A stretch of 64,000 nucleotides of DNA, from assembly GCA_014686905.1 (NCBI GenBank), contig GCA_014686905.1_4093.1. The stretch is one strand, 5' to 3'. This document shows, one piece after another, positions 1 to 64,000 of this stretch. How positions within the stretch are numbered: position 1 is the stretch's first letter; the number at the start of each line of letters is the position of its first letter. Under the pieces are notes generated by a model. That model saw only the letters and a program-made list of their open reading frames with translations. It did not search any database and was not told where the DNA came from. The stretch is from a phage. Position numbers and translations under genes: made by a program.

Positions 1-200
<200 letters not shown>

Positions 201-208
201 GAATTTAA

Positions 209-610
209 ATGAAAAAGAATGACTTGATCAAAATGCTTCAAGAAATTGACGGCAATCCAGAGATTGTTATTTGGAATGGATACGTCGATGATTATATGAA
301 CATCGAAAAAGGCTTGACTAAAATCACTCTAGTCAAAGAAACCGAACAGTTTCTTCAGGGTGCATTAGAGCACGAATGGTGTGAACGTAACAATACATTC
401 GACATTCCAGAAGACCAACGAACCAAGATTGCAGAACGTGCTAAAGAACTGCATAAGAAACGCGAATACGATTTCCAGAACCCATATGTCACTGAAGACG
501 AATTCAATCGCTGGTACGGTAAAAAGAAATTGACAAAGTATGTCCTTTCACCTAAACTACGTGGTAAGACTTCACTTGGTGTATTCAACGCCGCAGACTT
601 AAACTACTAG
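209..610 (+). CDS. hypothetical protein (133 aa)
   Basis: ORF from track; N-terminus MKKNDLIKMLQ paralogous to next gene. Confidence 0.6.
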   Translation: MKKNDLIKMLQEIDGNPEIVIWNGYVDDYMNIEKGLTKITLVKETEQFLQGALEHEWCERNNTFDIPEDQRTKIAERAKELHKKREYDFQNPYVTEDEFNRWYGKKKLTKYVLSPKLRGKTSLGVFNAADLNY

Positions 611-619
611 CGGGTATTA

Positions 620-984
<365 letters not shown>

Positions 985-985
985 T

Positions 986-1023
<38 letters not shown>

Positions 1024-1042
1024 AGAGGTACTTCGAGTATGC

Positions 1043-1170
<128 letters not shown>

Positions 1171-1172
1171 TA

Positions 1173-1229
<57 letters not shown>

Positions 1230-1230
1230 A

Positions 1231-1262
<32 letters not shown>

Positions 1263-1314
1263 TACCAAGCAGCTTGAAGAACTTTGTAGTGCTGCACCTA
1301 TGCCGACTCTTGGC

Positions 1315-1415
<101 letters not shown>

Positions 1416-1427
1416 TATCTTACTTCT

Positions 1428-1517
<90 letters not shown>

Positions 1518-1523
1518 TACACT

Positions 1524-1949
1524 ATGACATACAACATTGTTAAAATGGTGAACTATGTATTAAAAAACAACGCATGGTCACTGCATGATGTACAATTAGA
1601 AGATATTGGTGAAGTTAGAGTATTTTGCTATGATCCAGATTTGAATCAAACCACAGATTTGAGTAAATGTTTTAATATTTTTCTTGGTTATGAATTCAAT
1701 AATCATTTTTATTCATTTGATGTGTATTTTGAAAAAGTTATATTCAGAAGTTATGAATGTGATAATGAAGATTATGATTATGATGATGAATCAATTGAAT
1801 TGAATGTTAACGATATTGATACTGAAGAAAAATTCTTCCAGTACTGCCTCCTTAACGACATATTAGGATTAACATTTGAGGACATTAAAGCTATACTTAA
1901 AGTTCAAAAGTTGATTCCAGAAGAGGTACTAAATCCATTAAATGACTAG
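1524..1949 (+). CDS. hypothetical protein (141 aa); member of C-terminal FQY..D..GLT family
   Basis: ORF from track; C-terminal motif FFQYCLLNDILGLTFEDIKAIL shared with 3 neighbours. Confidence 0.6.
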   Translation: MTYNIVKMVNYVLKNNAWSLHDVQLEDIGEVRVFCYDPDLNQTTDLSKCFNIFLGYEFNNHFYSFDVYFEKVIFRSYECDNEDYDYDDESIELNVNDIDTEEKFFQYCLLNDILGLTFEDIKAILKVQKLIPEEVLNPLND

Positions 1950-2307
1950 TCTAATAGTACGTATAATGCAAGATGTTTGTAATAACCTTTATACAGGCAA
2001 TTTTGACGATCCGAACATAAAAATATTATGTTATGATGGTTTTACAATGGTACATCCAGCCTATTCAAATAATATCTACGTAGCATATACAGGTGAAAAT
2101 CTATTATATCAATTTGATATATATAGTACAATGACAAAGATAATTTTGGATGCATCTAAACCAGCAATCTTTATTGCTTCTCATGATTACCATTACACTG
2201 AAGAATCACTATTTCAGTACTCAATGATTAATGACATTGGTGGGTTGACATTGGATGAGGTTAATGCTATACTAGCTGTCTCACGTTTGGTTAAAACCCA
2301 CAATTAG
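1942..2307 (+). CDS. hypothetical protein (121 aa); same family
   Basis: ORF; C-terminal LFQYSMINDIGGLTLDEVNAIL; start overlaps upstream stop. Confidence 0.6.
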   Translation: MTSLIVRIMQDVCNNLYTGNFDDPNIKILCYDGFTMVHPAYSNNIYVAYTGENLLYQFDIYSTMTKIILDASKPAIFIASHDYHYTEESLFQYSMINDIGGLTLDEVNAILAVSRLVKTHN

Positions 2308-2316
2308 GAGATTCAT

Positions 2317-2508
2317 ATGTTCTGGAATTTATTATGCTTGTTTGGTCGTACATTGGTTCTTGCTATTATTCATACACCTGGTATTCGTAATTATGTTTCT
2401 TATGAATTTAAGAAAAATTATCACAACGGTACTGAAGTTCGTACAACTAAGATGTGCAAAAACTTCAAGGTAGATGTTCCACCATTCAAGAAGTACGAGG
2501 ATGAATAA
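2317..2508 (+). CDS. hypothetical small protein (63 aa)
   Basis: ORF with AGGAG upstream; stop overlaps next start (ATGA). Confidence 0.45.
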   Translation: MFWNLLCLFGRTLVLAIIHTPGIRNYVSYEFKKNYHNGTEVRTTKMCKNFKVDVPPFKKYEDE

Positions 2509-2792
2509 TGGAATTCATTGTTGCACCTGATGAACTTAAAACATTCACGTTCAGAGATAATAACAATTATCCTTATACAAATCATTCATTGAATTCATTA
2601 CATGTTATTGCAATCATTGCATCTGAATACAGGGATAATCCATGTATTGATTTTAAAACCACTGATGGCGAATATACATGGGTGATCCCAAAAGATAAAT
2701 ATAGTTATCAAGGGGCAGTAGAAATTCGTGACTCGATTCTAAAACAAATCGAAGATGGAAATACTCATCCTAAACTAAACACTCAGTACTGA
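2508..2792 (+). CDS. hypothetical protein (94 aa)
   Basis: ORF, translationally coupled to upstream. Confidence 0.5.
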   Translation: MEFIVAPDELKTFTFRDNNNYPYTNHSLNSLHVIAIIASEYRDNPCIDFKTTDGEYTWVIPKDKYSYQGAVEIRDSILKQIEDGNTHPKLNTQY

Positions 2793-3017
2793 AATCGTTT
2801 AACCCGATAGCTTCTAGTCAGTACTGATTCCTCCTTATGTATAGAAGCTATCACTTTTTTACGTATAATGATATTACCCTCAAATTCATTATATTCGTTA
2901 CCCTCTAACAGTATCTTTTTATTCCTCTTGGATGCTGTAATTTAGAAGTTGACTTTTTAACTTCTACTGTGTTATACTTAAGGCTGATTCGATGAATCGG
3001 CCTTTTTTCTTATATAG

Positions 3018-3446
3018 GTGAATGCAATGAGTTATTTGTTTACTTTAATTGATAAGTATGTTGACATTGTATACCGTCAAGTTTGTAGTGATACGTTTGA
3101 AACAAAAAATCCAATTAGAGATGGCATTTTTGATGTTGTCGTTGGATCATTTTTGAATGGATACACCGAGACATTATACAACAGTAATAATATTTTTATT
3201 TCAGTTCAATCCAGACATACATCAGACTATGCTGTTAGCATTGATATTTGGGAAAATAATATAGAAATAGATATAACGGAACATACTAACATTTGTGTTG
3301 ATGATACATTTAATCAATTAACTGAAGAAATGTACTTGCAGTTGAATTTTGTACATGATCTTACAAATATCAGTTATGATACATTAAGGAAAATATGTTT
3401 TCTTAGTGGGGTGATCCGTAGTAATATGAGTAAGGATAGGAAGTGA
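3018..3446 (+). CDS. hypothetical protein (142 aa); FQ..D..GLT-family member
   Basis: ORF; C-terminal LQLNFVHDLTNISYDTLRKICFLSGVIRS resembles family motif. Confidence 0.6.
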   Translation: MNAMSYLFTLIDKYVDIVYRQVCSDTFETKNPIRDGIFDVVVGSFLNGYTETLYNSNNIFISVQSRHTSDYAVSIDIWENNIEIDITEHTNICVDDTFNQLTEEMYLQLNFVHDLTNISYDTLRKICFLSGVIRSNMSKDRK

Positions 3447-3447
3447 A

Positions 3448-3864
3448 ATGTTAAAAATTCCACCTAAGTCGTTAACACATCTTATTGAATGTGGTGTAAT
3501 ATTTTCCGAAGGTGATACCTCATCATACACATTGGTCGATGAACCTTATAATTTTTCATACCAATCTTATAAAAATAATTCTAAAATTTCTTGTAGATAT
3601 GCTGAAAACATATTAATAGATGTTTCGTTACATAATGTTCCGAAATTTTACATTGATATCTTTGGTGATTCTTTGACAATTCGAACATATGATTATTTTA
3701 TTAACAAAGACCTCTTGAATCTTCCAATTGAACATGATAGTATAGATTCAGAACTTTTCTTTCAACTATCAACTGTTTATGATTTACAGGGTTTAACTGT
3801 TGAACAGTTGAATGGTATTTTTGAGATTTCACGAAACATACGAAGCAGGAACACAAATGTCTAA
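3448..3864 (+). CDS. hypothetical protein (138 aa); family member
   Basis: ORF; C-terminal FFQLSTVYDLQGLTVEQLNGIFEISRNIRS. Confidence 0.6.
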   Translation: MLKIPPKSLTHLIECGVIFSEGDTSSYTLVDEPYNFSYQSYKNNSKISCRYAENILIDVSLHNVPKFYIDIFGDSLTIRTYDYFINKDLLNLPIEHDSIDSELFFQLSTVYDLQGLTVEQLNGIFEISRNIRSRNTNV

Positions 3865-4267
3865 TATTTTAAATGAAAAAACAGTTGATGTTGCTATTGG
3901 CGTTCTTAACACCGCAACTTCATTTCAGAAGAAACACAGTGTTGTATACTTTGGTGAAGATTGTTGGCTGAACTATACTAATAATTCGTTTATAATTCGT
4001 GTAGAGGCTGATGATATTGGATTAACCGTTCAGGTAGGATATACCAAAACTGGTAAACAAATCACTGTCATTGTCGATAAACTTACGTCTTCTTTTTATG
4101 ATAGTATAAATGATTGTGAACACTATAGTTCAACATTTTATGATACCGAAGAAGAACATTTTATGGATAGTACTGTTAAAGAGTTAGCTATTCCATATAA
4201 TCTAATGAAAGCCGTGAGTGATTTAATTTTAAAATATAAAAAAATAGGAGTTACTAATGCAATTTAA
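3857..4267 (+). CDS. hypothetical protein
   Basis: ORF; likely start MSNILNEK at ~3857 (track ORF begins 3812). Confidence 0.5.
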   Translation: MSNILNEKTVDVAIGVLNTATSFQKKHSVVYFGEDCWLNYTNNSFIIRVEADDIGLTVQVGYTKTGKQITVIVDKLTSSFYDSINDCEHYSSTFYDTEEEHFMDSTVKELAIPYNLMKAVSDLILKYKKIGVTNAI

Positions 4268-4703
4268 TGGTAAAGTTTCCAAAGTAGGTTTGGTTTTTGA
4301 AAACTGTGAATTTGTTGATATTGATGTAAAGAATGTTTTATGGATGCATATTGCTGATGAGAAGACTCTTTGTAGCCGTTTTTCAAACGGACTGACAATT
4401 AGTACTGTTATCGGTGAGTTTGGTATTGCTTTACGCAGCAATACACCATCTGATTTCATGGATAACTCTACATTGTTGGAACGTTTGAAAATGCGTGACG
4501 TGACACACGTTTATCTTTATGATACTAACGGTGTTATTCAACGTTATGTAGTCGAATGGGCTGATTACAACCTTAATGGGCAATATTCAGTTAACCAGCG
4601 TGTTCAACTAACGCCCGGTGGAAATATTGTGTTTGTTAGTTCAACTGGCAAATTAATCAGTGTAGATGATAAAAACATTGACCTATTCACAGCATATAAC
4701 TAA
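4257..4703 (+). CDS. hypothetical protein (148 aa)
   Basis: ORF with AGGAG upstream. Confidence 0.6.
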   Translation: MQFNGKVSKVGLVFENCEFVDIDVKNVLWMHIADEKTLCSRFSNGLTISTVIGEFGIALRSNTPSDFMDNSTLLERLKMRDVTHVYLYDTNGVIQRYVVEWADYNLNGQYSVNQRVQLTPGGNIVFVSSTGKLISVDDKNIDLFTAYN

Positions 4704-4714
4704 TACGAGCTTCT

Positions 4715-5134
4715 ATGAAAACAATCAAAATTCATTTCAAAGACACTTGGACAGAAGTAAGTACTGGTAATATTCAGGATATTTTATATAGTACTGAAAC
4801 TATTCATGTTTATGATGAAGAAACTGCTGCCGAGCAGTTAAAAGTTTTGCATCGTAGTGTTGGTGAGCACACTGAATATGGAATTAAACATACTCGTGAA
4901 TTACTTAATACTAATCACATTGAAACCCGTAAAGCAAACTTATCAAAAGAAGAAATGTTTGATTTCATCCTGAACCATAAAGTTCATATTGAACCTGATG
5001 GGTCGATATGGGAGAACACTGCTGGACAAAAAGTGCTGAAAAAATATCATGTTTCTATTGATAATGTAAAAATGTCAGGGTATGATTTGGAAGATGCAAT
5101 TAATGAATATGTATCTAGGCAGAGGGCAAATTGA
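4715..5134 (+). CDS. hypothetical protein (139 aa)
   Basis: ORF in co-directional gene train. Confidence 0.6.
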   Translation: MKTIKIHFKDTWTEVSTGNIQDILYSTETIHVYDEETAAEQLKVLHRSVGEHTEYGIKHTRELLNTNHIETRKANLSKEEMFDFILNHKVHIEPDGSIWENTAGQKVLKKYHVSIDNVKMSGYDLEDAINEYVSRQRAN

Positions 5135-5505
5135 TGAGCTTGATCACATTTACAATTATTTGTTGCATTACTATTGTACTTTGTCGCCTGATTCATGTAT
5201 ACTCATATCATAAAGCGTTGCGAATCGAACAAGAGATTTACAACGAAAACCGAGAACCAGAACCAGTCAAGAAGCCACCTTCCCCTTATGGGTTGAAACG
5301 TGAGATGCATTCTCAAAGTAAAAAGTGGGGTTATGCAATTACTAAAAATGGCTACATCTACACTGCAAGTAATGGTTATTTTCAAATTCACCACGAATTA
5401 GAAGTGGCAGTTCAAATTTTGTGGGAGATGGAGGACATTGGTGGTTATGAGCGTACTAAGTTTGAATTCATATCAAATGATCCAGGAACTTCACGAGAAA
5501 CATGA
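5131..5505 (+). CDS. hypothetical protein (124 aa), N-terminal TM helix
   Basis: ORF, start overlaps upstream stop. Confidence 0.5.
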   Translation: MMSLITFTIICCITIVLCRLIHVYSYHKALRIEQEIYNENREPEPVKKPPSPYGLKREMHSQSKKWGYAITKNGYIYTASNGYFQIHHELEVAVQILWEMEDIGGYERTKFEFISNDPGTSRET

Positions 5506-5650
5506 TATAATTGTTGATGTGGAGAAGAAGGAAGTCGTTATGAAAACGCAAGCATATAGAATTTTAGAAGACTTCCATCTAAAAGCATTTATAATGAAGT
5601 TCTGTACAGATGAACATCTTACCGGACGAGTAATACGTAAGGAGTTGTAA

Positions 5651-5992
5651 ATGAACTTAAGTTCAACAATTCAGTACTTGAGCAGTAACTTCGAGAAAAT
5701 TATTTCTCGCGGTGGGATGATTGTACACCCAGAAACAGAGGAAATGTACATCATTGGATTTGATAAAAATTCTTATGATCAAGTACTTGTAATTTCCAAG
5801 TTAGAAAGTTATAATGAAGTTGTTCAGTTTTGCTGTACCGAATTTGGTATCTATATTAAAGACGCTGAAACTAATACAATTTCGCATTATTTTTATCACA
5901 CACTGATGGGTACTAAAGATTTCGGATTGAAGTTCAATGATTTAGTACAATGTCACTATATGTTTAAAACCTTCCCAGCTAGTGGGCACTAA
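5651..5992 (+). CDS. hypothetical protein (113 aa)
   Basis: ORF with GGAG upstream. Confidence 0.6.
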   Translation: MNLSSTIQYLSSNFEKIISRGGMIVHPETEEMYIIGFDKNSYDQVLVISKLESYNEVVQFCCTEFGIYIKDAETNTISHYFYHTLMGTKDFGLKFNDLVQCHYMFKTFPASGH

Positions 5993-6794
5993 GGAGTATA
6001 TCAATATGAGCAACATTTTCTTCAAAACTATTTCTTTCAAAAAAGCATCTTACTCCTACGCCTACGTTGATGGTAAAGTGCTTAATATTGTACTGGATGG
6101 TGTTGATGTACCAGTTGAATTTAAAACACATGAAGAAGCAGTTGAAGGTGCTAAAGAATTGAATTCAATTCTTAATGGTGAAGTAAGTCAAAAACAAAAT
6201 GTAAAATCTGATTTAGATGTACTTTTGGAAAAAATCAAAACTGGTGAAGTATTAGAAATTTTAGACAACTGTAATGAAAAACTTCGTAATGTAGTTAATA
6301 ATGTTCGTGACCAGATTCAAGAAAAAGCACTAGAGCAAGCATTCAAACATGTATCCAAGAATGCTGAATCTCGTATTGATGGTATGGTTAAAAATCTTGA
6401 TGATGTACTATCTCATCTCTTTACTAAAGAATACGAACAAGAAGTTGAAGAAGAACCAGTAAAAGAAACTAAAAAAGAAAAACGTAGCTTTGGCTCAGGT
6501 GATGATGTGTTTGGTTTTACGAATGTCCGAACAAGTGCAGATGAACCAAAAGAAATTAGTGAGATGCTCATTGGTGACATGACAACTAAGCAGCTTCGTA
6601 ATGAAATTGACAAGTTTGTAACTAGTTGTATCAAATCAGAACGTGCACAAAGTATGTTTAAAAGCATTAGTGAGAACTTTGGTCCAGAAGCAACTGAGCA
6701 GGCACTAACTGCATTTAAAGAATTGATTTATAATGTAGCCATTAGCAATCCAGATAAAACACTTGAAGAAGTTCTACGTGACAATTTCAAATAA
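5982..6794 (+). CDS. hypothetical acidic protein (270 aa)
   Basis: Long ORF, SD AAGGAG upstream, Glu/Lys-rich helical character. Confidence 0.65.
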   Translation: MGTKEYINMSNIFFKTISFKKASYSYAYVDGKVLNIVLDGVDVPVEFKTHEEAVEGAKELNSILNGEVSQKQNVKSDLDVLLEKIKTGEVLEILDNCNEKLRNVVNNVRDQIQEKALEQAFKHVSKNAESRIDGMVKNLDDVLSHLFTKEYEQEVEEEPVKETKKEKRSFGSGDDVFGFTNVRTSADEPKEISEMLIGDMTTKQLRNEIDKFVTSCIKSERAQSMFKSISENFGPEATEQALTAFKELIYNVAISNPDKTLEEVLRDNFK

Positions 6795-6808
6795 TTAGAT
6801 AAAATTAA

Positions 6809-6829
6809 AGCCACTACAATGTAGTGGCT
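6809..6829. terminator. bidirectional rho-independent terminator between convergent genes
   Basis: Hairpin AGCCACTAC-AAT-GTAGTGGCT flanked by A-run upstream and T-run downstream. Confidence 0.6.
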
Positions 6830-6836
6830 TTTTTTA

Positions 6837-7991
6837 TTATGCGTTGTAACCAACTATTACGACTGAGCAGTCAAGCGGTTCTACTACTTTAAGAATTACA
6901 TTATCATCTTCATCCACTTGTATTTCACTATGAACTACATGATTGTCTGAAGAATATAATTGAACTTGTGGTAGTGCTTTACCATGTTCAGTTACTGGAA
7001 CTGAGATAGAGTACATAGAGTCTTCACCGAGAACCCACTCACTTAAAGTATATTCTTTATGGAAAGGAGTAGTATGCAGTGTTTTTCCGATTATACTCAA
7101 AGAAACAGGTAAATTATCAGTTTGATACACAGTAATATTACCTTCTGCGTCTACAGAAAGATCTACACCAACTTGATATAAGTCACCACTGTATGCTTGA
7201 AGTGCTAAGTACTGTCCACGATCATGAACATCAAATGGAACAACCGCAGAAAATACACCTTCCGAAACAGGTTCAAATTGGGATAGAAGAACTGATGTAA
7301 CAAAATCAATATCCTCACCACTTTCAAGAACATCAAATTCCACCACTTTAGTGTTATAATATGGAGAAGTGAGCGTAGCAGTACCTTTCCCTGATTGTGT
7401 GATAACATCAACTGGAATTGTAAATGCATCATTAACAAATTGGGTAGTAAAGTATTCTGTCCCGTCTGGTAATACGATTGTTATTACCATACCGTTAGTA
7501 TCAATTTCTGAACCAGTGTTGAATAATTTACCACTAATTGAGTCATTACCAACAAATACTGGTGAAATGAGAATATTATCTATATCACGATCTATAATAC
7601 CACATTCAGGTGTATACATATGATACAAGGTTTGTGAACTACCTAAAATTGTTTTATGTAGCATAAATTTATATACAAATCCAGTATCAGTTTCTTGTGG
7701 CTCTTCAGAATATCCACGAACAAAGAAACAATTTTTATTAATTTCACTTAATAGTTGGTCATTAGTTTTATTGTAATTTAATAGATAACCTTTATTATCT
7801 TTAGTTGTTATTTGTACTTTACGATATATTATATTAGTTCTTGGATCAATTAAATCATATAATCTATGGCTTCTTTGGCGATAGATTCTAATATTTTTTA
7901 GTCTAGTTCCATCGTTGAGGATTGCACCATCAACAACATAACCACATTCACCAAACTTATAGTGTCCAGCCGCAGCAATTGACCTTGACAT
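6837..7991 (-). CDS. hypothetical protein (384 aa), possibly virion/structural
   Basis: Long - strand ORF; own promoter TATAAT plus GGAGGG immediately upstream on - strand (7992-8025). Confidence 0.65.
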   Translation of the reverse strand: MSRSIAAAGHYKFGECGYVVDGAILNDGTRLKNIRIYRQRSHRLYDLIDPRTNIIYRKVQITTKDNKGYLLNYNKTNDQLLSEINKNCFFVRGYSEEPQETDTGFVYKFMLHKTILGSSQTLYHMYTPECGIIDRDIDNILISPVFVGNDSISGKLFNTGSEIDTNGMVITIVLPDGTEYFTTQFVNDAFTIPVDVITQSGKGTATLTSPYYNTKVVEFDVLESGEDIDFVTSVLLSQFEPVSEGVFSAVVPFDVHDRGQYLALQAYSGDLYQVGVDLSVDAEGNITVYQTDNLPVSLSIIGKTLHTTPFHKEYTLSEWVLGEDSMYSISVPVTEHGKALPQVQLYSSDNHVVHSEIQVDEDDNVILKVVEPLDCSVVIVGYNA

Positions 7992-8107
7992 TTATCCCTC
8001 CATTGGTATAATTATTATAACGTATTTATTATGCATATCCAAAAAATGAGCTTGACTGGTGTATGATTTGGTGTTATCATGTAGTGAATGAATAATGAGG
8101 TGTTTTT

Positions 8108-8692
8108 ATGAATGTTATTGATAATAGATTAGTACTGAAAAATGGAAAAATGACTGTTAAGTTATATAAAGATGAAGCTGATTCTTTTATGGCAAAAGCG
8201 ATTGAAAAATCAGAACGATATAAACTTTTGGCTCCAGCCAGTAAATCGCCATATGGTTTTAATCATGCACATAGTCATTTTGTTGGTATGGTATGTGAGC
8301 ACGCATCTTTAGTACTTTTTAATGAAATTGAAAACAATACTGGTATTAAACTTAATATCGATCCAGCATTCCAAAATGAAGCACGTGACGGTGAATGTGA
8401 TATTAAGGTAAACAACCTTCGTATTGAAGTAAAAGGTATCAAGTATAAATCATGGACTGACTTTGGACCATGTGTTAGTACTCGACAGTTAAAAAATATC
8501 CAGAAAAAAGCTGACGTAATACTATGGGTATTGTATAATGAGAAAAAACAAGAGTTCACGTTTGAGGGATTCAACTATGTAAAAGATATTAGTTCTATCC
8601 CAGTTATCCTCACTGGTGTACCAGGGCGACCAATGATTGAAAATCACCCAGTACTCGGTATTATGAAACCACTACAGGAGTTACCATTGTGA
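8108..8692 (+). CDS. hypothetical protein (194 aa)
   Basis: ORF; TTGACT-N17-TATCAT promoter-like upstream. Confidence 0.6.
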   Translation: MNVIDNRLVLKNGKMTVKLYKDEADSFMAKAIEKSERYKLLAPASKSPYGFNHAHSHFVGMVCEHASLVLFNEIENNTGIKLNIDPAFQNEARDGECDIKVNNLRIEVKGIKYKSWTDFGPCVSTRQLKNIQKKADVILWVLYNEKKQEFTFEGFNYVKDISSIPVILTGVPGRPMIENHPVLGIMKPLQELPL

Positions 8693-8916
8693 TTACTGCA
8701 ACTGTATATCAAGATATCAATGAAGAATTTCATTCTAAAATTGCGTTCTTATCATTTCCTGTACTCCCAGCAGTTGGGTCAACGTTGAATCTTACCATTT
8801 GTGGTTTTGAGAAATATTATAAAGTACTAGATATTGAGTACTGTGCTGATGTATATTCATGTAATAGTGAAATTGCAATTCCAGTATCAATCGATATTAT
8901 TGTAAAAGAGGTTTGA
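8689..8916 (+). CDS. hypothetical protein (75 aa)
   Basis: ORF, overlapping coupling with neighbours. Confidence 0.5.
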   Translation: MITATVYQDINEEFHSKIAFLSFPVLPAVGSTLNLTICGFEKYYKVLDIEYCADVYSCNSEIAIPVSIDIIVKEV

Positions 8917-9374
8917 TTATGTTTAAGAATTTTATGGTTATCGTAGCAGTACTGTTTGGTACATCATGTTTCATTTCCCCAGTACACGCAGAAGAACAAC
9001 GTCAAACTATTAAAACTATTGGGACTGGTAAAACTCCCCCTAAACGTACTGCTGAAGAATACATGCCTGAAATGCGTGAACGTTATCGTCAGACATACAG
9101 GGAAAAACATGCTAATGATAAACCCATCAAGAAGCATAAATGGGAAGTTGTTAAATCTCCTTCATTTTGTGCTGGATATGCTAAAGTAAAGATTGAGCAG
9201 CACAAAAAACAGTACTATAAAGATATGTATTACTTCTATGACTCCAGAATTTCTGACACAGATATGATGGCAGGGAAGGTTGATAAAGAAGAATTTCTAC
9301 AAGGCTATGATATGATGGACGATGACAAAATCATGGAATGCGTTGAAGTGTATGAAAAATACAGAGGCTTCTGA
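8913..9374 (+). CDS. secreted hypothetical protein (153 aa)
   Basis: ORF; N-terminal signal peptide ending ...PVHA/EE. Confidence 0.6.
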   Translation: MIMFKNFMVIVAVLFGTSCFISPVHAEEQRQTIKTIGTGKTPPKRTAEEYMPEMRERYRQTYREKHANDKPIKKHKWEVVKSPSFCAGYAKVKIEQHKKQYYKDMYYFYDSRISDTDMMAGKVDKEEFLQGYDMMDDDKIMECVEVYEKYRGF

Positions 9375-9850
9375 TGTTAACAATAGTGTTGTTGGTAAGT
9401 CCATTTGTGTATTTTGTGCTGTATAATATTTTTAGTAATGCTAATCATTTTAAATATGCACAAACAATTGCAAAACATGAAGGATTTTGGAATTTTTTCC
9501 CAGCGTTACTATGCTCATATCTATACCATGAACGCTATTTCATTTTTCCTGAATATAAAAATTATGGTTATGATTCTAAAGTAAATGGTATAATTGAGTA
9601 CTGTATAAGAAATTATCTTAATAATAATGATAACGTCCAAGTAAGAATAGGAAATGGTAATATACCAAGAATAGTTTTCATACCTGATATACAAGACCCA
9701 ATATACTTATATCCATATGATTATAGTATTAGTGTAGGTTGTTCGATACATGGTAGTAAATCTATGTACGATTACTTTATCTTACCACCAACACAAATTA
9801 GATTAATAGAAAAATATTTGAGGGAAAAGTTTGACAACAAAGATTCTTAG
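9374..9850 (+). CDS. hypothetical protein (158 aa), N-terminal TM
   Basis: ORF from track. Confidence 0.55.
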   Translation: MLTIVLLVSPFVYFVLYNIFSNANHFKYAQTIAKHEGFWNFFPALLCSYLYHERYFIFPEYKNYGYDSKVNGIIEYCIRNYLNNNDNVQVRIGNGNIPRIVFIPDIQDPIYLYPYDYSISVGCSIHGSKSMYDYFILPPTQIRLIEKYLREKFDNKDS

Positions 9851-9891
9851 TATTATAATTAACACACCAAGTAACCCAAGGGGGATGGAAA

Positions 9892-10350
9892 ATGGATGTA
9901 TTAGCTACAAATTTCAAACGTAATGTTGAAGAGCGTGAAGGTTATTTTAGTATTAGTGAAGTTGTCGATGACAATTTTAAACAATACATTTTTAATAGTG
10001 CAATTAAATTAAAATGCACAAAGGATTCACCTGATCGTAGCTTTACTAAATGGATTGCATATTGGGAGGATTCACCAGTTGCAATTGAAATGACTGTGAT
10101 TACAACAGTACTTGAAACTGGTTACATCAAAGCCATTATAGTTGATAAGAAAGTCCGTACTCTTGATGAAATTAATCCATATCCAGCCCGAAATTCTAAA
10201 GTTTTTGGTGTGTTGGTTGATGGTAAATTTATGATAGAAAAAGATGCAAAGGAATATGTAATTAATAAACTTCAAACTACATCAGAAAAAAAGGAAGTAG
10301 TGGACCAAAACTCTGTTGATGCAATCAAAAAAGCATGGGGACTAAAGTAA
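9892..10350 (+). CDS. hypothetical protein (152 aa)
   Basis: ORF, SD GGGGGA upstream. Confidence 0.6.
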   Translation: MDVLATNFKRNVEEREGYFSISEVVDDNFKQYIFNSAIKLKCTKDSPDRSFTKWIAYWEDSPVAIEMTVITTVLETGYIKAIIVDKKVRTLDEINPYPARNSKVFGVLVDGKFMIEKDAKEYVINKLQTTSEKKEVVDQNSVDAIKKAWGLK

Positions 10351-10351
10351 T

Positions 10352-10774
10352 ATGTTCACACTAAGTAATGCAAAATATCTTTTTCTTATTAGTATTATTG
10401 GTTGGGTTATGGCTCCAGTGCTAAATGCACTGGGGTTTTCCGATGAACATAAACTTGTAAATGTTTCAGGTTTAATTCAGGGTATTTCATGGTATACATT
10501 AATTACATTTTCAGTGTGCATCAATACATTTGCCCGTGATTATCGACGTTTGTTATATCTGAAAGTATTTGGAACTACACGATATAGTTTTGTTTACACT
10601 TTCATTTTAGTACCGTGTATGTTATATGCATTTGTATTTGATTACTATACATATCTATGGGTATGTGGAACTATGTTTGTTATGTTGGAATACATCAGAA
10701 CTGTTCAAAACTCATATGCCGATGAGTTTCATGATCTAGAAGTTAAACGAAAATTAACGGAGCTAAACAAATGA
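10352..10774 (+). CDS. hypothetical membrane protein (140 aa)
   Basis: ORF with several hydrophobic segments. Confidence 0.55.
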   Translation: MFTLSNAKYLFLISIIGWVMAPVLNALGFSDEHKLVNVSGLIQGISWYTLITFSVCINTFARDYRRLLYLKVFGTTRYSFVYTFILVPCMLYAFVFDYYTYLWVCGTMFVMLEYIRTVQNSYADEFHDLEVKRKLTELNK

Positions 10775-11196
10775 GAGGCTATAATAAGATTTGTATTTTT
10801 GTATTTTTAGTTTGTGCATTCAATTCGTTTGGTTACTACTGTACAGAAAATAATATTTCATATGGTTTAAATCCTTTGTGGTTTACAATTTCTAATGTAG
10901 CACAAATTGGTATTGCTCTTATGTCTGCACTTATGTTCTGTTCAATTGTCACAATGGATACTGATCATGAAAGGCTTGTATTTCTCCGTGATACTGGAGA
11001 CGAACCTTACAGTAGATTAATTGTGTTGTATCCATTTATTGTTATTTTAGGTACTAACATCCAACTTGGGTCATTATCTAATAGTGTTACATCAGCAGCT
11101 ATTGCTATATTTGCATTCACATTTTTTATGGTACACAAATCAGTACTTAATTGGTATATCACAAAAATGGCAGAAGAAGGTACTAAAAATACTTGA
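10771..11196 (+). CDS. hypothetical membrane protein (141 aa)
   Basis: ORF with several hydrophobic segments. Confidence 0.55.
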   Translation: MRGYNKICIFVFLVCAFNSFGYYCTENNISYGLNPLWFTISNVAQIGIALMSALMFCSIVTMDTDHERLVFLRDTGDEPYSRLIVLYPFIVILGTNIQLGSLSNSVTSAAIAIFAFTFFMVHKSVLNWYITKMAEEGTKNT

Positions 11197-11255
11197 CATA
11201 ATTTAGTATGTTATATATAATTATTTTGTTAAAAACAAATTAGAGTAAGGAACTT

Positions 11256-11507
11256 ATGAACATCGATAAGGTCAAAGAACTTAGTGCTGCACTAATTAAG
11301 AATGAAGAAGTTTGTGAAGAACTTCGCAGTACTATCAAAGTTGAGTACGCACGACTCCAAGGTATGCTTCAAGAATCAGAATGGGTAGTAACTAAATCTA
11401 TCGAAGCAATCTATAAGGATATTGAATCCCTTTTCAACAAGAAAAGTAAGATTGAATCTGATTCATATAACAAACGTAAAGAGTTATCTACTGCACTTGG
11501 TATCTAA
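11256..11507 (+). CDS. hypothetical protein (83 aa)
   Basis: ORF, SD AAGGA upstream. Confidence 0.5.
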   Translation: MNIDKVKELSAALIKNEEVCEELRSTIKVEYARLQGMLQESEWVVTKSIEAIYKDIESLFNKKSKIESDSYNKRKELSTALGI

Positions 11508-11581
11508 AAGTATTTTACATAACAAATAATATGGAGTACAATGTGCTCCTAATTTAATTATCAGCTAAAAAGGAAAACATT

Positions 11582-11842
11582 ATGAAATCTATTCTCGTTG
11601 CAGTTAACCTGGTTGCTTCCCCATCTTTCAACTTCAAACAAGTTGTTGCTGATAATCTGAAGAAGATCTGTCCAAACGCTGAATTGACTTTCTGTGTATT
11701 TGATTCAGAAAAAGTAACTAAAGTTGATCTAAACTATCTTTTGAACGAAGTACAAAGCGTTTCTGGTGAAAGTAACTTAAAAGTTCTTCATGAGATTGCA
11801 GAAGATTATGATGACACTCTAGTAATTTCGGAGAAATTCTAA
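11582..11842 (+). CDS. hypothetical protein (86 aa)
   Basis: ORF, SD AGGAAA upstream. Confidence 0.5.
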   Translation: MKSILVAVNLVASPSFNFKQVVADNLKKICPNAELTFCVFDSEKVTKVDLNYLLNEVQSVSGESNLKVLHEIAEDYDDTLVISEKF

Positions 11843-11847
11843 ATCAA

Positions 11848-12267
11848 ATGATTACATTCATTCAGTACTTAATCATTAAATTTTTTGGCTATTATACGAT
11901 TGAGGGCAAAGCTACGCTTGCACATAAAATCTTTGTAGCATTATGTACGGGTGATTATGACGTATTGAATAAGTACTGTAAATCTAAAGAATGTATTGAT
12001 ATAATGGCACTTCGTATCTATGAGTGCCGATCCAATAGATACAATTTTTACCAGTACAGATTTGATAAAGAAGAATTTGATAGCATCAAAATGCTAAAGA
12101 ATTTATGTAACAATAAAAAGAATATGCATATATCAGAATTTGTTGCTTTGTATTTTTATTTAAAAAGTTCATTGTATATGAACACGATGCAAAGATTCGA
12201 TACTAGAATTAATGTATTCACCGATAAAGAATTTTATATATACGATAAATTCTTAGATAAGGTTTAA
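11848..12267 (+). CDS. hypothetical protein (139 aa)
   Basis: ORF from track. Confidence 0.5.
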   Translation: MITFIQYLIIKFFGYYTIEGKATLAHKIFVALCTGDYDVLNKYCKSKECIDIMALRIYECRSNRYNFYQYRFDKEEFDSIKMLKNLCNNKKNMHISEFVALYFYLKSSLYMNTMQRFDTRINVFTDKEFYIYDKFLDKV

Positions 12268-12268
12268 T

Positions 12269-12766
12269 ATGACAACTGTTTATATTGATAAACGATTAAA
12301 TTTATTGATTACCGATTCTAGAGTTACGTCAACTATACCACGAAACTTATTTGGTTTTTTCCCACTAAGACCAAAATATCAATATGGAGTTGTTAATCAA
12401 AAAACTTTATATGTACATGACCGTTTATTCAGTGCTAGTGGGTCAGTAAGTGAAATTGATAAAGTACTGGATTGGTTAATTAATAAAGTACCAGTTATAC
12501 CTGACAGAAAGTTAAGTTGCCATTGTGTGCTTCTTTCTAAAGATTATGTTATTCATATGATTTTAACTAAAGGAAAGTTTATTAAAAAACTTGAATATCT
12601 ACATGAAGACTACACTTTCTTTATGGGAAGTGGTGGAGAATACATGCTAGATGCTGCTATTCATGAAGAACATACAACTTTATATGATAAAGTGTTTAGT
12701 ACTTTCATGGATGTGCATAACCATGATTGCTTCACAGATGATAATATTAATGTATATCGATTTTGA
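12269..12766 (+). CDS. hypothetical protein (165 aa)
   Basis: ORF from track. Confidence 0.55.
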   Translation: MTTVYIDKRLNLLITDSRVTSTIPRNLFGFFPLRPKYQYGVVNQKTLYVHDRLFSASGSVSEIDKVLDWLINKVPVIPDRKLSCHCVLLSKDYVIHMILTKGKFIKKLEYLHEDYTFFMGSGGEYMLDAAIHEEHTTLYDKVFSTFMDVHNHDCFTDDNINVYRF

Positions 12767-12787
12767 TTTCGTCATTAGGAGATGTAA

Positions 12788-13753
12788 GTGAAAAAGCTTG
12801 ATTTAAATACAATTGCCGAAGAAGTTCTGGATGAATGTTTTGCTAATGAAGAAGTCAACACACTAGAAGCCTTAGATTTCGTTGAAGATAAAGATGAAAA
12901 TGAAGGTAAAGTACAAAGCAGTTTCAAATATAATATTACACTTAAGCGACCACCAAATGTTTCCAATGAAGATCTAATTCGTGATATTCAAGCTGGTATC
13001 AATATAAAGAAAAACACTGAACTGTTAGTTCGTTACAATTATGGACTTATTATTGATGTAGCAAGTAAATGTACTTGTTATATCCCATTTGAAGATAAGA
13101 TTTCATATGGTGTTGAGGGGTTCATGAGAGCACTAAAAACCTTTGATCTTAATAAGAATGTTAAGTTCATTACCTATGCTTCTTCTAGTATTTACATGAC
13201 AGTTTATAACGAAAGTTCTGACGCTAACTATATGGTACACTTCCCACGTTATATGAGTGTTCATAAGATCAAAGTAAAAAGATTCTGCCAGGAATATATG
13301 CGTAAACATGGTGTTCGCCCAACTCCTGAAATAATCTCAGAGGGTACTGGGATTGAGATTCAGCATGTTAATAACTGTTTGTTATTTCAAAGCGAATACA
13401 CTTCTCTGGATGCACCATTAGACGGTGTTACCGATGGTACACTAGGTGACATTATTCATTCACCTGCTTCTGATTTTAACCTCAATGTTGATAGTATTCG
13501 TGCACCTTTACGTTATGCTATCAATGAACTGACTAACGAATTGAGTACTAAAGAACGTGAGATTATCCAGCGTGTTCATGGTCTAGGTGAATATGAACCT
13601 GAAACGCTTCGTGAGATTGCTGATAATGGTTTTGTTGATGATAATGGAAAATATGTTAAATCCCGTTCATCAATACACCGAAAGTACAGTGAAGCTATGC
13701 AAAAGCTTAAGAAGTTAGTACTTGCAAAAGGGTACGAATACGAAGATTTCTAA
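12788..13753 (+). CDS. sigma-70 family RNA polymerase sigma factor (321 aa, GTG start)
   Basis: Region 2/3-like FITYASSSIYMTV...HFPRYMSVHKIKVKRFCQEYMRKHGVRPTPEII, region 4-like LSTKEREIIQRVHGLGEYEPETLREIA...SRSSIHRKYSEAMQKLKK; SD AGGAG 6 nt upstream. Confidence 0.8.
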   Translation: MKKLDLNTIAEEVLDECFANEEVNTLEALDFVEDKDENEGKVQSSFKYNITLKRPPNVSNEDLIRDIQAGINIKKNTELLVRYNYGLIIDVASKCTCYIPFEDKISYGVEGFMRALKTFDLNKNVKFITYASSSIYMTVYNESSDANYMVHFPRYMSVHKIKVKRFCQEYMRKHGVRPTPEIISEGTGIEIQHVNNCLLFQSEYTSLDAPLDGVTDGTLGDIIHSPASDFNLNVDSIRAPLRYAINELTNELSTKEREIIQRVHGLGEYEPETLREIADNGFVDDNGKYVKSRSSIHRKYSEAMQKLKKLVLAKGYEYEDF

Positions 13754-13761
13754 AGAACAAG

Positions 13762-13787
13762 GGTTGGCTTATGCCAACCTTTTTTTA
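13762..13787 (+). terminator. rho-independent terminator
   Basis: Hairpin GGTTGGC-TTAT-GCCAACC followed by T7. Confidence 0.65.
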
Positions 13788-13789
13788 TG

Positions 13790-14404
13790 GGATGAAGTAA
13801 AAGTTTGTGATATAATTATCTTGTACAATTCTGTTGGCATGATATTCATGTACCTGATCCACTCGAAAACGTAGAGGGCAGTTGAGCAGTCCGACAGTGC
13901 GAACAGCAAAAGAAACCCGTTAGATGTGGGCATAGTTTGAACCCCTCACGGCAATGCGGCTGTATAAAGAACCACGTTAGGATAGCTGGTGGTTCCTTGA
14001 TAGACATATAAGGATAACACCTTACGAATTATCTAAGGGAGAGTTATCGAATTTTGTACAGGAAAGTTGCGTCCAAAATTTGAGTACTCACATTAAGTAT
14101 TTGATTGCATAGATACTTAATGAAGATACACTATGTTTAAAAGTGTAGACCGTCATATGAAACTGAAGTAGAGAGAAACAGGATGACCCGCTTTCGCACT
14201 CGTTATGAGTAATCTTCAATGCAATAGCTCTGATACCATCAGCGTCAAATTTCCCTCCTTGTGGGGGGGAAGAAAAATCCCTTCCTCAAATCCCGTCAAT
14301 ATTAAAAGTCCTTGACAGTTATTAATCATTCGCGTAGAATACGTAGTATTAGAAGCGAACAGACATCTCGAAGAGATGGATGATTAACCATTAAGGAATA
14401 TCCA
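13790..14404. other. ORF-free, GC-richer structured region (candidate ncRNA or regulatory region)
   Basis: No ORF of 60 aa or more on either strand; several perfect hairpins (e.g. CATTAAGTAT...ATACTTAATG, GAACCAC...GTGGTTC). Confidence 0.25.
14313..14340 (+). promoter_or_regulatory. sigma70-like promoter TTGACA-N16-TAGAAT
   Basis: Consensus -35 and near-consensus -10, ~65 nt upstream of ATG 14405. Confidence 0.4.
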
Positions 14405-14614
14405 ATGAATTCAGTAATCTTTTTAGTAGTAGCTCTTTCCATGCAAAGCGGTGTACAAATCACTCCAATGAATTCCATGAATCAATGTATTTCTGTTCGT
14501 GATAGTACCTACGAACAGGTCAATAAAAATATCTGGATGTCTATTAACAAAGAACAGATGTGGTGTTATAACAGTAATACAAAAGTTAAACTGTTTGTTG
14601 GTGAGAAAGAATAA
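14405..14614 (+). CDS. hypothetical small protein (69 aa), signal-like N-terminus
   Basis: ORF, SD AAGGAA upstream. Confidence 0.4.
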   Translation: MNSVIFLVVALSMQSGVQITPMNSMNQCISVRDSTYEQVNKNIWMSINKEQMWCYNSNTKVKLFVGEKE

Positions 14615-14691
14615 TAGTTGACATATAAGAAGTACTAGAGTATACTTTCTATATTGAGTTCTAAAATAAAACATTAATTAAGAGGTTTATC

Positions 14692-14874
14692 ATGCAAATT
14701 ATCATTCTTATTGTTGGTATTATGCTGGGTGTGTATGGTCATAGTTGGATGCAGGAGAAGTTTCCTAATACACGTCCTGACTATTGCAGTTCTAATGTAT
14801 TCCAGAATGGTGAGAAACCAAAGGAAAGCATTGGTAAAAAGCTGGATAAAGTACTTGATGTGATCAATGAATAA
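14692..14874 (+). CDS. hypothetical small membrane protein (60 aa)
   Basis: ORF, SD AGAGG upstream. Confidence 0.4.
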   Translation: MQIIILIVGIMLGVYGHSWMQEKFPNTRPDYCSSNVFQNGEKPKESIGKKLDKVLDVINE

Positions 14875-15085
14875 GGGCCATAAAATGTTTAAACCGAATT
14901 CCAATGTTGGAAAGAAAGTTCAATTACTTGAGGATGTATCCACTCTGAGTGGCATTTTCCCAAGAGGTCACATCATGACTATTATTGCCGAAACATCCCG
15001 TGGGTGGGATTTGGAAGATGCTGATGGTAATCGCATCCTTGAGGCTGGATTCTATGGTCATCGTGAATATAAAATCATTGATTAA
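14867..15085 (+). CDS. hypothetical protein (72 aa)
   Basis: ORF overlapping upstream stop. Confidence 0.45.
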   Translation: MNKGHKMFKPNSNVGKKVQLLEDVSTLSGIFPRGHIMTIIAETSRGWDLEDADGNRILEAGFYGHREYKIID

Positions 15086-15181
15086 GGATACAACATGACT
15101 TTAGAGATTGTCTTTGGTATTGTTAGCTTAGTCGTCTGTGTGGGTTGGTTTGGGTATCTGATGATTTTTGGTGATTAATAC

Positions 15182-15209
15182 TTGACATAAGATATCAGTA
15201 CTGTATAAT
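15182..15209 (+). promoter_or_regulatory. sigma70-like promoter TTGACA-N16-TATAAT with CAGTACTG in spacer
   Basis: TTGACA 15182-15187, TGTATAAT 15202-15209, followed by conserved GTTTATATCAAA. Confidence 0.55.
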
Positions 15210-15239
15210 GTTTATATCAAACGAAATCCACTTTAACAA

Positions 15240-15533
15240 ATGATAGGAAATATTATGTCTTTTTCTAAAGAAGAACGTGACCTTATTAAAAAAGCAATCT
15301 GGTTTTATGCTAATGAAGGGAAGTGCGATGAAGAAAAAGCACGTGAACTGTGTAATATCTTTGAGAAGAAACAAGATCTAAAAGTGTATCGTATCCGTGA
15401 TTTGGATGAAGGGGATCGTATTGTCCTAGCTGAAACAAAAGAAGAAGCAGAACAAATCTTCACTGATAAAAACGAAAATCCACATTGGATGGAAGAAGTC
15501 TGTGATGTTAAAAAAGGTACTTATATCGATTGA
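15240..15533 (+). CDS. hypothetical protein (97 aa)
   Basis: ORF downstream of promoter 15182. Confidence 0.55.
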   Translation: MIGNIMSFSKEERDLIKKAIWFYANEGKCDEEKARELCNIFEKKQDLKVYRIRDLDEGDRIVLAETKEEAEQIFTDKNENPHWMEEVCDVKKGTYID

Positions 15534-15558
15534 CAGTACTGAATAATAGCAGTATAAT
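15530..15558 (+). promoter_or_regulatory. sigma70-like promoter TTGACA-N17-TATAAT
   Basis: TTGACA 15530-15535, TATAAT 15553-15558, same GTTTATATCAAA downstream box; leader hairpin GCAGTGA...TCACTGC. Confidence 0.55.
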
Positions 15559-15651
15559 GTTTATATCAAAGGGAATGCAGTGAAAGGAAAGACAGCATAA
15601 TCGTACTCGTCACTGCGTTTCCACCCTTTTAAATTAATTAAGGAATTAACT

Positions 15652-15960
15652 ATGTTTCAAACTAACACTCAAGGTTTTGTAATCATCGATTTGAATCAAA
15701 ACAGCGGTTATTGGATGAAACCTACTGACGCATGTATGCAGTTTGATTTCTTAGGTTACAGAATTAGTGTAAGTACTGGTGCTTCTGTACTGAGGGGTGG
15801 TTGTATCGTTGAACATCTGGTAACTGATCCAGAAGGTCGTGAGTATGAAATCGCAGGTTCAGTACAAGATGCCATTATGTTTGTATGTCAGCGTGAAATG
15901 AATGGTTCGAACTCAAATGCACTGACTCATGCTCTTTCTCAAGAAGTGGAGGTTCGTTAA
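15652..15960 (+). CDS. hypothetical protein (102 aa)
   Basis: ORF, SD AAGGAA upstream. Confidence 0.55.
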   Translation: MFQTNTQGFVIIDLNQNSGYWMKPTDACMQFDFLGYRISVSTGASVLRGGCIVEHLVTDPEGREYEIAGSVQDAIMFVCQREMNGSNSNALTHALSQEVEVR

Positions 15961-16211
15961 TGAAATACATTGTAGCAGTACTCGTCGCATTTTTACTCAC
16001 TGCATGTGATGCTTCAACCAAAGAACGCACAAGTGATTTTGAACTCCCTACTGAATTAAAAGAAGCAGGATGTAAGATTTATCGTATGCAACAGGAAGGT
16101 GCTGGTGCAACGTTGTATACAGTTTATTGTCCTAATGCAAACACCAGTACTGGATACACTAGCGGAAAAACACGAATCAACACTTCAGTGATTAATGGAG
16201 TACAACAATGA
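15960..16211 (+). CDS. putative lipoprotein (83 aa)
   Basis: Signal peptide with lipobox LLTAC. Confidence 0.55.
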   Translation: MKYIVAVLVAFLLTACDASTKERTSDFELPTELKEAGCKIYRMQQEGAGATLYTVYCPNANTSTGYTSGKTRINTSVINGVQQ

Positions 16212-16576
16212 GCCTTGATACAACCCGTGCAACAGATTTATTCACTCGTCTGAATGATGAAGAATATCTTGCTGAAATAAAGTACAAGCTTGAAAAACTG
16301 GCTCGAAGTGCTGAAGTAATTGAAGTTAAAGGTCATTTACCAATGGATCAATTCCATACGTTCAAAGAAGATATGGTTTATTATCCAAATGAAATTTGGA
16401 TTGAGTGGGAACATTGGACTAACAAAACTCTACGCATTGAAGGTTATTGTGTGAATTATGAATCTGAACCTGGTGATGTTACAAAAACTCTCTCCATTTG
16501 GTGTACAAAAACACATGAACTCGTTGAGGTGAATTTGAATTATATGAAAGGTTTCCGTTGGGGTGATGTTCAATGA
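16208..16576 (+). CDS. hypothetical protein (122 aa)
   Basis: ORF, overlapping coupling. Confidence 0.6.
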   Translation: MSLDTTRATDLFTRLNDEEYLAEIKYKLEKLARSAEVIEVKGHLPMDQFHTFKEDMVYYPNEIWIEWEHWTNKTLRIEGYCVNYESEPGDVTKTLSIWCTKTHELVEVNLNYMKGFRWGDVQ

Positions 16577-16848
16577 TTAAAAAACTATTGACAGTTGTCT
16601 TTGTATTCTGTACAATGTTTCTTACAGCATGTAATGATGACGGCAGGTTTAGTGCAAAAGACTTAGTTCGTCAGGATTGTACATTCACAGGTAAGTCTTT
16701 TATTAACGAGTATGAAATATGCACACAATCAGGTCGTATCTGTGGTGGTTGGGAAAAACGTCAGGAGCGATTGTATGTATATGAATGCCCTGGTCATCTC
16801 AACAAAGTACTGAGCACTCACAAACTTGTTTATGATAAGGTTGAATAA
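16573..16848 (+). CDS. putative lipoprotein (91 aa)
   Basis: Signal peptide with lipobox FLTAC. Confidence 0.55.
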   Translation: MIKKLLTVVFVFCTMFLTACNDDGRFSAKDLVRQDCTFTGKSFINEYEICTQSGRICGGWEKRQERLYVYECPGHLNKVLSTHKLVYDKVE

Positions 16849-17063
16849 TGACTACCAATGAAATGATGCAGGTCATCTGGGATAAAGGTTGCGATCTTAA
16901 AATCACCAGTACTGATGTTCGTGTATTCAAAACTGAATATATGGAGTACTTGGACCTTGATACTTATAATAATATTGTATCAATTGAACACAAAGGTGCA
17001 GTACTGGAAACAATTGACGTAGTACTGAAGAAAGCTACCGACCTATTAGGAGCGGCAGTGTGA
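16848..17063 (+). CDS. hypothetical protein (71 aa)
   Basis: ORF, overlapping coupling. Confidence 0.5.
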   Translation: MTTNEMMQVIWDKGCDLKITSTDVRVFKTEYMEYLDLDTYNNIVSIEHKGAVLETIDVVLKKATDLLGAAV

Positions 17064-17216
17064 ATAACAAAGAGTGGGAAGAGTACCGTAAGAAGTGCAG
17101 GGAGTTTGATAAAGAACTAACTGGTACAGTGAATGCAGTAATGTGGGTATCTGTAATTATTGCAGTTCTTGCGTTGGGTGCTATTATTATTAATAAATTA
17201 TTCTAAGGCGAATATC

Positions 17217-17417
17217 ATGTTTACTTTATATCTCGCAGTAGTTCTCACCAATGGTGAAATCACTCGTACTATTGGTGAAGGTGTATATAAAACACCAGAC
17301 CAGTGCTACTCTGCTACTCATTGGCCTCGCGATAGTGGGGATGAAACTCGCACTGAATTCAAATGCATGAAAGTAAAAGGTGATTTTGTTAACCTTAAGG
17401 TTATCGAGGCGAAATAA
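17217..17417 (+). CDS. hypothetical small secreted protein
   Basis: Probable start MFTLYLAV within track ORF 17160..17417. Confidence 0.4.
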   Translation: MFTLYLAVVLTNGEITRTIGEGVYKTPDQCYSATHWPRDSGDETRTEFKCMKVKGDFVNLKVIEAK

Positions 17418-17932
17418 TGGATATTAATGAGTTGTTGATCTTATTGTTTAATCGTGGAAATGATGTAAGACGTTCTGAATATCAAGACAAAATTCACATT
17501 GAAACTGATAAATGTTATGGTAAAACAACTCATGAGATTTTGAAGCCAAATGGCAAACGATATGCCGATGTATGTTTTCATGAACGAAGTGATGGTAGTG
17601 AAATAATCAGTACTGAAATTGTGTTTTATGATAGATCCTCGGCAGGTTCGTATGAAATAGAACTTATATATTGTCCTGGTTCAGAAACACACAATAAACG
17701 TCAGATATTATATGATGTTTATTCACCTCCAGGTGTAGCTGAATATTTTGTTATTGATTACAGTACTGAAGAAAGTGTGTTTCAACAGAGCTTGATTCAT
17801 AACTTCCAGTTGAATGATCCAAATGTACCAAAGTTGTTCAAACTACTCGATACTATCGATGTTGATTTTGAATTTGTTATGTGCATTAGAACTTCCTTGA
17901 TCGATGAATTTATGGAACTACTTAATATATGA
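17417..17932 (+). CDS. hypothetical protein (171 aa)
   Basis: ORF, overlapping coupling. Confidence 0.6.
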   Translation: MDINELLILLFNRGNDVRRSEYQDKIHIETDKCYGKTTHEILKPNGKRYADVCFHERSDGSEIISTEIVFYDRSSAGSYEIELIYCPGSETHNKRQILYDVYSPPGVAEYFVIDYSTEESVFQQSLIHNFQLNDPNVPKLFKLLDTIDVDFEFVMCIRTSLIDEFMELLNI

Positions 17933-18150
17933 ATCGTTACTACATTGTGTATGAGCATGTATCTGAGTTTAATAATGTACGTGGTTATAAGAAAGAAGTA
18001 CAGAAGATTGATGTATTTGTTCGTGCATTAAGTCCAACACATGCACTATTTAAATTGTTTGATGAAGTAACTAAGTACAACACACCAAAAACACAACGCT
18101 ATATTGAAACAGTACATAGTGTAATACTCACTGAATATGATGGAGAATGA
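17929..18150 (+). CDS. hypothetical protein (73 aa)
   Basis: ORF from track. Confidence 0.5.
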   Translation: MNRYYIVYEHVSEFNNVRGYKKEVQKIDVFVRALSPTHALFKLFDEVTKYNTPKTQRYIETVHSVILTEYDGE

Positions 18151-18153
18151 CAA

Positions 18154-18372
18154 ATGAATTTATATCTAGTTGAAGGGTCAGTACAAGTATCCAAGCAAGA
18201 CGGAGAAGGGTATCGTTTTTCACATGTAGAATATTTTAAGTACGTAGTAAAGGCCGATGGTCAGTACGACGCAGAAATTCAGGTTGAAGAATCATTCCGT
18301 AAGAAGAATGATATTGGTAAATTTGAATACCAAGACTTACAATTCACTGTATGGCCTAGCATTAATGACTAA
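18154..18372 (+). CDS. hypothetical protein (72 aa)
   Basis: ORF from track. Confidence 0.5.
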   Translation: MNLYLVEGSVQVSKQDGEGYRFSHVEYFKYVVKADGQYDAEIQVEESFRKKNDIGKFEYQDLQFTVWPSIND

Positions 18373-18612
18373 GATGTGGTGGTGTCATGGTGTCTACAAT
18401 GTCTATGAATATGGTAGATTCAAAATGAGCAGCACCTATGCCAGACGTGTTAATGCGAACAACCAAGTTGATGCTGCTTGTGAGATCATTGAGTGGTATG
18501 CTGAGTTCAATGCACCTGACTATATGTACGAAATAGTTACAATAAATGTTGTACAAATCGATACATCTTTGATACAATAACCACATCAAAAAAATTGCAT
18601 CTGAGGATACTT

Positions 18613-19275
18613 ATGTTAGTTAATCTTAATTTCATCACTTCACCTGACTGGGCATTACGTGGAGTTTCTTTAAACTTCAAGGAAACTATGTTTGACTACA
18701 TTGGTGAGTGTACATTGGTAAATGCAACTTTTGATCCAAATCATCCGTTTTGGGCTGAAATTCATGATCCAAATGTAAACAACAATACATCTGTTATGAC
18801 TATTGTCCAGACTAAACATGCAGGTATCCTTGCAGGTTATCGACCTGCACATGCAATTGAACACTTCACTGATTACGATGTCGTGGATGAATACCCAATG
18901 ATCCATGAAGATGGAAGTCTATACACATCTGAAGACTTCCGTGCTATCTTTAATAGTACTGATGATATTCTACCAAGTGGACGTCCACGTCCTGAGTCTT
19001 ATCTTATGCATCCATCTTATGGTGTAGCAGATACGCTTGAACAGATTATGAATAAGTACAAGAACCTAATTGAAGGTCCAGAAGAAATTGTCCTGTGCTA
19101 TCACCCAGTACTGAAGTCTGAACAACCAAAGGATGGTGGATGGCGTTGGCATAAGAATGGTGAGTATATCGGTACTAAACGAAGTAAAGAACGTTTTGAG
19201 TACTTGTATGATGAGCCAGATGTTGATGTGGTTTTGTGTTATAATTTTATTAAGGTGAAAAAGAAATGTATCTAG
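18613..19275 (+). CDS. hypothetical protein (~220 aa)
   Basis: ORF; start MLVNLNF with SD GAGGA 6 nt upstream. Confidence 0.6.
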   Translation: MLVNLNFITSPDWALRGVSLNFKETMFDYIGECTLVNATFDPNHPFWAEIHDPNVNNNTSVMTIVQTKHAGILAGYRPAHAIEHFTDYDVVDEYPMIHEDGSLYTSEDFRAIFNSTDDILPSGRPRPESYLMHPSYGVADTLEQIMNKYKNLIEGPEEIVLCYHPVLKSEQPKDGGWRWHKNGEYIGTKRSKERFEYLYDEPDVDVVLCYNFIKVKKKCI

Positions 19276-19508
19276 TACTAAGTTTTGTTGTTGCACTATT
19301 GTTTATGTTCTATCCTACACTAGTGGCATTAGCCACTAGACGAACGATGGTAGATCTCACTACTGTATTCTTGCTAAACGTGGCATTAGTACTGGTTTCT
19401 ATTATCATTCCAGTGAGCTTTACAGTTATTGATATTATTTCGGTATTACTCTTCGTGTTAAGTTATCTTATGCTTATTGAAGAAACAAATGTTGACAAAC
19501 GTTCGTAG
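19266..19508 (+). CDS. hypothetical membrane protein (80 aa)
   Basis: Two hydrophobic segments. Confidence 0.5.
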   Translation: MYLVLSFVVALLFMFYPTLVALATRRTMVDLTTVFLLNVALVLVSIIIPVSFTVIDIISVLLFVLSYLMLIEETNVDKRS

Positions 19509-19566
19509 TACTGTATAATGGTTCCTGTAGTCTGAAACTTAACACTTAAACTTGAGGTAAAAAAAT

Positions 19567-19893
19567 ATGCTATCAGTACTAATTTCAATTCCGTCTTTAA
19601 TTCTGATTTGGCTTCTGGTTTACGAATGCTTCATTACTGATGATAATGATAAAAAAGAGTTCTCTGAGTTGTTTATGCTTGATTCACCGATTGTGCGTAT
19701 TTTCTATGCAGTCGTTGTGGTTTCAGTAATTGTATGGGTTTTGAGTTTTATCTTCCCACTCGGTGCAGTAGTTAAAACTTTGGATTTAGTTGAGAACTTT
19801 GTTGCAATTATGTGGCTAATCAAAGCACTATTTGCAGGAAATGTTAAAATTTGGATTGATATTATCAAATTCAAGTTCACGAATAAGATGTAA
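19567..19893 (+). CDS. hypothetical membrane protein (108 aa)
   Basis: Hydrophobic segments, SD GAGG upstream. Confidence 0.55.
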   Translation: MLSVLISIPSLILIWLLVYECFITDDNDKKEFSELFMLDSPIVRIFYAVVVVSVIVWVLSFIFPLGAVVKTLDLVENFVAIMWLIKALFAGNVKIWIDIIKFKFTNKM

Positions 19894-19971
19894 CAGTGAA
19901 AATATCTCTATAGTATTAAATACTTCTGTACATATATATAGTACAGAAGTATTTCTCGTTAGAGGTTTGTT

Positions 19972-20331
19972 ATGAAGAGTTATATAAAATTAATAGCACT
20001 TGTGTGTGCATTATTTTCATGTTTTAGTTATGGTGCAGCAGCAGAAACATATTGTCGTAGTACTAAGGGAACGTGGCATGTATTGACTAACGACCCTAGA
20101 AATGGTAAAAATATAGTTGTTGATGGTGTGATTTATCGTTTTAAAGTAGAAAGTATTATCGGTAATAAAAAAATCTCGACTTATAGAGATGATTCTGGTA
20201 CATTAGCAAACGTAATATTAATTGTAGACCCAAGAACTGGTAATGGTGATATCTATATAGTAATTTACTTGGACTCATCGGTACGCCGTGACCTAGATAT
20301 AGATAAATTGAACTTACACTGTGAAATATAG
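19972..20331 (+). CDS. secreted hypothetical protein (119 aa)
   Basis: Signal peptide ...SYGAAA/ET. Confidence 0.55.
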   Translation: MKSYIKLIALVCALFSCFSYGAAAETYCRSTKGTWHVLTNDPRNGKNIVVDGVIYRFKVESIIGNKKISTYRDDSGTLANVILIVDPRTGNGDIYIVIYLDSSVRRDLDIDKLNLHCEI

Positions 20332-20341
20332 GACTTAAAAA

Positions 20342-20719
20342 ATGGTAAACACTATTTTACTTTTGTTGTTGAATATTCCAATTATTCTGTCTTTTTTAAT
20401 TTCTATTTTTATGGCAGGATATTGTTTAGTTGCAGTAATTCATTTCATTTTAACAAACAAATATGTCCTAATTTCTAAGCTTGATTCTATTTTTGCTTGC
20501 GATTCGATTGCTTATAACTTGTGGTTAATTTGTTCTTGCATTATGGGAGTAACTTTCCTTCTGTATGTATTTGATGTCCTTGACCAAAAGTTCGTATACA
20601 TCAGTACTGGATTGGCTCTTTATCCTGCTACGTGGTACTTGATTTACGTTGGTGATATATGGTATAGTACTTATAAAGAATATCAGTACAAGAAATCACT
20701 TAACGTTGGAGGAAAATAA
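20342..20719 (+). CDS. hypothetical membrane protein (125 aa)
   Basis: Multiple TM-like segments. Confidence 0.55.
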   Translation: MVNTILLLLLNIPIILSFLISIFMAGYCLVAVIHFILTNKYVLISKLDSIFACDSIAYNLWLICSCIMGVTFLLYVFDVLDQKFVYISTGLALYPATWYLIYVGDIWYSTYKEYQYKKSLNVGGK

Positions 20720-20721
20720 TC

Positions 20722-21072
20722 ATGAAAATTATTTTATTTTTTGTATGTATGTTAATGTGTGGATTGTCATATGCTGAACCATTGGAAGGTTTAGTTTGTA
20801 CCGATGGTAATATTAAACATATCTATCAAGGTGATAGTGACGATCGAGATATTGTATATATTGATGGACAATCATATACGTTTGTTAAAGAGCATACAGT
20901 AGGCGACATTAGCTTCACTGAGTTTTCTAACGACACAGACCCTAACTTCTTAGCGTTTATTGAAGTAGATGTATATGAAGATAGTAATGGTACACAATAT
21001 GCTAAATTAGTTATGATGCGTCGTGGTGCTAAAGAAACTAGTTTTGGTGGCTTGTGTAAATATAAGGATTGA
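20722..21072 (+). CDS. secreted hypothetical protein (116 aa)
   Basis: Signal peptide ...LSYA/EP; loosely paralogous to 19972..20331. Confidence 0.55.
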   Translation: MKIILFFVCMLMCGLSYAEPLEGLVCTDGNIKHIYQGDSDDRDIVYIDGQSYTFVKEHTVGDISFTEFSNDTDPNFLAFIEVDVYEDSNGTQYAKLVMMRRGAKETSFGGLCKYKD

Positions 21073-21076
21073 TATT

Positions 21077-21268
21077 ATGTTGATTTATCAAGGTGATAAT
21101 ATTCGTGTTATGCAGCATCCCTACTTACAAATCTTTGATGTGCAGCAGTATATGGAAGGTGATGACCCAAGAACCTATGGTCGTAAGTATGATTACTTCA
21201 CTGTAAAGCAGTGTAACAATATTAACGAAGTACGACAATTAGTTCAAGAACTTCAAAACAAAGGTTGA
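21077..21268 (+). CDS. hypothetical protein (63 aa)
   Basis: Start MLIYQGDN with SD AAGGA; track ORF starts 21023. Confidence 0.45.
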   Translation: MLIYQGDNIRVMQHPYLQIFDVQQYMEGDDPRTYGRKYDYFTVKQCNNINEVRQLVQELQNKG

Positions 21269-21294
21269 CTTCGGTCAGCCTTTTTTGTTATAAT
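21263..21294 (+). terminator. terminator-promoter cassette (UUCG hairpin whose 5' arm is the -35 box)
   Basis: GGTTGACTTCGGTCAGCC + T6, then TATAAT 18 nt after TTGACT. Confidence 0.65.
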
Positions 21295-21322
21295 TCTCTT
21301 AATAAATTAGAGGATTTTAATT

Positions 21323-21763
21323 ATGTATGTATATCGTTTTGAACTTAAATTTAGTTACATTGAACCTAACTTAGATCCTGCACGAACTGTAGGTCCGTTT
21401 GCACGGTATTCAACCAGATACAGTACTAAAAATGGATTTGACCGTTTGCTCATGACTACACCTTCTCAATTCCAACCTGAACCAACTGAGGATGGGATCT
21501 ATTCAATCAAAAGTGGATGGGTATTTGGCTGTCAAAGTTTGAAAGATTTGTTCAGATTCTTCACTATGGACTTAGGTAAATTGCATCGTGCTGGGTTTGC
21601 TATATCTGTATATGAAGTTCCAGACCACCATGTAGACATTGGTCGTAATCAGGTTCAGTACTATTGCGGTAGTGCTAAATTAGTTCGTATCATGTCAGTT
21701 AAGGAAGCAAAGGATGAGTTCCGACAAAGTAAAAGAGAAACACATGAGGTAATATATGGATAA
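21323..21763 (+). CDS. hypothetical protein (146 aa)
   Basis: ORF downstream of cassette, SD AGAGGA. Confidence 0.6.
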   Translation: MYVYRFELKFSYIEPNLDPARTVGPFARYSTRYSTKNGFDRLLMTTPSQFQPEPTEDGIYSIKSGWVFGCQSLKDLFRFFTMDLGKLHRAGFAISVYEVPDHHVDIGRNQVQYYCGSAKLVRIMSVKEAKDEFRQSKRETHEVIYG

Positions 21764-22100
21764 AACTCAAATAGAATTAAAGAAATTTGTTTCATTCTAT
21801 CTTCCTGATGACCCACGTAATTCACAAAAAGATATTGAATATTATAATATCCTATCTAAACAGTTAATGATAAAGTTTCAACAGTGTTTAACTATATTCA
21901 ATACAGATGGAAGACGTAGATACCGAATCGTTTCAATGAATGATGAAAACGCAAATTTCTTTGATTACGATGTGGTTTTTAGAGCATATAATGATGATCG
22001 TATAAAATTAAATTATGATCAAATTATACTTGACCTGAATGTTATATGTGTTATAATCACTCACGTAGCCGAACTTAATGGTTTTAAAGAATGGTATTGA
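21756..22100 (+). CDS. hypothetical protein (114 aa)
   Basis: ORF from track. Confidence 0.55.
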   Translation: MDKTQIELKKFVSFYLPDDPRNSQKDIEYYNILSKQLMIKFQQCLTIFNTDGRRRYRIVSMNDENANFFDYDVVFRAYNDDRIKLNYDQIILDLNVICVIITHVAELNGFKEWY

Positions 22101-22114
22101 ATAAAGGATAACAT

Positions 22115-22381
22115 ATGAAGCTTAAATTACAATATAATGGATTTACTTTACGTAATGATACTGAATTTATTAATCGTTCTCCTGGTGCTGAACTGTTTTT
22201 ACGAGAGATGAACATTCCTTTCATCATTACTACAGTGGGCGACCGTGAAGTTCTACAATACGCAGAGCATCCGATCATTGATGTTCCTTGGTACTCTGAG
22301 CATATGTACATGGATATGGCACGTCGCTACAACTGTAAGTTCGTAGTTGAAGGTGATAAAATTACAGTCGAATTTAAATAA
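22115..22381 (+). CDS. hypothetical protein (88 aa)
   Basis: ORF, SD AAAGGA. Confidence 0.55.
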   Translation: MKLKLQYNGFTLRNDTEFINRSPGAELFLREMNIPFIITTVGDREVLQYAEHPIIDVPWYSEHMYMDMARRYNCKFVVEGDKITVEFK

Positions 22382-22392
22382 GGTAAATTAAA

Positions 22393-22686
22393 ATGATCAG
22401 TACTTCAGTTAATGAAAGCATCGTCGCTGACGTAGAAATGGTTAAAGAATGTGCAGATGAAACTCTTCGTGATATGTACATTAATGATTTAATTACTGAA
22501 TACGGTAGTCGTGGTGTACACGAATTTATTCGTTTAAGTGGAGAGTTGATGAAAAATCGAATTCGTATGAAGCTTAACGTACATCCAAAAGCATGGGCAT
22601 TTACATTAAAATACGCAGAAGATATTGTTAATTTACGTCGAACTGAAGCATATGAACGTTTACACAATGGTATGTTAGATAAATGA
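22393..22686 (+). CDS. hypothetical protein (97 aa)
   Basis: ORF from track. Confidence 0.55.
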   Translation: MISTSVNESIVADVEMVKECADETLRDMYINDLITEYGSRGVHEFIRLSGELMKNRIRMKLNVHPKAWAFTLKYAEDIVNLRRTEAYERLHNGMLDK

Positions 22687-22738
22687 TTGTAAAATAGGAA
22701 TTCTTAAATGAATTCCTTTTTGTTTATAAGGTATTGTA

Positions 22739-22960
22739 ATGAAATATATAGTACTTGTACTGATATTATTCAGTACTGTTGTAAGTGCTAAACAAAAAGA
22801 ATATGTTAAATGTATAAATTATGAAGAGAAATATGTTGAAACATATAAAAAAAGTATAATTAAAAACGTTTCGATTACTAACAGAGCAACAATCATTGTA
22901 CTTAAAAATGGGTTAATTATGCTATATAAACCACACGTTAAATGTGAAATTATTAATTGA
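22739..22960 (+). CDS. secreted hypothetical protein (73 aa)
   Basis: Signal peptide ...VVSA/KQ. Confidence 0.5.
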   Translation: MKYIVLVLILFSTVVSAKQKEYVKCINYEEKYVETYKKSIIKNVSITNRATIIVLKNGLIMLYKPHVKCEIIN

Positions 22961-22967
22961 GGAAATT

Positions 22968-23540
22968 ATGAATCGTAAAGGTCGTTTTAAAGTATCAAAA
23001 AAGAACAAAAGTTCTAGGTTTAAACCTATTGTTTTAACAGTTAAATCTAACAAAGAATTAACTGCACTTAGTAAAAAGATAATTTCATCTAAGATTGAAG
23101 TATCATACGTAAATTCATTAAAATATATGAATGTCAAACCACTGGACCAACTCATTTCACTTATATTTGAACGTAATGATTTTGAGATATCAGTAGATGA
23201 TTATAGAGCCTATAATGCTGGTTTCATTAATGTTACTTGTAATAAAAAACTAACTGAGTTGGAAAATTTGTCATGTATAATAAATCTAGATAAAGGTGTT
23301 GTGAAGTACCATTTTGTACATTTCACTAATATCAATAATGGAATGGGTGTACAATCCAGACCTATAGTACCTACATGTGATGTTACTAAATTAGCAAAGC
23401 TCAATGATGAAGAATATTTTCAAGAAAGTATTGTGACTGAGCATTTAGATGATATAATAGCTACTTACAAAGAGTGCATATGGGTTTTGAATGCTATAAA
23501 GCCTAAATTGTGTTTAATGAATATTGTTCGTGATTTATGA
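22968..23540 (+). CDS. hypothetical protein (~190 aa)
   Basis: Start MNRKGRFK with SD GAGGA. Confidence 0.55.
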   Translation: MNRKGRFKVSKKNKSSRFKPIVLTVKSNKELTALSKKIISSKIEVSYVNSLKYMNVKPLDQLISLIFERNDFEISVDDYRAYNAGFINVTCNKKLTELENLSCIINLDKGVVKYHFVHFTNINNGMGVQSRPIVPTCDVTKLAKLNDEEYFQESIVTEHLDDIIATYKECIWVLNAIKPKLCLMNIVRDL

Positions 23541-23553
23541 ATGGGGAATCGTA

Positions 23554-23997
23554 ATGAGTTGGGTAAATGTTAATAGTATTGAACTTAACGAACAAGATAT
23601 TTTTGCATTTGTAAATTTAACCAATAATACAGTACTAAAAGGGCGTTTGTTCAGTGCGAGTGATGGATATAAATGGATCTCTTTGATGGATGATAGTGGT
23701 GTGATTTATAATGTAATGCAATTACCCCAATGGGTATATAGTAACACTGCTGACGATGTTCTTGCCGCAGTTATGCGTGAGTTTGAAAAACTCCCAGGTG
23801 GTGATATCAAAAACAAAGTTTTTAATGCAGAACGTAAAAATTATACAGCACAGCAATTGGAATCCCTTGCCATTGCTGCTTATCAAGCTGCTATTAAGAA
23901 GCCAGAGTGCGTTATTCTTAAGTATGTACCAGACTTAAAACTTACGTTGGAAGACATGGATGCATTCATTTTTACATCTGAACTTGATCAGTACTAA
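23554..23997 (+). CDS. hypothetical protein (~147 aa)
   Basis: Probable start MSWVNVN within track ORF 23524..23997. Confidence 0.5.
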   Translation: MSWVNVNSIELNEQDIFAFVNLTNNTVLKGRLFSASDGYKWISLMDDSGVIYNVMQLPQWVYSNTADDVLAAVMREFEKLPGGDIKNKVFNAERKNYTAQQLESLAIAAYQAAIKKPECVILKYVPDLKLTLEDMDAFIFTSELDQY

Positions 23998-24112
23998 TTT
24001 AACTTTGGGACAACCATTCTTATTATGATATAATGTTTTATGTCATTCGATATAAATGACAACGGAACTATAAATATTATAGTAAAATTTATCTCTTATA
24101 GGAGTTATAAAA

Positions 24113-24496
24113 ATGGTTGATAAATGGAATAAGAAAGATCCATCACATGATGTTGATATTTCTGGTCTAGACAATGCACATAAGCACAAGTATCTAGATT
24201 CACTAGGTCTTCTAAAACCAGACCAAAGTCTTGCACATGATCGTCCATCCCGTGAAAAAGCATTTAGCCTAGAATCACTAGGTCATGAGCTTAATCGTGT
24301 GTTTGAGGATCACCCAATCTATGTACGTGATATTATCGAGAAACTTAAAGTAACTCCTAAAGAGCACTTTAAAGCAACAGTACACTCTGCATTCCGTGCA
24401 TTGCATGATTCTCTCAAGAAAACTCACAATCTTCGTAAAATTCATGATGAAATCGTGAATGCAATCGAAAGTGAAAAACATAAGTTCAAGAAGTAA
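24113..24496 (+). CDS. hypothetical protein (127 aa)
   Basis: ORF, SD AGGAG. Confidence 0.6.
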   Translation: MVDKWNKKDPSHDVDISGLDNAHKHKYLDSLGLLKPDQSLAHDRPSREKAFSLESLGHELNRVFEDHPIYVRDIIEKLKVTPKEHFKATVHSAFRALHDSLKKTHNLRKIHDEIVNAIESEKHKFKK

Positions 24497-24503
24497 TAAA
24501 AAG

Positions 24504-24536
24504 GGGTTGACTAAGGTCAGCCCTTTGTTGTATCAT
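24504..24536 (+). terminator. terminator-promoter cassette (variant loop TAAG, weaker -10 TATCAT)
   Basis: GGGTTGACTAAGGTCAGCCC + T-rich. Confidence 0.5.
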
Positions 24537-24565
24537 AACTTCTCAATATAACTGAGGTATCATAT

Positions 24566-24679
24566 ATGCAAGGTTTGAAATTTGTAGTTGCTGCACTCAT
24601 CGCCGCAGTACTGGTTGGTGGTGTATTCTATGTAGTGGATCAAAAAGTAAATCCACCTGCACAAGAACAATCTAAGTAA
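24566..24679 (+). CDS. small hydrophobic peptide (37 aa)
   Basis: MQGLKFVVAALIAAVLVGGVFYVV..., SD GAGGT upstream; below track threshold. Confidence 0.4.
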   Translation: MQGLKFVVAALIAAVLVGGVFYVVDQKVNPPAQEQSK

Positions 24680-24687
24680 CAAAATAA

Positions 24688-24719
24688 GGTTGACTTCGGT
24701 CAGCCTTTTCTTTATACTA
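24688..24719 (+). terminator. terminator-promoter cassette
   Basis: GGTTGACTTCGGTCAGCC + T-run, -10 TATACT 18 nt after TTGACT. Confidence 0.6.
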
Positions 24720-24741
24720 TAAATATAGACATAGAGAAAAA

Positions 24742-26295
24742 ATGAAATCTATGGAGAGAAATCAAATGCCAAGTAATTTTACTGATAAAAATGGTGGTAA
24801 CATGGCTGGTCACTCTGATAAATGGAGTGAACGCAACCGCCGTCCAAATAGTTATCAAGCAGGTCAAGGTTCACGTGGGTCACGTAATCAAGGAACTGGT
24901 CTAGCTGGTAAAGCAAACGCAGAAGCAGGTGAAGTTAAGAGTACTGAGAACATGACTGAGCTAGAAAAGCTACGTTATGTTAATTCATTGGGACTTCTTA
25001 ATGCTACACAAAAACAACGCCTAGCTGATATGGAACGTGAAGAAAAAGAAAAGTCTTCTCCTGCGAAAGAAGAACCAAAACAAGAAGCACCAAAGGCGGT
25101 TAACCCTGTCAAAGAATTGTCTGATAAGTTAGGTAAGATTTTTGCTAATAAACCACAACTTATCCAAGGTATTGTGAAAGAATTGCAATCTGTACCTAAA
25201 GAAGAATTAAAAGTCAAAGCACAAGCTGTACTTGATGCAATGAGTGGAAATACCAGTACTGAACCAACTGAAGTATTCAGTACTATAATGCGTGCACTTG
25301 AAGGTAAACCACAGGGTGACGAGACTGCACAAGAGGAAGTAAGTCTTGAAAGCGTACTTAAAACATTTGATAGTATTGGTAAAGAAGACCGTGCTAATGC
25401 TCAACAAGTTAAGAATGTACTAGCTAAGTTAGAAAACCGTCTGGAAGGTAAAGACGATAAGATTAAATTAGTATCTGATGCAGTTAACGATGCACTTAAA
25501 TCTTACGTACAAGGTGAAAAGAGTCGTTTTGTAACTGCAATGGATGCTGCATTCAATACTATGAAAAAGTATGAAGCTGATCATGGTGAGAAGGTTACAC
25601 GAGATGGTTATCTGATGCGTGATGATGAAGAAGGTGCAGTTGACCAGAAAGATGCTGAAACATCTCATGATGATTTACCTGATACTGTTGATATGGATGG
25701 TTACATTCATCGTCCAGAAATGGGAGAGTTTGGTTCTGACAAAGAAGGATTTGAACATGCAATGGCAGTGTACAAAGCTCTCGTGGACAATCCAGATTAT
25801 GCCAACCGATTTGTAGATGAGTTTGATAGTGCATGGAACAACTACAAAGACAAAGGTTATGACTTCCCTGCTGAGGCAGCATTCTTTGAACTTGGTAAAC
25901 TATTAGCTAAACATGGAATTGATGTAGGTTCTAAAGATGGTACTGATACTGATGGCATGGAAGCAGAATTGGCTAAAGATCGTGAAATGAACGACAACTC
26001 CATTCATGAACTCCAAAAGCTAATGATGTGGATATCCGATATTGGTAAAAAAGCTGGTGCTGATAATAAGAGTATCAACAAAAACATTAGTTGGATTAAA
26101 AGTAATGTTGGTAAAAATGCTCGTAAACTACAAAAAGCATGGACTGATTTAGTAAATGGTGCTGATGATGTTGACATTGAATCACCTGAAGCATACGAAT
26201 ATGCATTAACTACTCTTGATAATTCCTTTAAAGATTACGATAACGGTAACGTAACTCATTGGGAAAAGGACATCATGAGCAAATACGGTAAATGA
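24742..26295 (+). CDS. large acidic hypothetical protein (517 aa)
   Basis: Longest ORF in window; Glu/Asp/Lys-rich; alternative start 24751. Confidence 0.65.
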   Translation: MKSMERNQMPSNFTDKNGGNMAGHSDKWSERNRRPNSYQAGQGSRGSRNQGTGLAGKANAEAGEVKSTENMTELEKLRYVNSLGLLNATQKQRLADMEREEKEKSSPAKEEPKQEAPKAVNPVKELSDKLGKIFANKPQLIQGIVKELQSVPKEELKVKAQAVLDAMSGNTSTEPTEVFSTIMRALEGKPQGDETAQEEVSLESVLKTFDSIGKEDRANAQQVKNVLAKLENRLEGKDDKIKLVSDAVNDALKSYVQGEKSRFVTAMDAAFNTMKKYEADHGEKVTRDGYLMRDDEEGAVDQKDAETSHDDLPDTVDMDGYIHRPEMGEFGSDKEGFEHAMAVYKALVDNPDYANRFVDEFDSAWNNYKDKGYDFPAEAAFFELGKLLAKHGIDVGSKDGTDTDGMEAELAKDREMNDNSIHELQKLMMWISDIGKKAGADNKSINKNISWIKSNVGKNARKLQKAWTDLVNGADDVDIESPEAYEYALTTLDNSFKDYDNGNVTHWEKDIMSKYGK

Positions 26296-26305
26296 TAAAA
26301 CTAAA

Positions 26306-26337
26306 GGTTGACTTCGGTCAGCCTTTTTTTGTAAATA
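26306..26337 (+). terminator. terminator-promoter cassette
   Basis: GGTTGACTTCGGTCAGCC + T7; -10-like TAAATA. Confidence 0.6.
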
Positions 26338-26365
26338 CAAAAGAGGAATTAAGAAGAGGATTACA

Positions 26366-26617
26366 ATGAAAAAATATATTATATTTGGAATTGTATTATT
26401 TTCCAGTACTGCTTATGGTGCAGATTATCATTGCTCCGTAGCAAGGCAGGATTTCAGAAATGGGGAGTTCTATACTACCTCATACACAAAAGGAATAATA
26501 CACGACACCGACAGAACTATTGGATTTAATGCGTTTGACAACAAAGATTCATATACTTCAGGTATACTATCTGAGCGTAAGACGGATGTACTCGGAATAG
26601 AAAAAGAGTTTCGGTGA
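26366..26617 (+). CDS. secreted hypothetical protein (83 aa)
   Basis: Signal peptide ...TAYG/AD. Confidence 0.55.
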   Translation: MKKYIIFGIVLFSSTAYGADYHCSVARQDFRNGEFYTTSYTKGIIHDTDRTIGFNAFDNKDSYTSGILSERKTDVLGIEKEFR

Positions 26618-26621
26618 TTCC

Positions 26622-26945
26622 GTGGCAATGTGTAATGACATTGAAAGTACTAAAAAAATTTATTATAATAATGAAATAAATTATCGTTTTCATAATTTAA
26701 CCACAAATAAAAGTTTACTATTTTACAATTGTAAAGAAGTAAAACTCCCACCAGACAATAGCTGTAACCCAACAAACCCATCACCAGCACAATGTAATAC
26801 TCCAACTGAATCTGATACCAATAAAAAAGACAAAGATAAAAAAGAAGACAAAAAACCATTAAAAGATAAAAGGAAAGATAAAAAACCTAATCCTTTTAAA
26901 AATAATAAACCAGCACAACCCGATATGACGTGTAAAATAAAATAA
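26622..26945 (+). CDS. hypothetical Lys/Pro-rich protein (107 aa)
   Basis: ORF; low-complexity KDKDKKEDKK tail. Confidence 0.45.
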   Translation: MAMCNDIESTKKIYYNNEINYRFHNLTTNKSLLFYNCKEVKLPPDNSCNPTNPSPAQCNTPTESDTNKKDKDKKEDKKPLKDKRKDKKPNPFKNNKPAQPDMTCKIK

Positions 26946-26954
26946 GGATATATA

Positions 26955-27374
26955 ATGAAAAAGATTTTTTTAAGTATTATTTTAGTACTTCTTAGTTTTA
27001 ATGTATATGCAGCAGATGCTAAACAGGTTGCTAATACAGTAAAAGATGTTATAGTAGACAATGCTCCTACCTTAGAGGAAATTGGGGTAAAAACTTGTGA
27101 TATTGTAATATATAATTTAGTTAATGATGAACGAGTTATGTTGAATACGTATGAACAAGTAGTCCCATTGGTTGAATCTGGTGATGCTTTTAGCTTTACA
27201 TATAAAGTTAAATTAACAGGAGGGGTTGAAGTTAATCTTGACATTGATACCGCTTCAGTACTAAAAGATAAACTAGGATATGTGTTCAATCGTATTCGTG
27301 AAGAAGGTCATCTTAAGTATGTTTATGAAAGTAAAATACTAAAACGTGCAATAGTTATAGAAAACTGTAAATGA
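26955..27374 (+). CDS. secreted hypothetical protein (139 aa)
   Basis: Signal peptide ...NVYA/AD. Confidence 0.6.
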   Translation: MKKIFLSIILVLLSFNVYAADAKQVANTVKDVIVDNAPTLEEIGVKTCDIVIYNLVNDERVMLNTYEQVVPLVESGDAFSFTYKVKLTGGVEVNLDIDTASVLKDKLGYVFNRIREEGHLKYVYESKILKRAIVIENCK

Positions 27375-27383
27375 TAATAAAAG

Positions 27384-27415
27384 GGTTGACTTCGGTCAGC
27401 CTTTTTTGTTATGAT
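27384..27415 (+). terminator. terminator-promoter cassette
   Basis: GGTTGACTTCGGTCAGCC + T6, -10 TATGAT. Confidence 0.6.
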
Positions 27416-27443
27416 GTTGATATTAACTACAGAGGATAAAGTA

Positions 27444-28085
27444 ATGACTAAGCAAGAAATATTCAAAACTTTAATTGACATTTTGCGTCCATCAAAAACT
27501 CGTTGTGCGATGGAGTTTGATATTCCTTATGCTGAACGCGTAATCTTTCCACAAGTTAAAGCTGCTGGACTTACTTTGCTTGGAATGGGGATGTACTCTG
27601 TAGTAGTTGAACATAAAAACTATCCTGGACGTGCATTTAAAGTAACCACTTCCCGCTGGGATGGTTTTCGTGCTTATGCAAAGTACTGCATTGAAAACGC
27701 AGGAACCAAGTTTCTTCCAGTGATCTACAGTGCCAACGAACAAGGAAACTTTGGATGGTATGAGATGGACAAGTACTATCCTATAATTAAACAAAAAAAT
27801 AATTATGATGACTTTGTTAGTACTAAAATTGGAGATTTGTATTCGTATGCACATGCTGGTCAGTACGCAACTTCAGTGAATGATATGCGTGGAAATTCTG
27901 AAGAGATTGCTATTGCAACGGTCGCTGCTAACATCATGAAAGAGTTTCACGGGCGTTTTGTACCAGACATTCATTCAAGTAATGTGATGATGGATAAAGA
28001 TGGGAATGTATTCATTACTGATCCTCTTTCGTGTGATGTGCGTAGAGAAATACCAATTACTGAAGAAGATCCAGTTTTTTATTGA
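27444..28085 (+). CDS. protein-kinase-like protein (~213 aa)
   Basis: AFKV (beta3 Lys), DIHSSN (DxxxxN catalytic loop), ITDP (DFG-like); start MTKQEIF with SD GAGGA. Confidence 0.5.
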   Translation: MTKQEIFKTLIDILRPSKTRCAMEFDIPYAERVIFPQVKAAGLTLLGMGMYSVVVEHKNYPGRAFKVTTSRWDGFRAYAKYCIENAGTKFLPVIYSANEQGNFGWYEMDKYYPIIKQKNNYDDFVSTKIGDLYSYAHAGQYATSVNDMRGNSEEIAIATVAANIMKEFHGRFVPDIHSSNVMMDKDGNVFITDPLSCDVRREIPITEEDPVFY

Positions 28086-28146
28086 CAGAACTGATGTTCT
28101 GATGTATTCTTAATAAACCATAAAAATTGCGGTAAAGGATAAAATC

Positions 28147-28428
28147 ATGCGTTCATTTGAAAACTTAATAGGTAAGCATCTTTTATCTGAAATTGATGCA
28201 GACGTTAAAGAATTATCCAAATCAAAAAGTTACATTCATTTGGATGAACTGTTTGTTAAGTACGGTGAGATTGGTTTTAAGTCATTATTTGTTTTTACTA
28301 TGAAAGTACATAGTTTAAAGTACTTCGATTTGAGTGCTAAAGATGGTGAACCGAATCTATATTACATGTATTACCTTAAGAACAAAGATGAAGCTAATAC
28401 ATTACTCTCTGAATATATATTGGGGTAA
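28147..28428 (+). CDS. hypothetical protein (93 aa)
   Basis: ORF, SD AAAGGA. Confidence 0.55.
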   Translation: MRSFENLIGKHLLSEIDADVKELSKSKSYIHLDELFVKYGEIGFKSLFVFTMKVHSLKYFDLSAKDGEPNLYYMYYLKNKDEANTLLSEYILG

Positions 28429-28430
28429 AA

Positions 28431-28769
28431 ATGGAACAATATTTTGAATTAATAAACAAAGTATCATTTTATGTAGTATCTTTGGTTTGGGTGTATTATA
28501 TGTTTTGCTACATTATTGCATTCTTCCGATACACTACTTTATATGAACGTATCTACTATGATGCCCCAATTTCATTCTTGATGTTTTGTGCATGTACGTG
28601 GGGAATATTAGAAGTACTGATATGTGGGTATAGTACTGATGAATTAAATCTGGTATCGGTCTTGACTGGGTTTTCATTTGTTGTTATGATAGCTGCCGTT
28701 CCAGTATGGTTGTTCTTTGGACTAGTTCATCGCATTGATATATGGCGTTCTAATATCCCTGAAAAGTAA
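28431..28769 (+). CDS. small membrane protein, YFK-family member
   Basis: TM segments; C-terminal ...RSNIPEK. Confidence 0.55.
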   Translation: MEQYFELINKVSFYVVSLVWVYYMFCYIIAFFRYTTLYERIYYDAPISFLMFCACTWGILEVLICGYSTDELNLVSVLTGFSFVVMIAAVPVWLFFGLVHRIDIWRSNIPEK

Positions 28770-28772
28770 GGA

Positions 28773-29120
28773 TTGGTAATGATTTATTACACTAACATGT
28801 TTGCCTATGCTGTTGCTTGCATTTACATTGTTTACTTCTTATTCGGTGGAGTACTGTGCTTCTTTAAGTACAAAACGTTGTTCAACCGAATGTACCCAAA
28901 TCATCCAATTGTAGTTGTACTTTTGATTCTTTCAGTTTCTCAAATAATCGTTGAAACTACAATGGGTATCAGTAGTGTACATTATAGTTTTGGCACTATA
29001 GTAATTATTACTATGCTTATTGCATACATTTTAGTACTTGGATATGGTATCTTTGGTAATATTAGTATGAAAATGTATCATCGAATTAAAACATTACGTG
29101 ATAATCTACCGGAGCGTTGA
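28773..29120 (+). CDS. small membrane protein, family member
   Basis: TM segments; FFKYK; C-terminal ...RDNLPER. Confidence 0.55.
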   Translation: MVMIYYTNMFAYAVACIYIVYFLFGGVLCFFKYKTLFNRMYPNHPIVVVLLILSVSQIIVETTMGISSVHYSFGTIVIITMLIAYILVLGYGIFGNISMKMYHRIKTLRDNLPER

Positions 29121-29121
29121 T

Positions 29122-29466
29122 ATGTATAATTTGAACCTAATCTCATATATTATAACAACACTGTTTACATTCTATGCCTTTGTTGGTATAATCCTACTGT
29201 ACTTTAAATTTTATAAAGTGTTTAACCGTTTCTATCCTTCAATGGAGAATGAGTTTTTCTTTGTGTTGTACGTAGGTTACACATTAATGGCTACATGTTT
29301 CACTGTAGCCGATGGTGTCATCGGCATTAAAACTGATTCCCCAAATGGTAGTACGCTGGTTGCATTTATTCTTACTGGATTCCTTGCAACTTATATTGCC
29401 TTCATTACAACATGGTCAGTGGTTGAATTTCTCTTGCGACTACGAAAGAATATGCCGAATCGATAG
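29122..29466 (+). CDS. small membrane protein, family member
   Basis: Start MYNLNLIS with SD GGAG; YFKFYK; C-terminal ...RKNMPNR. Confidence 0.55.
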   Translation: MYNLNLISYIITTLFTFYAFVGIILLYFKFYKVFNRFYPSMENEFFFVLYVGYTLMATCFTVADGVIGIKTDSPNGSTLVAFILTGFLATYIAFITTWSVVEFLLRLRKNMPNR

Positions 29467-29475
29467 GAGACAAAT

Positions 29476-29730
29476 ATGTTTGCGTTGCGTAATAAAAACA
29501 CTAAAGAATTATTATGTATTGATACCGTATGGGATTGTGCGGGGTCAACTACAGTTCTTGAAGAAGGAACTGGATATTGCGTGTTTGTTGTACATGATAG
29601 GAATGAACTCGAATTATTACTTGCTGAGTTCAATGCTGGTGGTAATCCTAACAGTACTGAATACCCTGAGATTATCAATCCAGCACCACCAGGCTCTTAT
29701 GAAATTCTACAACTGTGGGAGTTGAAGTAA
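29476..29730 (+). CDS. hypothetical protein (84 aa)
   Basis: ORF, SD AGGAGA. Confidence 0.55.
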   Translation: MFALRNKNTKELLCIDTVWDCAGSTTVLEEGTGYCVFVVHDRNELELLLAEFNAGGNPNSTEYPEIINPAPPGSYEILQLWELK

Positions 29731-30110
29731 TGCGACAAATGTACAAAGTAACCGAGCTAAACAAGCGTCTGGTTAAACAATCTATGTTTGAGGATAAAGA
29801 GTCTTACTATAACTTTAAACGTGCAGTAGAGGCTTCTATCCACATTCAGAAGCTTAAAGAACGTGGTTGTATTATTCTGGAAAATGGTTCGGAAGTTGTA
29901 ACGGATGACTTTAGTGTAGCGTTTGATGTTTCACCTGACGGGACGCTATCAATGCCCCGCTTAGGAACTGGAAACATGACTGTTTGGGTTGGCTTCACTA
30001 TGGGGAATGTACCTGGTACTGTGTACGTAGATGATGCAGAATTGAAAGACAGTTTCAAAAACTTATCTTATCTTGAACCACAATACGCACATGAAATGAA
30101 TTTATTTTGA
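29730..30110 (+). CDS. hypothetical protein (~126 aa)
   Basis: Start MRQMYKV with SD GGGAG. Confidence 0.55.
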   Translation: MRQMYKVTELNKRLVKQSMFEDKESYYNFKRAVEASIHIQKLKERGCIILENGSEVVTDDFSVAFDVSPDGTLSMPRLGTGNMTVWVGFTMGNVPGTVYVDDAELKDSFKNLSYLEPQYAHEMNLF

Positions 30111-30112
30111 GT

Positions 30113-30139
30113 TGACAAACACATTCAGTACTGTATAAT
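30113..30139 (+). promoter_or_regulatory. sigma70-like promoter TTGACA-N15-TATAAT with CAGTACTG spacer
   Basis: TTGACA 30113-30118, TGTATAAT 30132-30139. Confidence 0.5.
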
Positions 30140-30186
30140 GCTTATCAAGGGGATGAACTTCTCATCCCTACAATCGAGGAACTACC

Positions 30187-30741
30187 ATGATTACTTTTAA
30201 GAAAACTGCTAACCACATCCATGAAATCTACATTAACGGTCACAAAGCTGGCCTTCTTCGTTTACTCGCCCATCACCCTGATGCTACCGTATCTGATAAT
30301 GAACCTAAAGATTGGCGTGTCTTTTTCTTTGGAAAGTACAGTGATTTTCAAGTATCAAACCTGAAGAACATTCGTTCAGTATGCACGTTAAATGAAATTA
30401 AAGAAAAGTTAGCACAAGCATTGAAAACTAATCCAGATGGTGTTCTTCCACCTGATAACTTTGTAGAGAAAGGTTATGCCTTAGCTCATTTCAAAGATGG
30501 TACTATTCAATCTATCAGTACTGAATATGAATATCATTGGACTGAGTACTTCACTTATGGTTCGAGTAATACATTGATGGATTCACGTAGTAAATTGGAA
30601 GAAGTACTGACTCGTATGAATGAACGCGAGCGTCAGTTATATGACAAACCAGAAATGTGGAGTTCAACTTACATTGACCGTATTGACTATGTTATTATGA
30701 CTCCAATCTTTGACACTGCTTACTATGATTCTTTGAAATAA
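30187..30741 (+). CDS. hypothetical protein (184 aa)
   Basis: ORF, SD GAGGAA. Confidence 0.6.
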   Translation: MITFKKTANHIHEIYINGHKAGLLRLLAHHPDATVSDNEPKDWRVFFFGKYSDFQVSNLKNIRSVCTLNEIKEKLAQALKTNPDGVLPPDNFVEKGYALAHFKDGTIQSISTEYEYHWTEYFTYGSSNTLMDSRSKLEEVLTRMNERERQLYDKPEMWSSTYIDRIDYVIMTPIFDTAYYDSLK

Positions 30742-30752
30742 GGATAACTTAT

Positions 30753-30929
30753 ATGAAACTACGTACTCGTAATCGACTGATGGATGCACTGTACCATGAA
30801 CAGCTTTCACTGAATGAAGTGAAGCGTCAGTTAATGTACACATATCAGTTTCCCGCTCGCATTGCAAAACAACGTGCTAAAGAATTGCTGAAAGAAGCAG
30901 TCGAGTACTGGGAATCTGATTCGTACTAA
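30753..30929 (+). CDS. hypothetical small protein (58 aa)
   Basis: MKLRTRNRLMDALYHEQ..., SD AAGGA; below track threshold. Confidence 0.4.
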   Translation: MKLRTRNRLMDALYHEQLSLNEVKRQLMYTYQFPARIAKQRAKELLKEAVEYWESDSY

Positions 30930-30968
30930 TATTACGTGATATGTCACGTTAATTAAGTGAGGCGATAA

Positions 30969-31220
30969 ATGAAAATATTATTAGTTCTAATACTACTAAT
31001 AGTTTTACCATTTACTTTAGTATCCCCTGGACTTGCATGGAATGTATTTGTGTACTTAGTATGTACTATTGTAGTAAATGGTATCTTGTTCTTAGTTCTA
31101 TTCATAAATGGAATAGGACACGGTGGAGGATGGACCAGTACTGCTGATATTGTACATAAAACCACTATGTCTTTATTTGTAATGTGGAATTTATTCTGGA
31201 CTTGGTTTGTGTTCTTCTAA
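30969..31220 (+). CDS. hypothetical membrane protein (83 aa)
   Basis: Hydrophobic throughout, SD GAGG. Confidence 0.5.
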   Translation: MKILLVLILLIVLPFTLVSPGLAWNVFVYLVCTIVVNGILFLVLFINGIGHGGGWTSTADIVHKTTMSLFVMWNLFWTWFVFF

Positions 31221-31228
31221 TTAAAAAT

Positions 31229-31600
31229 ATGAATATAGATTTGAAAGGTGCAACACGAACTGTTATCCTCATTGGGGAATATGCTATCAAGATTCCAACC
31301 TTTAAAAGTTGGAAGCTATTCTTAACAGGGATGATAGCTAACCTCAATGAACGTTCGTGGATGCAGTACTCCAATCGTAGTGATAGTAGTATCTGTCCTA
31401 CGTTGTGGTCATCATGTACTGGACTAGTAACTGTACAGAAACGTTGTAAGCCAGTTCAACATAGGGGTTTATTTTGGGTGGAGTTGTGTGCTTTAGCATT
31501 GAATTCAGAGTTAAGTACTGACTTCTTCTATTCAGATGCGAAGCCAGAAAACTTTGGGTATCTGGGTGGTAAGTTAGTTAAACTTGATTATGGAGATTAA
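31229..31600 (+). CDS. mini protein-kinase-like protein (~124 aa)
   Basis: EYAIKIP (beta3 Lys), DAKPENFGY (HRDxKPxN-like catalytic loop), KLDYGD (DFG-like). Confidence 0.5.
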   Translation: MNIDLKGATRTVILIGEYAIKIPTFKSWKLFLTGMIANLNERSWMQYSNRSDSSICPTLWSSCTGLVTVQKRCKPVQHRGLFWVELCALALNSELSTDFFYSDAKPENFGYLGGKLVKLDYGD

Positions 31601-31601
31601 T

Positions 31602-31871
31602 ATGTACGCACTGTATAATAAAGAAAAGAAACGATTTGCTAAGGTTGAAATTTCGATTGATACATTTGATATGTTGGAGTACTGTATTGTAACTGACCTA
31701 TATGCTAACTTGTATTACGTTCTTGATGACGTATCAGTACTGCAACGATTGCTTGAGAATTCCAAAAGTCAATGCCAGGGCATCCATGATGGTTCATCTT
31801 ATGAAACACCTGAGTGTTCCTACGGCTATCTGGACGGGTATGAGATTGTGAAGTTGGGGAACATTGAATAA
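31602..31871 (+). CDS. hypothetical protein (~89 aa)
   Basis: Start MYALYNKEK within track ORF 31584..31871. Confidence 0.5.
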   Translation: MYALYNKEKKRFAKVEISIDTFDMLEYCIVTDLYANLYYVLDDVSVLQRLLENSKSQCQGIHDGSSYETPECSYGYLDGYEIVKLGNIE

Positions 31872-31877
31872 AGAAAA

Positions 31878-31910
31878 GGGTTGACTTCGGTCAGCCCTTT
31901 TTGCTATAAT
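31878..31910 (+). terminator. terminator-promoter cassette (consensus copy)
   Basis: GGGTTGACTTCGGTCAGCCC + T5, TATAAT 18 nt after TTGACT, then ATTATTTCATCAA box. Confidence 0.7.
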
Positions 31911-31938
31911 TATTTCATCAAGACGAGAGGATGAATAC

Positions 31939-32454
31939 ATGACACGCATTAACTTAGTACACGTTAAAGAACTTGCTGACCAACATCTGATGGCTGAATA
32001 TCGTGAACTCCCACGTGTATTTGGTGCTGTACAAAAACACGTTCAAGCACGTAAGCGTGTACGTGATTTCAAAATTAACAGTACTTATCTGTTAGGTTCA
32101 GGTCATGTGACATTCTTTTACGACAAGTTGCTGTACTTACAGAAGCGTCATATCGATATTGTTAACGAATGTTTGCGTCGTGGTATGAAGATTCAAAACA
32201 CTGAAGTAAACGACATTAGCGGCTTCCCTGCTGAGTTTTGTAATGACTACGTACCAACGGAGTCAGAGATTAAAATGTCTCGTGATCGTTTGATTGAGAA
32301 GCTCCAGATGAAGCCTACGTGGTATAAGTTTACTGATGTTGAATGTCCACAGTACGTTAAAGATATGCAGAACGTAAGTAGTAAGAACGAATCTAGTACT
32401 GATATGTTCGACGAAATTGAAGAACAAATCAAAGATGAAATGAATAATTATTAA
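31939..32454 (+). CDS. denV: pyrimidine-dimer DNA glycosylase / endonuclease V (T4 DenV-like)
   Basis: N-terminus [35 protein letters not shown]...KRVRDFKI and ...[10 protein letters not shown]...PTWYK match my recollection of T4 endonuclease V, including catalytic Thr2. Confidence 0.85.
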
Positions 32455-32492
32455 AGGAAAGGGTTGACTTCGGTTACACAAAGGAACATAAC

Positions 32493-32687
32493 ATGTTATT
32501 AGTATATTCAAAGCGTTTCTGGATTTCTTTTATTGTACTATCGCTAATCGGCTTCGGTTTGAGTATACTCTTTTCGTGGGATGAATTGGGTACATGGTAT
32601 TATGAAGTCCCGTGGTACATGAAGATAGCTCCTTGTTATGCGGCATTGTTCGTGTCATTCCTTATTGTTGTCTTCAGCGAGGATTAG
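32493..32687 (+). CDS. hypothetical small membrane protein (64 aa)
   Basis: Two TM-like segments; preceded by degenerate cassette copy 32459-32478. Confidence 0.45.
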   Translation: MLLVYSKRFWISFIVLSLIGFGLSILFSWDELGTWYYEVPWYMKIAPCYAALFVSFLIVVFSED

Positions 32688-32793
32688 TTGATGTAGTATG
32701 TGCTACACCAAAGTATTTGGATATTTTAGATATAAACATTGACACCTGTTCTATCTTTCTGTATTATGTACATCACCAAATGAGGAATACAAC

Positions 32794-33153
32794 ATGGCAT
32801 CTTTAAGTGAAATCGCAGAATACAACCCACTAACAATCTCAACAATTCAACGTACAAAAACTTTTTATTTCCGTCCTGCTGATGGATGGAAACGTGGAAT
32901 GAATGGTGACTATCGAGTACTGGAAGATTCACTAATCGAGCGTATCAACTCTGAACTACAGAAGTATGAAGGTGTTAAAGTTGTGCGTTCAACTTCTCGT
33001 TATTTTGAGTACTACATTGAGTCTTCAACTGTAAATGAAAACTCATCATTCTCGGTGGACAACACTGATATTCTTCGTAATGCTGTTGGTCTTTTATGCA
33101 GGATTGCAGAAGAAATTGGATTAACTATCACCACAATGAGTGAGTTAGAATAA
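32794..33153 (+). CDS. hypothetical protein (119 aa)
   Basis: ORF, SD GAGGAA. Confidence 0.55.
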   Translation: MASLSEIAEYNPLTISTIQRTKTFYFRPADGWKRGMNGDYRVLEDSLIERINSELQKYEGVKVVRSTSRYFEYYIESSTVNENSSFSVDNTDILRNAVGLLCRIAEEIGLTITTMSELE

Positions 33154-33159
33154 CATAAA

Positions 33160-33192
33160 GGGTTGACTTCGGTCAGCCCTTTTTGCTATAAT
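33160..33192 (+). terminator. terminator-promoter cassette
   Basis: GGGTTGACTTCGGTCAGCCC + T5 + TATAAT + ATTATTTCATCAA. Confidence 0.7.
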
Positions 33193-33218
33193 TATTTCAT
33201 CAACACAAGAGGTAACAA

Positions 33219-33455
33219 ATGAAACTATCTTTTATACGATTAGCTGAATTCTTCGGTACTGATGTAATTACTTTACAACAAATTGCAGATAATACTTCAT
33301 TAAGTACACAAGAAGTACTTGACTTAGATGTAATTCAGTGCGATAATACTTCCATCGATTTCAAAGAAGGTCTTGTCGAAAAAGATAAGATTAAAGCTAA
33401 GATTAATGGTGCTGGGCGGGTTCAGTACTGGAAAGGAGTATTAAGTAATGTTTGA
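33219..33455 (+). CDS. hypothetical protein (78 aa)
   Basis: ORF, SD AGAGGT. Confidence 0.5.
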   Translation: MKLSFIRLAEFFGTDVITLQQIADNTSLSTQEVLDLDVIQCDNTSIDFKEGLVEKDKIKAKINGAGRVQYWKGVLSNV

Positions 33456-34566
33456 ACAGTATTATTTAAATGAAGATGGTGAAAAAGTTTATTTTCATGA
33501 AGAACTTGGTATGCGTTTTGAATGGATGAAGCCTGAAGATATAAAAAGGGTTTCAAAAGGACTCACTGCTAAGGATCATGTTGATGACATAGAAGCAAAA
33601 TTAAAAAACAAAGATATTGACAATATTACTATTATTGGATTATCAGTTAAATCATCACGTGAGTTTGGTAAAAACGGAAATAGTAATAACAATTTACTGA
33701 TTATGTATAATGGGGTATTGTATGATAATTATAAAATAACTGGTTTAAAAACAAAGCTTGAAAAAATAACAAACAATAAATTCAAGCCATCATTTACCTA
33801 TACAGATGAAAATTATTATTACTATGTAACCAAATTGGGTTCTCTTGAGGAAAGAGGATGCTATATATATGAAAATGAACATTTAGACAATGGGATAATG
33901 TCATATATTAAATTCACATATTCCGATGGATTTACACAACCACGAAGAATAAATGATATAATTACAAAAACATCAATGAACGTTAGATATTTTATAACAC
34001 CTGAAATGCGTGAAACAATTGCTAACACACGCTGTAATGAACTAGGATATACATTAAAAGAAGTTTACAAGAAATCAAATGGTCGTTATTATGTAAAATA
34101 TATATGTGATAAAGGACACGAGTGTAATCAAGACTATTATGCGTTTACTAGTAAACAAGCACAAAAGTGTGGATGCTGTTCCCAATTAGAAACACACTCA
34201 TTTGGTCATAATGATTGTAAAGAGTTTTTGAGAGGAATGTTTGTTACTGAAAGAGAGAAAACATTTCCTGATTTAAAAAATAAATCAAAACTTCCATATG
34301 ATTTTTATATTCGTGATATTAATACGTTATTTGAATATGATGGTAGTAATCACTTTGAAGAACGTGAATCAGGATGGGGAAACGGACTTATGAGGAAAAA
34401 ACACGATAAAATCAAAACAGAATACGCAATAAAAAATGGATATAACTTCATTCGTATTGCGTATTATGAAGACCATATTGGAGCATTGAAATCTTTCCTT
34501 AAACTCATTGAAGAGAATCCAGGAAAGCAAATCGTGCAGATCTATGGTGAAGTACAAATTATCTAA
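33448..34566 (+). CDS. putative endonuclease-like protein with Cys cluster (372 aa)
   Basis: CDKGHECNQ...CGCCS Zn-finger-like cluster, then PYDFYIRDINTLFEYDGSNHFEE resembling a restriction-endonuclease-like core. Confidence 0.45.
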   Translation: MFEQYYLNEDGEKVYFHEELGMRFEWMKPEDIKRVSKGLTAKDHVDDIEAKLKNKDIDNITIIGLSVKSSREFGKNGNSNNNLLIMYNGVLYDNYKITGLKTKLEKITNNKFKPSFTYTDENYYYYVTKLGSLEERGCYIYENEHLDNGIMSYIKFTYSDGFTQPRRINDIITKTSMNVRYFITPEMRETIANTRCNELGYTLKEVYKKSNGRYYVKYICDKGHECNQDYYAFTSKQAQKCGCCSQLETHSFGHNDCKEFLRGMFVTEREKTFPDLKNKSKLPYDFYIRDINTLFEYDGSNHFEERESGWGNGLMRKKHDKIKTEYAIKNGYNFIRIAYYEDHIGALKSFLKLIEENPGKQIVQIYGEVQII

Positions 34567-34574
34567 AACAAAAG

Positions 34575-34606
34575 GGTTGACTTCGGTCAGCCCTTTTTGC
34601 TATAAT
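34575..34606 (+). terminator. terminator-promoter cassette
   Basis: GGGTTGACTTCGGTCAGCCC + T5 + TATAAT + ATTATTTCATCAA. Confidence 0.7.
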
Positions 34607-34634
34607 TATTTCATCAACTGATGAGGATAACGAA

Positions 34635-35405
34635 ATGACCAGAGAAGCACGTAGCATTCAAATCCAGAAAAACTTCAACTCCATGATGGTTGCTCTTGAG
34701 TGTTTGCTCGACGATAGCAGTACTGTAAAAAGTATGGTTGTCAGTGGTGCTCCTGGTGTTGGTAAGACTTACACCCTGTCTAAACGCCTCCAGAAAGCTC
34801 ATGACGCAGCAGAATGGAACGTAGCTACTATCAGTGGTAAGATGACTACACTGGCTCTGTACGAAGTTCTGTACAAGAATCGTCACAGCACCAACGTGTT
34901 AGTACTGGATGATATGGACAGCATCTTTGATTCTGAAGACGGTATGAACCTGCTCAAAGCTGTTTTGGATAGTGGTAAGCGTACTGTATCTTATATGACT
35001 AGCTCTAAGTACTTGAGCACTAACGGCATTCCTAATAGCTTTGATTTTAATGGTCGCATCGTATTCATTACTAACAAAGATTTAGCGTTAGATGCTAAAG
35101 CTAAAACTAAAATGTCTGCTCATTATGCTGCTCTTATGTCTCGTTCTGTGTACGTGGATTTACAGATTCAGACTAAAAGTGATATCATGATTCATATTGA
35201 AAATGTAATGACTAAGACTAATATTCTTGCATCTAAAGGTGTTAACAGTAACGGCAGTAAAGCAATTCTGAACTGGATGTTAAAACATGAAGATAATCTT
35301 CGTGCACCATCCCTGCGTATGCCTTTGTTGATTTCAGCAGTATATAACAACAATCCGTATGATTGGGAAGAACAATGTGAAAACTTGTTCCTTGAGAAAA
35401 TCTAA
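34635..35405 (+). CDS. P-loop NTPase / AAA-type ATPase (256 aa)
   Basis: Walker A GAPGVGKT, Walker B VLVLDDMD. Confidence 0.7.
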   Translation: MTREARSIQIQKNFNSMMVALECLLDDSSTVKSMVVSGAPGVGKTYTLSKRLQKAHDAAEWNVATISGKMTTLALYEVLYKNRHSTNVLVLDDMDSIFDSEDGMNLLKAVLDSGKRTVSYMTSSKYLSTNGIPNSFDFNGRIVFITNKDLALDAKAKTKMSAHYAALMSRSVYVDLQIQTKSDIMIHIENVMTKTNILASKGVNSNGSKAILNWMLKHEDNLRAPSLRMPLLISAVYNNNPYDWEEQCENLFLEKI

Positions 35406-35472
35406 TTACATATGTTGACAGTACTACCATAGTGTAGTACTATAACTTAATATTCACCACCGGAGATACGAT

Positions 35473-35814
35473 ATGCTTGAGTTTTTTAATTCAGATACAA
35501 TGCTTGGTATCACGCTAATTTACATGTTTGTATTTTTGTGTTATCATTCAATTGTAATTAGTCTGTGGTATTTTAAAAGGAAAATTGTTTTTAAATTGTA
35601 TTCGGATGATAATGTAGTCTTAGTTTTATATAGTATTATCCAAGGTGGGTTTATTTTATTTGGTGTGATGACATATGCGATTTACATGTTACAAATTGAT
35701 AATACACCACACATTACACAATATCTTGTGTTTTCAGGTCTAATCGTGTGGTTGTTGGTGTGTAGCATATACTTTATTATTAAAGCTCGTGATAGAATTA
35801 AAGGGGATTTCTAA
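35473..35814 (+). CDS. small membrane protein, YFK-family
   Basis: TM helices, WYFKRKIVFKLY, C-terminal RDRIKGDF. Confidence 0.55.
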   Translation: MLEFFNSDTMLGITLIYMFVFLCYHSIVISLWYFKRKIVFKLYSDDNVVLVLYSIIQGGFILFGVMTYAIYMLQIDNTPHITQYLVFSGLIVWLLVCSIYFIIKARDRIKGDF

Positions 35815-36152
35815 TGTTAACATTCTTTAAGTCAGATACAATGCTTAGTATTACTTTGATTTATCTTTTTGGTTTTTTCTTTTATCATGCACTGGTTGTA
35901 GTACTATGGTATTTTAAAAAGAAAATTGTTTTTAAACTGTATCCAGTGAGGAATTCATCACTAGTTCTTTACACAATTGTTCAAGGTTTGTTTGCAATTG
36001 TTGGTCTTATGGCACACTTAATTTATTGTGCTAATCCTCACTTGAACTCAATCTCACAATATATTGTATTCTTTGGGTTGTTCATTTGGTTAGGTGTATA
36101 CTTAATCCATCTCATTATTCATGGTAGAGATAAAATTCGCGGAGACTTCTAA
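35814..36152 (+). CDS. small membrane protein, YFK-family
   Basis: Close paralog of 35473 (WYFKKKIVFKLY ... RDKIRGDF). Confidence 0.55.
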   Translation: MLTFFKSDTMLSITLIYLFGFFFYHALVVVLWYFKKKIVFKLYPVRNSSLVLYTIVQGLFAIVGLMAHLIYCANPHLNSISQYIVFFGLFIWLGVYLIHLIIHGRDKIRGDF

Positions 36153-36499
36153 TGTTTGAAGCTTATCTTGAGTTTTTAAGGAGTAGTCCAGTTGCACATT
36201 CACTTGCAGGGATTATTCTAACAACTTATGTATCATTTTGGGTAGTTATGTTTCTAGGATGGTATTTTAAACGACAATTCTATAAACGTAATGGTGAAGA
36301 TTTTATGAATTCTGTCATTAATCAATCGTTGTTTGCATCAACATTGATTGCATGTATTGTAGCAACACTCACAGGAAAGGTACTACCAGCTTTTTCCGCA
36401 GTTTACGGCACACTTGGGATGATATGTTTAACTTTTATATTGACCATTAAAATTTGTTGTGTTATGATTGAACTTCGAAATAAGATACCGGAGGAATGA
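36152..36499 (+). CDS. small membrane protein, YFK-family
   Basis: WYFKRQFYKR, C-terminal ELRNKIPEE. Confidence 0.55.
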   Translation: MFEAYLEFLRSSPVAHSLAGIILTTYVSFWVVMFLGWYFKRQFYKRNGEDFMNSVINQSLFASTLIACIVATLTGKVLPAFSAVYGTLGMICLTFILTIKICCVMIELRNKIPEE

Positions 36500-36834
36500 T
36501 GGAGTACTTTATTGATTTACTGCCGTGGTATATGAAAGTTAGTACCATGTACTATATTATTAGTGCTGGATTCTACTTTCTGATGTGGTTCTTTAAACGA
36601 CCAATTTCAGTATTCATCGCTGATAACATGCTGCAATTAAAATTACACGCATGGTTTGGTCTGGCGATGATTATGCCTATTATTCACTACTCAATGATTA
36701 GTAGAGGTTTCCGTTCTAATGGTGAACCAATTGTATTAGTATTCTATTGGGGTTCAACTATTGCATATGTAAGTTTGTTGTTGTTCCCAGTCGTTCATAA
36801 GTTACGTGCTAAAGTTCCTGATGCGAGGTACTAA
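36496..36834 (+). CDS. small membrane protein, YFK-family
   Basis: WFFKRPISVF, C-terminal LRAKVPDARY. Confidence 0.55.
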   Translation: MMEYFIDLLPWYMKVSTMYYIISAGFYFLMWFFKRPISVFIADNMLQLKLHAWFGLAMIMPIIHYSMISRGFRSNGEPIVLVFYWGSTIAYVSLLLFPVVHKLRAKVPDARY

Positions 36835-37148
36835 TGGATATAGTAACATTGATTTACACGTTGTATTCATTCTATTTCATTATGTGTTGGGTTGGATTTT
36901 TATTTGTACTCAAGATGTTTGATTATGTTGAAAAACAGATAAAAGAATTTTGTATTCCTTTTATCGGTTCAACCATTATTAGTGTTTCTTGTGTGTATTT
37001 TTTGGTTTTTGATCCACCAGATAACACTGCAATGATTGACTTGATGTTACTACCAACAACTGTTACTTTTTTATGTAGTCTGATGCCGCCGATTAGCCGT
37101 GGACTAACAGAATTTAGACGCAATCAAAAGCGTAAACGAGGGATGTAA
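36834..37148 (+). CDS. small membrane protein (104 aa)
   Basis: TM helices, basic C-terminal tail. Confidence 0.5.
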   Translation: MDIVTLIYTLYSFYFIMCWVGFLFVLKMFDYVEKQIKEFCIPFIGSTIISVSCVYFLVFDPPDNTAMIDLMLLPTTVTFLCSLMPPISRGLTEFRRNQKRKRGM

Positions 37149-37516
37149 TGGAAATTGCTCTTATTATCTTAACTGCTATGTTGTTTATTAGTACTGTGGT
37201 TATAATTGGTAAATTCTTTTGTGTATCATTTTTAGAAACGGTATACGATGAAATTGCTGATGATTATGAACTACAAGCCGGATTTTTCATTACGTATTGG
37301 CTTAGTTTATTTTGTCTAGTCATTGCTTGGATTTTACATATCTTTAAATGGGGTATGGTAGACGGTGATCCTATTATGGCAATTATTGTTCTAGTGTTTG
37401 GTATCCTTGGTGGTGCAGTGCATAATCTAATGGTTATCTGGCAAACTGTTCAATATGTTTTGGTTCCCTATTTCGAAAAGATGCACAGTACAATTAAAAA
37501 ACGTAAACGAGGTTAG
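37148..37516 (+). CDS. small membrane protein (122 aa)
   Basis: TM helices, basic tail IKKRKRG. Confidence 0.5.
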   Translation: MEIALIILTAMLFISTVVIIGKFFCVSFLETVYDEIADDYELQAGFFITYWLSLFCLVIAWILHIFKWGMVDGDPIMAIIVLVFGILGGAVHNLMVIWQTVQYVLVPYFEKMHSTIKKRKRG

Positions 37517-37517
37517 T

Positions 37518-37880
37518 ATGAACGGGATAGAATTATCTTTCGTTGGTCAATTACTAGTAATGGCGTATACATTTATCTTCTCACTGAATGCATTCGTGTG
37601 CATTGGGAAGTACTTCCATAAGCGACCATTATCAAATATATATGATGTAATCCAAAAGAGATATAGTCCAGCATATACTGTGTTGGGTACAGTATTCAAT
37701 TTTGGTTTTATTGTATTAATAATTGGACTGTTCACATCCTCTTTGAATACAATAACCTTCGGTCTTATGATATGTTCATTGGTATTAGCCGTAATTATAT
37801 GTTGTTTAGTACTGCACCTTGTGGTACTATTGTATATAAAGATCTCTGAAATCCACCAACGTTTGGGTATGAGGAAATAA
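37518..37880 (+). CDS. small membrane protein (~120 aa)
   Basis: Start MNGIELSF with SD GAGG; TM helices. Confidence 0.5.
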   Translation: MNGIELSFVGQLLVMAYTFIFSLNAFVCIGKYFHKRPLSNIYDVIQKRYSPAYTVLGTVFNFGFIVLIIGLFTSSLNTITFGLMICSLVLAVIICCLVLHLVVLLYIKISEIHQRLGMRK

Positions 37881-37881
37881 T

Positions 37882-38253
37882 ATGAGTTACCGTGAGATAT
37901 TTTCCATTATTTCAATTATTATGTTCAGTACTGGAACACTGGTATGGTTATTATACTTCTTCTGTATTAATCCAGTGTATAATATGTTATGTAATATTAA
38001 ATCAAGTGCCGGATATATCACTTTTATGGTCTTTATGGGATATTATTGTCTAAGCATTTTAGGTGTTGTTTTGGTTGTTATATTTGATGTGGGACCAAAT
38101 AGTGATGGTATGGAAATACATGAATTAATAACCATGTTTGGATGTATGATACCAACAGCACTACTGTTTGTAGCTACTGGTAGTGGATTGATAAAATTAT
38201 ATAATTATTTAAAATCCATTCATAATTCCATTCATAATAAGCGTATGTCATAA
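37882..38253 (+). CDS. small membrane protein (123 aa)
   Basis: TM helices, SD GAGGAA. Confidence 0.5.
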   Translation: MSYREIFSIISIIMFSTGTLVWLLYFFCINPVYNMLCNIKSSAGYITFMVFMGYYCLSILGVVLVVIFDVGPNSDGMEIHELITMFGCMIPTALLFVATGSGLIKLYNYLKSIHNSIHNKRMS

Positions 38254-38258
38254 TAAAA

Positions 38259-38283
38259 ATCCAGTACTATTAAGTACTGGATT
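38259..38283 (+). terminator. perfect hairpin (possible terminator or processing site)
   Basis: AATCCAGTACT-ATTA-AGTACTGGATT; no clear T-run. Confidence 0.35.
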
Positions 38284-38294
38284 AATAAGGAGTT

Positions 38295-38957
38295 ATGATG
38301 AAAACAAAATTAGGTTTGTTTTATAAAAATTATTTCGTTAAACAGCGTAAATTTATAAAAAAATATTTCTCTGGTGAGAAGTCTAGTCCTATAATTTTTA
38401 AAAGACCAAGTTATAATACTTACTTAGCTGGTGCTAAACAGTCTAAGAAATTTATTACTCTTTTAAATAAAAACAAAATTAAAGCTTCTTATGTTGAAAC
38501 GAGAAGAAACTCATCAATAACTCCTGGTGATTTTATTGAGTACGGATGTTTCAATATTAAGTACAATGATAATACATACTTTATGGATATTGATTGTAAT
38601 ACATCCAATCTTTTTAACATTGTAGTAAATCCATTAAAACAATATAATGTTTATGGTGATTCTATTATCAAATTAATCAAAAACAAAGATAGCTTTGATT
38701 TTGAAATAAATGTTTTAGATGATAATTTTGACGAAGTACCAGTAAACCCTGAAATCTGTGATATTTTAAACAGTTTAAAAGGTAGTACCTACAATATATC
38801 ATCTGATTTAATGTTTCAGTACTCATTAATCCATAAAGATATTGAAAAGTATATTGAATGCTCCAAAATTTTGAATTATCTTTACGATGAATTTAAAAAG
38901 AGTTCTAAAATAACTGCATACACTTTGTACAATATTCCTAAAATGGTGAATCTTTGA
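38295..38957 (+). CDS. hypothetical protein (220 aa)
   Basis: ORF, SD AAGGAG; 3' end converges on the RCC1 array. Confidence 0.55.
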   Translation: MMKTKLGLFYKNYFVKQRKFIKKYFSGEKSSPIIFKRPSYNTYLAGAKQSKKFITLLNKNKIKASYVETRRNSSITPGDFIEYGCFNIKYNDNTYFMDIDCNTSNLFNIVVNPLKQYNVYGDSIIKLIKNKDSFDFEINVLDDNFDEVPVNPEICDILNSLKGSTYNISSDLMFQYSLIHKDIEKYIECSKILNYLYDEFKKSSKITAYTLYNIPKMVNL

Positions 38958-40090
38958 CAAATACAGTACTGGCAACTCCACCGTCTGTAATATATTGTCC
39001 AGTACTGTAAATTTGTATACCATCGGTTAAGTAAGTTCTGTATAAAGTTGCTGTAACATATACGTTATTCATATTCATCTCTATTGGTAGTACACATTTG
39101 GTATAGGCCGACACATCTGTTTGTGTACCTATACCCAATTGACCTGCGTTATCGCCTGTGTTATAACCAGTTGCGTAAACACCTAATGAAGTTATAATAT
39201 GATTAGAAAAATATGAATAACCCACACTGCTTCTTATTATATCACCTGGTGCTTGTGTTGTTTGTCTTAACGAAATATATGTTTGTGATGTAGAACCATT
39301 TGCTAACTGACCAAAGTACTGTCCACCACCATGATATGCAAATAATTTATTAGTACTATTATTACTTGCTATAGCAAAAGCGAAGTAACTTGAGTTTGTT
39401 GTATAATCTTTCACCGTATAGGTATTAGTTATTTGAGAACATAACGTGTACTTTGAATATAACGTCATGTCGGTTGTACCTACGCCTGATATTGCACCAG
39501 TATAATACAATCTCCCATCGGTTCCAATAAATCCTTGCATAAGAAAATTTGCCAGTATTTTGGATGGTGTTACTCCAGTAGGTACTGTTCCTTGTACAAA
39601 TGATGAAAGTGAATCGGTACTTCTACCATTTCCCAGTTGTCCATAACTACCATAACCAGTATTCCATATCGTGTTGTCTGTACATAATACGCTTAATGCA
39701 CCTGCACTAACTGCAATTTGTTTTATTGTTTTTCCTAGGGCTGTTATTCTATCAAACACTATCTTTGCAGAAGCCCACGTAGTAGACTTATCAGTTGATA
39801 AACCCAATGATGCACCATTCCCAGCGTACCACATCGTATTATCTTTCTTTTTTATTAAAGTTGACTCATACCCGCACCCATATATCTTCTACGTTTGTAT
39901 TGCATAAAACCCATTGGGTCTGTGTTATAATATTACCTATACCCATTTGCCCAAACTCTTGAGAGCCTCTACTGTATAGTGTCCCGTCTGACATAAGGGC
40001 AAAAACTGTCGTATCAGATGAAGATATTTTGGTAACAGTAGGGGGTAGGTTCTTTTTTGATGATGTGATAATTCTTCCAAAGGGTAGCAT
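38938..40090 (-). pseudogene. RCC1-like repeat protein, paralog 1, interrupted by frameshift near 39870-39890
   Basis: N-part starts MLPFGRII and stops at 39866; RCC1-like body continues in another frame (track ORF 38938..39834); indel in a C-run. Confidence 0.6.
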
Positions 40091-40162
40091 TGTATCCTCC
40101 AAATGTAAATCGTTATTATATTTAGGACAAAAAAATGCCAGTACAAGGCACTGGCATAAAAT

Positions 40163-41332
40163 CTAAGCAGAAGGCATATCCTTCATTTTAATAAATGAAA
40201 ATTGTGTACCAGTATTTGTGGTTTGATCAGTAAAATATGAATTACTACCAGCCCAGTACAATTCATTATTAACTATACAATATATAACAGAACTCGAACT
40301 CTGTGAATACACACGACTTATATTTGATGGTTCTACTCCAGTACTGAACTGAACCGAACCCAACTGTGAACTTGGTATCACATCAGTTGGTCTACCTAAA
40401 CCATTAACACCAGCCCCACCACCACATGTATATACCCCAGTACTATCAGTTGATATATTAACATAACCATTTCCGGCATTTTCAAATAGTATTTCACTGG
40501 GAACAACACCAAATCCAGTAAGATCTATTTTCCTGAATGTAGTGTAAACAGTAGAACCACCAACACCTCTTCCACCATAATCATTAGAACCAGCCATATA
40601 GATACTATATCCAGAACTTCCTAAACATAATAACTGTACGTTGTCATATAATATTTGCATAGATATAACGTTATCAGGAATACTCAATACCGTAAAAGTA
40701 GTTAAAGAAGAACTTCCAATATTACTACCAACCGATGTTCCACATCTGTAGTACTTACCGCCTTTTATATAATGGAACGATGAACCGCCTAACTTATGTG
40801 CTCCTATTGTACTTACCCCAGTATCTATAAGAATGGGAGATACAACTTTGTTATTAACACCTAACTCAGATCTACTGTTCATACCGAACCCATATAAACG
40901 ACCATCTAACATCAATATTAGTGTACTACCGGAAGTACCCGCTGACGTAAATTCTATATTCTTTATTTGCGACACGTCAATACCTACAAATAATGAAGTT
41001 ACTTCAGTCCAGTTAACATATGAACCACTAGCCCCAAAATATCCACCCATGTATAGACCTGCACAATATAATTTATTATCAACAGTCTTTATTAATGTAC
41101 CGGATACACACGCCCAAAAATCATCAACTTCATAGGGTACATGTACCCAACCACCTAATACATCACTAGCATCCCCTGTACCTAATTTATAGTTCGAACC
41201 AGAACCACGCATGTACATATTCCCTGTACTATAAAGTAATCCGACATGTAATTGACTACCATCCAATTTCTTTATTTCAGGAAGAGTTGGTTTAATATTT
41301 CCGTACTTTAACATTCTTCCAAAAGGTAACAT
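40163..41332 (-). CDS. RCC1-like repeat (beta-propeller) protein, paralog 2
   Basis: MLPFGRMLKYGNI leader; G-x-N-x-x-GxLG repeats (GFGMNSRSELGVNN); SD GGAGAA. Confidence 0.75.
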   Translation of the reverse strand: MLPFGRMLKYGNIKPTLPEIKKLDGSQLHVGLLYSTGNMYMRGSGSNYKLGTGDASDVLGGWVHVPYEVDDFWACVSGTLIKTVDNKLYCAGLYMGGYFGASGSYVNWTEVTSLFVGIDVSQIKNIEFTSAGTSGSTLILMLDGRLYGFGMNSRSELGVNNKVVSPILIDTGVSTIGAHKLGGSSFHYIKGGKYYRCGTSVGSNIGSSSLTTFTVLSIPDNVISMQILYDNVQLLCLGSSGYSIYMAGSNDYGGRGVGGSTVYTTFRKIDLTGFGVVPSEILFENAGNGYVNISTDSTGVYTCGGGAGVNGLGRPTDVIPSSQLGSVQFSTGVEPSNISRVYSQSSSSVIYCIVNNELYWAGSNSYFTDQTTNTGTQFSFIKMKDMPSA

Positions 41333-41342
41333 AATTTTCTCC

Positions 41343-42522
41343 TTAAATTGGTGGCAATTGGTATTCAGTTAAAGTCCATGTACCAACAACTGTCCCTACT
41401 GGAGACATACCAGTGTAGTATAATTTGCCATTCACATATGCAAATAATGCATTGTCATTCGCAGCAACCAACGATGTTGACGGATCATAAACTACAGAAT
41501 TTGGAAATTGTGCTTGGACGAAAATTGAAGCATTATTAGATGAATTGTTACCAAGCTGTCCATAATTATTATACCCTGTTCCAAAAATACGACTTCCATT
41601 TCTATATAATAATCCCCTAGGATTTTGTGAATATGTTTGTATAAATTCAAAATCGGAAACATTAGTTAATTGTAAATAAGTACTTTGTGGCGTTAAAGAT
41701 ATCTTATTAGTATTAGATAGAACACCATTTCCTAATTGTCCGTGAATTTTGTGACCCTACACCATATAGCGGATAAGTATTATCTACATTAAGAACTATA
41801 CCCAACATATTGTTATATGAAATTATATCAACGGGGTACTGGCCTGTAGGAAAACTATACTTTGTCCAACTCGTCAAAGTATCAGTAGCAGAACCAGTTA
41901 ACAATGTACCAGTACTAGTTTTACCACATCTCCATGCTGAATTATCATTTTTAATTATCCAAGTTGGACTATTGAAAAATGAACTAACCTTTTTAACATT
42001 AATATTAACCTGTGTAAATGATGTAAGTGTAGATGAACTACTACCCAACTCATAGGTTGAATTATCACCTATTGCGTAAAGAACACTATCATTTGTTAGT
42101 AAAAACATATTACGAACATTTGGATATATCTCCTTGATATTATCCACATTAAAACCTGAAAAATAAGACGTACAATCAACAAATGTAGTACTTTGAACTG
42201 CACTAGATGTACCAGTCCAAAGGTTCCAACCTGCATAATAAAATTTATTATCATTGGTCTGAACTAAGCTATATGAAGCATTCCTTGTGCACCAAAAATT
42301 TTTCACATTTTGCATTAAGCGAACCCATTTGGTCTGTGTCGTTGTATTTCCAAGACCGAATATACCAGCATTGTTACCGCCAATACCCCACAAATCACCG
42401 TTCTTATACAGAATCATCAATGTGTTGTTGGTAAAAGCCGATGGTGCTTGCATTTTAATTACACTAGATTCATATATAGGTGCAATATTCCCGTACTTTA
42501 ACATTCTTCCAAAAGGTAACAT
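41343..42522 (-). pseudogene. RCC1-like repeat protein, paralog 3, frameshifted near 41740-41760
   Basis: N-part (track 41713..42600, true start MLPFGRML at 42522) ends ...RTIRKWCSI; body continues in shifted frame (HGQLGNG..., GTGYNNYGQLGNN) to stop at 41343. Confidence 0.6.
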
Positions 42523-42603
42523 AATTCCTCCTTTATTCATTATACTATATTTAATACAAATAAGAAAGCCAGCACTCTGTACTGGCTTTTTGATATACAT
42601 ACT

Positions 42604-43791
42604 TCATATACCCAATTTAATTGGCTCATATTGAAATAGTGTAGGATTGGAGTCAGGGTAGTTCACCACTTCTGTTCCTGGATATGCACCATACCCGTTG
42701 AATGCACCTGAACCATATACTATACCATCGGTGCTAATTAATGCAGAATAATTGTTTCCCATACCAACTGACAGTACTGTCATTGTTGATGTACCTTCTG
42801 GTAGGTTTATAACCTGCTCTCTGAAACTATTACCAGAAGCTGTTGGAACACTAAATCCTAATCTGCCATTGCTACTATTAGTAGAGCCAGTTGCATAACG
42901 TGTACCTGTACTCAAATCCTGAATCCAACACGATGGTCCTTGACCCTCTGGATCAGTCCAGTATCTAAAATTAGCACTATCGTATGTAAAGGGAAGAACT
43001 GCTAATCTGTTAGTTCCCTGGGAACCTGAAGTATACGTCAATCCATACAATGAAGTAAGCAAACCACGAACATATAATCCAGTACTCTTGGTGTATAACA
43101 ATGAGCCTCCTGAACCATCTGAATTGATTGAAAGGATATCAGTATCACCTATATTTGTGAATACCTTAATATCAGATGACCCCGATGTTAATCCATAATT
43201 ACCACAGAACCAAGCTGTGTTATCGTTCTTTAACACAACAACTGTTTCATAAGAACAGGTTACCACATCTTTACAGTTAGTATTGATTTGTACAAATTCA
43301 CCAATCTTCCCAGTTAGGGTATTATTACCAAACTGTCCACGGTTATTTGAACCCATAGCATATAATATTCCAGTACTATTCAATGCGTATATTGTACTAG
43401 TTCCTGGTGTTTCACGGCGTGTAATTGCAATCTTTGTAATAGTTCCTAATGTGCTGAAAAATGAACTCACATCAACGAAACTTGTTTGTGAACCTAATCC
43501 AAATTGACTTAAATTCCCCGCCGCCATATATCTTCCATCATTCATTAGACATATAGTATATGCTGGATGACAGTATATCATAGCTACATTTATAAGAACT
43601 AAGCTAGGCACTCCACCAACAATCGAAGTGGTTGGTGTACCAAAACGATACTCATTGTTTGACCCATATGCAAATAACTTACCATCAGTAGTTAAAAATA
43701 AATGCCCTAATCCATAAGTATTAATCTTGCGGATACCAGCGGGTGGTGGTATCTTATTCCCGTACTTTAACATTCTCCCAAAAGGTAACAT
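42604..43791 (-). CDS. RCC1-like repeat protein, paralog 4
   Basis: MLPFGRMLKYGNK leader; AMGSNNRGQFGNN, AYGSNNEYRFG repeats. Confidence 0.75.
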   Translation of the reverse strand: MLPFGRMLKYGNKIPPPAGIRKINTYGLGHLFLTTDGKLFAYGSNNEYRFGTPTTSIVGGVPSLVLINVAMIYCHPAYTICLMNDGRYMAAGNLSQFGLGSQTSFVDVSSFFSTLGTITKIAITRRETPGTSTIYALNSTGILYAMGSNNRGQFGNNTLTGKIGEFVQINTNCKDVVTCSYETVVVLKNDNTAWFCGNYGLTSGSSDIKVFTNIGDTDILSINSDGSGGSLLYTKSTGLYVRGLLTSLYGLTYTSGSQGTNRLAVLPFTYDSANFRYWTDPEGQGPSCWIQDLSTGTRYATGSTNSSNGRLGFSVPTASGNSFREQVINLPEGTSTMTVLSVGMGNNYSALISTDGIVYGSGAFNGYGAYPGTEVVNYPDSNPTLFQYEPIKLGI

Positions 43792-43799
43792 ATTCCCTC

Positions 43800-44975
43800 C
43801 TATTCCGGTAAAATCATTTTCTTCATTTTAACTTGTTGTGTACCTGCACTCTGTTCCTGGAACATAGAACCACTACCACACCAGTAAACCTCATTTGTCC
43901 CCACTAATGCGTATAACACACCGGAACCCCCCTGCTCTGCAAAAGCATTAACATCAAGTGCAGTATCTGAATCCTCAAATAGTACTGGATAGTACGCCGT
44001 TCTAGGTGTCGATGCAGTGATTTCTCTACCAAGAGCAACACCATTACCACATGTATACAATTTACCACCCTGTGTCATCGCAATCATATGAGAATTAATA
44101 CAAGAATTATTCAGTGATGCCGCATCTGGTACAATACCATAAATTGGAGGTGTAGCACTAAATGGACTCATTATTATACTGGTATCTCCATAACCAATAC
44201 CTAACGTATAATCGGTATTCGTCCCAGCACTATACACTCTAATAGTACCATTATATGATGTCAGTACTGAAGTCGCATTTGTAGTACATGCAATCCCTAG
44301 TACGGTTCCTGTGATATCTGTACTTACCGTAAATGTAGATAAAACAGAAGAGCTTGTTCCTAGGTTGTAGCGAGCATTACTCCCACATCTGTAGTACTGA
44401 CCATTTTTCACATAATGTAACGCCGCCGCACGGTCTGTGCCAGCAATTAAAGTAACACCTGTGTCAATCTTAAGTGCAGTTGATTGGATTCCAGAAACGC
44501 CTAATACACCACCACCATTACGACCTATACCATATAAGTCCCCGTTGCTTAACAAAATTAATATAGCACCATTGGAAATTGTAGTCTCAGTATAAGCTAT
44601 GTTTTGTATAGTACTAAGTGCAGGTATTGAGGATAAATTAGATGTAATATTAGTCCATCCAGGTACGCTCGCTGCAACTACACCAACATAACCCAATTGT
44701 CCAGCTAAGTATAATTCACCACTTGTAGTAAGTATAATAGTCGCGTAAGTTAAGCACCAAACATCAGCAACGCTATATTGGCACTTAACCCAACCATTCT
44801 GTACGAATCCAGTACTGTCATTTCCTAACTTATACTCACCACCATTCCCACGTAGATATAAATTTCCATTATCGAATAACATCCCAACGTGACTAATGGA
44901 AGTACTAATTTTCTTCACACCAGCACGTTTGGGTATAGTATTCCCGTACTTTACCATTCTTCCAAAAGGTAACAT
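43800..44975 (-). CDS. RCC1-like repeat protein, paralog 5
   Basis: MLPFGRMVKYGNT leader; YGIGRNGGGVLGVSG repeats. Confidence 0.75.
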   Translation of the reverse strand: MLPFGRMVKYGNTIPKRAGVKKISTSISHVGMLFDNGNLYLRGNGGEYKLGNDSTGFVQNGWVKCQYSVADVWCLTYATIILTTSGELYLAGQLGYVGVVAASVPGWTNITSNLSSIPALSTIQNIAYTETTISNGAILILLSNGDLYGIGRNGGGVLGVSGIQSTALKIDTGVTLIAGTDRAAALHYVKNGQYYRCGSNARYNLGTSSSVLSTFTVSTDITGTVLGIACTTNATSVLTSYNGTIRVYSAGTNTDYTLGIGYGDTSIIMSPFSATPPIYGIVPDAASLNNSCINSHMIAMTQGGKLYTCGNGVALGREITASTPRTAYYPVLFEDSDTALDVNAFAEQGGSGVLYALVGTNEVYWCGSGSMFQEQSAGTQQVKMKKMILPE

Positions 44976-45045
44976 ACTTCCCTCCTTTATTCATTATACT
45001 ATATTTAATCAAAAAGAAAAGCCAGTACTCTGTACTGGCATAATT

Positions 45046-46188
45046 TCAATAAACATCCCAAGGTAATGGTGTCTTCCTAAATCCATACCTGGTTGTGGTT
45101 GCACCATCACCAGCAATGTATCTACCGATGCCACATTGGTATAACTCCGTACTACTACATATAGCACCACCAATAGTACCACTACTCCACTGAATTATAT
45201 TAGAATATGTTATTGGCAAATCACTACATTTAGTATATACACCAACGGTAGCAGCACCACTAATACCACCAAACATACTTCGGTTAGCACCAGTATAATA
45301 TATACCATCTGGACTCATAAATGCAGAGGTGTAAGTTGTACTACAATCCACTGGACTTCTTATAGTATTAAGATCGCCTGGGTATGTTCTAGCAGCATAT
45401 ACGTAAACATTACCATCAGTAGTAATACCATTGCCCAACTGACCACTGTTCTGACCACCACACGTAACTAACGATGCAGAACCAGAAACAATTGCAGTAG
45501 CATTATACGAAGTACCCATTGCAATAGAAGCACCAGACAATAGTTTTGGGGTAACGATAGCTGTTGTATTACCCTGGCCTAATTCACCATTTGTGTTTCG
45601 TCCCCATGCGTATATAGAAGTCGTATCCAATCGACATAGTACTGAACCATAACTAAACGTATATCGCATGTCATTTACAGCAGAAGGCAAATTAACCTTA
45701 GTTGCAACACTAATAACACCACCAGTAACACCACTGTTTGCGTTCATGTTACGACCATATGCATATAAAGAACCATCTGAAGTTTTAATATGCATCATAC
45801 CATCTGTGCAATATAATGCATCGATGCTATCCACCGCAACCGGACCCATACTGGCAGTTATATCGGTCCACCCAAGAGTAGTAGTACTAGAAATTAAGTT
45901 ATTTCCTGCGTAAAGGATTCTATTATTATTAGTAACTACCACTGTATATCTAGCAGTAACTCCAATTAATCGAACATCAGTATATATCTTAGACCACGCA
46001 CCTAGTGAATTGGTATTTGCATCCAAAAAGCCTAACTGCCCATCTGTATTGTATCCAATACCCCATGCATCACCTGCACTGTCCAATAACACTTCATGTG
46101 AAAAGCCAATCTTAAAATCTTTTATTGTAGGAACTACTGGAACTGGTGCAATATTCCCGTACTTAACCATTCTTGCAAAAGGTAACAT
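45046..46188 (-). CDS. RCC1-like repeat protein, paralog 6
   Basis: MLPFARMVKYGNI leader; WGIGYNTDGQLGF, YAWGRNTNGELGQGN, CGGQNSGQLGNG. Confidence 0.8.
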   Translation of the reverse strand: MLPFARMVKYGNIAPVPVVPTIKDFKIGFSHEVLLDSAGDAWGIGYNTDGQLGFLDANTNSLGAWSKIYTDVRLIGVTARYTVVVTNNNRILYAGNNLISSTTTLGWTDITASMGPVAVDSIDALYCTDGMMHIKTSDGSLYAYGRNMNANSGVTGGVISVATKVNLPSAVNDMRYTFSYGSVLCRLDTTSIYAWGRNTNGELGQGNTTAIVTPKLLSGASIAMGTSYNATAIVSGSASLVTCGGQNSGQLGNGITTDGNVYVYAARTYPGDLNTIRSPVDCSTTYTSAFMSPDGIYYTGANRSMFGGISGAATVGVYTKCSDLPITYSNIIQWSSGTIGGAICSSTELYQCGIGRYIAGDGATTTRYGFRKTPLPWDVY

Positions 46189-46194
46189 AATTCC

Positions 46195-46253
46195 CCTCCT
46201 TATTCATTATACTATATTTAATACAAATAAGAAAGCCAGTATCAAGTACTGGC
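46195..46253 (-). promoter_or_regulatory. representative module: upstream terminator hairpin + -35-less promoter + SD
   Basis: On - strand: GCCAGTACTTGATACTGGC hairpin, T-rich, TTAAATATAGTATAATGAATAAGGAGG, then ATG; repeated before most paralogs. Confidence 0.5.
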
Positions 46254-46260
46254 CTATATT

Positions 46261-46929
46261 TTAGACTGAATTGTTAGGATAATATCTCCCACGTCCCCAT
46301 ATTATTCGCACAGCACCACCACTACCAGCACCACCATTATATGAACCATCGTATCTACCGCCAATACCATTAGCACCTTGAACAATGATACCAGTACCAC
46401 CACCCGTACCAATGAACGAGGTATTATAGAATGCACCACCACCACCGCCGCCGCCAGCACCATTTTCACCAGTGATTGCATCTCCGTTACCACCTTTACC
46501 AGTGTAGCCACCAGCACCACCACCAATGACTGCACCACCACTTACACCAGCGTTGCCCCCATTACCACCACCATCATTAATAGCGTTAGCAGCTTTCCCA
46601 CCTAGTCCACCAACCCTATATTCACCAGTGAAGCTAACACATAGTTTTTCAGTTCCACGATATAAACCGTTTTCAACTGCTGTAGTAGTGTTGGGATGTG
46701 TAAGAGAAACACTTAAGTACTCACCACTAGTAACCGGAATATTATTACGCCACGATAAGCCGCCACCAGCACCACGTTGACCACCCGGCGAAATAACACA
46801 TACTGATATTTCGGTAACGCCAGCAGGAACTGTAAATTGTGTTGTTCCTATTGTCGTGATTAATTGTTCACCATCTGGCTTATATTCAATTTTATTCCCG
46901 TACTTTACCATTCTTCCAAAAGGTAACAT
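46261..46929 (-). CDS. Gly-rich protein sharing the MLPFGRM leader (paralog 7, divergent body)
   Basis: MLPFGRMVKYGNK leader, then Gly-rich low-complexity body (GGNGGNAGVSGGAVIGGGAGG...). Confidence 0.7.
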   Translation of the reverse strand: MLPFGRMVKYGNKIEYKPDGEQLITTIGTTQFTVPAGVTEISVCVISPGGQRGAGGGLSWRNNIPVTSGEYLSVSLTHPNTTTAVENGLYRGTEKLCVSFTGEYRVGGLGGKAANAINDGGGNGGNAGVSGGAVIGGGAGGYTGKGGNGDAITGENGAGGGGGGGAFYNTSFIGTGGGTGIIVQGANGIGGRYDGSYNGGAGSGGAVRIIWGRGRYYPNNSV

Positions 46930-47000
46930 ACTTCCTCCTTTATTCATTATACTATATTTAATACAAATAAGAAAGCCAGTACTTTGTACTGGCGAAATTA

Positions 47001-48191
47001 TTACAATTGTCTAGGTGTATCCAGAACATATCTATTTGTACTAGGTCCACCATCATCATACGTTCCGGTTGAATATATATTTTTCATATCAGCAGTTAGA
47101 AAAGTACGATACGAACCGCGATATATTTTTATTTTATCATACATAGAATATGATATTTCTGCTGGCATTGGACATATAGTAAATCTACCAATAGTAACAT
47201 TAGAACCAACACCTAATGTACCAGCATAACCACTCGCATTTAAACCAGTTGCATATACACCTGTACTCGTAACTAGTATACTAGATTGTGCTGCATATCC
47301 AGTATGGATTGAATAATAAGTTCCTGATGGTAATGTAGTACTATTATTCCCTAATACTGCTAGTGCTGTACTATTCGTAGTGTTATTACCCCATGCCCCA
47401 TTATTAGCGTTACCACCTACTAGGAACTGACGTGCTCCTGTACTTGGATTCTCTACTAAAGCACTGACAGCACCAATTGAACAACCAGTATATTGTAATG
47501 TTTTTGTATATGTGGTACTTGGCTTATACAAAGTATATTCATTAAATGGTGTCCATGTGGTACTAGTACTTATGCCAGATGTACTACCACCAATATATAA
47601 ATTATTTTGTGTATCAAAAAACATTACACAGTAATTTGTTGACTGTATTTGTGCAATATCTACATCTGGTGTTACCGCTTTAACAAATGAACCATCTGAT
47701 ATTTGATAAGTAGTTCCTGTACCATCTGCGAATTGTCTAGCACTATTCCACCCTGTACTCCATATTGTATTATTATCCATTAAGAAAGTAAACCACGTAG
47801 TACCTGCATACATCTGTTTAATTGAAGTACTTGAACTTTGTGTGTACAAATTTTCAATATATTGGTTATAACTTAAAAATGATGTAGTACTAGTTTCTAA
47901 ACCAATATGACTACCATATCCACAATAAAAATAATTTAAGTCCTTATCTTGAACTAACAAAGTTCCTTGTGTCATCCAGCAATCTTTGACATTTTCTCTA
48001 ATTAATGTCCACGACCTTACTGCATTATTATTTCCTCTACCAAACTTCCCAAAACTATTACTGCCTCGTGCGTATAGTTGACCATCAGTATAAAGTACAA
48101 CAACATCAGTATCAGTTGGTATTATTTTCTTAATTTGTAGTGGTACAGGCACAATATTCCCATAATTCATCATTCTTGCAAAAGGTAACAT
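47001..48191 (-). CDS. RCC1-like repeat protein, paralog 8
   Basis: MLPFARMMNYGNI leader; YARGSNSFGKFGRGNNN. Confidence 0.75.
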   Translation of the reverse strand: MLPFARMMNYGNIVPVPLQIKKIIPTDTDVVVLYTDGQLYARGSNSFGKFGRGNNNAVRSWTLIRENVKDCWMTQGTLLVQDKDLNYFYCGYGSHIGLETSTTSFLSYNQYIENLYTQSSSTSIKQMYAGTTWFTFLMDNNTIWSTGWNSARQFADGTGTTYQISDGSFVKAVTPDVDIAQIQSTNYCVMFFDTQNNLYIGGSTSGISTSTTWTPFNEYTLYKPSTTYTKTLQYTGCSIGAVSALVENPSTGARQFLVGGNANNGAWGNNTTNSTALAVLGNNSTTLPSGTYYSIHTGYAAQSSILVTSTGVYATGLNASGYAGTLGVGSNVTIGRFTICPMPAEISYSMYDKIKIYRGSYRTFLTADMKNIYSTGTYDDGGPSTNRYVLDTPRQL

Positions 48192-48244
48192 AATTCCCTC
48201 CTTTATTCATTATACTATATTTAATACAAATAAGAATGCCAGTA

Positions 48245-49432
48245 TCAAGTACTGGCATTGATTGTTGGAAGTGGGAACTCTTTCATGACAGATGAACTAC
48301 TTGCTGAAATATTATCAGGGGATTTCCCCGCGTAGTATAATTTATTATTAATGTACATATACAACGTTGCATCGTTCCCAGCTACAAGTGATTCACTTTT
48401 CTTAAAATTAACACCATCAGGTAAAATTGCTTCAACAAATGAACCAGAATTAATTGTACTGTTATTTGCCAATTGACCATTGTTATTATAACCAGTACTA
48501 TAAATTTTACCAGAGCTATAATATACCAGGCCACGGGATGAGATGTTTTCAATTCGAATGAATTCACTATCATCTGGAACGGTTTTCGATAACGTTGGCG
48601 TTAATTTATAACCCCCTGCTGTAGTATTATTACCCAACTGACCATCAGCTTGATAGCCCATTGTATACATAGGACATGATTCTGGTGTACCTTTAGTTAT
48701 AATACCAATATAACTCGCACTACAAAAAACGTCTATAGCTTCGGTAACAGGTGTGCCCTTATATTGAACCCAAGGAAATATATATGTGTTTTGAACTCCA
48801 TTTCCCAACGTTCCATGAGATGTTGTCCCAGTACGCCATATTGTATTATCTAGTTTAATAATCCAGTTAGAGGGTGTGATGGATGAACAGAATTTTTTAA
48901 CATTATCGACTAAAAATGTAAATTTATTAAAATATGATGCAGTGTTTAAACCAAACTTTGAATTTTTATTATCACCTAACAAATATAAACTATTATCAGT
49001 ACCTAAAATCAAAGCATAATCAAGACCTACATATATCTCTTTGATTTTTGAAATACCAAATTGTGTAAAATAACTCGTACATTCAGTGAATGTTGTTACA
49101 GTATTTGTTGTATTATTACCTAGCCATTTATCTAAACCACTATAAAAGAATCTATCATCATTTGTTCGTATTAGACAAAACCCATTCCCTGTACTGCACC
49201 AAAAATCTTTAACATTGCTATATATTTTTGTCCATTCAGTAACCTGTGTAGTATTCCCTAACCCAAAAATTCCACCATTCTGAAGACCCATAGCCCACAC
49301 TGATCCATTTACATCCAGCAGCATTGTGCATGTAAATGAATAACCAACTGCTGGGGTGACTAATTTAGTAAAATTGGGAACATATGGAATGACTTTATTC
49401 CCGTACTTAACCATTCTTGTAAAAGGTAACAT
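48245..49432 (-). CDS. RCC1-like repeat protein, paralog 9
   Basis: MLPFTRMVKYGNK leader (track ORF extends upstream through promoter); MGYQADGQLGNN, YSTGYNNNGQLANN. Confidence 0.75.
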   Translation of the reverse strand: MLPFTRMVKYGNKVIPYVPNFTKLVTPAVGYSFTCTMLLDVNGSVWAMGLQNGGIFGLGNTTQVTEWTKIYSNVKDFWCSTGNGFCLIRTNDDRFFYSGLDKWLGNNTTNTVTTFTECTSYFTQFGISKIKEIYVGLDYALILGTDNSLYLLGDNKNSKFGLNTASYFNKFTFLVDNVKKFCSSITPSNWIIKLDNTIWRTGTTSHGTLGNGVQNTYIFPWVQYKGTPVTEAIDVFCSASYIGIITKGTPESCPMYTMGYQADGQLGNNTTAGGYKLTPTLSKTVPDDSEFIRIENISSRGLVYYSSGKIYSTGYNNNGQLANNSTINSGSFVEAILPDGVNFKKSESLVAGNDATLYMYINNKLYYAGKSPDNISASSSSVMKEFPLPTINAST

Positions 49433-49502
49433 AATTCCTCCTTTATTCATTATACTATATTTAATCAAAAAATAAAAACCAGTATCAAGTACTGGCTTTA
49501 AT

Positions 49503-50651
49503 TCATTGTATAAATGACATATCAACTTCGGTATATCTTGTAGTGTACTGCCCAGAACTTCCACCCATTACTAGATTGGAAAAACCAGTATAAAATAACT
49601 TCCCTTCATCTGTGAGAATCAAACTACCGATGTTATTCAGTACTAAACTGTAAGAACTATTAAAATTTTCATAAGACTTGGTATAATAGAACTGATTTGT
49701 AAGATTACCAACACCCAATTGCCCACCAGTGTTAACCCCAGATGCAAATATTGTAGTCCCAAATCTGAGAATATGTGAAGCCATATTACCAACACAACAG
49801 TATATATTCTGTACATCCGAATTCAATAAAGTTGGTGTTGTGTATTGCTTAAGTGTTGTGCCTGTGCCGAATTCATTACCATATGATACTCCATATTGTG
49901 TACCACAAGCGTACAATTTATTATCATCTTTAATAAAAAATGTACTCTGATAACTTACATCGACATCTATAACATTAGTCTGTATTCTAACAACACCAGT
50001 ACTAGCAGTTTGATTGCCTGTCCCTAACTGATAGTAAGTGTTAATACCACAACCCCATAATGTATTATCTTCTTTTAGGTATATGTTACCAACAGCTTTT
50101 TTTACCGATGATATGGCTTCAATCTTAACAAAGGCGTTAAATGAATTTGTATTTGTGCCATTACCAAAAGATGATCTGGTTGATGTGCTGTTTGTTCCGC
50201 AGCAATATAAAGTACCATCAGTTGTTATCAAATTCACTTTAAGATCACTGTAACTACTCATGTATTTTATATCAGAAACATTAATACCACTGGATGTTAT
50301 CCATGAAGTACAATCTGTCCACGTGTTATAATATGCACCTGAACCAGAAAACGCACTCGGACTTCCAGTTATAAACACTTTTCCAGTACCGTCTTCTTCA
50401 TATAATTGACAACCACTACTGTTATTTTCCAAAAGGACTCTTTTAACATTAGTCGCACTAAGAATAAATTTACTCGACGCTACACCAGTTCCAGTACCCT
50501 GACTGACTGCCGCTGATGCATACAAATTTTTCGTGTATGTATCATGAAAATACATAGCACTACCGCCGGAATATATTTTAAAACGTGTACTAGGATCAGG
50601 CGGGTTAGGTGCAATATTTCCGTACTTAATCATTCTTCCAAAAGGTAACAT
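49503..50651 (-). CDS. RCC1-like repeat protein, paralog 10
   Basis: MLPFGRMIKYGNI leader; WGCGINTYYQLGTGNQ, FASGVNTGGQLGVGN. Confidence 0.8.
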   Translation of the reverse strand: MLPFGRMIKYGNIAPNPPDPSTRFKIYSGGSAMYFHDTYTKNLYASAAVSQGTGTGVASSKFILSATNVKRVLLENNSSGCQLYEEDGTGKVFITGSPSAFSGSGAYYNTWTDCTSWITSSGINVSDIKYMSSYSDLKVNLITTDGTLYCCGTNSTSTRSSFGNGTNTNSFNAFVKIEAISSVKKAVGNIYLKEDNTLWGCGINTYYQLGTGNQTASTGVVRIQTNVIDVDVSYQSTFFIKDDNKLYACGTQYGVSYGNEFGTGTTLKQYTTPTLLNSDVQNIYCCVGNMASHILRFGTTIFASGVNTGGQLGVGNLTNQFYYTKSYENFNSSYSLVLNNIGSLILTDEGKLFYTGFSNLVMGGSSGQYTTRYTEVDMSFIQ

Positions 50652-50722
50652 ATTTCCCTCCTTTATTCATTATAGTATATTTAATACAAATAAGAATGCC
50701 AGTATCAAGCACTGGCATTATG

Positions 50723-51832
50723 TTATTTTGGTAAATCAATTTTAGTAAAGACTGCAACATCCTCGATTGCACCTGGAATGGCGTAATACGATCCAGTACT
50801 ATACACATCTCCATTTTTGGTTAATATCGATGTCAAACCATCACTAAAAAGAACATCTCTAATCTCACTAACTTCAACGGGTAATTGTAAATTGGTAGCA
50901 CTATATATAGCACCAGTTTGAGAATTGTTTAATCCCAAACCACGGTTCGCCCCAACACCCTTCTGATATGTACTAGTAATTACCATTTGTGTAGCAGTAT
51001 TTAATGCAGGTGAATTCGTCATAAACAACGGAGAACTATTAGGCAAAGTACTTACAGGAACTGCACGGAATGTAGTCGTACCTGAACTAAGAAAGTTTGG
51101 AGTTTGACCACATACGAAATATGATGTACCATTATAGTAATTTAATGCATTACCACCAATGGCTGCATCGATTACACCAGAACTACGCAATCCCCAAGTG
51201 TTAATTTGTGTTTGGTTCCCCGTACCATGCTGCCCACTACTATTCCATCCAGAACTATATAGCTTATTATCTAATGTAAGATACATACTATCATTCGCAT
51301 TGGTCATTACTTTACGAACGTTCGTAGCACATTGAGTTAATGTATAAATTGATGATGAACCAATACCCAAAGAACCACGATATCCATTATCTCCTGCACC
51401 ATAGAGTACTGAATTAGTGCTAAGTACAAATATTAAACCATTTGTACATACAATATTAGCAATTTCACTTACTGGTATAGCATTGGTAAACCAATTAGTC
51501 CTTTCAACTAATACAGTACTGTAAGAAGTAGTCGTAGAAGATGAGAACCAGTACGTTTGACCTGATGTCCATATAGTATTATCATTTTTAATAATAACAA
51601 GTGTACGATCACCCACGAAAAAATTAGAAACATCTGCACTTACTAATATCCATGAAGATACCGTGTTGGTATTACCATTTCCAGATTCACCACCTTGATT
51701 TCTACCTATGTAATATAAATCATGTGAATCAGTCAATAAGAATTGACCTTGTGTAGAAGCACCAACTTTAATTATATTTTTAGGACCAGGTACAATATTT
51801 CCGTACTTAACCATTCTTCCAAAAGGTAACAT
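50723..51832 (-). CDS. RCC1-like repeat protein, paralog 11
   Basis: MLPFGRMVKYGNI leader; LYSSGWNSSGQHGTGNQ, YGAGDNGYRGSLGIG. Confidence 0.75.
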   Translation of the reverse strand: MLPFGRMVKYGNIVPGPKNIIKVGASTQGQFLLTDSHDLYYIGRNQGGESGNGNTNTVSSWILVSADVSNFFVGDRTLVIIKNDNTIWTSGQTYWFSSSTTTSYSTVLVERTNWFTNAIPVSEIANIVCTNGLIFVLSTNSVLYGAGDNGYRGSLGIGSSSIYTLTQCATNVRKVMTNANDSMYLTLDNKLYSSGWNSSGQHGTGNQTQINTWGLRSSGVIDAAIGGNALNYYNGTSYFVCGQTPNFLSSGTTTFRAVPVSTLPNSSPLFMTNSPALNTATQMVITSTYQKGVGANRGLGLNNSQTGAIYSATNLQLPVEVSEIRDVLFSDGLTSILTKNGDVYSTGSYYAIPGAIEDVAVFTKIDLPK

Positions 51833-51905
51833 AAATCCCTCCTTATTCATTATACTATATTTAATACAAAAAAGAAAAGCCAGCATCAAGTACTGGCATA
51901 TCAAA

Positions 51906-53054
51906 TCACTGCAAAAATGACATATCGACTTCGGTATAATTAAGAACGTTCTGTCCAGCAATACCTCCCATTACTACAATTGAAGCCCCACAATAATATA
52001 ACTTCGAAGTGTCAGTAAGTATAAGTGAACCAGATGGGGTGCGTACCAAATTACACGAAGTATTAAACGAAGTATATGAAGGGGTATAAGAGTACTGATT
52101 AATATTATTACCAACACCTAATTGACCAGACGAGTTGCTTCCAGATGCATAAAGTACTTCATCACCTTTAACTATATGTGACGCCATGTTACCAACACAA
52201 GTATATAAACTATAAACTCCTGAACTCAATAATGTTGGAGTTTTGTATTGTATATCTGTAGATGAAGAAGTACCACCTGTGCCAAATTCGTTCCCGTATT
52301 GTGCACCGAACTGTTTACCACATGCGTACAAATTATTATCTGATTTAATAAAAAATGTACTCTGATAACTTACATCAAAATCTATAACATCCGAAGCAAT
52401 CATCGTCACCCCAGTAATAGAAGTTTGATTACCTGTACCTAACTGATAGTAATAGTTAAAACCACAACCCCATAAAGTATTATCTTCTTTTAGGTATATG
52501 TTACCAACTGCCTTTTTAACCGAAGTTATAGTATCTACCCTTTTGAATGTGTTAAAAGAATTAATGTTTGTACCATCACCAAATGATGATAGGTTAGAGT
52601 TATTGTTAGCTCCACAACAATACAATGTACCATCGTTTGTTATCAAATTTACCTTCATATCATTAAAACTACTCATGTATTTTATATCAGAAACATTAAT
52701 ACCACCTGATGTTATCCACGTAGTACATTCCGTCCACAAAGTTTTTCTATCAGTTACACCAGTGAATGCCTTCGTGTTACCAGTGATAAAAACTTTTCCA
52801 GTACCTTTCTCTTCATACAATTGACAATCACTACTGTTATTTTCCAATAGAACTCGTTTAACATTCTCCGCACTAAGAATAAATTTACTCGACGAAACAC
52901 CTGTTCCAGTACCCCAATTCGTCGCAGAAGATGCATACAACTTATCAGTATAAGTATCATGAAGATACATGGAATCACTGGAATATATTTTAAAACGTCC
53001 ATCATCACCAGGGGCAATATTCCCGTACTTAATCATTCTAACAAAAGGTAACAT
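51906..53054 (-). CDS. RCC1-like repeat protein, paralog 12 (close duplicate of paralog 10)
   Basis: MLPFVRMIKYGNI leader; long blocks near-identical to 49503..50651. Confidence 0.8.
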   Translation of the reverse strand: MLPFVRMIKYGNIAPGDDGRFKIYSSDSMYLHDTYTDKLYASSATNWGTGTGVSSSKFILSAENVKRVLLENNSSDCQLYEEKGTGKVFITGNTKAFTGVTDRKTLWTECTTWITSGGINVSDIKYMSSFNDMKVNLITNDGTLYCCGANNNSNLSSFGDGTNINSFNTFKRVDTITSVKKAVGNIYLKEDNTLWGCGFNYYYQLGTGNQTSITGVTMIASDVIDFDVSYQSTFFIKSDNNLYACGKQFGAQYGNEFGTGGTSSSTDIQYKTPTLLSSGVYSLYTCVGNMASHIVKGDEVLYASGSNSSGQLGVGNNINQYSYTPSYTSFNTSCNLVRTPSGSLILTDTSKLYYCGASIVVMGGIAGQNVLNYTEVDMSFLQ

Positions 53055-53102
53055 ATTTCCCTCCTTATTCATTATATCATATTTACCCCATAAAGAAAAC
53101 CC

Positions 53103-53131
53103 TTGACATCCTTTCAGTACTGGTGTACTAT
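53103..53131 (+). promoter_or_regulatory. sigma70-like promoter TTGACA-N17-TACTAT for small-ORF array
   Basis: TTGACA 53103-53108, TACTAT 53126-53131, SD AAGGAG before ATG 53157; divergent from RCC1 array. Confidence 0.5.
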
Positions 53132-53156
53132 AGAAGGAATATAAGGAGAACTACAC

Positions 53157-53384
53157 ATGACAAATACTCTTAAGCACTACCTCAATACTCTAAATGAACT
53201 AGAGTACGGGGAATTTCTCGCGGATAGTTCGTGGCTAATTGAGCTAAAAAATTATAATAGTCCAGGATGCACCCTTATGATGAACAATGCAATTGATACC
53301 CTCATTGTGAGTATTTTACACAGCAACATCTGCGGGGATAGCAATAAACAATTATCAAAAATCTTAGTACTGCTATCTATATGA
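53157..53384 (+). CDS. small-ORF array member 1 (75 aa)
   Basis: First ORF of head-to-tail array; hydrophobic C-terminus ILVLLSI. Confidence 0.5.
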   Translation: MTNTLKHYLNTLNELEYGEFLADSSWLIELKNYNSPGCTLMMNNAIDTLIVSILHSNICGDSNKQLSKILVLLSI

Positions 53385-53584
53385 ACATTGAACAGTACTA
53401 CATCGATGCACTACCAACAAAAGGTCTACGAGAAAGCCTACTGTATACACAAAATACTTTTATACACTACAAACGTTGTCCTAAACTCCTGAACTCGTAC
53501 AGGAGTAATATCATAAGAAATGCTTTACAAGGGGCAGAAAGTATGCAATACTATTATATCCTTGCCCTTTTAATCGAGTACTAA
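53381..53584 (+). CDS. small-ORF array member (67 aa)
   Basis: MNIEQYYIDALP...ILALLIEY; start overlaps upstream stop. Confidence 0.55.
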   Translation: MNIEQYYIDALPTKGLRESLLYTQNTFIHYKRCPKLLNSYRSNIIRNALQGAESMQYYYILALLIEY

Positions 53585-53585
53585 T

Positions 53586-53795
53586 ATGAATACTGAACAT
53601 AAAGAATTCTACACCAAATACCTTAGCAACGAAGAACAATTGTTTCTAAGGAGTGTATCACCTGTAAGTACCAATACTCACTTCGGTAGAGATTGCTTTA
53701 ATAATTGTATACGTAGTACTCTAGAAGCAATCGAATGCAATAACAAAAATATTATGTACTCAGGTTTAATAGGACTAATCTACTTCTATGAATAA
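53586..53795 (+). CDS. small-ORF array member (69 aa)
   Basis: MNTEHKEFYTKYLS...IGLIYFYE. Confidence 0.55.
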   Translation: MNTEHKEFYTKYLSNEEQLFLRSVSPVSTNTHFGRDCFNNCIRSTLEAIECNNKNIMYSGLIGLIYFYE

Positions 53796-53982
53796 TCATA
53801 AAGATTTCTATGGTAGTAAACTACACAAGCAAGACCAGCTATCATTCTCTTTAGCACCACCTATGAGAAAGGATAATCTATATTACAATTACGATTTCAG
53901 GATGGCGACACGTTATGCAATAGAACATCAGTTCCCTGAAACTAAGTACCGCTCTATCCTGAACCTCATCTTTAAGTTCTAA
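53788..53982 (+). CDS. small-ORF array member (64 aa)
   Basis: MNNHKDFYGSKL...LNLIFKF. Confidence 0.55.
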   Translation: MNNHKDFYGSKLHKQDQLSFSLAPPMRKDNLYYNYDFRMATRYAIEHQFPETKYRSILNLIFKF

Positions 53983-54034
53983 AAGGTGCAACAGGAACCG
54001 AGTACTTTAATATAGTAAGGCTAATTACATTATA

Positions 54035-54220
54035 ATGAATCATATAAGCTACTACTACCAACAACTATCCGACAGAGACAAGTACAGTCACAACTCCCAT
54101 GTGTGGTACTACAAACGCGGCAGTATAAGAGACAAACAACATTACTTCTGTATTTCTATTAAAGAAGCACTGACAACTAAGTACACGTACCGAGCAGTAC
54201 TGAAACTTATTGAAATGTAA
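54035..54220 (+). CDS. small-ORF array member (61 aa)
   Basis: MNHISYYYQQL...VLKLIEM. Confidence 0.5.
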   Translation: MNHISYYYQQLSDRDKYSHNSHVWYYKRGSIRDKQHYFCISIKEALTTKYTYRAVLKLIEM

Positions 54221-54228
54221 GGAAGAAA

Positions 54229-54411
54229 ATGAACATAGAATTCTATTTAACTAAACTACAACACGCCGAAAGATTCAACTTCAATAAGTTCAATATTTTC
54301 TACAATTGCGGGAACAAAAAAGATAAACACACCTTCCTATATGTCGTCACAAGAGATGCACAAAACGAAAAGTACACATACAGAGAAGTAATGAAACTAA
54401 TCGCTATTTAA
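54229..54411 (+). CDS. small-ORF array member (60 aa)
   Basis: MNIEFYLTKLQ...VMKLIAI. Confidence 0.5.
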   Translation: MNIEFYLTKLQHAERFNFNKFNIFYNCGNKKDKHTFLYVVTRDAQNEKYTYREVMKLIAI

Positions 54412-54419
54412 GGAATACT

Positions 54420-54599
54420 ATGCAACAATTCTATAGAGAACGTATAACCATAAAAGACCGTTTCATGTACGACACCTTCGTGAAGTACTACAAACTAGGA
54501 ACAAAAAGTACTAAAAATATTAATCTCAATAGCTGCATTTATGCTGTACTAACACAAGATAATCCCTACAGGGAAATCCTCGCCCTGGCATCTATATAA
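54420..54599 (+). CDS. small-ORF array member (59 aa)
   Basis: MQQFYRERITIK...ILALASI; below track threshold, found by reading. Confidence 0.45.
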   Translation: MQQFYRERITIKDRFMYDTFVKYYKLGTKSTKNINLNSCIYAVLTQDNPYREILALASI

Positions 54600-54609
54600 A
54601 GGAAACCAA

Positions 54610-55281
54610 ATGAAACTTAATGCACACAGCAAACAATACCTTAAGCACTTTAAGTACCTCAATAGTATTCAGGCAGAATCAGTTACATCTGCATATACGT
54701 ATCACCCGAATGTACTAAAGAAACGAAATAAAAAGGAAAAATCCAGTACAAATGGAGTTAACGTATCAAAGAACCTTGAATTGTACATGAAGAAAAATAA
54801 TATAGCTGTTCATTATATGAATATCTATAATACTGATTTAAAAGTATTGAGTACTAATACGAGCACAAAGGTACTAAAGAACGCATCCTTCATCATCAAT
54901 ATGCAGTTGGATAATACCCCGTGCACTTTAATGCTATACTTCGGGAATACATACTTCTTCGGGAATTGTAACACCTCCCACGATGTCAATACAGCACAAT
55001 TCCAAATGGGTGGCATATACAATATGGGTTCAAAAAAAGTACACGAGAATATGCACTTCTGGCAAGCACAACGTACAGAAGAAACTAAATCAATTGTAGA
55101 TTTCCTCAAAGAACTAGAACACAAAGAACTACAGGAAGAAGAACTATTCATGTACAGTACTGTAATCGATAATCCAGTACTCTATAAAAACGCGTACAAT
55201 CTGACAAAACATGTACAGGAAATTATCAGTACTAATAAGAAAATGCATCACCTCATTACGTATATTACAAACTATGTATAA
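54610..55281 (+). CDS. hypothetical protein (223 aa) embedded in small-ORF array
   Basis: Long ORF; stop overlaps start of next small ORF. Confidence 0.55.
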   Translation: MKLNAHSKQYLKHFKYLNSIQAESVTSAYTYHPNVLKKRNKKEKSSTNGVNVSKNLELYMKKNNIAVHYMNIYNTDLKVLSTNTSTKVLKNASFIINMQLDNTPCTLMLYFGNTYFFGNCNTSHDVNTAQFQMGGIYNMGSKKVHENMHFWQAQRTEETKSIVDFLKELEHKELQEEELFMYSTVIDNPVLYKNAYNLTKHVQEIISTNKKMHHLITYITNYV

Positions 55282-55456
55282 AGAATACTACCAAGAACAT
55301 CTCCCAATGCATCTCCAACACCTTGTACCCAAAGAACCAATAGGAATAAAAGATCACGCAAAAATAATGTTCCAACAATGTACTAAGTACACGCTCATAT
55401 ACGATGATAATCCATATATGCTGTACTACGTAGTAATGCTAACATTCAGGTACTAA
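55274..55456 (+). CDS. small-ORF array member (60 aa)
   Basis: MYKEYYQEHLPMHLQHLVP...VVMLTFRY. Confidence 0.55.
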   Translation: MYKEYYQEHLPMHLQHLVPKEPIGIKDHAKIMFQQCTKYTLIYDDNPYMLYYVVMLTFRY

Positions 55457-55457
55457 T

Positions 55458-55637
55458 ATGCACAAACATAAAGAATTCTACCTCTCGTACCTTAATTCCG
55501 ATATAGTAACATCCAATACCTTCAGTACTAAAATTATCTATAATGAATTAATAAAAGAATGTATTAAAGGTGCTATTAACCCTAAAGATACGTATGACTT
55601 GTACTATGCAGTACTAACCCTTGTTTTCACGAAATAA
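55458..55637 (+). CDS. small-ORF array member (59 aa)
   Basis: MHKHKEFYLSYL...AVLTLVFTK; TAATATG junction. Confidence 0.5.
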   Translation: MHKHKEFYLSYLNSDIVTSNTFSTKIIYNELIKECIKGAINPKDTYDLYYAVLTLVFTK

Positions 55638-55645
55638 CACATAAT

Positions 55646-55837
55646 ATGAATAACCACAAAGAATACTACATAGAGAAACTCCCAATGTATCTCCAACACC
55701 TTGTACCAAACGTTGCATTGGGTATAGAAAAAAACTACGAAAAAGACTACTTCATTCAGTGCACTAAATCCTCGATATATATTGACGACTATAATCGAGT
55801 ACTGTATCACATCCTTTTACTAATATATAGGTACTAA
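55646..55837 (+). CDS. small-ORF array member (63 aa)
   Basis: MNNHKEYYIEKLPMYLQHLVP...ILLLIYRY. Confidence 0.6.
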   Translation: MNNHKEYYIEKLPMYLQHLVPNVALGIEKNYEKDYFIQCTKSSIYIDDYNRVLYHILLLIYRY

Positions 55838-55838
55838 T

Positions 55839-56021
55839 ATGCACAAAGAATACTACACACAATTTCTCCCCAGCATTTTTGAACACTACGCCAGATATAA
55901 AGTCCCTCTGGATAACGATTTGGCAGTACTGGGATTCAATAACTGCATAGAACGAAGTATAGAAAATAGTAGTAGTTATGACCAGCTATATAACACTATC
56001 CTACTTATATTCAGGTACTAA
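55839..56021 (+). CDS. small-ORF array member (60 aa)
   Basis: MHKEYYTQFLP...ILLIFRY; TAATATG junction. Confidence 0.6.
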   Translation: MHKEYYTQFLPSIFEHYARYKVPLDNDLAVLGFNNCIERSIENSSSYDQLYNTILLIFRY

Positions 56022-56022
56022 C

Positions 56023-56211
56023 ATGCATAAAGAATACTACACAAAATATTTCCCAATGTACCTCAGAACTAATCTATTAGATAAACCTCGCGGTATCAAT
56101 GCACAAAATGATAAAGTGTATTTTACTATGTGCACTAAAGCATGTATACTAGATTTTGACAGCTACCATCGAGTACTGTATCATACCCTGTACCTAGCTT
56201 TCGTATTCTAA
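56023..56211 (+). CDS. small-ORF array member (62 aa)
   Basis: MHKEYYTKYFPMYL...LYLAFVF. Confidence 0.55.
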   Translation: MHKEYYTKYFPMYLRTNLLDKPRGINAQNDKVYFTMCTKACILDFDSYHRVLYHTLYLAFVF

Positions 56212-56220
56212 GAGAACAAT

Positions 56221-56406
56221 ATGCATAAAGAATTCTACTTAAGCCACCTCGATCTAAACTCCCAAATGCTTATACCACAAATCCCAATAGATATCAAGGA
56301 TAAGAAAAATACCGAACAATTCATTTACCATACACAGTGTGCGATCACCCCAAATTACATTCCATATGAATTGTACTACATTCTCGCCCTAATATATAGG
56401 TACTAA
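56221..56406 (+). CDS. small-ORF array member (61 aa)
   Basis: MHKEFYLSHL...ILALIYRY. Confidence 0.6.
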   Translation: MHKEFYLSHLDLNSQMLIPQIPIDIKDKKNTEQFIYHTQCAITPNYIPYELYYILALIYRY

Positions 56407-56407
56407 T

Positions 56408-56593
56408 ATGCATAGAGAATACTACACACAATTTGTTAAAGGGAACTACAAACATGCCGTACCCAGAACCCCTTTAAATTTTCATGACCCAAGTACTATA
56501 TTCTTGTTTAATGACGCAATACGTACAGTACTCAATACTAAAGATGAAGATGTGCAGTACGTATTCTTACTATTACTTATATACAGACACTAA
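56408..56593 (+). CDS. small-ORF array member (61 aa)
   Basis: MHREYYTQFV...LLLLIYRH. Confidence 0.6.
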   Translation: MHREYYTQFVKGNYKHAVPRTPLNFHDPSTIFLFNDAIRTVLNTKDEDVQYVFLLLLIYRH

Positions 56594-56598
56594 CTAAT

Positions 56599-56808
56599 AT
56601 GAATAAAGAACATAAAGAATTCTACTCCAAATACATAAGCCCCTCAGAACAAATGTTTCTAAGGACTACACCACCTTTAAGTACTAATACATATTTCGGC
56701 AGAGTATGCTACAATAATTGTATTCAAATGACTTTAAACGCAAACGAAGATGATAACAGTACTAACCTGTACTCAGGTATCATAGGTATACTATTCCTGT
56801 ATGAATAA
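56599..56808 (+). CDS. small-ORF array member (69 aa)
   Basis: MNKEHKEFYSKYIS...IGILFLYE (close to 53586 member). Confidence 0.6.
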   Translation: MNKEHKEFYSKYISPSEQMFLRTTPPLSTNTYFGRVCYNNCIQMTLNANEDDNSTNLYSGIIGILFLYE

Positions 56809-56989
56809 TTACAAAGACTTCTATTTGAATACACTACCTACTGTACTTTCTCTAAGTGCTCAATGTAAAATCCCGCTGGATAATGCTTACGCCAGATATA
56901 GCTATTCCATAACTGTTAATCGATGTATAGAGAATCATTGCAGTACTAACCAGTACTATAACATAATCCTACTTATATTCAGGTACTAA
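56801..56989 (+). CDS. small-ORF array member (62 aa)
   Basis: MNNYKDFYLNTLP...IILLIFRY. Confidence 0.6.
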   Translation: MNNYKDFYLNTLPTVLSLSAQCKIPLDNAYARYSYSITVNRCIENHCSTNQYYNIILLIFRY

Positions 56990-56990
56990 T

Positions 56991-57173
56991 ATGAATAAAG
57001 AACATAAAGAATTCTATATACGAAAACTAACATTCGTCCCCGTAAGAATATATAAAGAATGCGACCCAAGATTATACCTATGGCACTTCAATGAGTGCAT
57101 AAAAGATTCTATATACCCTAAGAACTACAAAGAACAATTGTGCTCAGTACTAACACTAGTACTATCATATTAA
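56991..57173 (+). CDS. small-ORF array member (60 aa)
   Basis: MNKEHKEFYIRKL...VLTLVLSY. Confidence 0.55.
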   Translation: MNKEHKEFYIRKLTFVPVRIYKECDPRLYLWHFNECIKDSIYPKNYKEQLCSVLTLVLSY

Positions 57174-57188
57174 TTAATAGAGAATACT

Positions 57189-57380
57189 ATGTATAAAAAC
57201 TTCTATATAAGTAAACTAAAAGAAAATGAACAAGTATGGATTAGATCTATAATTCCACTGGCATTTAATAGATATGCATTTAACAGATGTACCGAGATTG
57301 CTATAGACCCTTATAATATTAAAGAGAATGTACAGTATAATCAGTACTACTATATCTTAATGCTTATATATAGGAAGTAA
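57189..57380 (+). CDS. small-ORF array member (63 aa), last unit
   Basis: MYKNFYISKL...YILMLIYRK. Confidence 0.55.
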   Translation: MYKNFYISKLKENEQVWIRSIIPLAFNRYAFNRCTEIAIDPYNIKENVQYNQYYYILMLIYRK

Positions 57381-58429
57381 TTAAACACAAGTAGACAGGG
57401 GAAGCTCCTAGTGAACAACCTTTATGTACAGGCGAATTGTTAAAATTCAGCCTGGACAAATGCGATCACTAGGATTCTCCCCAGGCTAAACCCCGTAATC
57501 ATAGGTAGTCATAAGTAATCATATATAAACATTTATATGAGCACCGTAGAATCACAGAATGATTATATATGATTCAGTACTGATTAGTATAGACAAGAAT
57601 GCTCAAGAATGCACGGGAAGGATTCAGTACTGATATGCCACTAAGTAGGCAGAGGAAGTCTGCCGTACTTTTTAGTTTCCAAGCTCCTTTTCCATTTTTC
57701 AAATTACATCAAATGTAATCAAAAGTAATCACGCAATGATTAGTACTGAATTATTACTTTCACCTTAATTTCAATTACCCCTTTACCCTTCGGGGTAAAA
57801 TTCAATTACCCCTTGAGGCTCCAGCAAAAAGTTGGTTAGTACTCCATCCTAAATCTCGATCCTAAAAATTTTGGAGTACCTATGAAATAAAAGTTGGATC
57901 TTCGAAAGTTGAAATTTACGTTGGGACGTTTATGATTTGTGGGATATAATGATGTTTGTAGTCGGGTAGTTCTCAAGAATATCAGTACTGAATAATGAAA
58001 GAAAGCTATTGACATTATGATTCAGTACTGTATAATGTTCTACATAGAGAGATGAGTTGCTGCGAACAATTCATTTACTCTATCTCCTGTCGTGAGACAG
58101 TACAGAAAAGATAGTTCCTCCTGTGGTGGTACATCTTTTTGAACCTCATATGAAAATCGTAATAACAGTACTGATATTAACAGAATGGTGTCAGTACTGA
58201 TTTTAATCTAAAGCATTATGCCACCAGCTTGTGCTGGTGGATTCCCTCTAACAGTATTCAGTACTACATGATGGTCTTCATCCTCCTAGGGTAACATAGT
58301 GAGGGCTATGATGGCAGTACTGAATACTCCCTTTCAAAAGATAGATCTATGGTATAGTACTGACGGATTTTGGGTGTAGTTACCCTGGATGGATTTTGGG
58401 CGTAGATATGTCTAGCCCTCCAGAAGTCT

Positions 58430-58545
58430 GGAAGTAAAGATGGCTATCCATCTAGACGGCTAAACGGCTAGATGGCTGGATGGCTAGACGTTTGGACGGC
58501 TAAACGGCTAGATGGTTACACGTCTGGAAGTATAGACGGCTAAAT
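58430..58545. repeat. iteron-like short direct repeats
   Basis: GACGGCTAAACGGCTAGATGG twice plus partial third copy; GTCTGGAAGTA twice. Confidence 0.6.
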
Positions 58546-59158
58546 CAAAATTTTATTTTGTTTTTCCAATAGTTCCCCTACCGCGTGGGGATAGTTTCCC
58601 CGCAGTATCTGGCGTTAGATTTTTCTGAATCTGGAATCATTATCTTATAAACTGGGGGCAATGTCAACGACCTGGACGGATATTTTTAAAAATTTTTTCA
58701 GTACTGAATTTTGGGCGTAACTATGCACCCGGTGGGCTTGAGTCTTTCTCGACTTGATGGAACTATTATACAGTACTGGAAAAATAAAGCAATACCCTGG
58801 ATGAAAAAAGTTTTAATTAATTTGCTTGCCATCCTGGGCCGGACTATGGTACTATATTTCAGTACTGAGAAAGTGCGTTTACCTGCTAGGGTGCGGGAGT
58901 GTATCCTTTTTTTATATCTTGAATTTTGGACGGATCTTCCCACCCCCTGGGGTATCCGCTTTCTCGCGTCTATGTAGTAATTATACGCTTTTTCAGGATC
59001 AAGTCAATACCTAAAAACAAAATAATTGAAAATAATTTAACGCGTTTAAACGGCCCGTAACGCCCTGGAATGATTAGAATGGTGCAAATGTATAGCTTAG
59101 GTGTATTAATGCGTTAGAATGCGTCTGAGGCCGTTTTATGGGGTGTAGTAGTGATTTG

Positions 59159-59251
59159 GTTGATTCAGTACTGAATAATAGTACTCCTATATAGAAAGAT
59201 AGTTCCCCTGGATTGATTCAGTACTGAATAATAGTACTCCTATATAGAAAG
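59159..59251. repeat. ~38-bp direct repeat, two copies
   Basis: TTGATTCAGTACTGAATAATAGTACTCCTATATAGAAAGA twice, separated by ~15 bp. Confidence 0.7.
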
Positions 59252-59283
59252 AAAACTATTTTAAAAGTATTTGTAGAAAGTAC

Positions 59284-59343
59284 TTGCACCGTACTGATAA
59301 AAGCGTATAATGTTTTACATCGAGAGCGGGAACACTTCCCGCT
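59284..59343 (+). promoter_or_regulatory. PeSL-like cassette: promoter + 5' stem-loop
   Basis: TTGCAC-N16-TATAAT, GTTTTACAT, stem AGCGGGAA-CAC-TTCCCGCT. Confidence 0.6.
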
Positions 59344-59366
59344 ACACTTTAAGAGAGATTAATACG

Positions 59367-59729
59367 ATGGCAACTCAAATCACCAAAATTATTGCTAACC
59401 TGGTTAACTTCCGCGACGAGATGAAAGATCTTCCGGCGGCGACGGTTAAAACTCACATTGACGCATACCGCGAACTGATTAAAATGCTGCCGCTTAAGCG
59501 TGAACAATACGCCGCTACCGTGATGCTTGATGCGATGATCCATAAGATGATCGCCAGTGATTTGACGATGGTTTATCAGTATATGGGCGAAAATTTCGCG
59601 GTGTGTAGTAAGCCAGTACCAGGGATGGCAACAACTGAGGAATTGCACGGCTTAAACTTAAAACAAGATGCATGGGATAATATGCCTCGTTTCCTGGTAT
59701 GGGCTGACAGTGGCAAAATTTACAAATAA
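59367..59729 (+). CDS. hypothetical protein (~120 aa)
   Basis: Start MATQITKI after SD AGAGAGA; GC-richer codon usage. Confidence 0.6.
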   Translation: MATQITKIIANLVNFRDEMKDLPAATVKTHIDAYRELIKMLPLKREQYAATVMLDAMIHKMIASDLTMVYQYMGENFAVCSKPVPGMATTEELHGLNLKQDAWDNMPRFLVWADSGKIYK

Positions 59730-59743
59730 GTTTAATAAAGTAC

Positions 59744-59802
59744 TTGCAAACTATGTTTAATGGCGTATAATGTTTTACATCAGGTGGGGAATAGTTCCCC
59801 AC
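59744..59802 (+). promoter_or_regulatory. PeSL-like cassette
   Basis: TTGCAA-N16-TATAAT, GTTTTACAT, stem GTGGGGAA-TAG-TTCCCCAC (covaries with other copies). Confidence 0.6.
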
Positions 59803-59824
59803 TATATAAGAGGATTAAAAAAAA

Positions 59825-60064
59825 ATGGCTAAATCAAAAATGTTCTTAGGTCACAAAAACAAAACTCATTGGAATGTAAGCCTGTGGATTAATAACGATG
59901 AGGGATTGTATCGGTTGGCCCTGGACTTTATTGCCGCCAATACTAATCGCAATGATGCGGCCCGTCATATGATGTTATTTTTAGAACAGACTGGACAAGA
60001 TAAAACACCGGACGGATTCAAATATAGCACTACTGCGATCCGTGCGGCGATGGTTGGAATGTAA
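59825..60064 (+). CDS. hypothetical protein (79 aa)
   Basis: ORF, SD AGAGGA. Confidence 0.55.
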   Translation: MAKSKMFLGHKNKTHWNVSLWINNDEGLYRLALDFIAANTNRNDAARHMMLFLEQTGQDKTPDGFKYSTTAIRAAMVGM

Positions 60065-60150
60065 TAGAATTTATTTAAAGTACTATCATTTTTTTGCGAT
60101 AGTACTTTATAATAGTGTTTTATTCATACACCAACGATAAGGGCAACAGC

Positions 60151-60417
60151 ATGAATATTAAGTATTTTGCGACGCGTGAACAAGCTCGGATCGCCGCACG
60201 CCAGGACGGGGCAACGTTTAAAGATATGGGAGCGGGATCGGCAAGTGGTGAACGTTGGGCCATTGTAAAGCGTAGTACGGCCAGATCATTACAGTACTGG
60301 TTAGCGGCCTTAAAAAGTCCCGATAGTGTATCGCGTCGAGTGGTAGAAATAAAGCTCGACCGAAAGGGCAACCGCGTGACCGTGTACCGTACTAAAAAGA
60401 TTGCAGTACTTGAATAA
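60151..60417 (+). CDS. hypothetical protein (~88 aa)
   Basis: Start MNIKYFATRE within track ORF 60115..60417. Confidence 0.55.
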   Translation: MNIKYFATREQARIAARQDGATFKDMGAGSASGERWAIVKRSTARSLQYWLAALKSPDSVSRRVVEIKLDRKGNRVTVYRTKKIAVLE

Positions 60418-60424
60418 AAAGTAC

Positions 60425-60483
60425 TTGCAAACTATGTTTAAAGGCGTATAATGTTTTACATCGAGAGCGGGAACTCTTCCCGC
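60425..60483 (+). promoter_or_regulatory. PeSL-like cassette
   Basis: TTGCAA-N16-TATAAT, GTTTTACAT, stem GCGGGAA-CTC-TTCCCGC. Confidence 0.6.
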
Positions 60484-60504
60484 CTATAACCTGGAGTAAT
60501 AAAA

Positions 60505-60735
60505 ATGACTAATATGTATATGACTGAAGTTAAAACCGTAAAAGATACTACCACGAATAAAACTACTTACTTACAGCGGATCTGTGGTGTATGGCAACGT
60601 ATCAGCAAATCAAAGTACTTTAAATTAACATCATATGCAAACCGTTCTGATTCATTCAGTACTGAAATAAAAGGTAATAAAGTACACCAATACGGCACTT
60701 ATTATTATTACAGCCTGGACGCGATTGCAGTATAA
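60505..60735 (+). CDS. hypothetical protein (76 aa)
   Basis: ORF, SD GGAG. Confidence 0.55.
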   Translation: MTNMYMTEVKTVKDTTTNKTTYLQRICGVWQRISKSKYFKLTSYANRSDSFSTEIKGNKVHQYGTYYYYSLDAIAV

Positions 60736-60984
60736 GCAGTTTACAAATCTTTACAATTGCCGGTATTGACTTATTTTGTCAGTACTGGCATAATGTATTC
60801 ATTGGCAGATAAGCCGTAGCCCATAGGGTGCGGGAGTGTATCTATAGAAAAATTAGTTTAGTATAGTTACAATTGTGCACCCGGTGGGTTAGCTGTTGTC
60901 ATGGGGTATATTATGCCAGTACTTGATAATGCTGTCAATACTTTTTTTTACTATCCAGTACAGAAAACTATTTTTAAAAAGTAC

Positions 60985-61053
60985 TTGCAAACTATGTTTA
61001 AAGGCGTATAATGTTTTACATCAGGACGGGGAACGAAATAAGTAACTTCCCGT
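60985..61053 (+). promoter_or_regulatory. PeSL-like cassette (longer loop)
   Basis: TTGCAA-N16-TATAAT, GTTTTACAT, stem ACGGGGA...TCCCGT; no ORF immediately downstream. Confidence 0.5.
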
Positions 61054-61103
61054 TAAGTAGCCCAGGAGTAAGGCACACGAAAAACTCCCCTGATAAAATA
61101 GTT

Positions 61104-61130
61104 TGACAAATGTTTTTAAAAGCGTATAAT
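61104..61130 (+). promoter_or_regulatory. sigma70-like promoter TTGACA-N15-TATAAT
   Basis: Directly upstream of gene 61163; tandem with cassette at 60985. Confidence 0.5.
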
Positions 61131-61162
61131 ACTTACATCAACTACTGAATGAGGGTTATAAA

Positions 61163-61774
61163 ATGAAAACTATCACTACTACTACTTTCGTTATGGATTT
61201 TTCTGAATTGAACGCAGAACAAAAAACGTCAGCTATCGAACTGGTTCGGGAACGTGAAAAAAACTCAAACGACAATTATTTTTCTGAAAGTGAAATTGAA
61301 TACTATAAAGAAACAGTACTACCGGAATATGGCATTAATGACGCTGAAATACAATTCAGTGGTTTTTGGTCCCAGGGTGACGGTGCATCAATCAGTACTG
61401 ACCACGTTGACGCAGTGAAGTTTTTACGCAAGGTTAGAGCGTTAACTAAGTATCGCTCAATCCGTCACCTGCTGAATGAAGATGATTTGGCGATGAGTGT
61501 AAAGCGTTCTCACTCCCACTACTCGCATGAGAATACTGTAAGCGGGTACATTGAATCGGCTTACACTGATTTAACCGCAAAACAAGAAACGTTAGTTAAT
61601 GAGCTTGAGGAACTACTCACTGATACTATTCGTGAATTGTCCCGTAAGTTGTACCGTGATTTAGAGAATGCATATGAGGATCAATTCACTACTGAAAACA
61701 TTACGGCACTGATTGAGGGTAACGAATATCAATTCAATGTTATTGATGGCGTAGTAGAATCAATCGAATATTAA
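61163..61774 (+). CDS. hypothetical protein (203 aa)
   Basis: ORF, SD GAGGG. Confidence 0.6.
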   Translation: MKTITTTTFVMDFSELNAEQKTSAIELVREREKNSNDNYFSESEIEYYKETVLPEYGINDAEIQFSGFWSQGDGASISTDHVDAVKFLRKVRALTKYRSIRHLLNEDDLAMSVKRSHSHYSHENTVSGYIESAYTDLTAKQETLVNELEELLTDTIRELSRKLYRDLENAYEDQFTTENITALIEGNEYQFNVIDGVVESIEY

Positions 61775-61784
61775 TTCAAAAAGT

Positions 61785-61844
61785 ACTGGACACTAAGCAA
61801 TAAAGGCGTATAATACTTTATATCGAGAGCGGGAATAGTTCCCG
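61785..61844 (+). promoter_or_regulatory. PeSL-like cassette
   Basis: TGGACA-N16-TATAAT, stem AGCGGGAA-TAG-TTCCCGCT. Confidence 0.55.
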
Positions 61845-61866
61845 CTACTAATGAGGAATACTACAA

Positions 61867-62031
61867 ATGAATACTTTTACCTTCGCTCAATTGAACGCCC
61901 TGGATGTATTGTCTGATGCTTTGCGGGATGCAACTGAAAGCGGTTTATTTGACAATGTTGACATTCACCCTGATGTAATTAATAATTTTTGTGATGCTAT
62001 CGCAGAAGTACTGGAAGATCTAAAAAAATAA
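61867..62031 (+). CDS. hypothetical small acidic protein (~54 aa)
   Basis: MNTFTFAQLNALDVL..., SD GAGGAA; coordinates +/-1. Confidence 0.45.
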   Translation: MNTFTFAQLNALDVLSDALRDATESGLFDNVDIHPDVINNFCDAIAEVLEDLKK

Positions 62032-62041
62032 TAGAAAGTAC

Positions 62042-62100
62042 TTGCAATTAGTTTTTAGTACTGTATAATAGTTTACATAGAGGGGAGAAATGGTTCTCCC
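62042..62100 (+). promoter_or_regulatory. PeSL-like cassette
   Basis: TTGCAA-N16-TATAAT (CAGTACTG spacer), stem GGGAGAA-ATGG-TTCTCCC. Confidence 0.55.
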
Positions 62101-62119
62101 TGGTAATGAGGAAAATAAA

Positions 62120-62341
62120 ATGGCTAATATCACTACTCTTTCTCAACTGGAAGCACTGGTTAAATCTATGCGGGAACATGCAGACAATATCGGCGTAAAA
62201 GATCCAGCCGTTTGCTTCTGCGACGAAATGAATGATGATACACTGGTAATAGCAGAAGTACAAGATATTTCTAACTATTCATCGCGTTACACTGGCGGCG
62301 TAGCAAATAAAGGTGACTTCTGTTTATACCTTACCAAATAA
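62120..62341 (+). CDS. hypothetical protein (~73 aa)
   Basis: Start MANITTLSQ after SD GAGGAA; the track ORF's ATG at 62090 lies in the stem-loop. Confidence 0.55.
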   Translation: MANITTLSQLEALVKSMREHADNIGVKDPAVCFCDEMNDDTLVIAEVQDISNYSSRYTGGVANKGDFCLYLTK

Positions 62342-62509
62342 CAACGCGGGGAGATAATAACTCCCCGTTACTTTTTCAGTACTGAATCATTTAATAGACG
62401 GATCTCGGCACCCTGTGGGTTAGTGACTGTATCGTCTTTATGTAGTAATTATGCCAGTACTGGATGCAGTTGTCAACAATTATTTTTCAAATACTTTTTA
62501 TTAAAATAC

Positions 62510-62564
62510 TTGCTATTAGTTTTTAAACGCGTATAATGTTTTGCATAGGGGGAGCGGTTCCCCC
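62510..62564 (+). promoter_or_regulatory. PeSL-like cassette
   Basis: TTGCTA-N16-TATAAT, GTTTTGCAT, stem GGGGGA-GCGGT-TCCCCC. Confidence 0.55.
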
Positions 62565-62585
62565 TGGTAACTAAGGAATAAGAAA

Positions 62586-62819
62586 ATGCTTGAACAAATC
62601 AAATCAACGTCTGCTAATGTAACGGGAACGGTATCACACTTTATTGGTGATGAATCGCGGGGCGTTCCCTATTGTGCTGTACATGTAAACACTGAGGGTA
62701 ACTACTGGTTTACGGTTTACGGATCATATTCATTTGGACGGCCAGGGCATCAAAAAATTCTGGATAAAGTACAACCAACGGGTAAAAATATCACTGCCGA
62801 AATGTTTTATAAAAACTAA
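62586..62819 (+). CDS. hypothetical protein (77 aa)
   Basis: ORF, SD AAGGAA. Confidence 0.55.
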   Translation: MLEQIKSTSANVTGTVSHFIGDESRGVPYCAVHVNTEGNYWFTVYGSYSFGRPGHQKILDKVQPTGKNITAEMFYKN

Positions 62820-62828
62820 TAAAATACT

Positions 62829-62886
62829 TGATAATAGTTTTTAGTACTGTATAATATTTTACATAGCACGGGGGAGCGGTTCCCCC
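62829..62886 (+). promoter_or_regulatory. PeSL-like cassette (stem-loop identical to 62510 copy)
   Basis: TTGATA-N15-TATAAT, stem GGGGGA-GCGGT-TCCCCC + CTGGTAACTAAGGA. Confidence 0.55.
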
Positions 62887-62906
62887 TGGTAACTAAGGAT
62901 AATCAA

Positions 62907-63206
62907 ATGAAAATTGCAATCATCGCCCTGGCTTTATCTGTTTCCTCTTTCTCTGTTAATGCGTCGTTAGATGTACCTAGTGAAAAATTCATTCAGTGCA
63001 CCGTAGCGATGACCGATGAAAGTACTGGCGAGATTGTTTTAAAGGATTTAGAGATCCAGCCAGAAGCATTTAAAAACGGCCCGTTCCATGAAGAAGACGA
63101 AAACGGTAGCACAACAATTTATTATGATGCAAGTACTAAACGCGGTTCGGTCACTGTAATGGATACAGAGAAAGTAACACACACAGGAGTAATTAACTGT
63201 TTATAA
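62907..63206 (+). CDS. secreted hypothetical protein (99 aa)
   Basis: Signal peptide ...SVNA/SLD. Confidence 0.6.
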   Translation: MKIAIIALALSVSSFSVNASLDVPSEKFIQCTVAMTDESTGEIVLKDLEIQPEAFKNGPFHEEDENGSTTIYYDASTKRGSVTVMDTEKVTHTGVINCL

Positions 63207-63212
63207 ATCACT

Positions 63213-63238
63213 AGCCCACTCATACAGTGGGCTTTTTT
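63213..63238 (+). terminator. rho-independent terminator
   Basis: AGCCCACT-CATA-CAGTGGGCT + T6. Confidence 0.65.
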
Positions 63239-63283
63239 ATTTTTGTAGTACTGCATACTTTGAAAATAGTTTTAAGAAAGTAG

Positions 63284-63311
63284 TTGACATTACCGCAGAA
63301 AAGCGTAGAAT
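63284..63311 (+). promoter_or_regulatory. sigma70-like promoter TTGACA-N16-TAGAAT
   Basis: Followed by GTATTACAT and long leader. Confidence 0.45.
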
Positions 63312-63434
63312 GTATTACATCAAGACGGGGAGCACTAAGTAGACCGCCAGTAAGTCGAACGAAAAACTGGACACGTCGAGAAAACTTTGATACACTATCT
63401 AACGTAAACTAAACTTTAATTGAGGAATTATATA

Positions 63435-63917
63435 ATGGCTAATGTAAAATCATTCATCAAAGCACTGGTAGCAAATGAAACTAACGTAGCGGCAGAGATC
63501 CTGGCAGAACTGGATAACGATACCATGAAAGCAGTACGCAACAATTTTAACATTGCGTACAGTGAAGCTAAAGAACTGCAAGCCAAAAAGGTAGCAGAAC
63601 TGGAAGAACAGAAAAAAGCCCGTGAAGCAGAACTACAAGCAACAATTGAAAGTATCCAGTCGGCGGTGTCTGGATTGGATCTGGAAGTGGTTGTTGAAAT
63701 GGCACATAAAGCCCTGGCGGTTAAGTACGGTGAAGATAAGCCGGAATCTAAGCCTAAAAAATGGATTCAGGAACGCGTAGCGGTAGTACTTGATAACGGT
63801 GAAGAACATTTGATTCCTGTACGCGGTAACTGCATTGCGGTAGTACTGGACGCTATCAAAGAAAGCGGTATGACTCGCGAGGAATGGATCGAAGCTCATC
63901 GCAAAGTTGAAGCATAA
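63435..63917 (+). CDS. hypothetical protein (~160 aa)
   Basis: Start MANVKSFIK after SD GAGGAA; helical Ala/Glu/Lys-rich. Confidence 0.6.
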   Translation: MANVKSFIKALVANETNVAAEILAELDNDTMKAVRNNFNIAYSEAKELQAKKVAELEEQKKAREAELQATIESIQSAVSGLDLEVVVEMAHKALAVKYGEDKPESKPKKWIQERVAVVLDNGEEHLIPVRGNCIAVVLDAIKESGMTREEWIEAHRKVEA

Positions 63918-63937
63918 CAATTAAAGTACTGAATCAA

Positions 63938-63966
63938 TAGCCCACCTTAAACAGTGGGCTTTTTTG
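63938..63966 (+). terminator. rho-independent terminator
   Basis: AGCCCAC-loop-GTGGGCT + T6. Confidence 0.6.
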
Positions 63967-64000
63967 TGTCTATAGTATTCCAGTCCACTAGCACCGCCTA

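Follow-up and report, generated by a model that had tools for sequence, protein, structure and literature searches.

A sigma-70-family factor of a 121Q-type jumbo coliphage and its candidate middle promoters

Phage T4 runs a three-tier programme of transcription that works without a new sigma factor: it encodes no full sigma, remodels host sigma70 through MotA and AsiA, and transcribes its late genes with gp55, gp33 and gp45, gp55-type factors being users of promoters that have no -35 box. In Bacillus phage SPO1, gp28 is the middle sigma, and gp33/gp34 then follow as the late factors. There, gp28 is an early phage sigma that replaces the host primary sigma and turns on the middle genes, including a late factor (PMC13401047). 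Closest to the locus described here are the phages GAP32 and CBB, whose sigma factors (GAP32_490 and CBB_513) are orthologous to ours at 35% identity and are encoded in an early region behind host-type promoters (PMC5259590). The CBB authors also noted such promoters before the sigma gene, and their paper lists the same three promoter classes that we find: besides the host-type class, a "divergent RpoD-like" class (TGAAACG plus TATA), with a classic -10 and a changed -35, stands before DNA-synthesis genes and a gp55-like gene, and the third class is ATAAATA, as here. The divergent class was left unassigned to a sigma (PMC5259590).

The window analyzed here, 64,000 nucleotides of one contig (GCA_014686905.1_4093.1 of GenBank assembly GCA_014686905.1), comes from a 121Q/PBECO4-type jumbo coliphage (Asteriusvirus) and is 97-99.5% identical to many public records. 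Its sigma gene is already known: over 30 public genomes carry it as an annotated gene, and the phage group has it as a hallmark in the literature. At 99% amino acid identity it is found in 121Q (gp167), PBECO4, slurp01, phAPEC6, G17, Sharanji and others, and orthologues of 35-45% identity are annotated in RaK2, K64-1, GAP32, CBB, 7t3 and the Erwinia, Yersinia and Serratia relatives. From the "RNA polymerase sigma factor (RpoD)" of 121Q, PBECO4, slurp01 and Sharanji, which has the same length and the same neighbours, there is no substantive difference. These phages have no RNA polymerase of their own, and a phage sigma that redirects the host polymerase is the accepted reading (PMC7824862, PMC11895373); the factor described here very probably does so. 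The literature searched contained no study of an Asteriusvirus or Rak2-like sigma by transcriptomics, start-site mapping or biochemistry.

The sigma gene and its transcription unit

The 321-aa open reading frame at 12788-13753 (+) is present as the original prediction described it, with a GTG start and, 6 nt 5' of that start, the ribosome-binding site AGGAG (12777-12781, +). The start codon is right, since the N-terminus MKKLDLN is kept across all relatives in the alignment. The product is a genuine sigma-70-family factor of RpoS-like size, and the family identity that had been claimed for it, with regions 2, 3 and 4, is borne out by Pfam, NCBIfam, PHROG, PDB and Foldseek. Pfam Sigma70_r3 (PF04539) matches aa 162-226 at 37.8 bits, against a cut-off of 25.3. 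Sigma70_r2 (PF04542) scores just below its cut-off (23.0 vs 24.0 bits), and region 2 is recovered by the NCBIfam sigma-70 superfamily model TIGR02937 (44.7 vs a cut-off of 42.9). Sigma70_r4 (PF04545) reaches 23.8 against 24.1 and is matched only at model positions 4-28, the first half, because an insertion interrupts the phage sigma4; the alignment with RpoD and RpoS, which runs on through the recognition helix, and the structural model supply the remainder of the case for region 4. NCBIfam RpoD_Cterm aligns with aa 79-283 (E 6e-25), PHROG 351, "RNA polymerase sigma factor", matches at E 6e-60, and every significant match in a PDB sequence search is a sigma factor.

The AlphaFold model, for which 13 family sequences were used, is confident domain by domain (pLDDT 70-89), for sigma2 at about aa 50-145, sigma3 at about 158-200 and sigma4 at about 240-315, the last with helices at 254-264, 274-280 and 293-313 (pLDDT 82-89). 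Searched against the PDB with Foldseek, it finds sigma chains in all of the top 50 places (sigmaS, sigmaA and sigma70, led by sigmaS), with E from 4e-11 to 1e-8 and probability 1.0; the TM scores are low because the domains are placed differently in the model of the free sigma. The acidic first 49 residues, which are not modelled with confidence, are probably disordered. Taken with the profile matches, this gives an architecture of acidic N-terminus (aa 1-49), region 1.2-like segment plus sigma2 (about 50-145), sigma3 (about 158-226) and sigma4 (about 240-315). Sigma2, sigma3, the sigma4 helix-turn-helix and the overall sigma-70 fold are all present. "Full-length", as the protein had been called, holds in the sense that it is RpoS-sized and does not hold for region 1.1, of which nothing is recognizable.

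Membership of the family does not make the protein an RpoD orthologue, since it lies far below the equivalog cut-offs of both RpoD (88 bits vs 354, RpoD_Cterm) and RpoS (70 vs 379, rpoS_proteo) and carries the residue changes set out below; on the same 88 bits against 354, the "RpoD" label of some Asteriusvirus records is over-specific. Nor does it belong to the ECF sigmas (group 4), since sigma3 is present and only the reading residues of region 4.2 are sigmaE-like. A T4 gp55-type factor was likewise rejected, PHROG 351 being the sole PHROG match and gp55 homology being absent.

The transcription unit of the sigma gene is headed by a host-type promoter, TTGACA-17-TATAAT, at 11193-11221 (+), which matches the consensus at 12 of 12 positions. 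Four tightly packed small ORFs (11256-11507, 11582-11842, 11848-12267 and 12269-12766, all +) and then the sigma gene follow it without a gap; the last of the four has a weak match to HslV-family peptidases (phrog_1040, E 1.3e-6). A strong intrinsic terminator at 13759-13789 (+), with a 10-bp stem, AAGGGTTGGC/GCCAACCTTT, and a T run, closes the unit. TTGACA host-type promoters also lie 5' of the sigma gene in RaK2, GAP32 and CBB. Because a perfect promoter and a terminator bound the unit, and because the relatives are alike in this respect, the sigma gene is most likely an early gene, transcribed by the host enzyme in its unmodified form, as far as its sequence context can tell. Near-perfect sigma70 promoter matches alone were used for this purpose, the DNA being so AT-rich that a loose scan is uninformative: such a scan, discarded here, returned 31 sites against 37.5 expected between 8500 and 15500, and 401 genome-wide at 10 or more matches of 12. 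The ORF-free stretch after the sigma gene, 13790-14404, was considered as a known RNA and set aside, since a scan at the Rfam gathering threshold and at E up to 1 gave no meaningful match; its folding z-score is -2.16.

Departures from sigma70 in regions 2 and 4

When the phage sigma family is aligned with E. coli RpoD and RpoS, the equivalents of sigma70 N383, D403, F419, F427, T429 and Y430 prove invariant in the phage proteins. Region 2.3/2.4, FITYASSSIYMTVYN (aa 127-141; 13166-13210, +), accordingly keeps F427, T429 and Y430, and the two strings from which the family had been recognized fall in sigma regions, FITYASSS (aa 127-134) in region 2.3/2.4 and PRYMSVHKIK (aa 153-162) in region 3.0. 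Other residues of regions 2.3/2.4 and 3.0, among them those on which a primary sigma would be judged, are different. The tryptophan pair W433/W434 is replaced by S133/S134, with Trp in no family member; of the -12 readers, Q437 has become M137 and T440 has become Y140; and H455 is replaced by Tyr and E458 by Val. By its Trp pair and its Q437/T440 positions, then, the protein does not qualify as a primary or primary-like sigma (groups 1 and 2).

The loss of the primary-sigma Trp wedge, together with the borderline Pfam scores for regions 2 and 4, would suit a decoy, a protein that ties up core polymerase or sequesters a host factor and never initiates. Group 3 sigmas, however, have no Trp pair and yet are active, and the three domains, the equivalents of F419, F427, T429 and Y430 and the helix-turn-helix are kept from 121Q to CBB at 35% identity, which is the pattern expected of a working sigma. 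We consider a decoy highly improbable.

Region 4.2 departs from sigma70 in 2 ways. First, a family-specific insertion of 9-11 residues, contained in ADNGFVDDNGKYVK (aa 278-291; 13619-13660, +), lies within the helix-turn-helix, between its two helices; all lineages carry it, and it is modelled as a beta-hairpin. Second, the recognition helix SRSSIHRKY (aa 292-300; 13661-13687, +), the counterpart of TRERIRQIE in sigma70, keeps only one of the -35 readers R584, E585, R588 and Q589, namely R584 (R293), the rest being S294, H297 and R298. These 4 residues match the DNA-contacting R171, S172, F175 and R176 of E. coli sigmaE, in a contact register that pairs phage R293-S294-S295-I296-H297-R298 with sigmaE R171-S172-R173-I174-F175-R176. 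The matching was made by hand against the published contacts (PMC1540707), since an automated alignment had put the sigma4 domains of RpoE and the phage protein out of register, and it is to be read in the DNA-contact register, which is one helical turn off the structural alignment. In the sigmaE4-DNA crystal (PDB 2H27), where the -35 element is GGAACTT, G(-35) is read by R176, G(-34) by S172 and the G paired with C(-31) by R171, and position -33 is touched by F175, at which group 4 sigmas have Phe or His; R171 has its functional equivalent in R584 of sigma70 (PMC1540707). The likeness to sigmaE thus extends over a helix of the form R-S-x-I-(F/H)-R, a 16-bp spacer and a -35 that is rich in G and has one C conserved, whereas sigma3 and the sigma70-type -10 set the phage factor apart, and hence it is no ECF sigma. 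Since the region 4 helix-turn-helix is kept and its readers are changed, an altered -35 specificity is to be expected, and not the absence of a -35 element.

Promoter classes and the RCC1-like array

The full 352-kb genome of the relative ECO103 4-12-1 was assembled, 444 genes were taken from our own rough calls, and the upstream regions were searched for enriched words. Class A, TTGACA-N15-19-TATAAT, often in the form TGTATAAT, has 30 exact sites against 1.9 in shuffled sequence, and those listed before genes are found mainly in small-gene regions, that of the sigma gene included. Class B is GGGA(C/A)A-N16-TG(A/C)TATAAT; counted as GGGA[AC]A-N15-19-TATAAT it has 14 sites against 0.8 in shuffles, all 14 on the minus strand, as are the downstream genes. 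The hexamer GGGACA as such is present in its chance number, 65, and exact TATAAT stands at a spacer of 16-17 from 12 of them. In the same genome, class B stands in front of an RNase H/FEN exonuclease gene, a Nudix hydrolase gene with a glutaredoxin-like gene, a gp55-like gene followed by gp47/gp46 homologues and, in two copies, the SSB gene, which has UvsX as its neighbour. PHROG confirms the SSB, the exonuclease, the Nudix hydrolase and a "sigma factor for late transcription". The last is the gp55-like gene, at 133662-134501 of ECO103 4-12-1 and outside the window, which matches phrog_12791 (2.7e-154) and phrog_234 (8.4e-18) and whose product matches cyanophage gp55 in tblastn. The window holds a single class B promoter, at 24007-24034 (+), GGGACA-N16-TATAAT with TGA before the -10, the type that we propose as a target of the phage sigma; a late-type ATAAATA comes after it, at 24070-24076.

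Class C is ATAAATA, or loosely nTAAATA, with 31 of 52 genome copies in upstream regions of ECO103 4-12-1, usually 22-49 nt before the start codon and often just past a terminator. [quoted passage not shown] The T4 late motif TATAAATA as such was rejected as the class motif, since it has only 14 copies genome-wide and the enriched core is (n)TAAATA/ATAAATA.

The original prediction had offered as targets of the sigma a different set of sites, the -35-less repeats TAAATATAGTATAAT before RCC1-like genes. The repeat itself is real. At up to 2 mismatches it has 11 matches against 1.6 expected by chance, and nine copies, of which 7 are exact and 2 are variants, are found on the minus strand within 42539-53085, at 42539, 44993, 46206, 46946, 48209, 49449, 50669, 51849 and 53071. 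Each belongs to a module of terminator, 15-mer and ribosome-binding site, in the order terminator hairpin, TAAATATAGTATAAT, GAATAAAGGAGG and the ATG of a paralogue that begins MLPF.RM..YGN; most of these paralogues carry RCC1 repeats. The module that had been singled out, 46195-46253, is likewise on the minus strand. Because the 15-mer has a mean pairwise identity of 96%, against about 42% in the proteins behind it, and its flanks diverge, it must be under functional constraint, and the modules are functional elements.

That the phage sigma recognizes these modules and so drives the RCC1-like array is, in our judgment, quite improbable. The strength of the constraint would agree with such a role, as would the perfect TATAAT within the 15-mer and the fact that neither TTGACA nor GGGACA is present at the -35 position of the modules. 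However, in the whole 352-kb genome of ECO103 4-12-1 the exact 15-mer is confined to the RCC1-like array; it was therefore rejected as a genome-wide promoter class and is better taken as a module of one paralogue array. A sigma common to all Rak2-like genera is unlikely to exist for that array alone, and GAP32 has a single RCC1-like gene (PMC7247149). Moreover, the sigma keeps its region 4 helix-turn-helix with altered and specific readers, which co-vary by lineage with the class B -35 hexamer, GGGACA in this phage. The modules themselves have a late-type layout, tTAAATAtagTATAAT, which lacks a conserved -35 box and has its TAAATA 25-26 nt ahead of the ATG, and a separate, gp55-like late sigma is encoded elsewhere. 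Were the TATAAT the -10, transcription would begin no more than some 10 nt ahead of the ATG, close to where the Shine-Dalgarno sequence lies; with TAAATA as the -10 the leader would be about 20 nt. Several clear class C promoters have a module-like layout (ATAAATA-cgt-TATAAT, cTAAATAaagTATAAT and ATAAATATAGTATATA), and ATAAATATAGTATATA shares 13 bases with the RCC1 module. We see an even chance that the modules are late-type, gp55-like promoters; their use by host sigma70 through the -10 alone is unlikely. On the proteins of the array, the passages searched in the phAPEC6 paper do not state whether mass spectrometry of virions detected any RCC1-like protein.

Region 4.2, the -35 hexamer and a proposed cascade

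In four lineages we compared the orthologous promoters that precede the gp55-like, RNase H and SSB genes. The layout hexamer-N16-TGnTATAAT is kept in all four, and the hexamer differs by lineage. Each hexamer was then counted, with TATAAT at a spacer of 16-17, in syntenic blocks of 45-50 kb. The 121Q type, with the helix SRSSIHRKY, has 4 sites of its own hexamer, GGGACA; SE_PL, whose sigma gene is identical to that of 7t3 (helix SRTSLHRCY), has 6, also GGGACA; SNUABM_47, which is GAP32/CBB-like (SKATLSRRY), has 8 of G(G/A)AAC(G/C/A); and RaK2 (VRGTLHYKF), where the hexamer is (T)GAAC(A/G) or GAATAA, has 6 of (T)GAAC(A/G). Hexamers of other lineages were counted 0 times in a block, with one exception of 1, where chance would give about 0.04 to 0.4, over four lineages in all and with the RaK2 and SNUABM_47 patterns partly derived from sites that were then counted. 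GAP32 and CBB differ from the phage of the window both in their -35, TGAAACG vs GGGACA, and in their helix, SKATLSRRY vs SRSSIHRKY. The 7t3 sigma, in contrast, shares with it the helix pattern R-(S/T)-S-x-H-R as well as GGGACA, which is more than common descent by itself would lead one to expect, the 7t3 sigma being more distant from that of the window (36% identical) than the RaK2 sigma is (46%).

The pairing of residue and base runs in the direction that the sigmaE structure would predict. Arg at the position of sigma70 Q589 pairs with G at hexamer position 1, and Tyr (RaK2) or Gln (sigma70) pairs with T; in every lineage, a basic residue at the position of R584 is accompanied by a C at hexamer position 5. 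These two pairings agree with the sigmaE4-DNA contacts R176-G(-35) and R171-G(-31') (PMC1540707). 7t3 is an exception to the sigmaE rule that couples Ser or Thr at 172 to G or A at -34. In sum, the co-variation is suggestive of a region 4.2 helix that reads the class B -35 hexamer, a proposal drawn from comparison of sequences.

The main rival to such an assignment is that host sigma70 transcribes class B through the extended -10, that GGGACA is bound by an activator or by a MotA/AsiA-like system, and that the phage sigma has other or broader targets. TGnTATAAT is indeed the sigma70 extended -10 consensus, so class B could be used by host sigma70 without a -35 box, and GGGACA may be the site of another factor. 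Moreover, the phage sigma is without the sigma70 residues that read -12 and the TG, and it is not obvious how a sigma that lacks W433/W434, Q437, T440, H455 and E458 would read a sigma70-type -10 with its TG; T4, too, runs the same tier logic with its host's sigma. AsiA homologues have been noted in some group 2 jumbo phages (PMC7824862). Against this, the distance of GGGACA from the -10, 16-17 bp, is that of a genuine -35 element, whereas the MotA box lies at -30, and the changes of hexamer between lineages track the residues of region 4.2 in a chemically sensible way. We regard transcription of class B by host sigma70 as unlikely.

The best explanation, to which we give a probability of roughly 55%, is a cascade of early sigma, middle class B promoters served by that sigma, and gp55-like late promoters. 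Core binding, timing and the assignment of each factor to its class are what we infer here, from the observed family membership, gene context, three motif classes with their statistics, and co-variation of -35 and helix. The host sigma70 consensus promoter would drive early synthesis of the phage sigma, which would then replace sigma70 on E. coli core RNA polymerase and direct the core to a "middle" class, GGGACA-N16-TG(A/C)TATAAT. At the -35, R298 would read the G at hexamer position 1, and R293 the G that pairs with the C at position 5, much as sigmaE does. Class B would in turn drive the SSB/UvsX, RNase H/FEN, Nudix/glutaredoxin and gp55-like late-sigma genes, and the gp55-like factor would serve the -35-less late promoters with their TAAATA core.

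A cascade of this kind would stand between the known systems. With SPO1 it would share the replacement of the host primary sigma by an early phage sigma; gp28, however, is a smaller and very divergent sigma with a -10 of its own, whereas the -10 in the phage of the window stays sigma70-like. With T4 it would share the three-tier programme, the same kinds of middle genes and a late tier that is homologous (gp55-like, TAAATA core), the middle tier being where the two part ways. It is about an even bet that the factor is a mixed-specificity sigma, joining a sigma70-type extended -10 to an ECF-like, G-rich -35 head, with no Trp wedge and with a beta-hairpin in its helix-turn-helix, that serves the Rak2-like jumbo phages as the middle tier in a cascade of three sigmas, and that in these phages sigma4 and the -35 have co-evolved as genus-specific pairs.

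What is added to a gene already in the databases is the assignment of its targets and the co-variation of sigma4 with the -35, both of them new predictions that are cheap to test, and the corrected assignment steers such tests away from the wrong promoters. If they are true, the distinct sigma4/-35 pairs (GGGACA, GAAACG and TGAACA) would be natural orthogonal sets on E. coli core polymerase, and the phages a source of orthogonal sigma/promoter pairs. For the biology of the group, they would mean a clear sigma cascade in a coliphage, in which a dedicated phage sigma does what T4 does by remodelling sigma70.

Genes and gaps around the sigma gene

Immediately upstream of the gene for the 321-aa sigma-70-family factor (12788-13753, +) lies an ORF of 165 aa (12269-12766, +; N-terminus MTTVY), which weakly matches HslV-family peptidases (phrog_1040, E 1.3e-6). 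In the related jumbo phage RaK2, a hypothetical ORF of 170 aa also sits just 5′ of the sigma gene, the likeness between the two being one of size and position.

On the other side, directly 3′ of the sigma terminator, about 600 nt (13790-14404) carry no ORF. The 121Q counterpart of this stretch, at 90232-90955, is likewise without annotation; an Rfam search of 13790-14404 gave no match, and its folding z-score is -2.16. Farther on are two near-consensus sigma70 promoters, at 14312-14340 and 14618-14646. At the place that corresponds to about 14.7 kb of the window, an HNH endonuclease gene (gp170; 91320-92108 in 121Q) is found in 121Q and several relatives; both the window and ECO103, the relative with a whole 352-kb genome, lack it. 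In GAP32, too, an HNH gene directly follows sigma. The region 3′ of sigma is a homing-endonuclease hot spot. Elsewhere in the window, a tRNA gene is found at 1434-1506 (+; Rfam RF00005, 67 bits).

Composite promoters

At 24007-24076 (+), a class B promoter (GGGACA-N16-TGnTATAAT, the proposed target of the phage sigma) and a late-type ATAAATA core stand in tandem, 36 bp apart, and the ECO103 homologue of the small gene downstream matches the virion structural protein family phrog_16530. As a sequence arrangement, this tandem suggests expression in two phases.

A second composite element, TTGACTTCGGTCAGCC(C)TTTTTG(C/T)TATAAT, is repeated on the + strand, with copies at 21265-21294, 31881-31910, 33163-33192 and 34577-34606. 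Since its -35 box falls within a GC-rich hairpin that is followed by a T run, the element is a terminator and a promoter fused into one.

Within class B itself, the base between TG and TATAAT is G in SNUABM_47, of the GAP32/CBB-like lineage, where the sigma position equivalent to sigma70 V454 is Glu; in other lineages the base is A or C where that position is Arg or Lys. This pairing of base and residue may be a second co-variation, located in region 3.0.

A common N-terminal peptide

All 9 of the 9 genes behind the 15-mer module (terminator hairpin, 15-mer and RBS; 42539-53085, -) encode the N-terminal peptide MLPF(G/A/V/T)RM(V/I/L/M)(K/N)YGN, beyond which identity among the proteins is only about 42%. 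Among the nine is a 222-aa protein without RCC1 repeats (a 228-aa ORF if read from an upstream start). The peptide may act in all of them as a signal for targeting or assembly.

Follow-up and report, generated by a model that had tools for sequence, protein, structure and literature searches.

Does one stretch of a jumbo phage genome encode two protein kinases, and can a protein of 123 aa be one of them? The question is raised by positions 27,444 to 31,600 of a 64,000-nt stretch of phage DNA (contig GCA_014686905.1_4093.1; this whole stretch is referred to as the window), where a sequence-only reading had proposed two protein-kinase-like genes, here gene A and gene B. We consider it likely, with a probability of approximately 0.6, that the interval carries two unrelated protein-kinase-like genes expressed early: a T7K-family kinase domain (gene A) and a 123-aa half-kinase that would act as a minimal Mg-ATP-binding phosphotransferase (gene B). 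What the analysis establishes directly is the conservation of the sequences, the predicted fold, the register of the motifs, the size of the family and the length of its members, its spread among phages, and the presence of promoter-like sites. We infer kinase activity for both genes, together with ATP binding, catalysis, the class of substrate, and the timing of expression.

Layout of the interval

The window belongs to an Asteriusvirus, a jumbo coliphage of the 121Q/G17/Sharanji type (99% identity). Sharanji is culturable and grows on E. coli K-12 MG1655. The features of the interval are the following.

27381..27415, + strand: hairpin, terminator of the unit upstream of gene A; annotated as a terminator in G17
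From the 5′ arm of the 27381..27415 hairpin, + strand: predicted σ70-type promoter of gene A (TTGACT -35 box in that arm, 18 nt, TATGAT -10 box with upstream TG); consensus match only
27444..28085, + strand: gene A, 213 aa, T7K-family protein kinase domain (121Q gp205, G17_00108, Sharanji WNN14432.1); G47xG49 loop, K66, D175xHxxN180, and D193-P194, without shut-off domain
30112..30139, + strand: predicted σ70 promoter (TTGACA, 16 nt, TATAAT; 12/12 consensus) upstream of a five-gene unit
30187..31871: five-gene unit including gene B, behind the predicted 30112..30139 promoter
31229..31600, + strand: gene B, 123 aa plus stop codon (121Q gp215, G17_00098, Sharanji WNN14422.1); G7-x-T9-R10 loop, K21 (β3), E41 (αC), D103-A-K105-P-E-N108 (catalytic loop), and D120-Y-G122 (DFG equivalent)
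31602..31871, + strand: 89-aa gene (121Q gp216, phrog_8563) starting 1 nt past the gene B stop codon
31876..31902, + strand: intrinsic terminator hairpin closing the gene B unit, in agreement with the G17 annotation
Ending at 31910: predicted denV promoter (TTGACT -35 box within the 31876..31902 hairpin, TATAAT -10 box); consensus match

The promoter scan returned 22 matches, against 28 expected from shuffles, and the promoters given here are consensus matches only. Early expression of both gene A and gene B is predicted from sequence.

Gene A, a T7K-family kinase domain

The open reading frame and motifs first described for gene A were recovered in full (AFKV at K66, DIHSSN at D175-N180, and ITDP at D193). 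A longer gene starting at 27411 is unlikely because homologues start with MTKQEIF, an AGAGGA ribosome-binding site lies 7 nt ahead of 27444, and the alternative ATG at 27411 shares nucleotides with the predicted -10 box. Within the gene A family (20 sequences, 40-64% identity), K66, D175, H177, N180, and T192-D193-P194 were invariant and L195 was nearly invariant. Comparison with PHROGs returned the T7-kinase families phrog_15752 (E = 1.2e-98) and phrog_2828 (E = 9.3e-17), the latter match ending at profile position 222 of 366. When gene A was aligned with T7 gp0.7 by hhalign (98.5%, E = 3.1e-15), its residues 34-205 fell on T7K residues 61-225, and FDMHSGNIM...YITDPVS of T7 was paired with PDIHSSNVM...FITDPLS. 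The AF2 model had a kinase fold (pLDDT 93.9, pTM 0.89); Foldseek gave 133 PDB matches at E ≤ 1e-3, and the best 50 of the 133 were all protein kinases or APH (probability 1.0).

Gene A and T7 gp0.7 (T7K; PHROG 2828/15752, PHA00451, PF27024) share a homologous kinase domain with G-loop, β3 Lys, and DxHxxN, and in both the D-P motif replaces DFG. The Ser at DP+2 of gene A is the counterpart of T7K Ser216; most relatives have Gly or Ala in place of this Ser following the DP motif. Like T7K, gene A lies behind a predicted early promoter. Unlike T7K, it has DPL in place of DPV and ends 20 residues past the DP motif, without the C-terminal shut-off/DNA-binding domain. Judged by sequence, gene A is a T7K domain-loss variant, and this architecture, which is that of the jumbophage clade, is no bar to membership. 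Homology would make it a Ser/Thr(/Tyr) protein kinase acting on host proteins at an early stage of infection; T7 uses this activity to disarm defence systems.

The clade is that of the jumbophage T7K homologue carried by phage G17, a protein whose shut-off domain has been lost and whose motif is of the DP(V) type (Nature 2026, PMC13645617); the Val of DPV is changed to Leu in jumbophage T7K variants (PMC13645617). A protein identical to the gene A product was named a T7K homologue in the Sharanji paper. Gene A is already known, since its existing annotation is that of a kinase and two papers cite it; the kinase reading of this gene holds for fold and motifs. Alone it adds nothing new, and marks a culturable jumbo phage for studying the T7K clade without the shut-off domain.

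Conservation and distribution of the gene B family

Gene B was found at 31229..31600 with AIK (K21), DAKPEN (D103-N108), and DYG (D120), as the sequence-only reading had it; the length of 124 aa given there became 123 aa plus a stop codon, which lies one residue past D120-Y-G122. In 121Q, G17, and Sharanji every equivalent is labelled hypothetical, as are family members in almost every genome checked.

Among 136 aligned family members, with identity down to 28%, K21, E41, and D120 were invariant and G7, R10, P23, G34, N38, G65, and G110 were nearly invariant. Position 103 was acidic in 135/136 (D in 91, E in 44, K in one). Lys was found at position 105 in 118/136, the catalytic-loop Lys being absent in approximately 13%; where K105 was lost, a Lys was often present at position 107 (e.g., DGFPKN). 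Position 108 was N in 95 and S in 40 sequences (Ser approximately 30%), and Y121 and G122 were present in 123/136 and 120/136, respectively. Two combinations covaried, D103/N108/K118 and E103/S108/A118 (90 D-N, 38 E-S, and 8 other combinations), a pattern that would fit a coupled active site. Spacings were fixed, with 20-21 residues from K to E and 17-18 from the acidic residue to D120. Those of gene B itself are 20 (K to E), 5 (D to N), and 17 (D to D); those of PKA are 19, 5, and 18 (K72, E91, D166, N171, D184). The ordered kinase motifs are not a chance occurrence, being kept in both gene families (20 sequences for gene A and 136 for gene B).

The phage family comprised 1,206 cluster representatives at E ≤ 1e-3 and 639 at E ≤ 1e-10. 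Approximately 90% of the best 150 were 105-142 aa long, with the match reaching the C-terminus, and the C-terminus lay exactly 3 residues past the DFG-type Asp in 91/136 members and within 4 residues in 116/136. Members were found in unrelated phage groups (Straboviridae, Schitoviridae, Vequintavirinae, Felixounavirus, Mesyanzhinovviridae, and several jumbo phages), and the family is basic (median pI 9.0, net charge +3.6). Pfam contained no family and no kinase match for gene B; across the 136 members no kinase model exceeded the gathering threshold, three giving a weak match to PIP49_C (best E = 1e-3), and one longer homologue matched ABC1 at E = 4e-4, under the cut-off. The defence-system and NCBI family libraries gave no match to gene B, the family was not found in any paper in the literature search, and one scan of bacterial genomes with a narrow, low-sensitivity pattern gave no relative. 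In Shewanella phage SXP01, the label "virion structural protein" goes with the adjacent CDS rather than with the gene B homologue, and a match to P0063 (1,073 aa) was a spurious tandem-repeat match.

BLASTP and hhalign of the two family profiles found nothing to make gene A and gene B paralogues, and the gene B profile did not match T7 gp0.7.

Predicted structure of gene B and comparison with known kinases

Structure prediction gave both proteins a high-confidence protein-kinase-like fold with the motifs on the expected catalytic elements, as the kinase reading had supposed. The AF2 model of gene B (pLDDT 96.5, pTM 0.86) placed every motif on its expected element, with K21 in strand 18-23 and E41 in helix 28-43; no helix was predicted at residues 72-78, the αD site, and no element beyond strand 115-118. 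The modelled protein ends ahead of any activation segment, APE motif, or αF-αI. Among the 50 PDB matches listed by Foldseek all were kinases, including MPS1/TTK and WbdD (query TM-score 0.5-0.65), and the nucleotide-binding core of the model is structurally similar to solved members of the PKL superfamily. When PDB sequences were searched with the 136-sequence profile, 22 of 23 weak matches were TTK (best E = 0.27, none individually significant), pairing vDaKPeNFG...vKiDYG with sDLKPaNFL...LKLIDFG; with a single sequence or a 14-sequence profile as query, the PDB gave nothing.

Gene B resembles eukaryotic-like Ser/Thr protein kinases (nearest structures MPS1/TTK and PknB) in N-lobe topology, the β3 Lys and αC Glu, the D-[YF]-G Mg-binding motif, the spacings between the motifs and, in part, the catalytic loop (D-x-K-P-x-N). 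It differs in ending 3 residues past the DFG-type Asp, without activation segment, APE, or αF-αI. Its catalytic loop has no His-Arg before the Asp (the TTK counterpart is HSDLKPAN), with Glu/Ser variants common in the family; its G-loop is G-x-[TS]-R, whereas that of eukaryotic-like kinases is GxGxxG, and gene B scores under all Pfam kinase thresholds. In APH enzymes the substrate is bound by a large helical C-lobe, and the catalytic loop, HGD-x-x-x-x-N, contains no Lys; the loop of gene B is of the protein-kinase type, D-x-K-x-x-N, and not that of APH(2'') and APH(3').

The remark that so small a core would be unusual was borne out: at 123 aa, gene B is shorter than all matched PDB kinase chains listed, of which the shortest were OspG (169 residues) and Ark1 (173 residues). 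The minimal and atypical kinases Shigella OspG/NleH, RIO1/RIO2, Bud32, and the archaeal tRNA kinase ArkI retain helices after the DFG motif, and none of their matched chains has fewer than 169 residues. Gene B has no post-DFG helices, and no sequence similarity to any of these kinases was detected. An OspG/NleH-type effector kinase was rejected on the same two grounds, the missing helices being those that bind E2~Ub.

Proposed activity of gene B and alternative explanations

According to the model, gene B would keep a five-stranded N-lobe, the β3 Lys/αC Glu pair, one αE-like helix, the [D/E]-x-K-x-x-[N/S] loop, the β7-β8 hairpin, and the Mg-binding Asp of D-Y-G, and then end. K21, E41, and D120 would bind Mg-ATP as in any kinase, and the acidic residue 103, with K105 and N108, would catalyse γ-phosphate transfer. 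Without an activation segment or the αF-αI substrate-binding lobe, the active site would be open and constitutively configured. The protein would work on host targets shortly after infection; possibly it does no more than hydrolyse ATP. In canonical kinases, αF anchors the catalytic and regulatory spines; without it, gene B may be unstable alone, or its activity may depend on a partner. That the family is a self-sufficient active kinase of approximately 120 residues, which would make it the smallest protein-kinase-like enzyme known and one that needs neither αF nor a substrate-binding lobe, is put forward tentatively, with the odds somewhat against it.

Gene B could be an incomplete kinase that works only in a complex, the missing C-lobe surface being supplied by a protein of the host or the phage or by another gene B molecule, as OspG is activated by E2~ubiquitin and Bud32 by Kae1; alternatively, it could carry ATP as a pseudokinase or ATPase switch, binding a host protein and blocking it with no transfer of phosphate. 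Both versions agree with the truncated architecture and with the strict invariance of the nucleotide-binding residues K21, E41, and D120 while the catalytic-loop Lys and Asn vary. However, the acidic residue kept at the catalytic-base position in 135/136 members would be needless for a pure binder, the AF2 monomer was very confident, and no conserved adjacent phage-encoded partner was found: an all-against-all BLAST of ORFs within 3 kb of 31 family loci gave no conserved neighbour. We regard this explanation as rather unlikely. A split kinase completed by the 31602..31871 ORF was rejected, that ORF being a separate full-length family (phrog_8563) absent beside homologues elsewhere; positions 168-225 of the phrog_4301 profile had no counterpart in any homologue found or in the 89-aa downstream gene. 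The only recurrent neighbour was denV, in two lineages, following the gene here and independently in Abidjanvirus-like contigs. The rnlB RNA ligase directly follows the homologue in JS10, DNA ligase or polymerase is near it in PaMx11, SPJ41, and A5-4, and primase and helicase are near it in a metagenomic contig.

Such neighbours, often enzymes of nucleic acids, the basic character of the family, and the absence of a peptide-binding lobe in the model would suit an active kinase with a non-protein substrate, either a nucleic-acid end or ribose hydroxyl (cf. ArkI) or a small molecule such as a nucleotide, signalling molecule, or antibiotic-like compound (cf. APH). This is improbable: the neighbour links are loose and confined to few lineages, such genes typically cluster in early/replication regions, D-x-K-P-x-N is the Ser/Thr protein-kinase form, and the closest sequence and Foldseek matches listed were to the protein kinase TTK. 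That gene B is what remains of a decayed full-length kinase, or a nonfunctional ORF in which the motifs occur by chance, is effectively refuted. The abrupt end after the DFG-type motif and a few longer homologues (Kc263, 267 aa; P0151, 257 aa; P0181, 205 aa) might suggest it, but the tails of those homologues are unrelated and contain neither Pfam matches nor motifs of a kinase C-lobe, the same length and end point recur in hundreds of divergent clusters, the key residues do not vary even at 28% identity, and the downstream ORF is a family of its own.

Implications for phage biology

If gene B is a self-sufficient kinase, then the N-lobe, αE, catalytic loop, and Mg loop suffice for phosphotransfer, and many unrelated virulent phages would rely on such a kinase early in infection, with an active site that is constitutively open and probably promiscuous, to take over the host or counter its defences, in parallel with T7K but from an independent origin. 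A family of 1,206 cluster representatives that ends at DFG would show how little of the kinase fold is needed for function and would challenge the view that αF-anchored spines are indispensable. T4-like, N4-like, rV5-like, FelixO1-like, and jumbo phages would also gain a widespread early function that has gone unannotated, which may be a second way of using phosphorylation for host takeover or anti-defence.

Source and organization of the interval

The interval 27000-32500 was 99.1-99.6% identical to Escherichia phages CRJP21, G17, Sharanji, and 121Q, which are jumbo myoviruses of 350-370 kb (genus Asteriusvirus), and the + strand was the coding strand of every gene in it. The sequence-only reading had placed two protein-kinase-like genes here. 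Both ORFs and every motif it named were found in the window sequence; for gene B, the coordinates were right, but the product is 123 aa long, not 124 aa.

27444..28085, + strand, gene A (the T7 gp0.7, or T7K, -like kinase gene), 213 aa
30112-30139, + strand, perfect σ70 consensus promoter (TTGACA-16 nt-TATAAT, 12/12), 5′ of the gene B unit
30187..31871, + strand, gene B unit, five tightly packed genes with gene B fourth
31229..31600, + strand, gene B (the predicted half-kinase), 123 aa, homologues starting from the same Met
31876-31902, + strand, strong hairpin terminator ending the gene B unit
31939-32454, denV (T4 endonuclease V, DenV homologue), just 3′ of the half-kinase unit
21260-21286, 26303-26329, 27381-27407, 31876-31902, 33158-33184, and 34572-34598, + strand, copies of a 27-nt hairpin

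Gene A was preceded by a terminator hairpin whose 5′ arm forms the TTGACT -35 box of a predicted TG-extended TATGAT promoter (the 27386 promoter). Because σ70-type consensus promoters lie 5′ of both genes, gene A and gene B are predicted, from these consensus matches, to be early genes transcribed by the host RNAP. A short stem (GGGATGA...TCATCCC) was present in the 5′ UTR of the gene at 30187..30741, after the 30112-30139 promoter.

The near-identical 27-nt intrinsic terminator hairpin AAGGGTTGACTTCGGTCAGCCCTTTTT occurred six times in the window (0 expected), and its 5′ arm contains TTGACT. In the copies at 27381 and 31876 this hexamer doubles as the predicted -35 box for the next gene, making a putative fused terminator-promoter cassette. 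The repeat also gives rise to the recurring peptide 'KKADRSQP' in spurious minus-strand ORFs.

Several other features were observed. Three tandem paralogous genes at 28431-29466 (121Q gp207-209; products of 112-115 aa, probably membrane proteins) showed 25-29% pairwise identity to the first and had a common C-terminal R-x-N-x-P-E/N-K/R motif. The products of 29476-29730 (84 aa, 121Q gp210) and 31602-31871 (89 aa, 121Q gp216, directly 3′ of the half-kinase) both begin M-[FY]-A-L-x-N-K and are possibly distant paralogues, the pairwise match being weak (27% identity, E = 0.009). Records of related phages differ on the ORF at 33448-34566 (372 aa), which has a Cys-rich segment (CDKGHECN...CGCC): some label it 'endonuclease' or 'restriction enzyme', others 'hypothetical'. 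GC skew was positive to approximately 38 kb, negative at 40-58 kb, and positive again; the sign changes, at about 38000-40000 and about 58000, suggest coding-strand switches between gene blocks. An HMM search of the six-frame ORFs turned up no additional member of either kinase family in the window. The Sharanji paper also mentions WNN14351.1, a third protein kinase with no assigned function, located approximately 70 genes from gene B and probably outside the window.

Gene A is a T7K homologue

Gene A matched phrog_15752 (E = 1e-98), whose annotation is the description of T7 gp0.7, and phrog_2828 (E = 9e-17), through which T7K homologues have been defined (PMC13645617). A profile of 20 gene A homologues aligned with T7 gp0.7 (hhalign probability 98.5%, E = 3e-15), pairing T7 DMHSGNIM with DIHSSNVM and T7 YITDPVS with FITDPLS. 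The AlphaFold2 (AF2) model had a pLDDT of 93.9, and the PDB matches listed were all protein kinases or APH. Every sequence and fold comparison placed gene A in the T7K family, except that its C-terminus lies 20 residues past the D-P motif and the shut-off domain is absent. A start at 27411, as in the 121Q record, is unlikely: homologues begin MTKQEIF, AGAGGA lies 7 nt 5′ of 27444, and the 27411 ATG coincides with the predicted -10 box.

This gene was already known: it is annotated as a protein kinase in the 121Q and G17 records, and the identical protein WNN14432.1 was named a T7K homologue in the Sharanji paper. Phage Sharanji infects E. coli MG1655. Homologues of gene A carry the recent PF27024 as a precomputed Pfam domain. 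The 2026 Nature T7K paper lists G17 as carrier of a diverged jumbophage homologue lacking the shut-off domain, with a function that "remains to be elucidated" (PMC13645617). For T7K itself, that paper compared early phosphoproteomes. By homology, the product would be a T7K-type kinase whose D-P motif makes it constitutively DFG-in-like, and it would phosphorylate host proteins soon after infection begins. The analogy with T7K suggests that it could act in counter-defence; its targeting probably differs, given the absence of the DNA-binding shut-off domain.

Gene B belongs to a large family of short proteins

Gene B was "hypothetical" in all Asteriusvirus records examined and fell in phrog_4301, a PHROG of unknown function. 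It had no match in Pfam, NCBIfam, or PADLOC, and none of its database homologues carried a precomputed Pfam domain. When its profile was searched against 1.84 billion cluster representatives, the family comprised 1,206 representatives at E ≤ 1e-3 (639 at E ≤ 1e-10). Approximately 90% of the best 150 matches were 105-142 aa long, with alignments reaching the C-terminus. Three GenBank records call homologues Ser/Thr kinase or "STE family kinase catalytic domain," so the kinase resemblance had already been noticed by annotators; our literature search found no paper on the family.

Conservation was assessed in 136 sequences (28-66% identity to the window protein), pre-selected at 105-142 aa, the range that covers approximately 90% of the best matches. 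K21, E41, and D120 were invariant, and G7, R10, V12, P23, F31, G34, N38, G65, G110, and Y121 were at least 90% conserved. Position 103 was Asp in 91 sequences and Glu in 44, position 105 was Lys in 118, and position 108 was Asn in 95 and Ser in 40. The family showed two coupled states, D103/N108/K118 and E103/S108/A118 (103-108 pairs: 90 D-N, 38 E-S, and 8 other combinations), and in some members the catalytic-loop Lys was shifted from 105 to 107. The protein ended exactly three residues after D120 in 91 of the 136. In both gene families the motif residues were the most conserved columns; the motif matches are therefore far beyond chance.

Predicted structure of gene B

The structural claims for both genes rest on AF2 models, and both models matched kinases in the PDB. 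The gene B model, built from the 136-sequence alignment, had a pLDDT of 96.5 (≥95.7 in all five models) and a pTM of 0.86. It contains β1-β3 (K21 in strand 18-23), a long helix at 28-43 corresponding to αC (N38, E41), β4, and β5, followed by an αE-like helix (79-92), a short helix (97-101), the loop 103-108, strands 109-112 and 115-118, and D120. No helix was predicted at the αD position, between β5 and the αE-like helix, and neither model nor sequence showed an activation segment, APE motif, or αF-αI after the DFG equivalent. As modeled, gene B is a kinase N-lobe plus solely the C-lobe elements bearing the catalytic and Mg-binding loops.

All 50 Foldseek PDB matches listed were kinases (MPS1/TTK and WbdD; probability 1.0; TM-score on query 0.5-0.65). 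The 136-sequence profile gave only sub-significant matches to PDB sequences (E = 0.27-0.8), 22 of 23 being TTK, and this weak alignment placed D103/K105/N108 on HSDLKPAN and D120 on DFG. The K-to-E, D-to-N, and D-to-D spacings (20, 5, and 17) match those of PKA (19, 5, and 18). Together, element order, TTK alignment, and spacings indicate that the residues had been assigned correctly on sequence alone. So small a core had been called unusual, and each PDB kinase chain matched was indeed longer than 123 aa, the shortest being OspG (169 residues) and Ark1 (173); to our knowledge, all of these kinases keep the post-DFG helices.

Hosts and neighbors of gene B homologues

Homologues occurred in Tequatrovirus and Dhakavirus (T4-like), Schitoviridae (N4-like), Vequintavirinae, Felixounavirus, and Abidjanvirus siphoviruses, as well as in Erwinia, Aeromonas, Klebsiella, Ralstonia, and Pseudomonas jumbo phages. 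They usually lay among small early genes or beside replication/repair genes, and no conserved neighbor was found. A scan of bacterial genome contigs with one narrow pattern, low in sensitivity, gave no match. The adjacency to denV recurs in two lineages: in the window, denV lies one gene and a terminator 3′ of gene B, and in unrelated, high-GC, Abidjanvirus-like siphovirus contigs (loci L022, L025, L026, L027, and L029) it comes immediately after the half-kinase gene or overlaps it. In JS10, a T4-like phage (locus L035, 2477-3854), the homologue ends 1 nt 5′ of rnlB (RNA ligase 2), and the half-kinase match in phage NC-G likewise overlaps an annotated RNA ligase.

Function and classification of gene B

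The most likely reading is that gene B encodes a Mg-ATP-binding γ-phosphotransferase. K21, E41, and D120 would bind Mg-ATP, and the acidic side chain at position 103, together with K105 and N108, would catalyze γ-phosphate transfer at a site that, given no activation segment or substrate lobe, would be open and unregulated. Catalysis is favored by the retention of an acidic residue where the catalytic base would be (135 of 136 sequences), by the coupling of the Asp/Asn to Glu/Ser switch, and by a catalytic-loop Lys that relocates rather than disappears. Against it count the missing αF scaffold and the variability of the catalytic-loop Lys and Asn. There is perhaps one chance in a few that the protein is instead a pseudokinase, an ATPase, or a kinase that depends on a partner. 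Less likely still is an active kinase whose substrate is nucleic acid or a small molecule; the RNA ligase adjacency could hint at RNA-end chemistry, but this and the denV adjacency are leads, not proof. A fragment or artefact is very improbable: longer homologues exist (Kc263, 267 aa; P0151, 257 aa; P0181, 205 aa), but their extra residues matched nothing in Pfam and contained no C-lobe motifs, so the short form is the family norm.

Gene B falls outside Pfam Pkinase, with no model match and no C-lobe, and within the protein-kinase-like superfamily by fold and core motifs. The description that fits it best is a new kinase-like form, radically truncated, and the interest of the interval is due to gene B alone.

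Follow-up and report, generated by a model that had tools for sequence, protein, structure and literature searches.

Sequence comparisons strongly support the homology of eleven small genes (m01-m11) of a jumbo phage, which form one superfamily with two subfamilies, A (m01-m07) and B (m08-m11). Their products, 104-123 aa in length, are predicted three-helix (3-TM) inner-membrane proteins. We tentatively suggest, with a probability of roughly 0.35, that they are early proteins that guard or re-condition the host membrane during infection, superinfection exclusion being one possible means. The genes were found in a 64-kb stretch of DNA (the window) whose source is an Asteriusvirus (RaK2-like) jumbo phage of E. 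coli, with 98.4% identity to phages G17 and Sharanji.

All eleven ORFs lie on the + strand in two tandem blocks. Block 1 comprises the subfamily A members m01 (28431-28769; 112 aa, 3-TM, phrog_19285, dN/dS 0.14-0.20), m02 (28779-29120; 113 aa) and m03 (29122-29466; 114 aa). Block 2 begins with m04 (35473-35814; 113 aa) and m05 (35814-36152; 112 aa), a recent duplicate pair with 56% identity, followed by m06 (36152-36499; 115 aa), the hub joining subfamilies A and B, and m07 (36499-36834; 111 aa). It ends with the subfamily B members m08 (36834-37148; 104 aa), the most divergent of all, m09 (37148-37516; 122 aa), m10 (37518-37880; 120 aa) and m11 (37882-38253; 123 aa). The initial annotation of the window had listed the same ORFs as one family in two tandem blocks. 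Its coordinates were confirmed apart from small corrections of two starts, both based on the ribosome-binding site and the near-identical G17 annotation: for m02 the ATG at 28779 was preferred to the TTG at 28773, and the start of m10 was moved to 37518. Scanned in all six frames with the family HMM, the entire window yielded exactly these eleven ORFs.

The unity of the family is not apparent from simple comparisons. Pairwise BLAST connected only m01-m02-m03 and m04-m05, and in PHROGs the eleven members fall into seven families, each member matching a PHROG at 1e-52 to 1e-70. These results would fit a set of small hydrophobic proteins from at least two unrelated groups, alike only in composition and size. 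However, in iterative HMM searches 10 out of 11 seeds converged on the same ~105 ORFs, including all eleven window members, and true members joined with E-values of 1e-5 to 1e-28. Reversed-sequence decoys, identical in composition and hydropathy layout and eligible for inclusion in every iteration, were never recruited (best decoy E-value 1e-4 to 1e-2). With the inclusion cut-off at 1e-6 three seeds still gathered all eleven members; at 1e-8 subfamilies A and B remained separate. The median hhalign probability among members was 16 versus 0.5 for reversed controls. Direct hhalign links were strong only inside m01-m07 and inside m09-m11 (with m08), and those between A and B were weak (best probability 40%), so that A and B are bridged through intermediate sequences of other phages. 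Searched against 1.84 billion proteins, the joint A+B profile hit nothing but proteins of full length (100-127 aa) and two short fragments, and the members share their length, topology, tandem location and two position-specific motifs, a Phe behind TM1 and an Arg/His behind TM3. An origin from unrelated groups is therefore highly improbable. The single family had been proposed on the understanding that a common motif beyond hydrophobicity exists, and the likeness indeed exceeds hydrophobicity, as the decoy-controlled searches demonstrate.

The hydrophobic helices and basic tail described initially were found again, with three predicted transmembrane helices per protein. A Kyte-Doolittle scan revealed all three in 10 out of 11 window members; in the remaining one, m07, the aromatic-rich TM1 falls slightly below the threshold. 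Three helices were also predicted for 88 of the 99 unique sequences of the wider family, whose members are typically 100-130 aa long. In all 88 of these, loop 1 and the C-terminal tail together contain more Lys and Arg than the N-terminus and loop 2, which points to an N-out/C-in topology. The homologues from Cronobacter phage GAP32 carry the independent annotation "3 transmembrane domains (TMHMM, Phobius)". AF2 models of m06 (pLDDT 74.7) and m11 (pLDDT 64) have a common layout of TM1, a short helix, TM2, and TM3 with a tail helix.

Two motifs noted earlier proved to be local forms of more general patterns. The (W/L)YFK(R/K) motif after TM1 is exact in five members (m03-m07) and absent in this form from the others; a relaxed aromatic-F-[KR] motif occurs in 7-8 of the 11, and the central Phe at the TM1 exit is present in all eleven and in 87% of the 99 family sequences. 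Similarly, the R.N(I/L/M)P tail is exact in three members, or five if K is allowed, and is missing from the rest. What is family-wide is an R/H after TM3 (11/11 in the window, 97% of the 99 sequences), followed by [KN][IL] and a K/R-rich end. The conserved residues, aromatic-Phe-Lys at the TM1 exit and Arg/His-x-Lys/Asn-Ile/Leu after TM3, are located on the predicted cytoplasmic membrane face, and the periplasmic loop varies most.

Searches of Pfam, NCBIfam, PADLOC and PDB with the family gave no match. In particular, neither Imm_superinfect nor any other Pfam family, holins included, was matched at E <= 1, and the best PADLOC hit was to PycTM (E = 0.018, a single member). No sequence or fold similarity to exclusion or immunity proteins was detected. 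The fold matches in BFVD were fellow members, namely the putative membrane proteins of GAP32 and Pectobacterium phage CBB. GAP32_522-527 and the CBB proteins belong to the same family by HMM, length and three predicted helices, and both groups are located 3' of an NrdC.10-like ATPase. The same family also includes PHROGs 19285, 19454, 27618, 26405, 27396, 33258 and 19046, which databases list separately. In the literature searched we found no account of a single superfamily, of its link to the ATPase or of any role for these proteins. It should be mentioned that Erwinia phage Hallingskeid has, outside the 3-TM family, another gene whose product is annotated as a superinfection immunity protein.

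Both blocks are preceded by a terminator hairpin fused to a sigma-70 promoter. The cassette heading the block 1 operon (27383-27415, + strand) has the structure GGGTTGACTTCGGTCAGCC-T6-GTTATGAT, with 10 out of 12 consensus positions and an extended TG. The first gene of this operon encodes a T7 gp0.7-like protein kinase (27411-28085, + strand; phrog_15752, E = 1.2e-98; G17_00108, "putative protein kinase"). A second cassette (34574-34606, + strand; TTGACT-18-TATAAT, 11/12) precedes the operon that contains an NrdC.10-like P-loop/AAA ATPase (34635-35405, + strand; Pfam AAA 23.6 bits at a cut-off of 21.2; phrog_1250; tblastn match to T4-type nrdC.10) and block 2. Directly upstream of m04 there is a further candidate sigma-70 promoter with an internal hairpin (35415-35443, + strand; TTGACA-17-TACTAT), and the operon is closed by a terminator hairpin with an 11-bp stem (38258-38283), also present in the G17 annotation. 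In total, the window contains five copies of the cassette, with none expected by chance. The + strand of the window has seven sigma-70 sites scoring at least 11/12, versus 0.64 +/- 0.74 in shuffled sequences, and the - strand has no such site; of the seven, five or six are located just upstream of ORF starts. From these near-consensus promoters we infer that host RNA polymerase transcribes both blocks early in infection. The neighbouring genes (the gp0.7-like kinase, denV and the AAA ATPase) are likewise of the early or host-takeover type. The cassettes resemble the promoter-terminator elements (PeSLs) of T4-type phages, which bound shuffled modules of short uncharacterised early genes, many of them for membrane proteins (PMC2839356, PMC4122927). 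The likeness, seen here in the five cassette copies and in the modular recombination of ATPase and array, is one of genome architecture, not of protein family.

Within the arrays the gaps are -1 to +1 nt at eight of the nine internal junctions, and the Shine-Dalgarno sequence of each next gene lies inside the last codons of the preceding one. Translational coupling of the array genes is thus strongly supported by their arrangement.

Timing bears directly on the holin/antiholin function that the initial annotation had listed among its candidates. Class I holins, of which lambda S105 is the model, have three helices, an N-out/C-in orientation and a charged tail, and the 3-TM proteins share this architecture, including the length of ~105-120 aa and the basic character of the tail. 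As holins, antiholins or pinholins they would accumulate in the inner membrane, and depolarisation would release a membrane-tethered (SAR-type) endolysin and so set the timing of lysis. The endolysin of RaK2-like phages has an N-terminal membrane helix (PMC5259590), which implies the need for a depolarising trigger, and in the literature searched these phages have no convincingly assigned holin. However, the early sigma-70 promoters and early-type neighbours of both blocks do not fit late expression, and the endolysin gene is more than 300 gene numbers away from the arrays in the same genomes (gp532 versus gp207-209 and gp224-232 in 121Q; ORF 534 versus UES1_181-202 in UE-S1). Furthermore, no holin model of Pfam or NCBIfam was matched, hhalign to lambda S gave a probability of 0.3%, and no clear dual-start motif was seen in m01-m11. 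We know of no precedent for eleven holin-like genes in one genome. A role in lysis is thus disfavoured and appears distinctly unlikely.

Among 1.84 billion proteins the 3-TM family has 59 cluster representatives, all from RaK2-like jumbo phages, whose hosts are Enterobacterales, with the addition of one Xanthomonas phage. In all 12 RaK2-like relatives examined, the NrdC.10-like ATPase gene is directly followed on its 3' side by an array of 3-10 copies, and the first gene of the array often abuts the ATPase stop codon. These relatives span at least four named genera (Asteriusvirus, Alcyoneusvirus, Mimasvirus and Eneladusvirus) and also include phages of Salmonella and Erwinia that are unclassified. 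In the window this ATPase-linked array is block 2.

The constancy of this arrangement raises the possibility that the paralogs are distinct, non-redundant subunits of one hetero-oligomeric inner-membrane assembly, such as an anchor, channel or translocation device, working with the ATPase. Several other features agree with it. The order of orthogroups is collinear out to Klebsiella phage RaK2, all genes of an array are inherited together as a single type (alpha, beta or gamma), coupled translation suggests matched amounts of the products, and the conserved residues occupy the cytoplasmic face, where an ATPase would dock. Other observations are at odds with such an assembly. The number of ATPase-proximal copies varies between genera, with recent duplications of m04/m05 and, in JNE01, of m08. 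The ATPase alleles share 58% identity and are freely combined with the array types (four combinations were found), which gives no sign of co-adapted pairs. Block 1 is 6 kb distant, in a separate operon lacking the ATPase, T4-type phages and PA5oct possess the ATPase but no array, and no conserved polar residues suggestive of a channel were found within the helices of the 99 family sequences. We therefore regard a joint assembly as possible but rather unlikely. More speculative still, and doubtful, is the idea that the collinear cassette of eight or more distinct 3-TM paralogs makes up a phage-encoded, hetero-oligomeric machine of the inner membrane, powered or organised by the AAA ATPase. Such a machine might serve as a dedicated channel, or as a platform on which DNA, proteins or lipids are handled in the course of the giant-phage cycle.

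The initial annotation had also explained the eleven copies by expansion under selection. Selection is evident: whole-gene dN/dS is below 1 throughout (0.05-0.47), which strongly supports the view that all eleven are real genes under purifying selection. Recent expansion is not, since gene order collinear as far as RaK2 implies that most duplications are old, and m04/m05 is the sole recent duplicate pair among the eleven. Within Asteriusvirus every orthogroup is kept in unchanged order. Long-term turnover of the arrays is nevertheless real, given that the copy number varies from 3 to 11 between genera and that array divergence between sister phages far exceeds that of the neighbouring ATPase. 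For example, array members of phages in one genus are 24-67% identical, versus 97% for the adjacent ATPases (window compared with A4).

The same divergence bears on another interpretation, according to which the proteins are early host-takeover effectors that bind, inhibit or re-purpose inner-membrane proteins of the host (transporters, division or envelope-stress machinery, membrane proteases) and aid replication rather than exclusion. The early operons, one of them with the gp0.7-like kinase, the membrane topology and the restriction to phages of Enterobacterales (and one of Xanthomonas) are consistent with it, and several diverged paralogs could match several host targets. However, no similarity to known inhibitors was found, and conserved host proteins as targets fit poorly with such low array identity in same-species phages. 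This interpretation appears unlikely.

Protection of the infected cell, the reading to which we gave the probability of about one in three, draws on homology, topology, purifying selection and the early-type promoters and neighbours. It also draws on signs of conflict-type evolution, namely the divergence of arrays compared with the ATPase, the four combinations of array and ATPase types and the variable copy number, although small membrane proteins under weak constraint typically diverge fast as well, so that such divergence is not specific to conflict. Conservation on the cytoplasmic face, lowest in the periplasmic loop, points in the same direction. Early small inner-membrane phage proteins of known role, in T4, lambda, P22 and HK97, mostly act in exclusion, immunity or lysis inhibition. 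Like the 3-TM proteins, T4 Imm, P22 SieA and HK97 gp15 are small proteins of the inner membrane whose genes lie in early, variable regions of virulent phages; T4 Imm, with 83 aa and two helices, differs from the 3-TM proteins in size and helix number. The lack of likeness to any exclusion or immunity protein in our searches and the dN/dS values below 1 count against a guarding role. In addition, the retained orthogroups and the collinearity with RaK2 look more like non-redundant parts than like an arsenal with fast turnover. On balance, immunity or superinfection exclusion is a function made plausible by analogy.

The proteins, of ~110 aa, probably insert into the host inner membrane with the N-terminus in the periplasm and the basic C-terminus in the cytoplasm. 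The cytoplasmic-face module would be used alike by every paralog, and each would owe its specificity to its own helices and periplasmic face. In the course of the long jumbo-phage cycle the proteins might keep the DNA of superinfecting phages from entering, in the manner of T4 Imm, and/or neutralise membrane-acting host factors, with several paralogs directed at several targets.

RaK2-like jumbo phages often persist in bacterial isolates (bioRxiv 10.1101/2024.12.31.630880). They are candidate therapeutic agents against E. coli, Klebsiella, Salmonella and Erwinia, and more than 80% of their genes have no assigned function. In this work seven or more "hypothetical" database families were merged into one superfamily, for which there is now a defined predicted topology, a set of conserved motifs on the cytoplasmic face, an early expression signal deduced from the promoters and, in the NrdC.10-like ATPase, a constant neighbour in the genome. 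If a complex with this ATPase exists, it would define a phage membrane apparatus of a new kind, for which no counterpart is described. If the proteins are exclusion or anti-defence factors, they would matter for the design of phage cocktails and for our view of how an infected cell is protected by giant phages that grow slowly.

Along its entire length, the region at 28.0–38.5 kb shares 98.4% identity with the Escherichia phages vB_EcoM_G17 and Sharanji, Asteriusvirus jumbo phages of 350–370 kb that belong to the 'RaK2-like' group. The initial annotation had described eleven ORFs of 104–123 aa in this region, and all of them were found in the window. Preferred starts were chosen from ribosome binding sites (RBS) and the G17 annotation; most of the starts first proposed were kept, and the TTG at 28773 was replaced by 28779. 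Block 1 consists of m01 (start 28431), m02 (28779) and m03 (29122), and block 2, the array, of m04 (35473), m05 (35814), m06 (36152), m07 (36499), m08 (36834), m09 (37148), m10 (37518) and m11 (37882). In G17 all 11 are annotated as 'hypothetical protein', and their homologues in phage 121Q are gp207–209 and gp224–232. When the 64-kb window was scanned in six frames with the family HMM, exactly these 11 ORFs matched. Two small hydrophobic ORFs lying between the blocks on the + strand, 30969–31220 (83 aa) and 32493–32687 (64 aa), gave no match to the family HMM and are not members; the first of them has no match in Pfam or PHROG.

Pairwise BLAST joins only m01–m02–m03 and m04–m05, and PHROGs places the 11 proteins in seven families. 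We therefore ran iterative HMM searches against all + strand ORFs of the syntenic loci from 12 related phages, together with a reversed copy of every ORF. These decoys, unchanged in composition and hydropathy pattern, could be recruited like any other ORF. With the inclusion threshold set at 1e-4, ten of the 11 seeds converged on an identical set of about 105 ORFs, among them all 11 genes of the window. Each new member entered at an E value of 1e-5 to 1e-28, and none of the reversed decoys was recruited (best decoy E values 1e-4 to 1e-2). At 1e-6 all 11 genes were still reached from seeds m06, m09 and m10, and m01–m07 from seeds m01, m03 and m05; at 1e-8 two cores were left, m01–m06 and m09–m11. 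Comparison of narrow orthogroup profiles with hhalign was strong within m01/02/03, m04/05, m06/07 and m09/10/11, intermediate between m06 and m01–m05, and weak across the two cores, yet clearly higher than in the reversed controls (median probability 16 versus 0.5).

The family resemblance goes beyond hydrophobicity, as decoys with the same hydropathy pattern never joined, and it is very unlikely that shared composition alone explains the likeness of the 11 proteins. We conclude from these comparisons that the proteins form one superfamily with two subfamilies, A (m01–m07) and B (m08–m11), the connection between A and B being made through intermediate sequences.

Outside the window, word-indexed protein searches gave matches limited to close Asteriusvirus relatives. 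A 70-sequence profile searched exhaustively against 1.84 billion representative proteins (E ≤ 1e-3) yielded only 59 matches, all of them full-length (about 100–127 aa) except two short fragments, and thereby added 46 more distant representatives. Of these, 44 have a BLAST match of 24–99% identity to array ORFs of the fetched RaK2-like loci; the other two lack such a match and carry the family motifs. Among ten representatives checked, two are located on contigs of about 351 and 362 kb, the size of jumbo phages, and most others on short metagenomic ones. An NrdC.10-like AAA ATPase (34635–35405 in the window, + strand) followed by 3–10 family genes was present in every RaK2-like relative examined, namely Asteriusvirus, Alcyoneusvirus RaK2, Mimasvirus GAP32 and XbC2, Eneladusvirus BF, Salmonella phage Munch and Erwinia phage Hallingskeid. 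In RB69 (T4-type) and PA5oct the NrdC.10 ATPase is present with no family member nearby.

It should be mentioned that homologues from ph0011 bear the notes 'Phi92_gp233' and 'Phi92_gp231'. We treated these as an artefact of annotation transfer, because in phi92 the two genes are unrelated to the family locus and encode 75 and 121 aa rather than an ATPase and a three-helix protein; the phi92 locus of gp231/gp233 gave no family HMM match. We also observed an ORF of about 255–266 aa inserted within the array of Mimasvirus and Eneladusvirus relatives (GAP32, locus L008, 9479–10243; BF, locus L009, 9133–9933; XbC2, locus L011, 10402–11184). By BLAST, this ORF and the ATPase are not paralogues.

Transmembrane helices were called by our own hydropathy scan, which gave three for 10 window members; in the eleventh, m07, TM1 is aromatic-rich and falls slightly under the threshold. 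In 13 genomes, 88 of the 99 unique sequences of the family likewise scored three helices. The charges of every one of these 88 follow the positive-inside rule with an N-out/C-in orientation: the net charge is +3.2 for the C-terminal tail, +0.6 for loop 1 and −0.7 for both the N-terminus and loop 2. Homologues in GAP32 carry the independent annotation '3 transmembrane domains (TMHMM, Phobius)'. AF2 models of m06 (pLDDT 75) and m11 (pLDDT 64) have a common layout of TM1, a short helix, TM2, and TM3 running into a tail helix. Family-wide, the cytoplasmic end of TM1 reads [ILV]-[GLM]-[WKY]-[FYL]-F(87%)-[KC], an aromatic residue follows some 8 positions later, and TM3 is followed by L..L..[R 66% / H 31%]-x-[KN]-[IL] and then K/R. 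In m06 the conserved Phe is F39 and the conserved Arg R109. Conservation is lowest in the periplasmic loop. The exact motifs first proposed, (W/L)YFK(R/K) after TM1 and R.N(I/L/M)P(E/N) in a basic tail, match subfamily A, with degenerate forms in subfamily B.

Reciprocal best hits place m04/05–m06–m07–m08–m09–m10–m11 in collinear order in both A4 and JNE01, and for the most part in RaK2; therefore most duplications are older than the split of these genera. The m04/m05 pair is a recent duplicate. All 11 genes are under purifying selection (dN/dS 0.05–0.47 versus UE-S1 and ph0011). The array diverges much faster than the neighbouring ATPase: between the window and A4, the ATPase is 97% identical and the array members 24–67%. 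There are two allele types of the ATPase, 58% identical to each other, and three types of the array, and they occur in four combinations among Asteriusvirus genomes (window versus loci L002, L003, L004 and L006). These combinations indicate modular recombination, with a breakpoint in the 68-nt spacer between the ATPase and m04. Strict collinear retention of the array genes and the constant ATPase partner would suit a hetero-oligomeric complex, but copy number varies and ATPase and array types recombine freely, and we consider such a complex unlikely.

Seven matches to the sigma-70 consensus (at least 11/12) were found on the + strand of the region, where dinucleotide shuffles gave 0.64 ± 0.74; the − strand had none at this threshold. 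Of the seven, five or six are located a short way upstream of ORF starts. Several are part of a repeated composite cassette, GGGTTGACTTCGGTCAGCCC-T5-GCTATAAT, in which a terminator hairpin carries the −35 element within its stem and the −10 element is located just downstream. The cassette GGGTTGACTTCGGTCAGCCCTTTTTGCTATAAT is present in the window in five copies (21262–21294, 27383–27415, 31878–31910, 33160–33192 and 34574–34606, all + strand), versus 0 expected. In architecture it resembles the PeSLs of T4-type phages, mobile regulatory cassettes that combine an early promoter with a terminator, and the five copies probably mark module boundaries for recombination. Block 1 lies downstream of a T7 gp0.7-like kinase, itself behind one cassette, and block 2 downstream of the ATPase, itself behind another; a second candidate promoter, at about 35.4 kb, is located immediately 5′ of m04 and a strong terminator 3′ of m11. 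From the sigma-70 sites and cassettes we infer that m01–m11 would be transcribed early by the host polymerase.

Within the blocks, eight of the nine junctions between family genes have a gap of −1 to +1 nt, that is, a 1-nt overlap or a 1-nt gap (29120/29122, 35814, 36152, 36499, 36834, 37148, 37516/37518 and 37880/37882). The Shine-Dalgarno sequence of the next gene falls within the last 2–4 codons of the preceding one, in codons for P-E (CCGGAG), G-D (GGAGAC) or R-G (CGAGG), so that the residues at the very C-terminus are under a double constraint, from translation signals and from protein function.

Several other features of the window were noted. Immediately 5′ of the promoter cassette that precedes the ATPase, a 372-aa ORF (33448–34566, + strand) has HNH/homing-endonuclease-like PHROG matches; UE-S1 lacks it at this site, in keeping with a mobile insertion. 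The − strand (about 39400–53450) carries some ten paralogous RCC1-repeat ('DNA condensation protein') genes, each with its own terminator downstream, that converge on the end of block 2. A second, larger tandem family of about 17 ORFs of 59–69 aa is located at 53381–57380 (+ strand), interrupted by a 223-aa ORF at 54610–55281. Its members have an N-terminal M[NH]KE[FY]Y, a central Cys and a C-terminal ...Y..L.LI[FY]RY, and in G17 they correspond to G17_00054–00069, all 'hypothetical'.

Searches of Pfam (holin and Imm families included), NCBIfam and PADLOC gave only insignificant matches for family members, the PHROGs matches are all of 'unknown function' apart from one weak 'membrane protein' match, and no relative was found in the PDB by sequence or fold. 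Existing database entries label the genes as hypothetical or as putative membrane proteins. The keyword-searched text of RaK2-like/Asteriusvirus papers, jumbo-phage overviews and the nrdC.10 literature did not describe the family or its function, the merged superfamily and its RaK2-like restriction, or its position behind the NrdC.10-like ATPase, cytoplasmic-face motifs and early-promoter context.

Class I holins share with the family its size, three transmembrane domains, N-out/C-in topology and charged tail; however, their defining features, late expression and linkage to a lysis cassette, do not appear to be shared. The lysis enzymes, gp532 in 121Q (PMC5259590) and ORF 534 in UE-S1 (PMC12805682), are encoded far from the arrays, and hhalign revealed no relationship to lambda S. 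Holin-like timing of lysis is thus improbable, more so than a role as host-takeover effectors, to which we also give little credence. Phage early small membrane-protein arrays are the related known kind. Since the proteins appear to be early, variable in the manner of conflict genes, multi-copy and located in the inner membrane, we tentatively favor (probability about 0.35) the reading that they may guard or modify the membrane, serving superinfection exclusion and/or the neutralisation of host factors that act on membranes.
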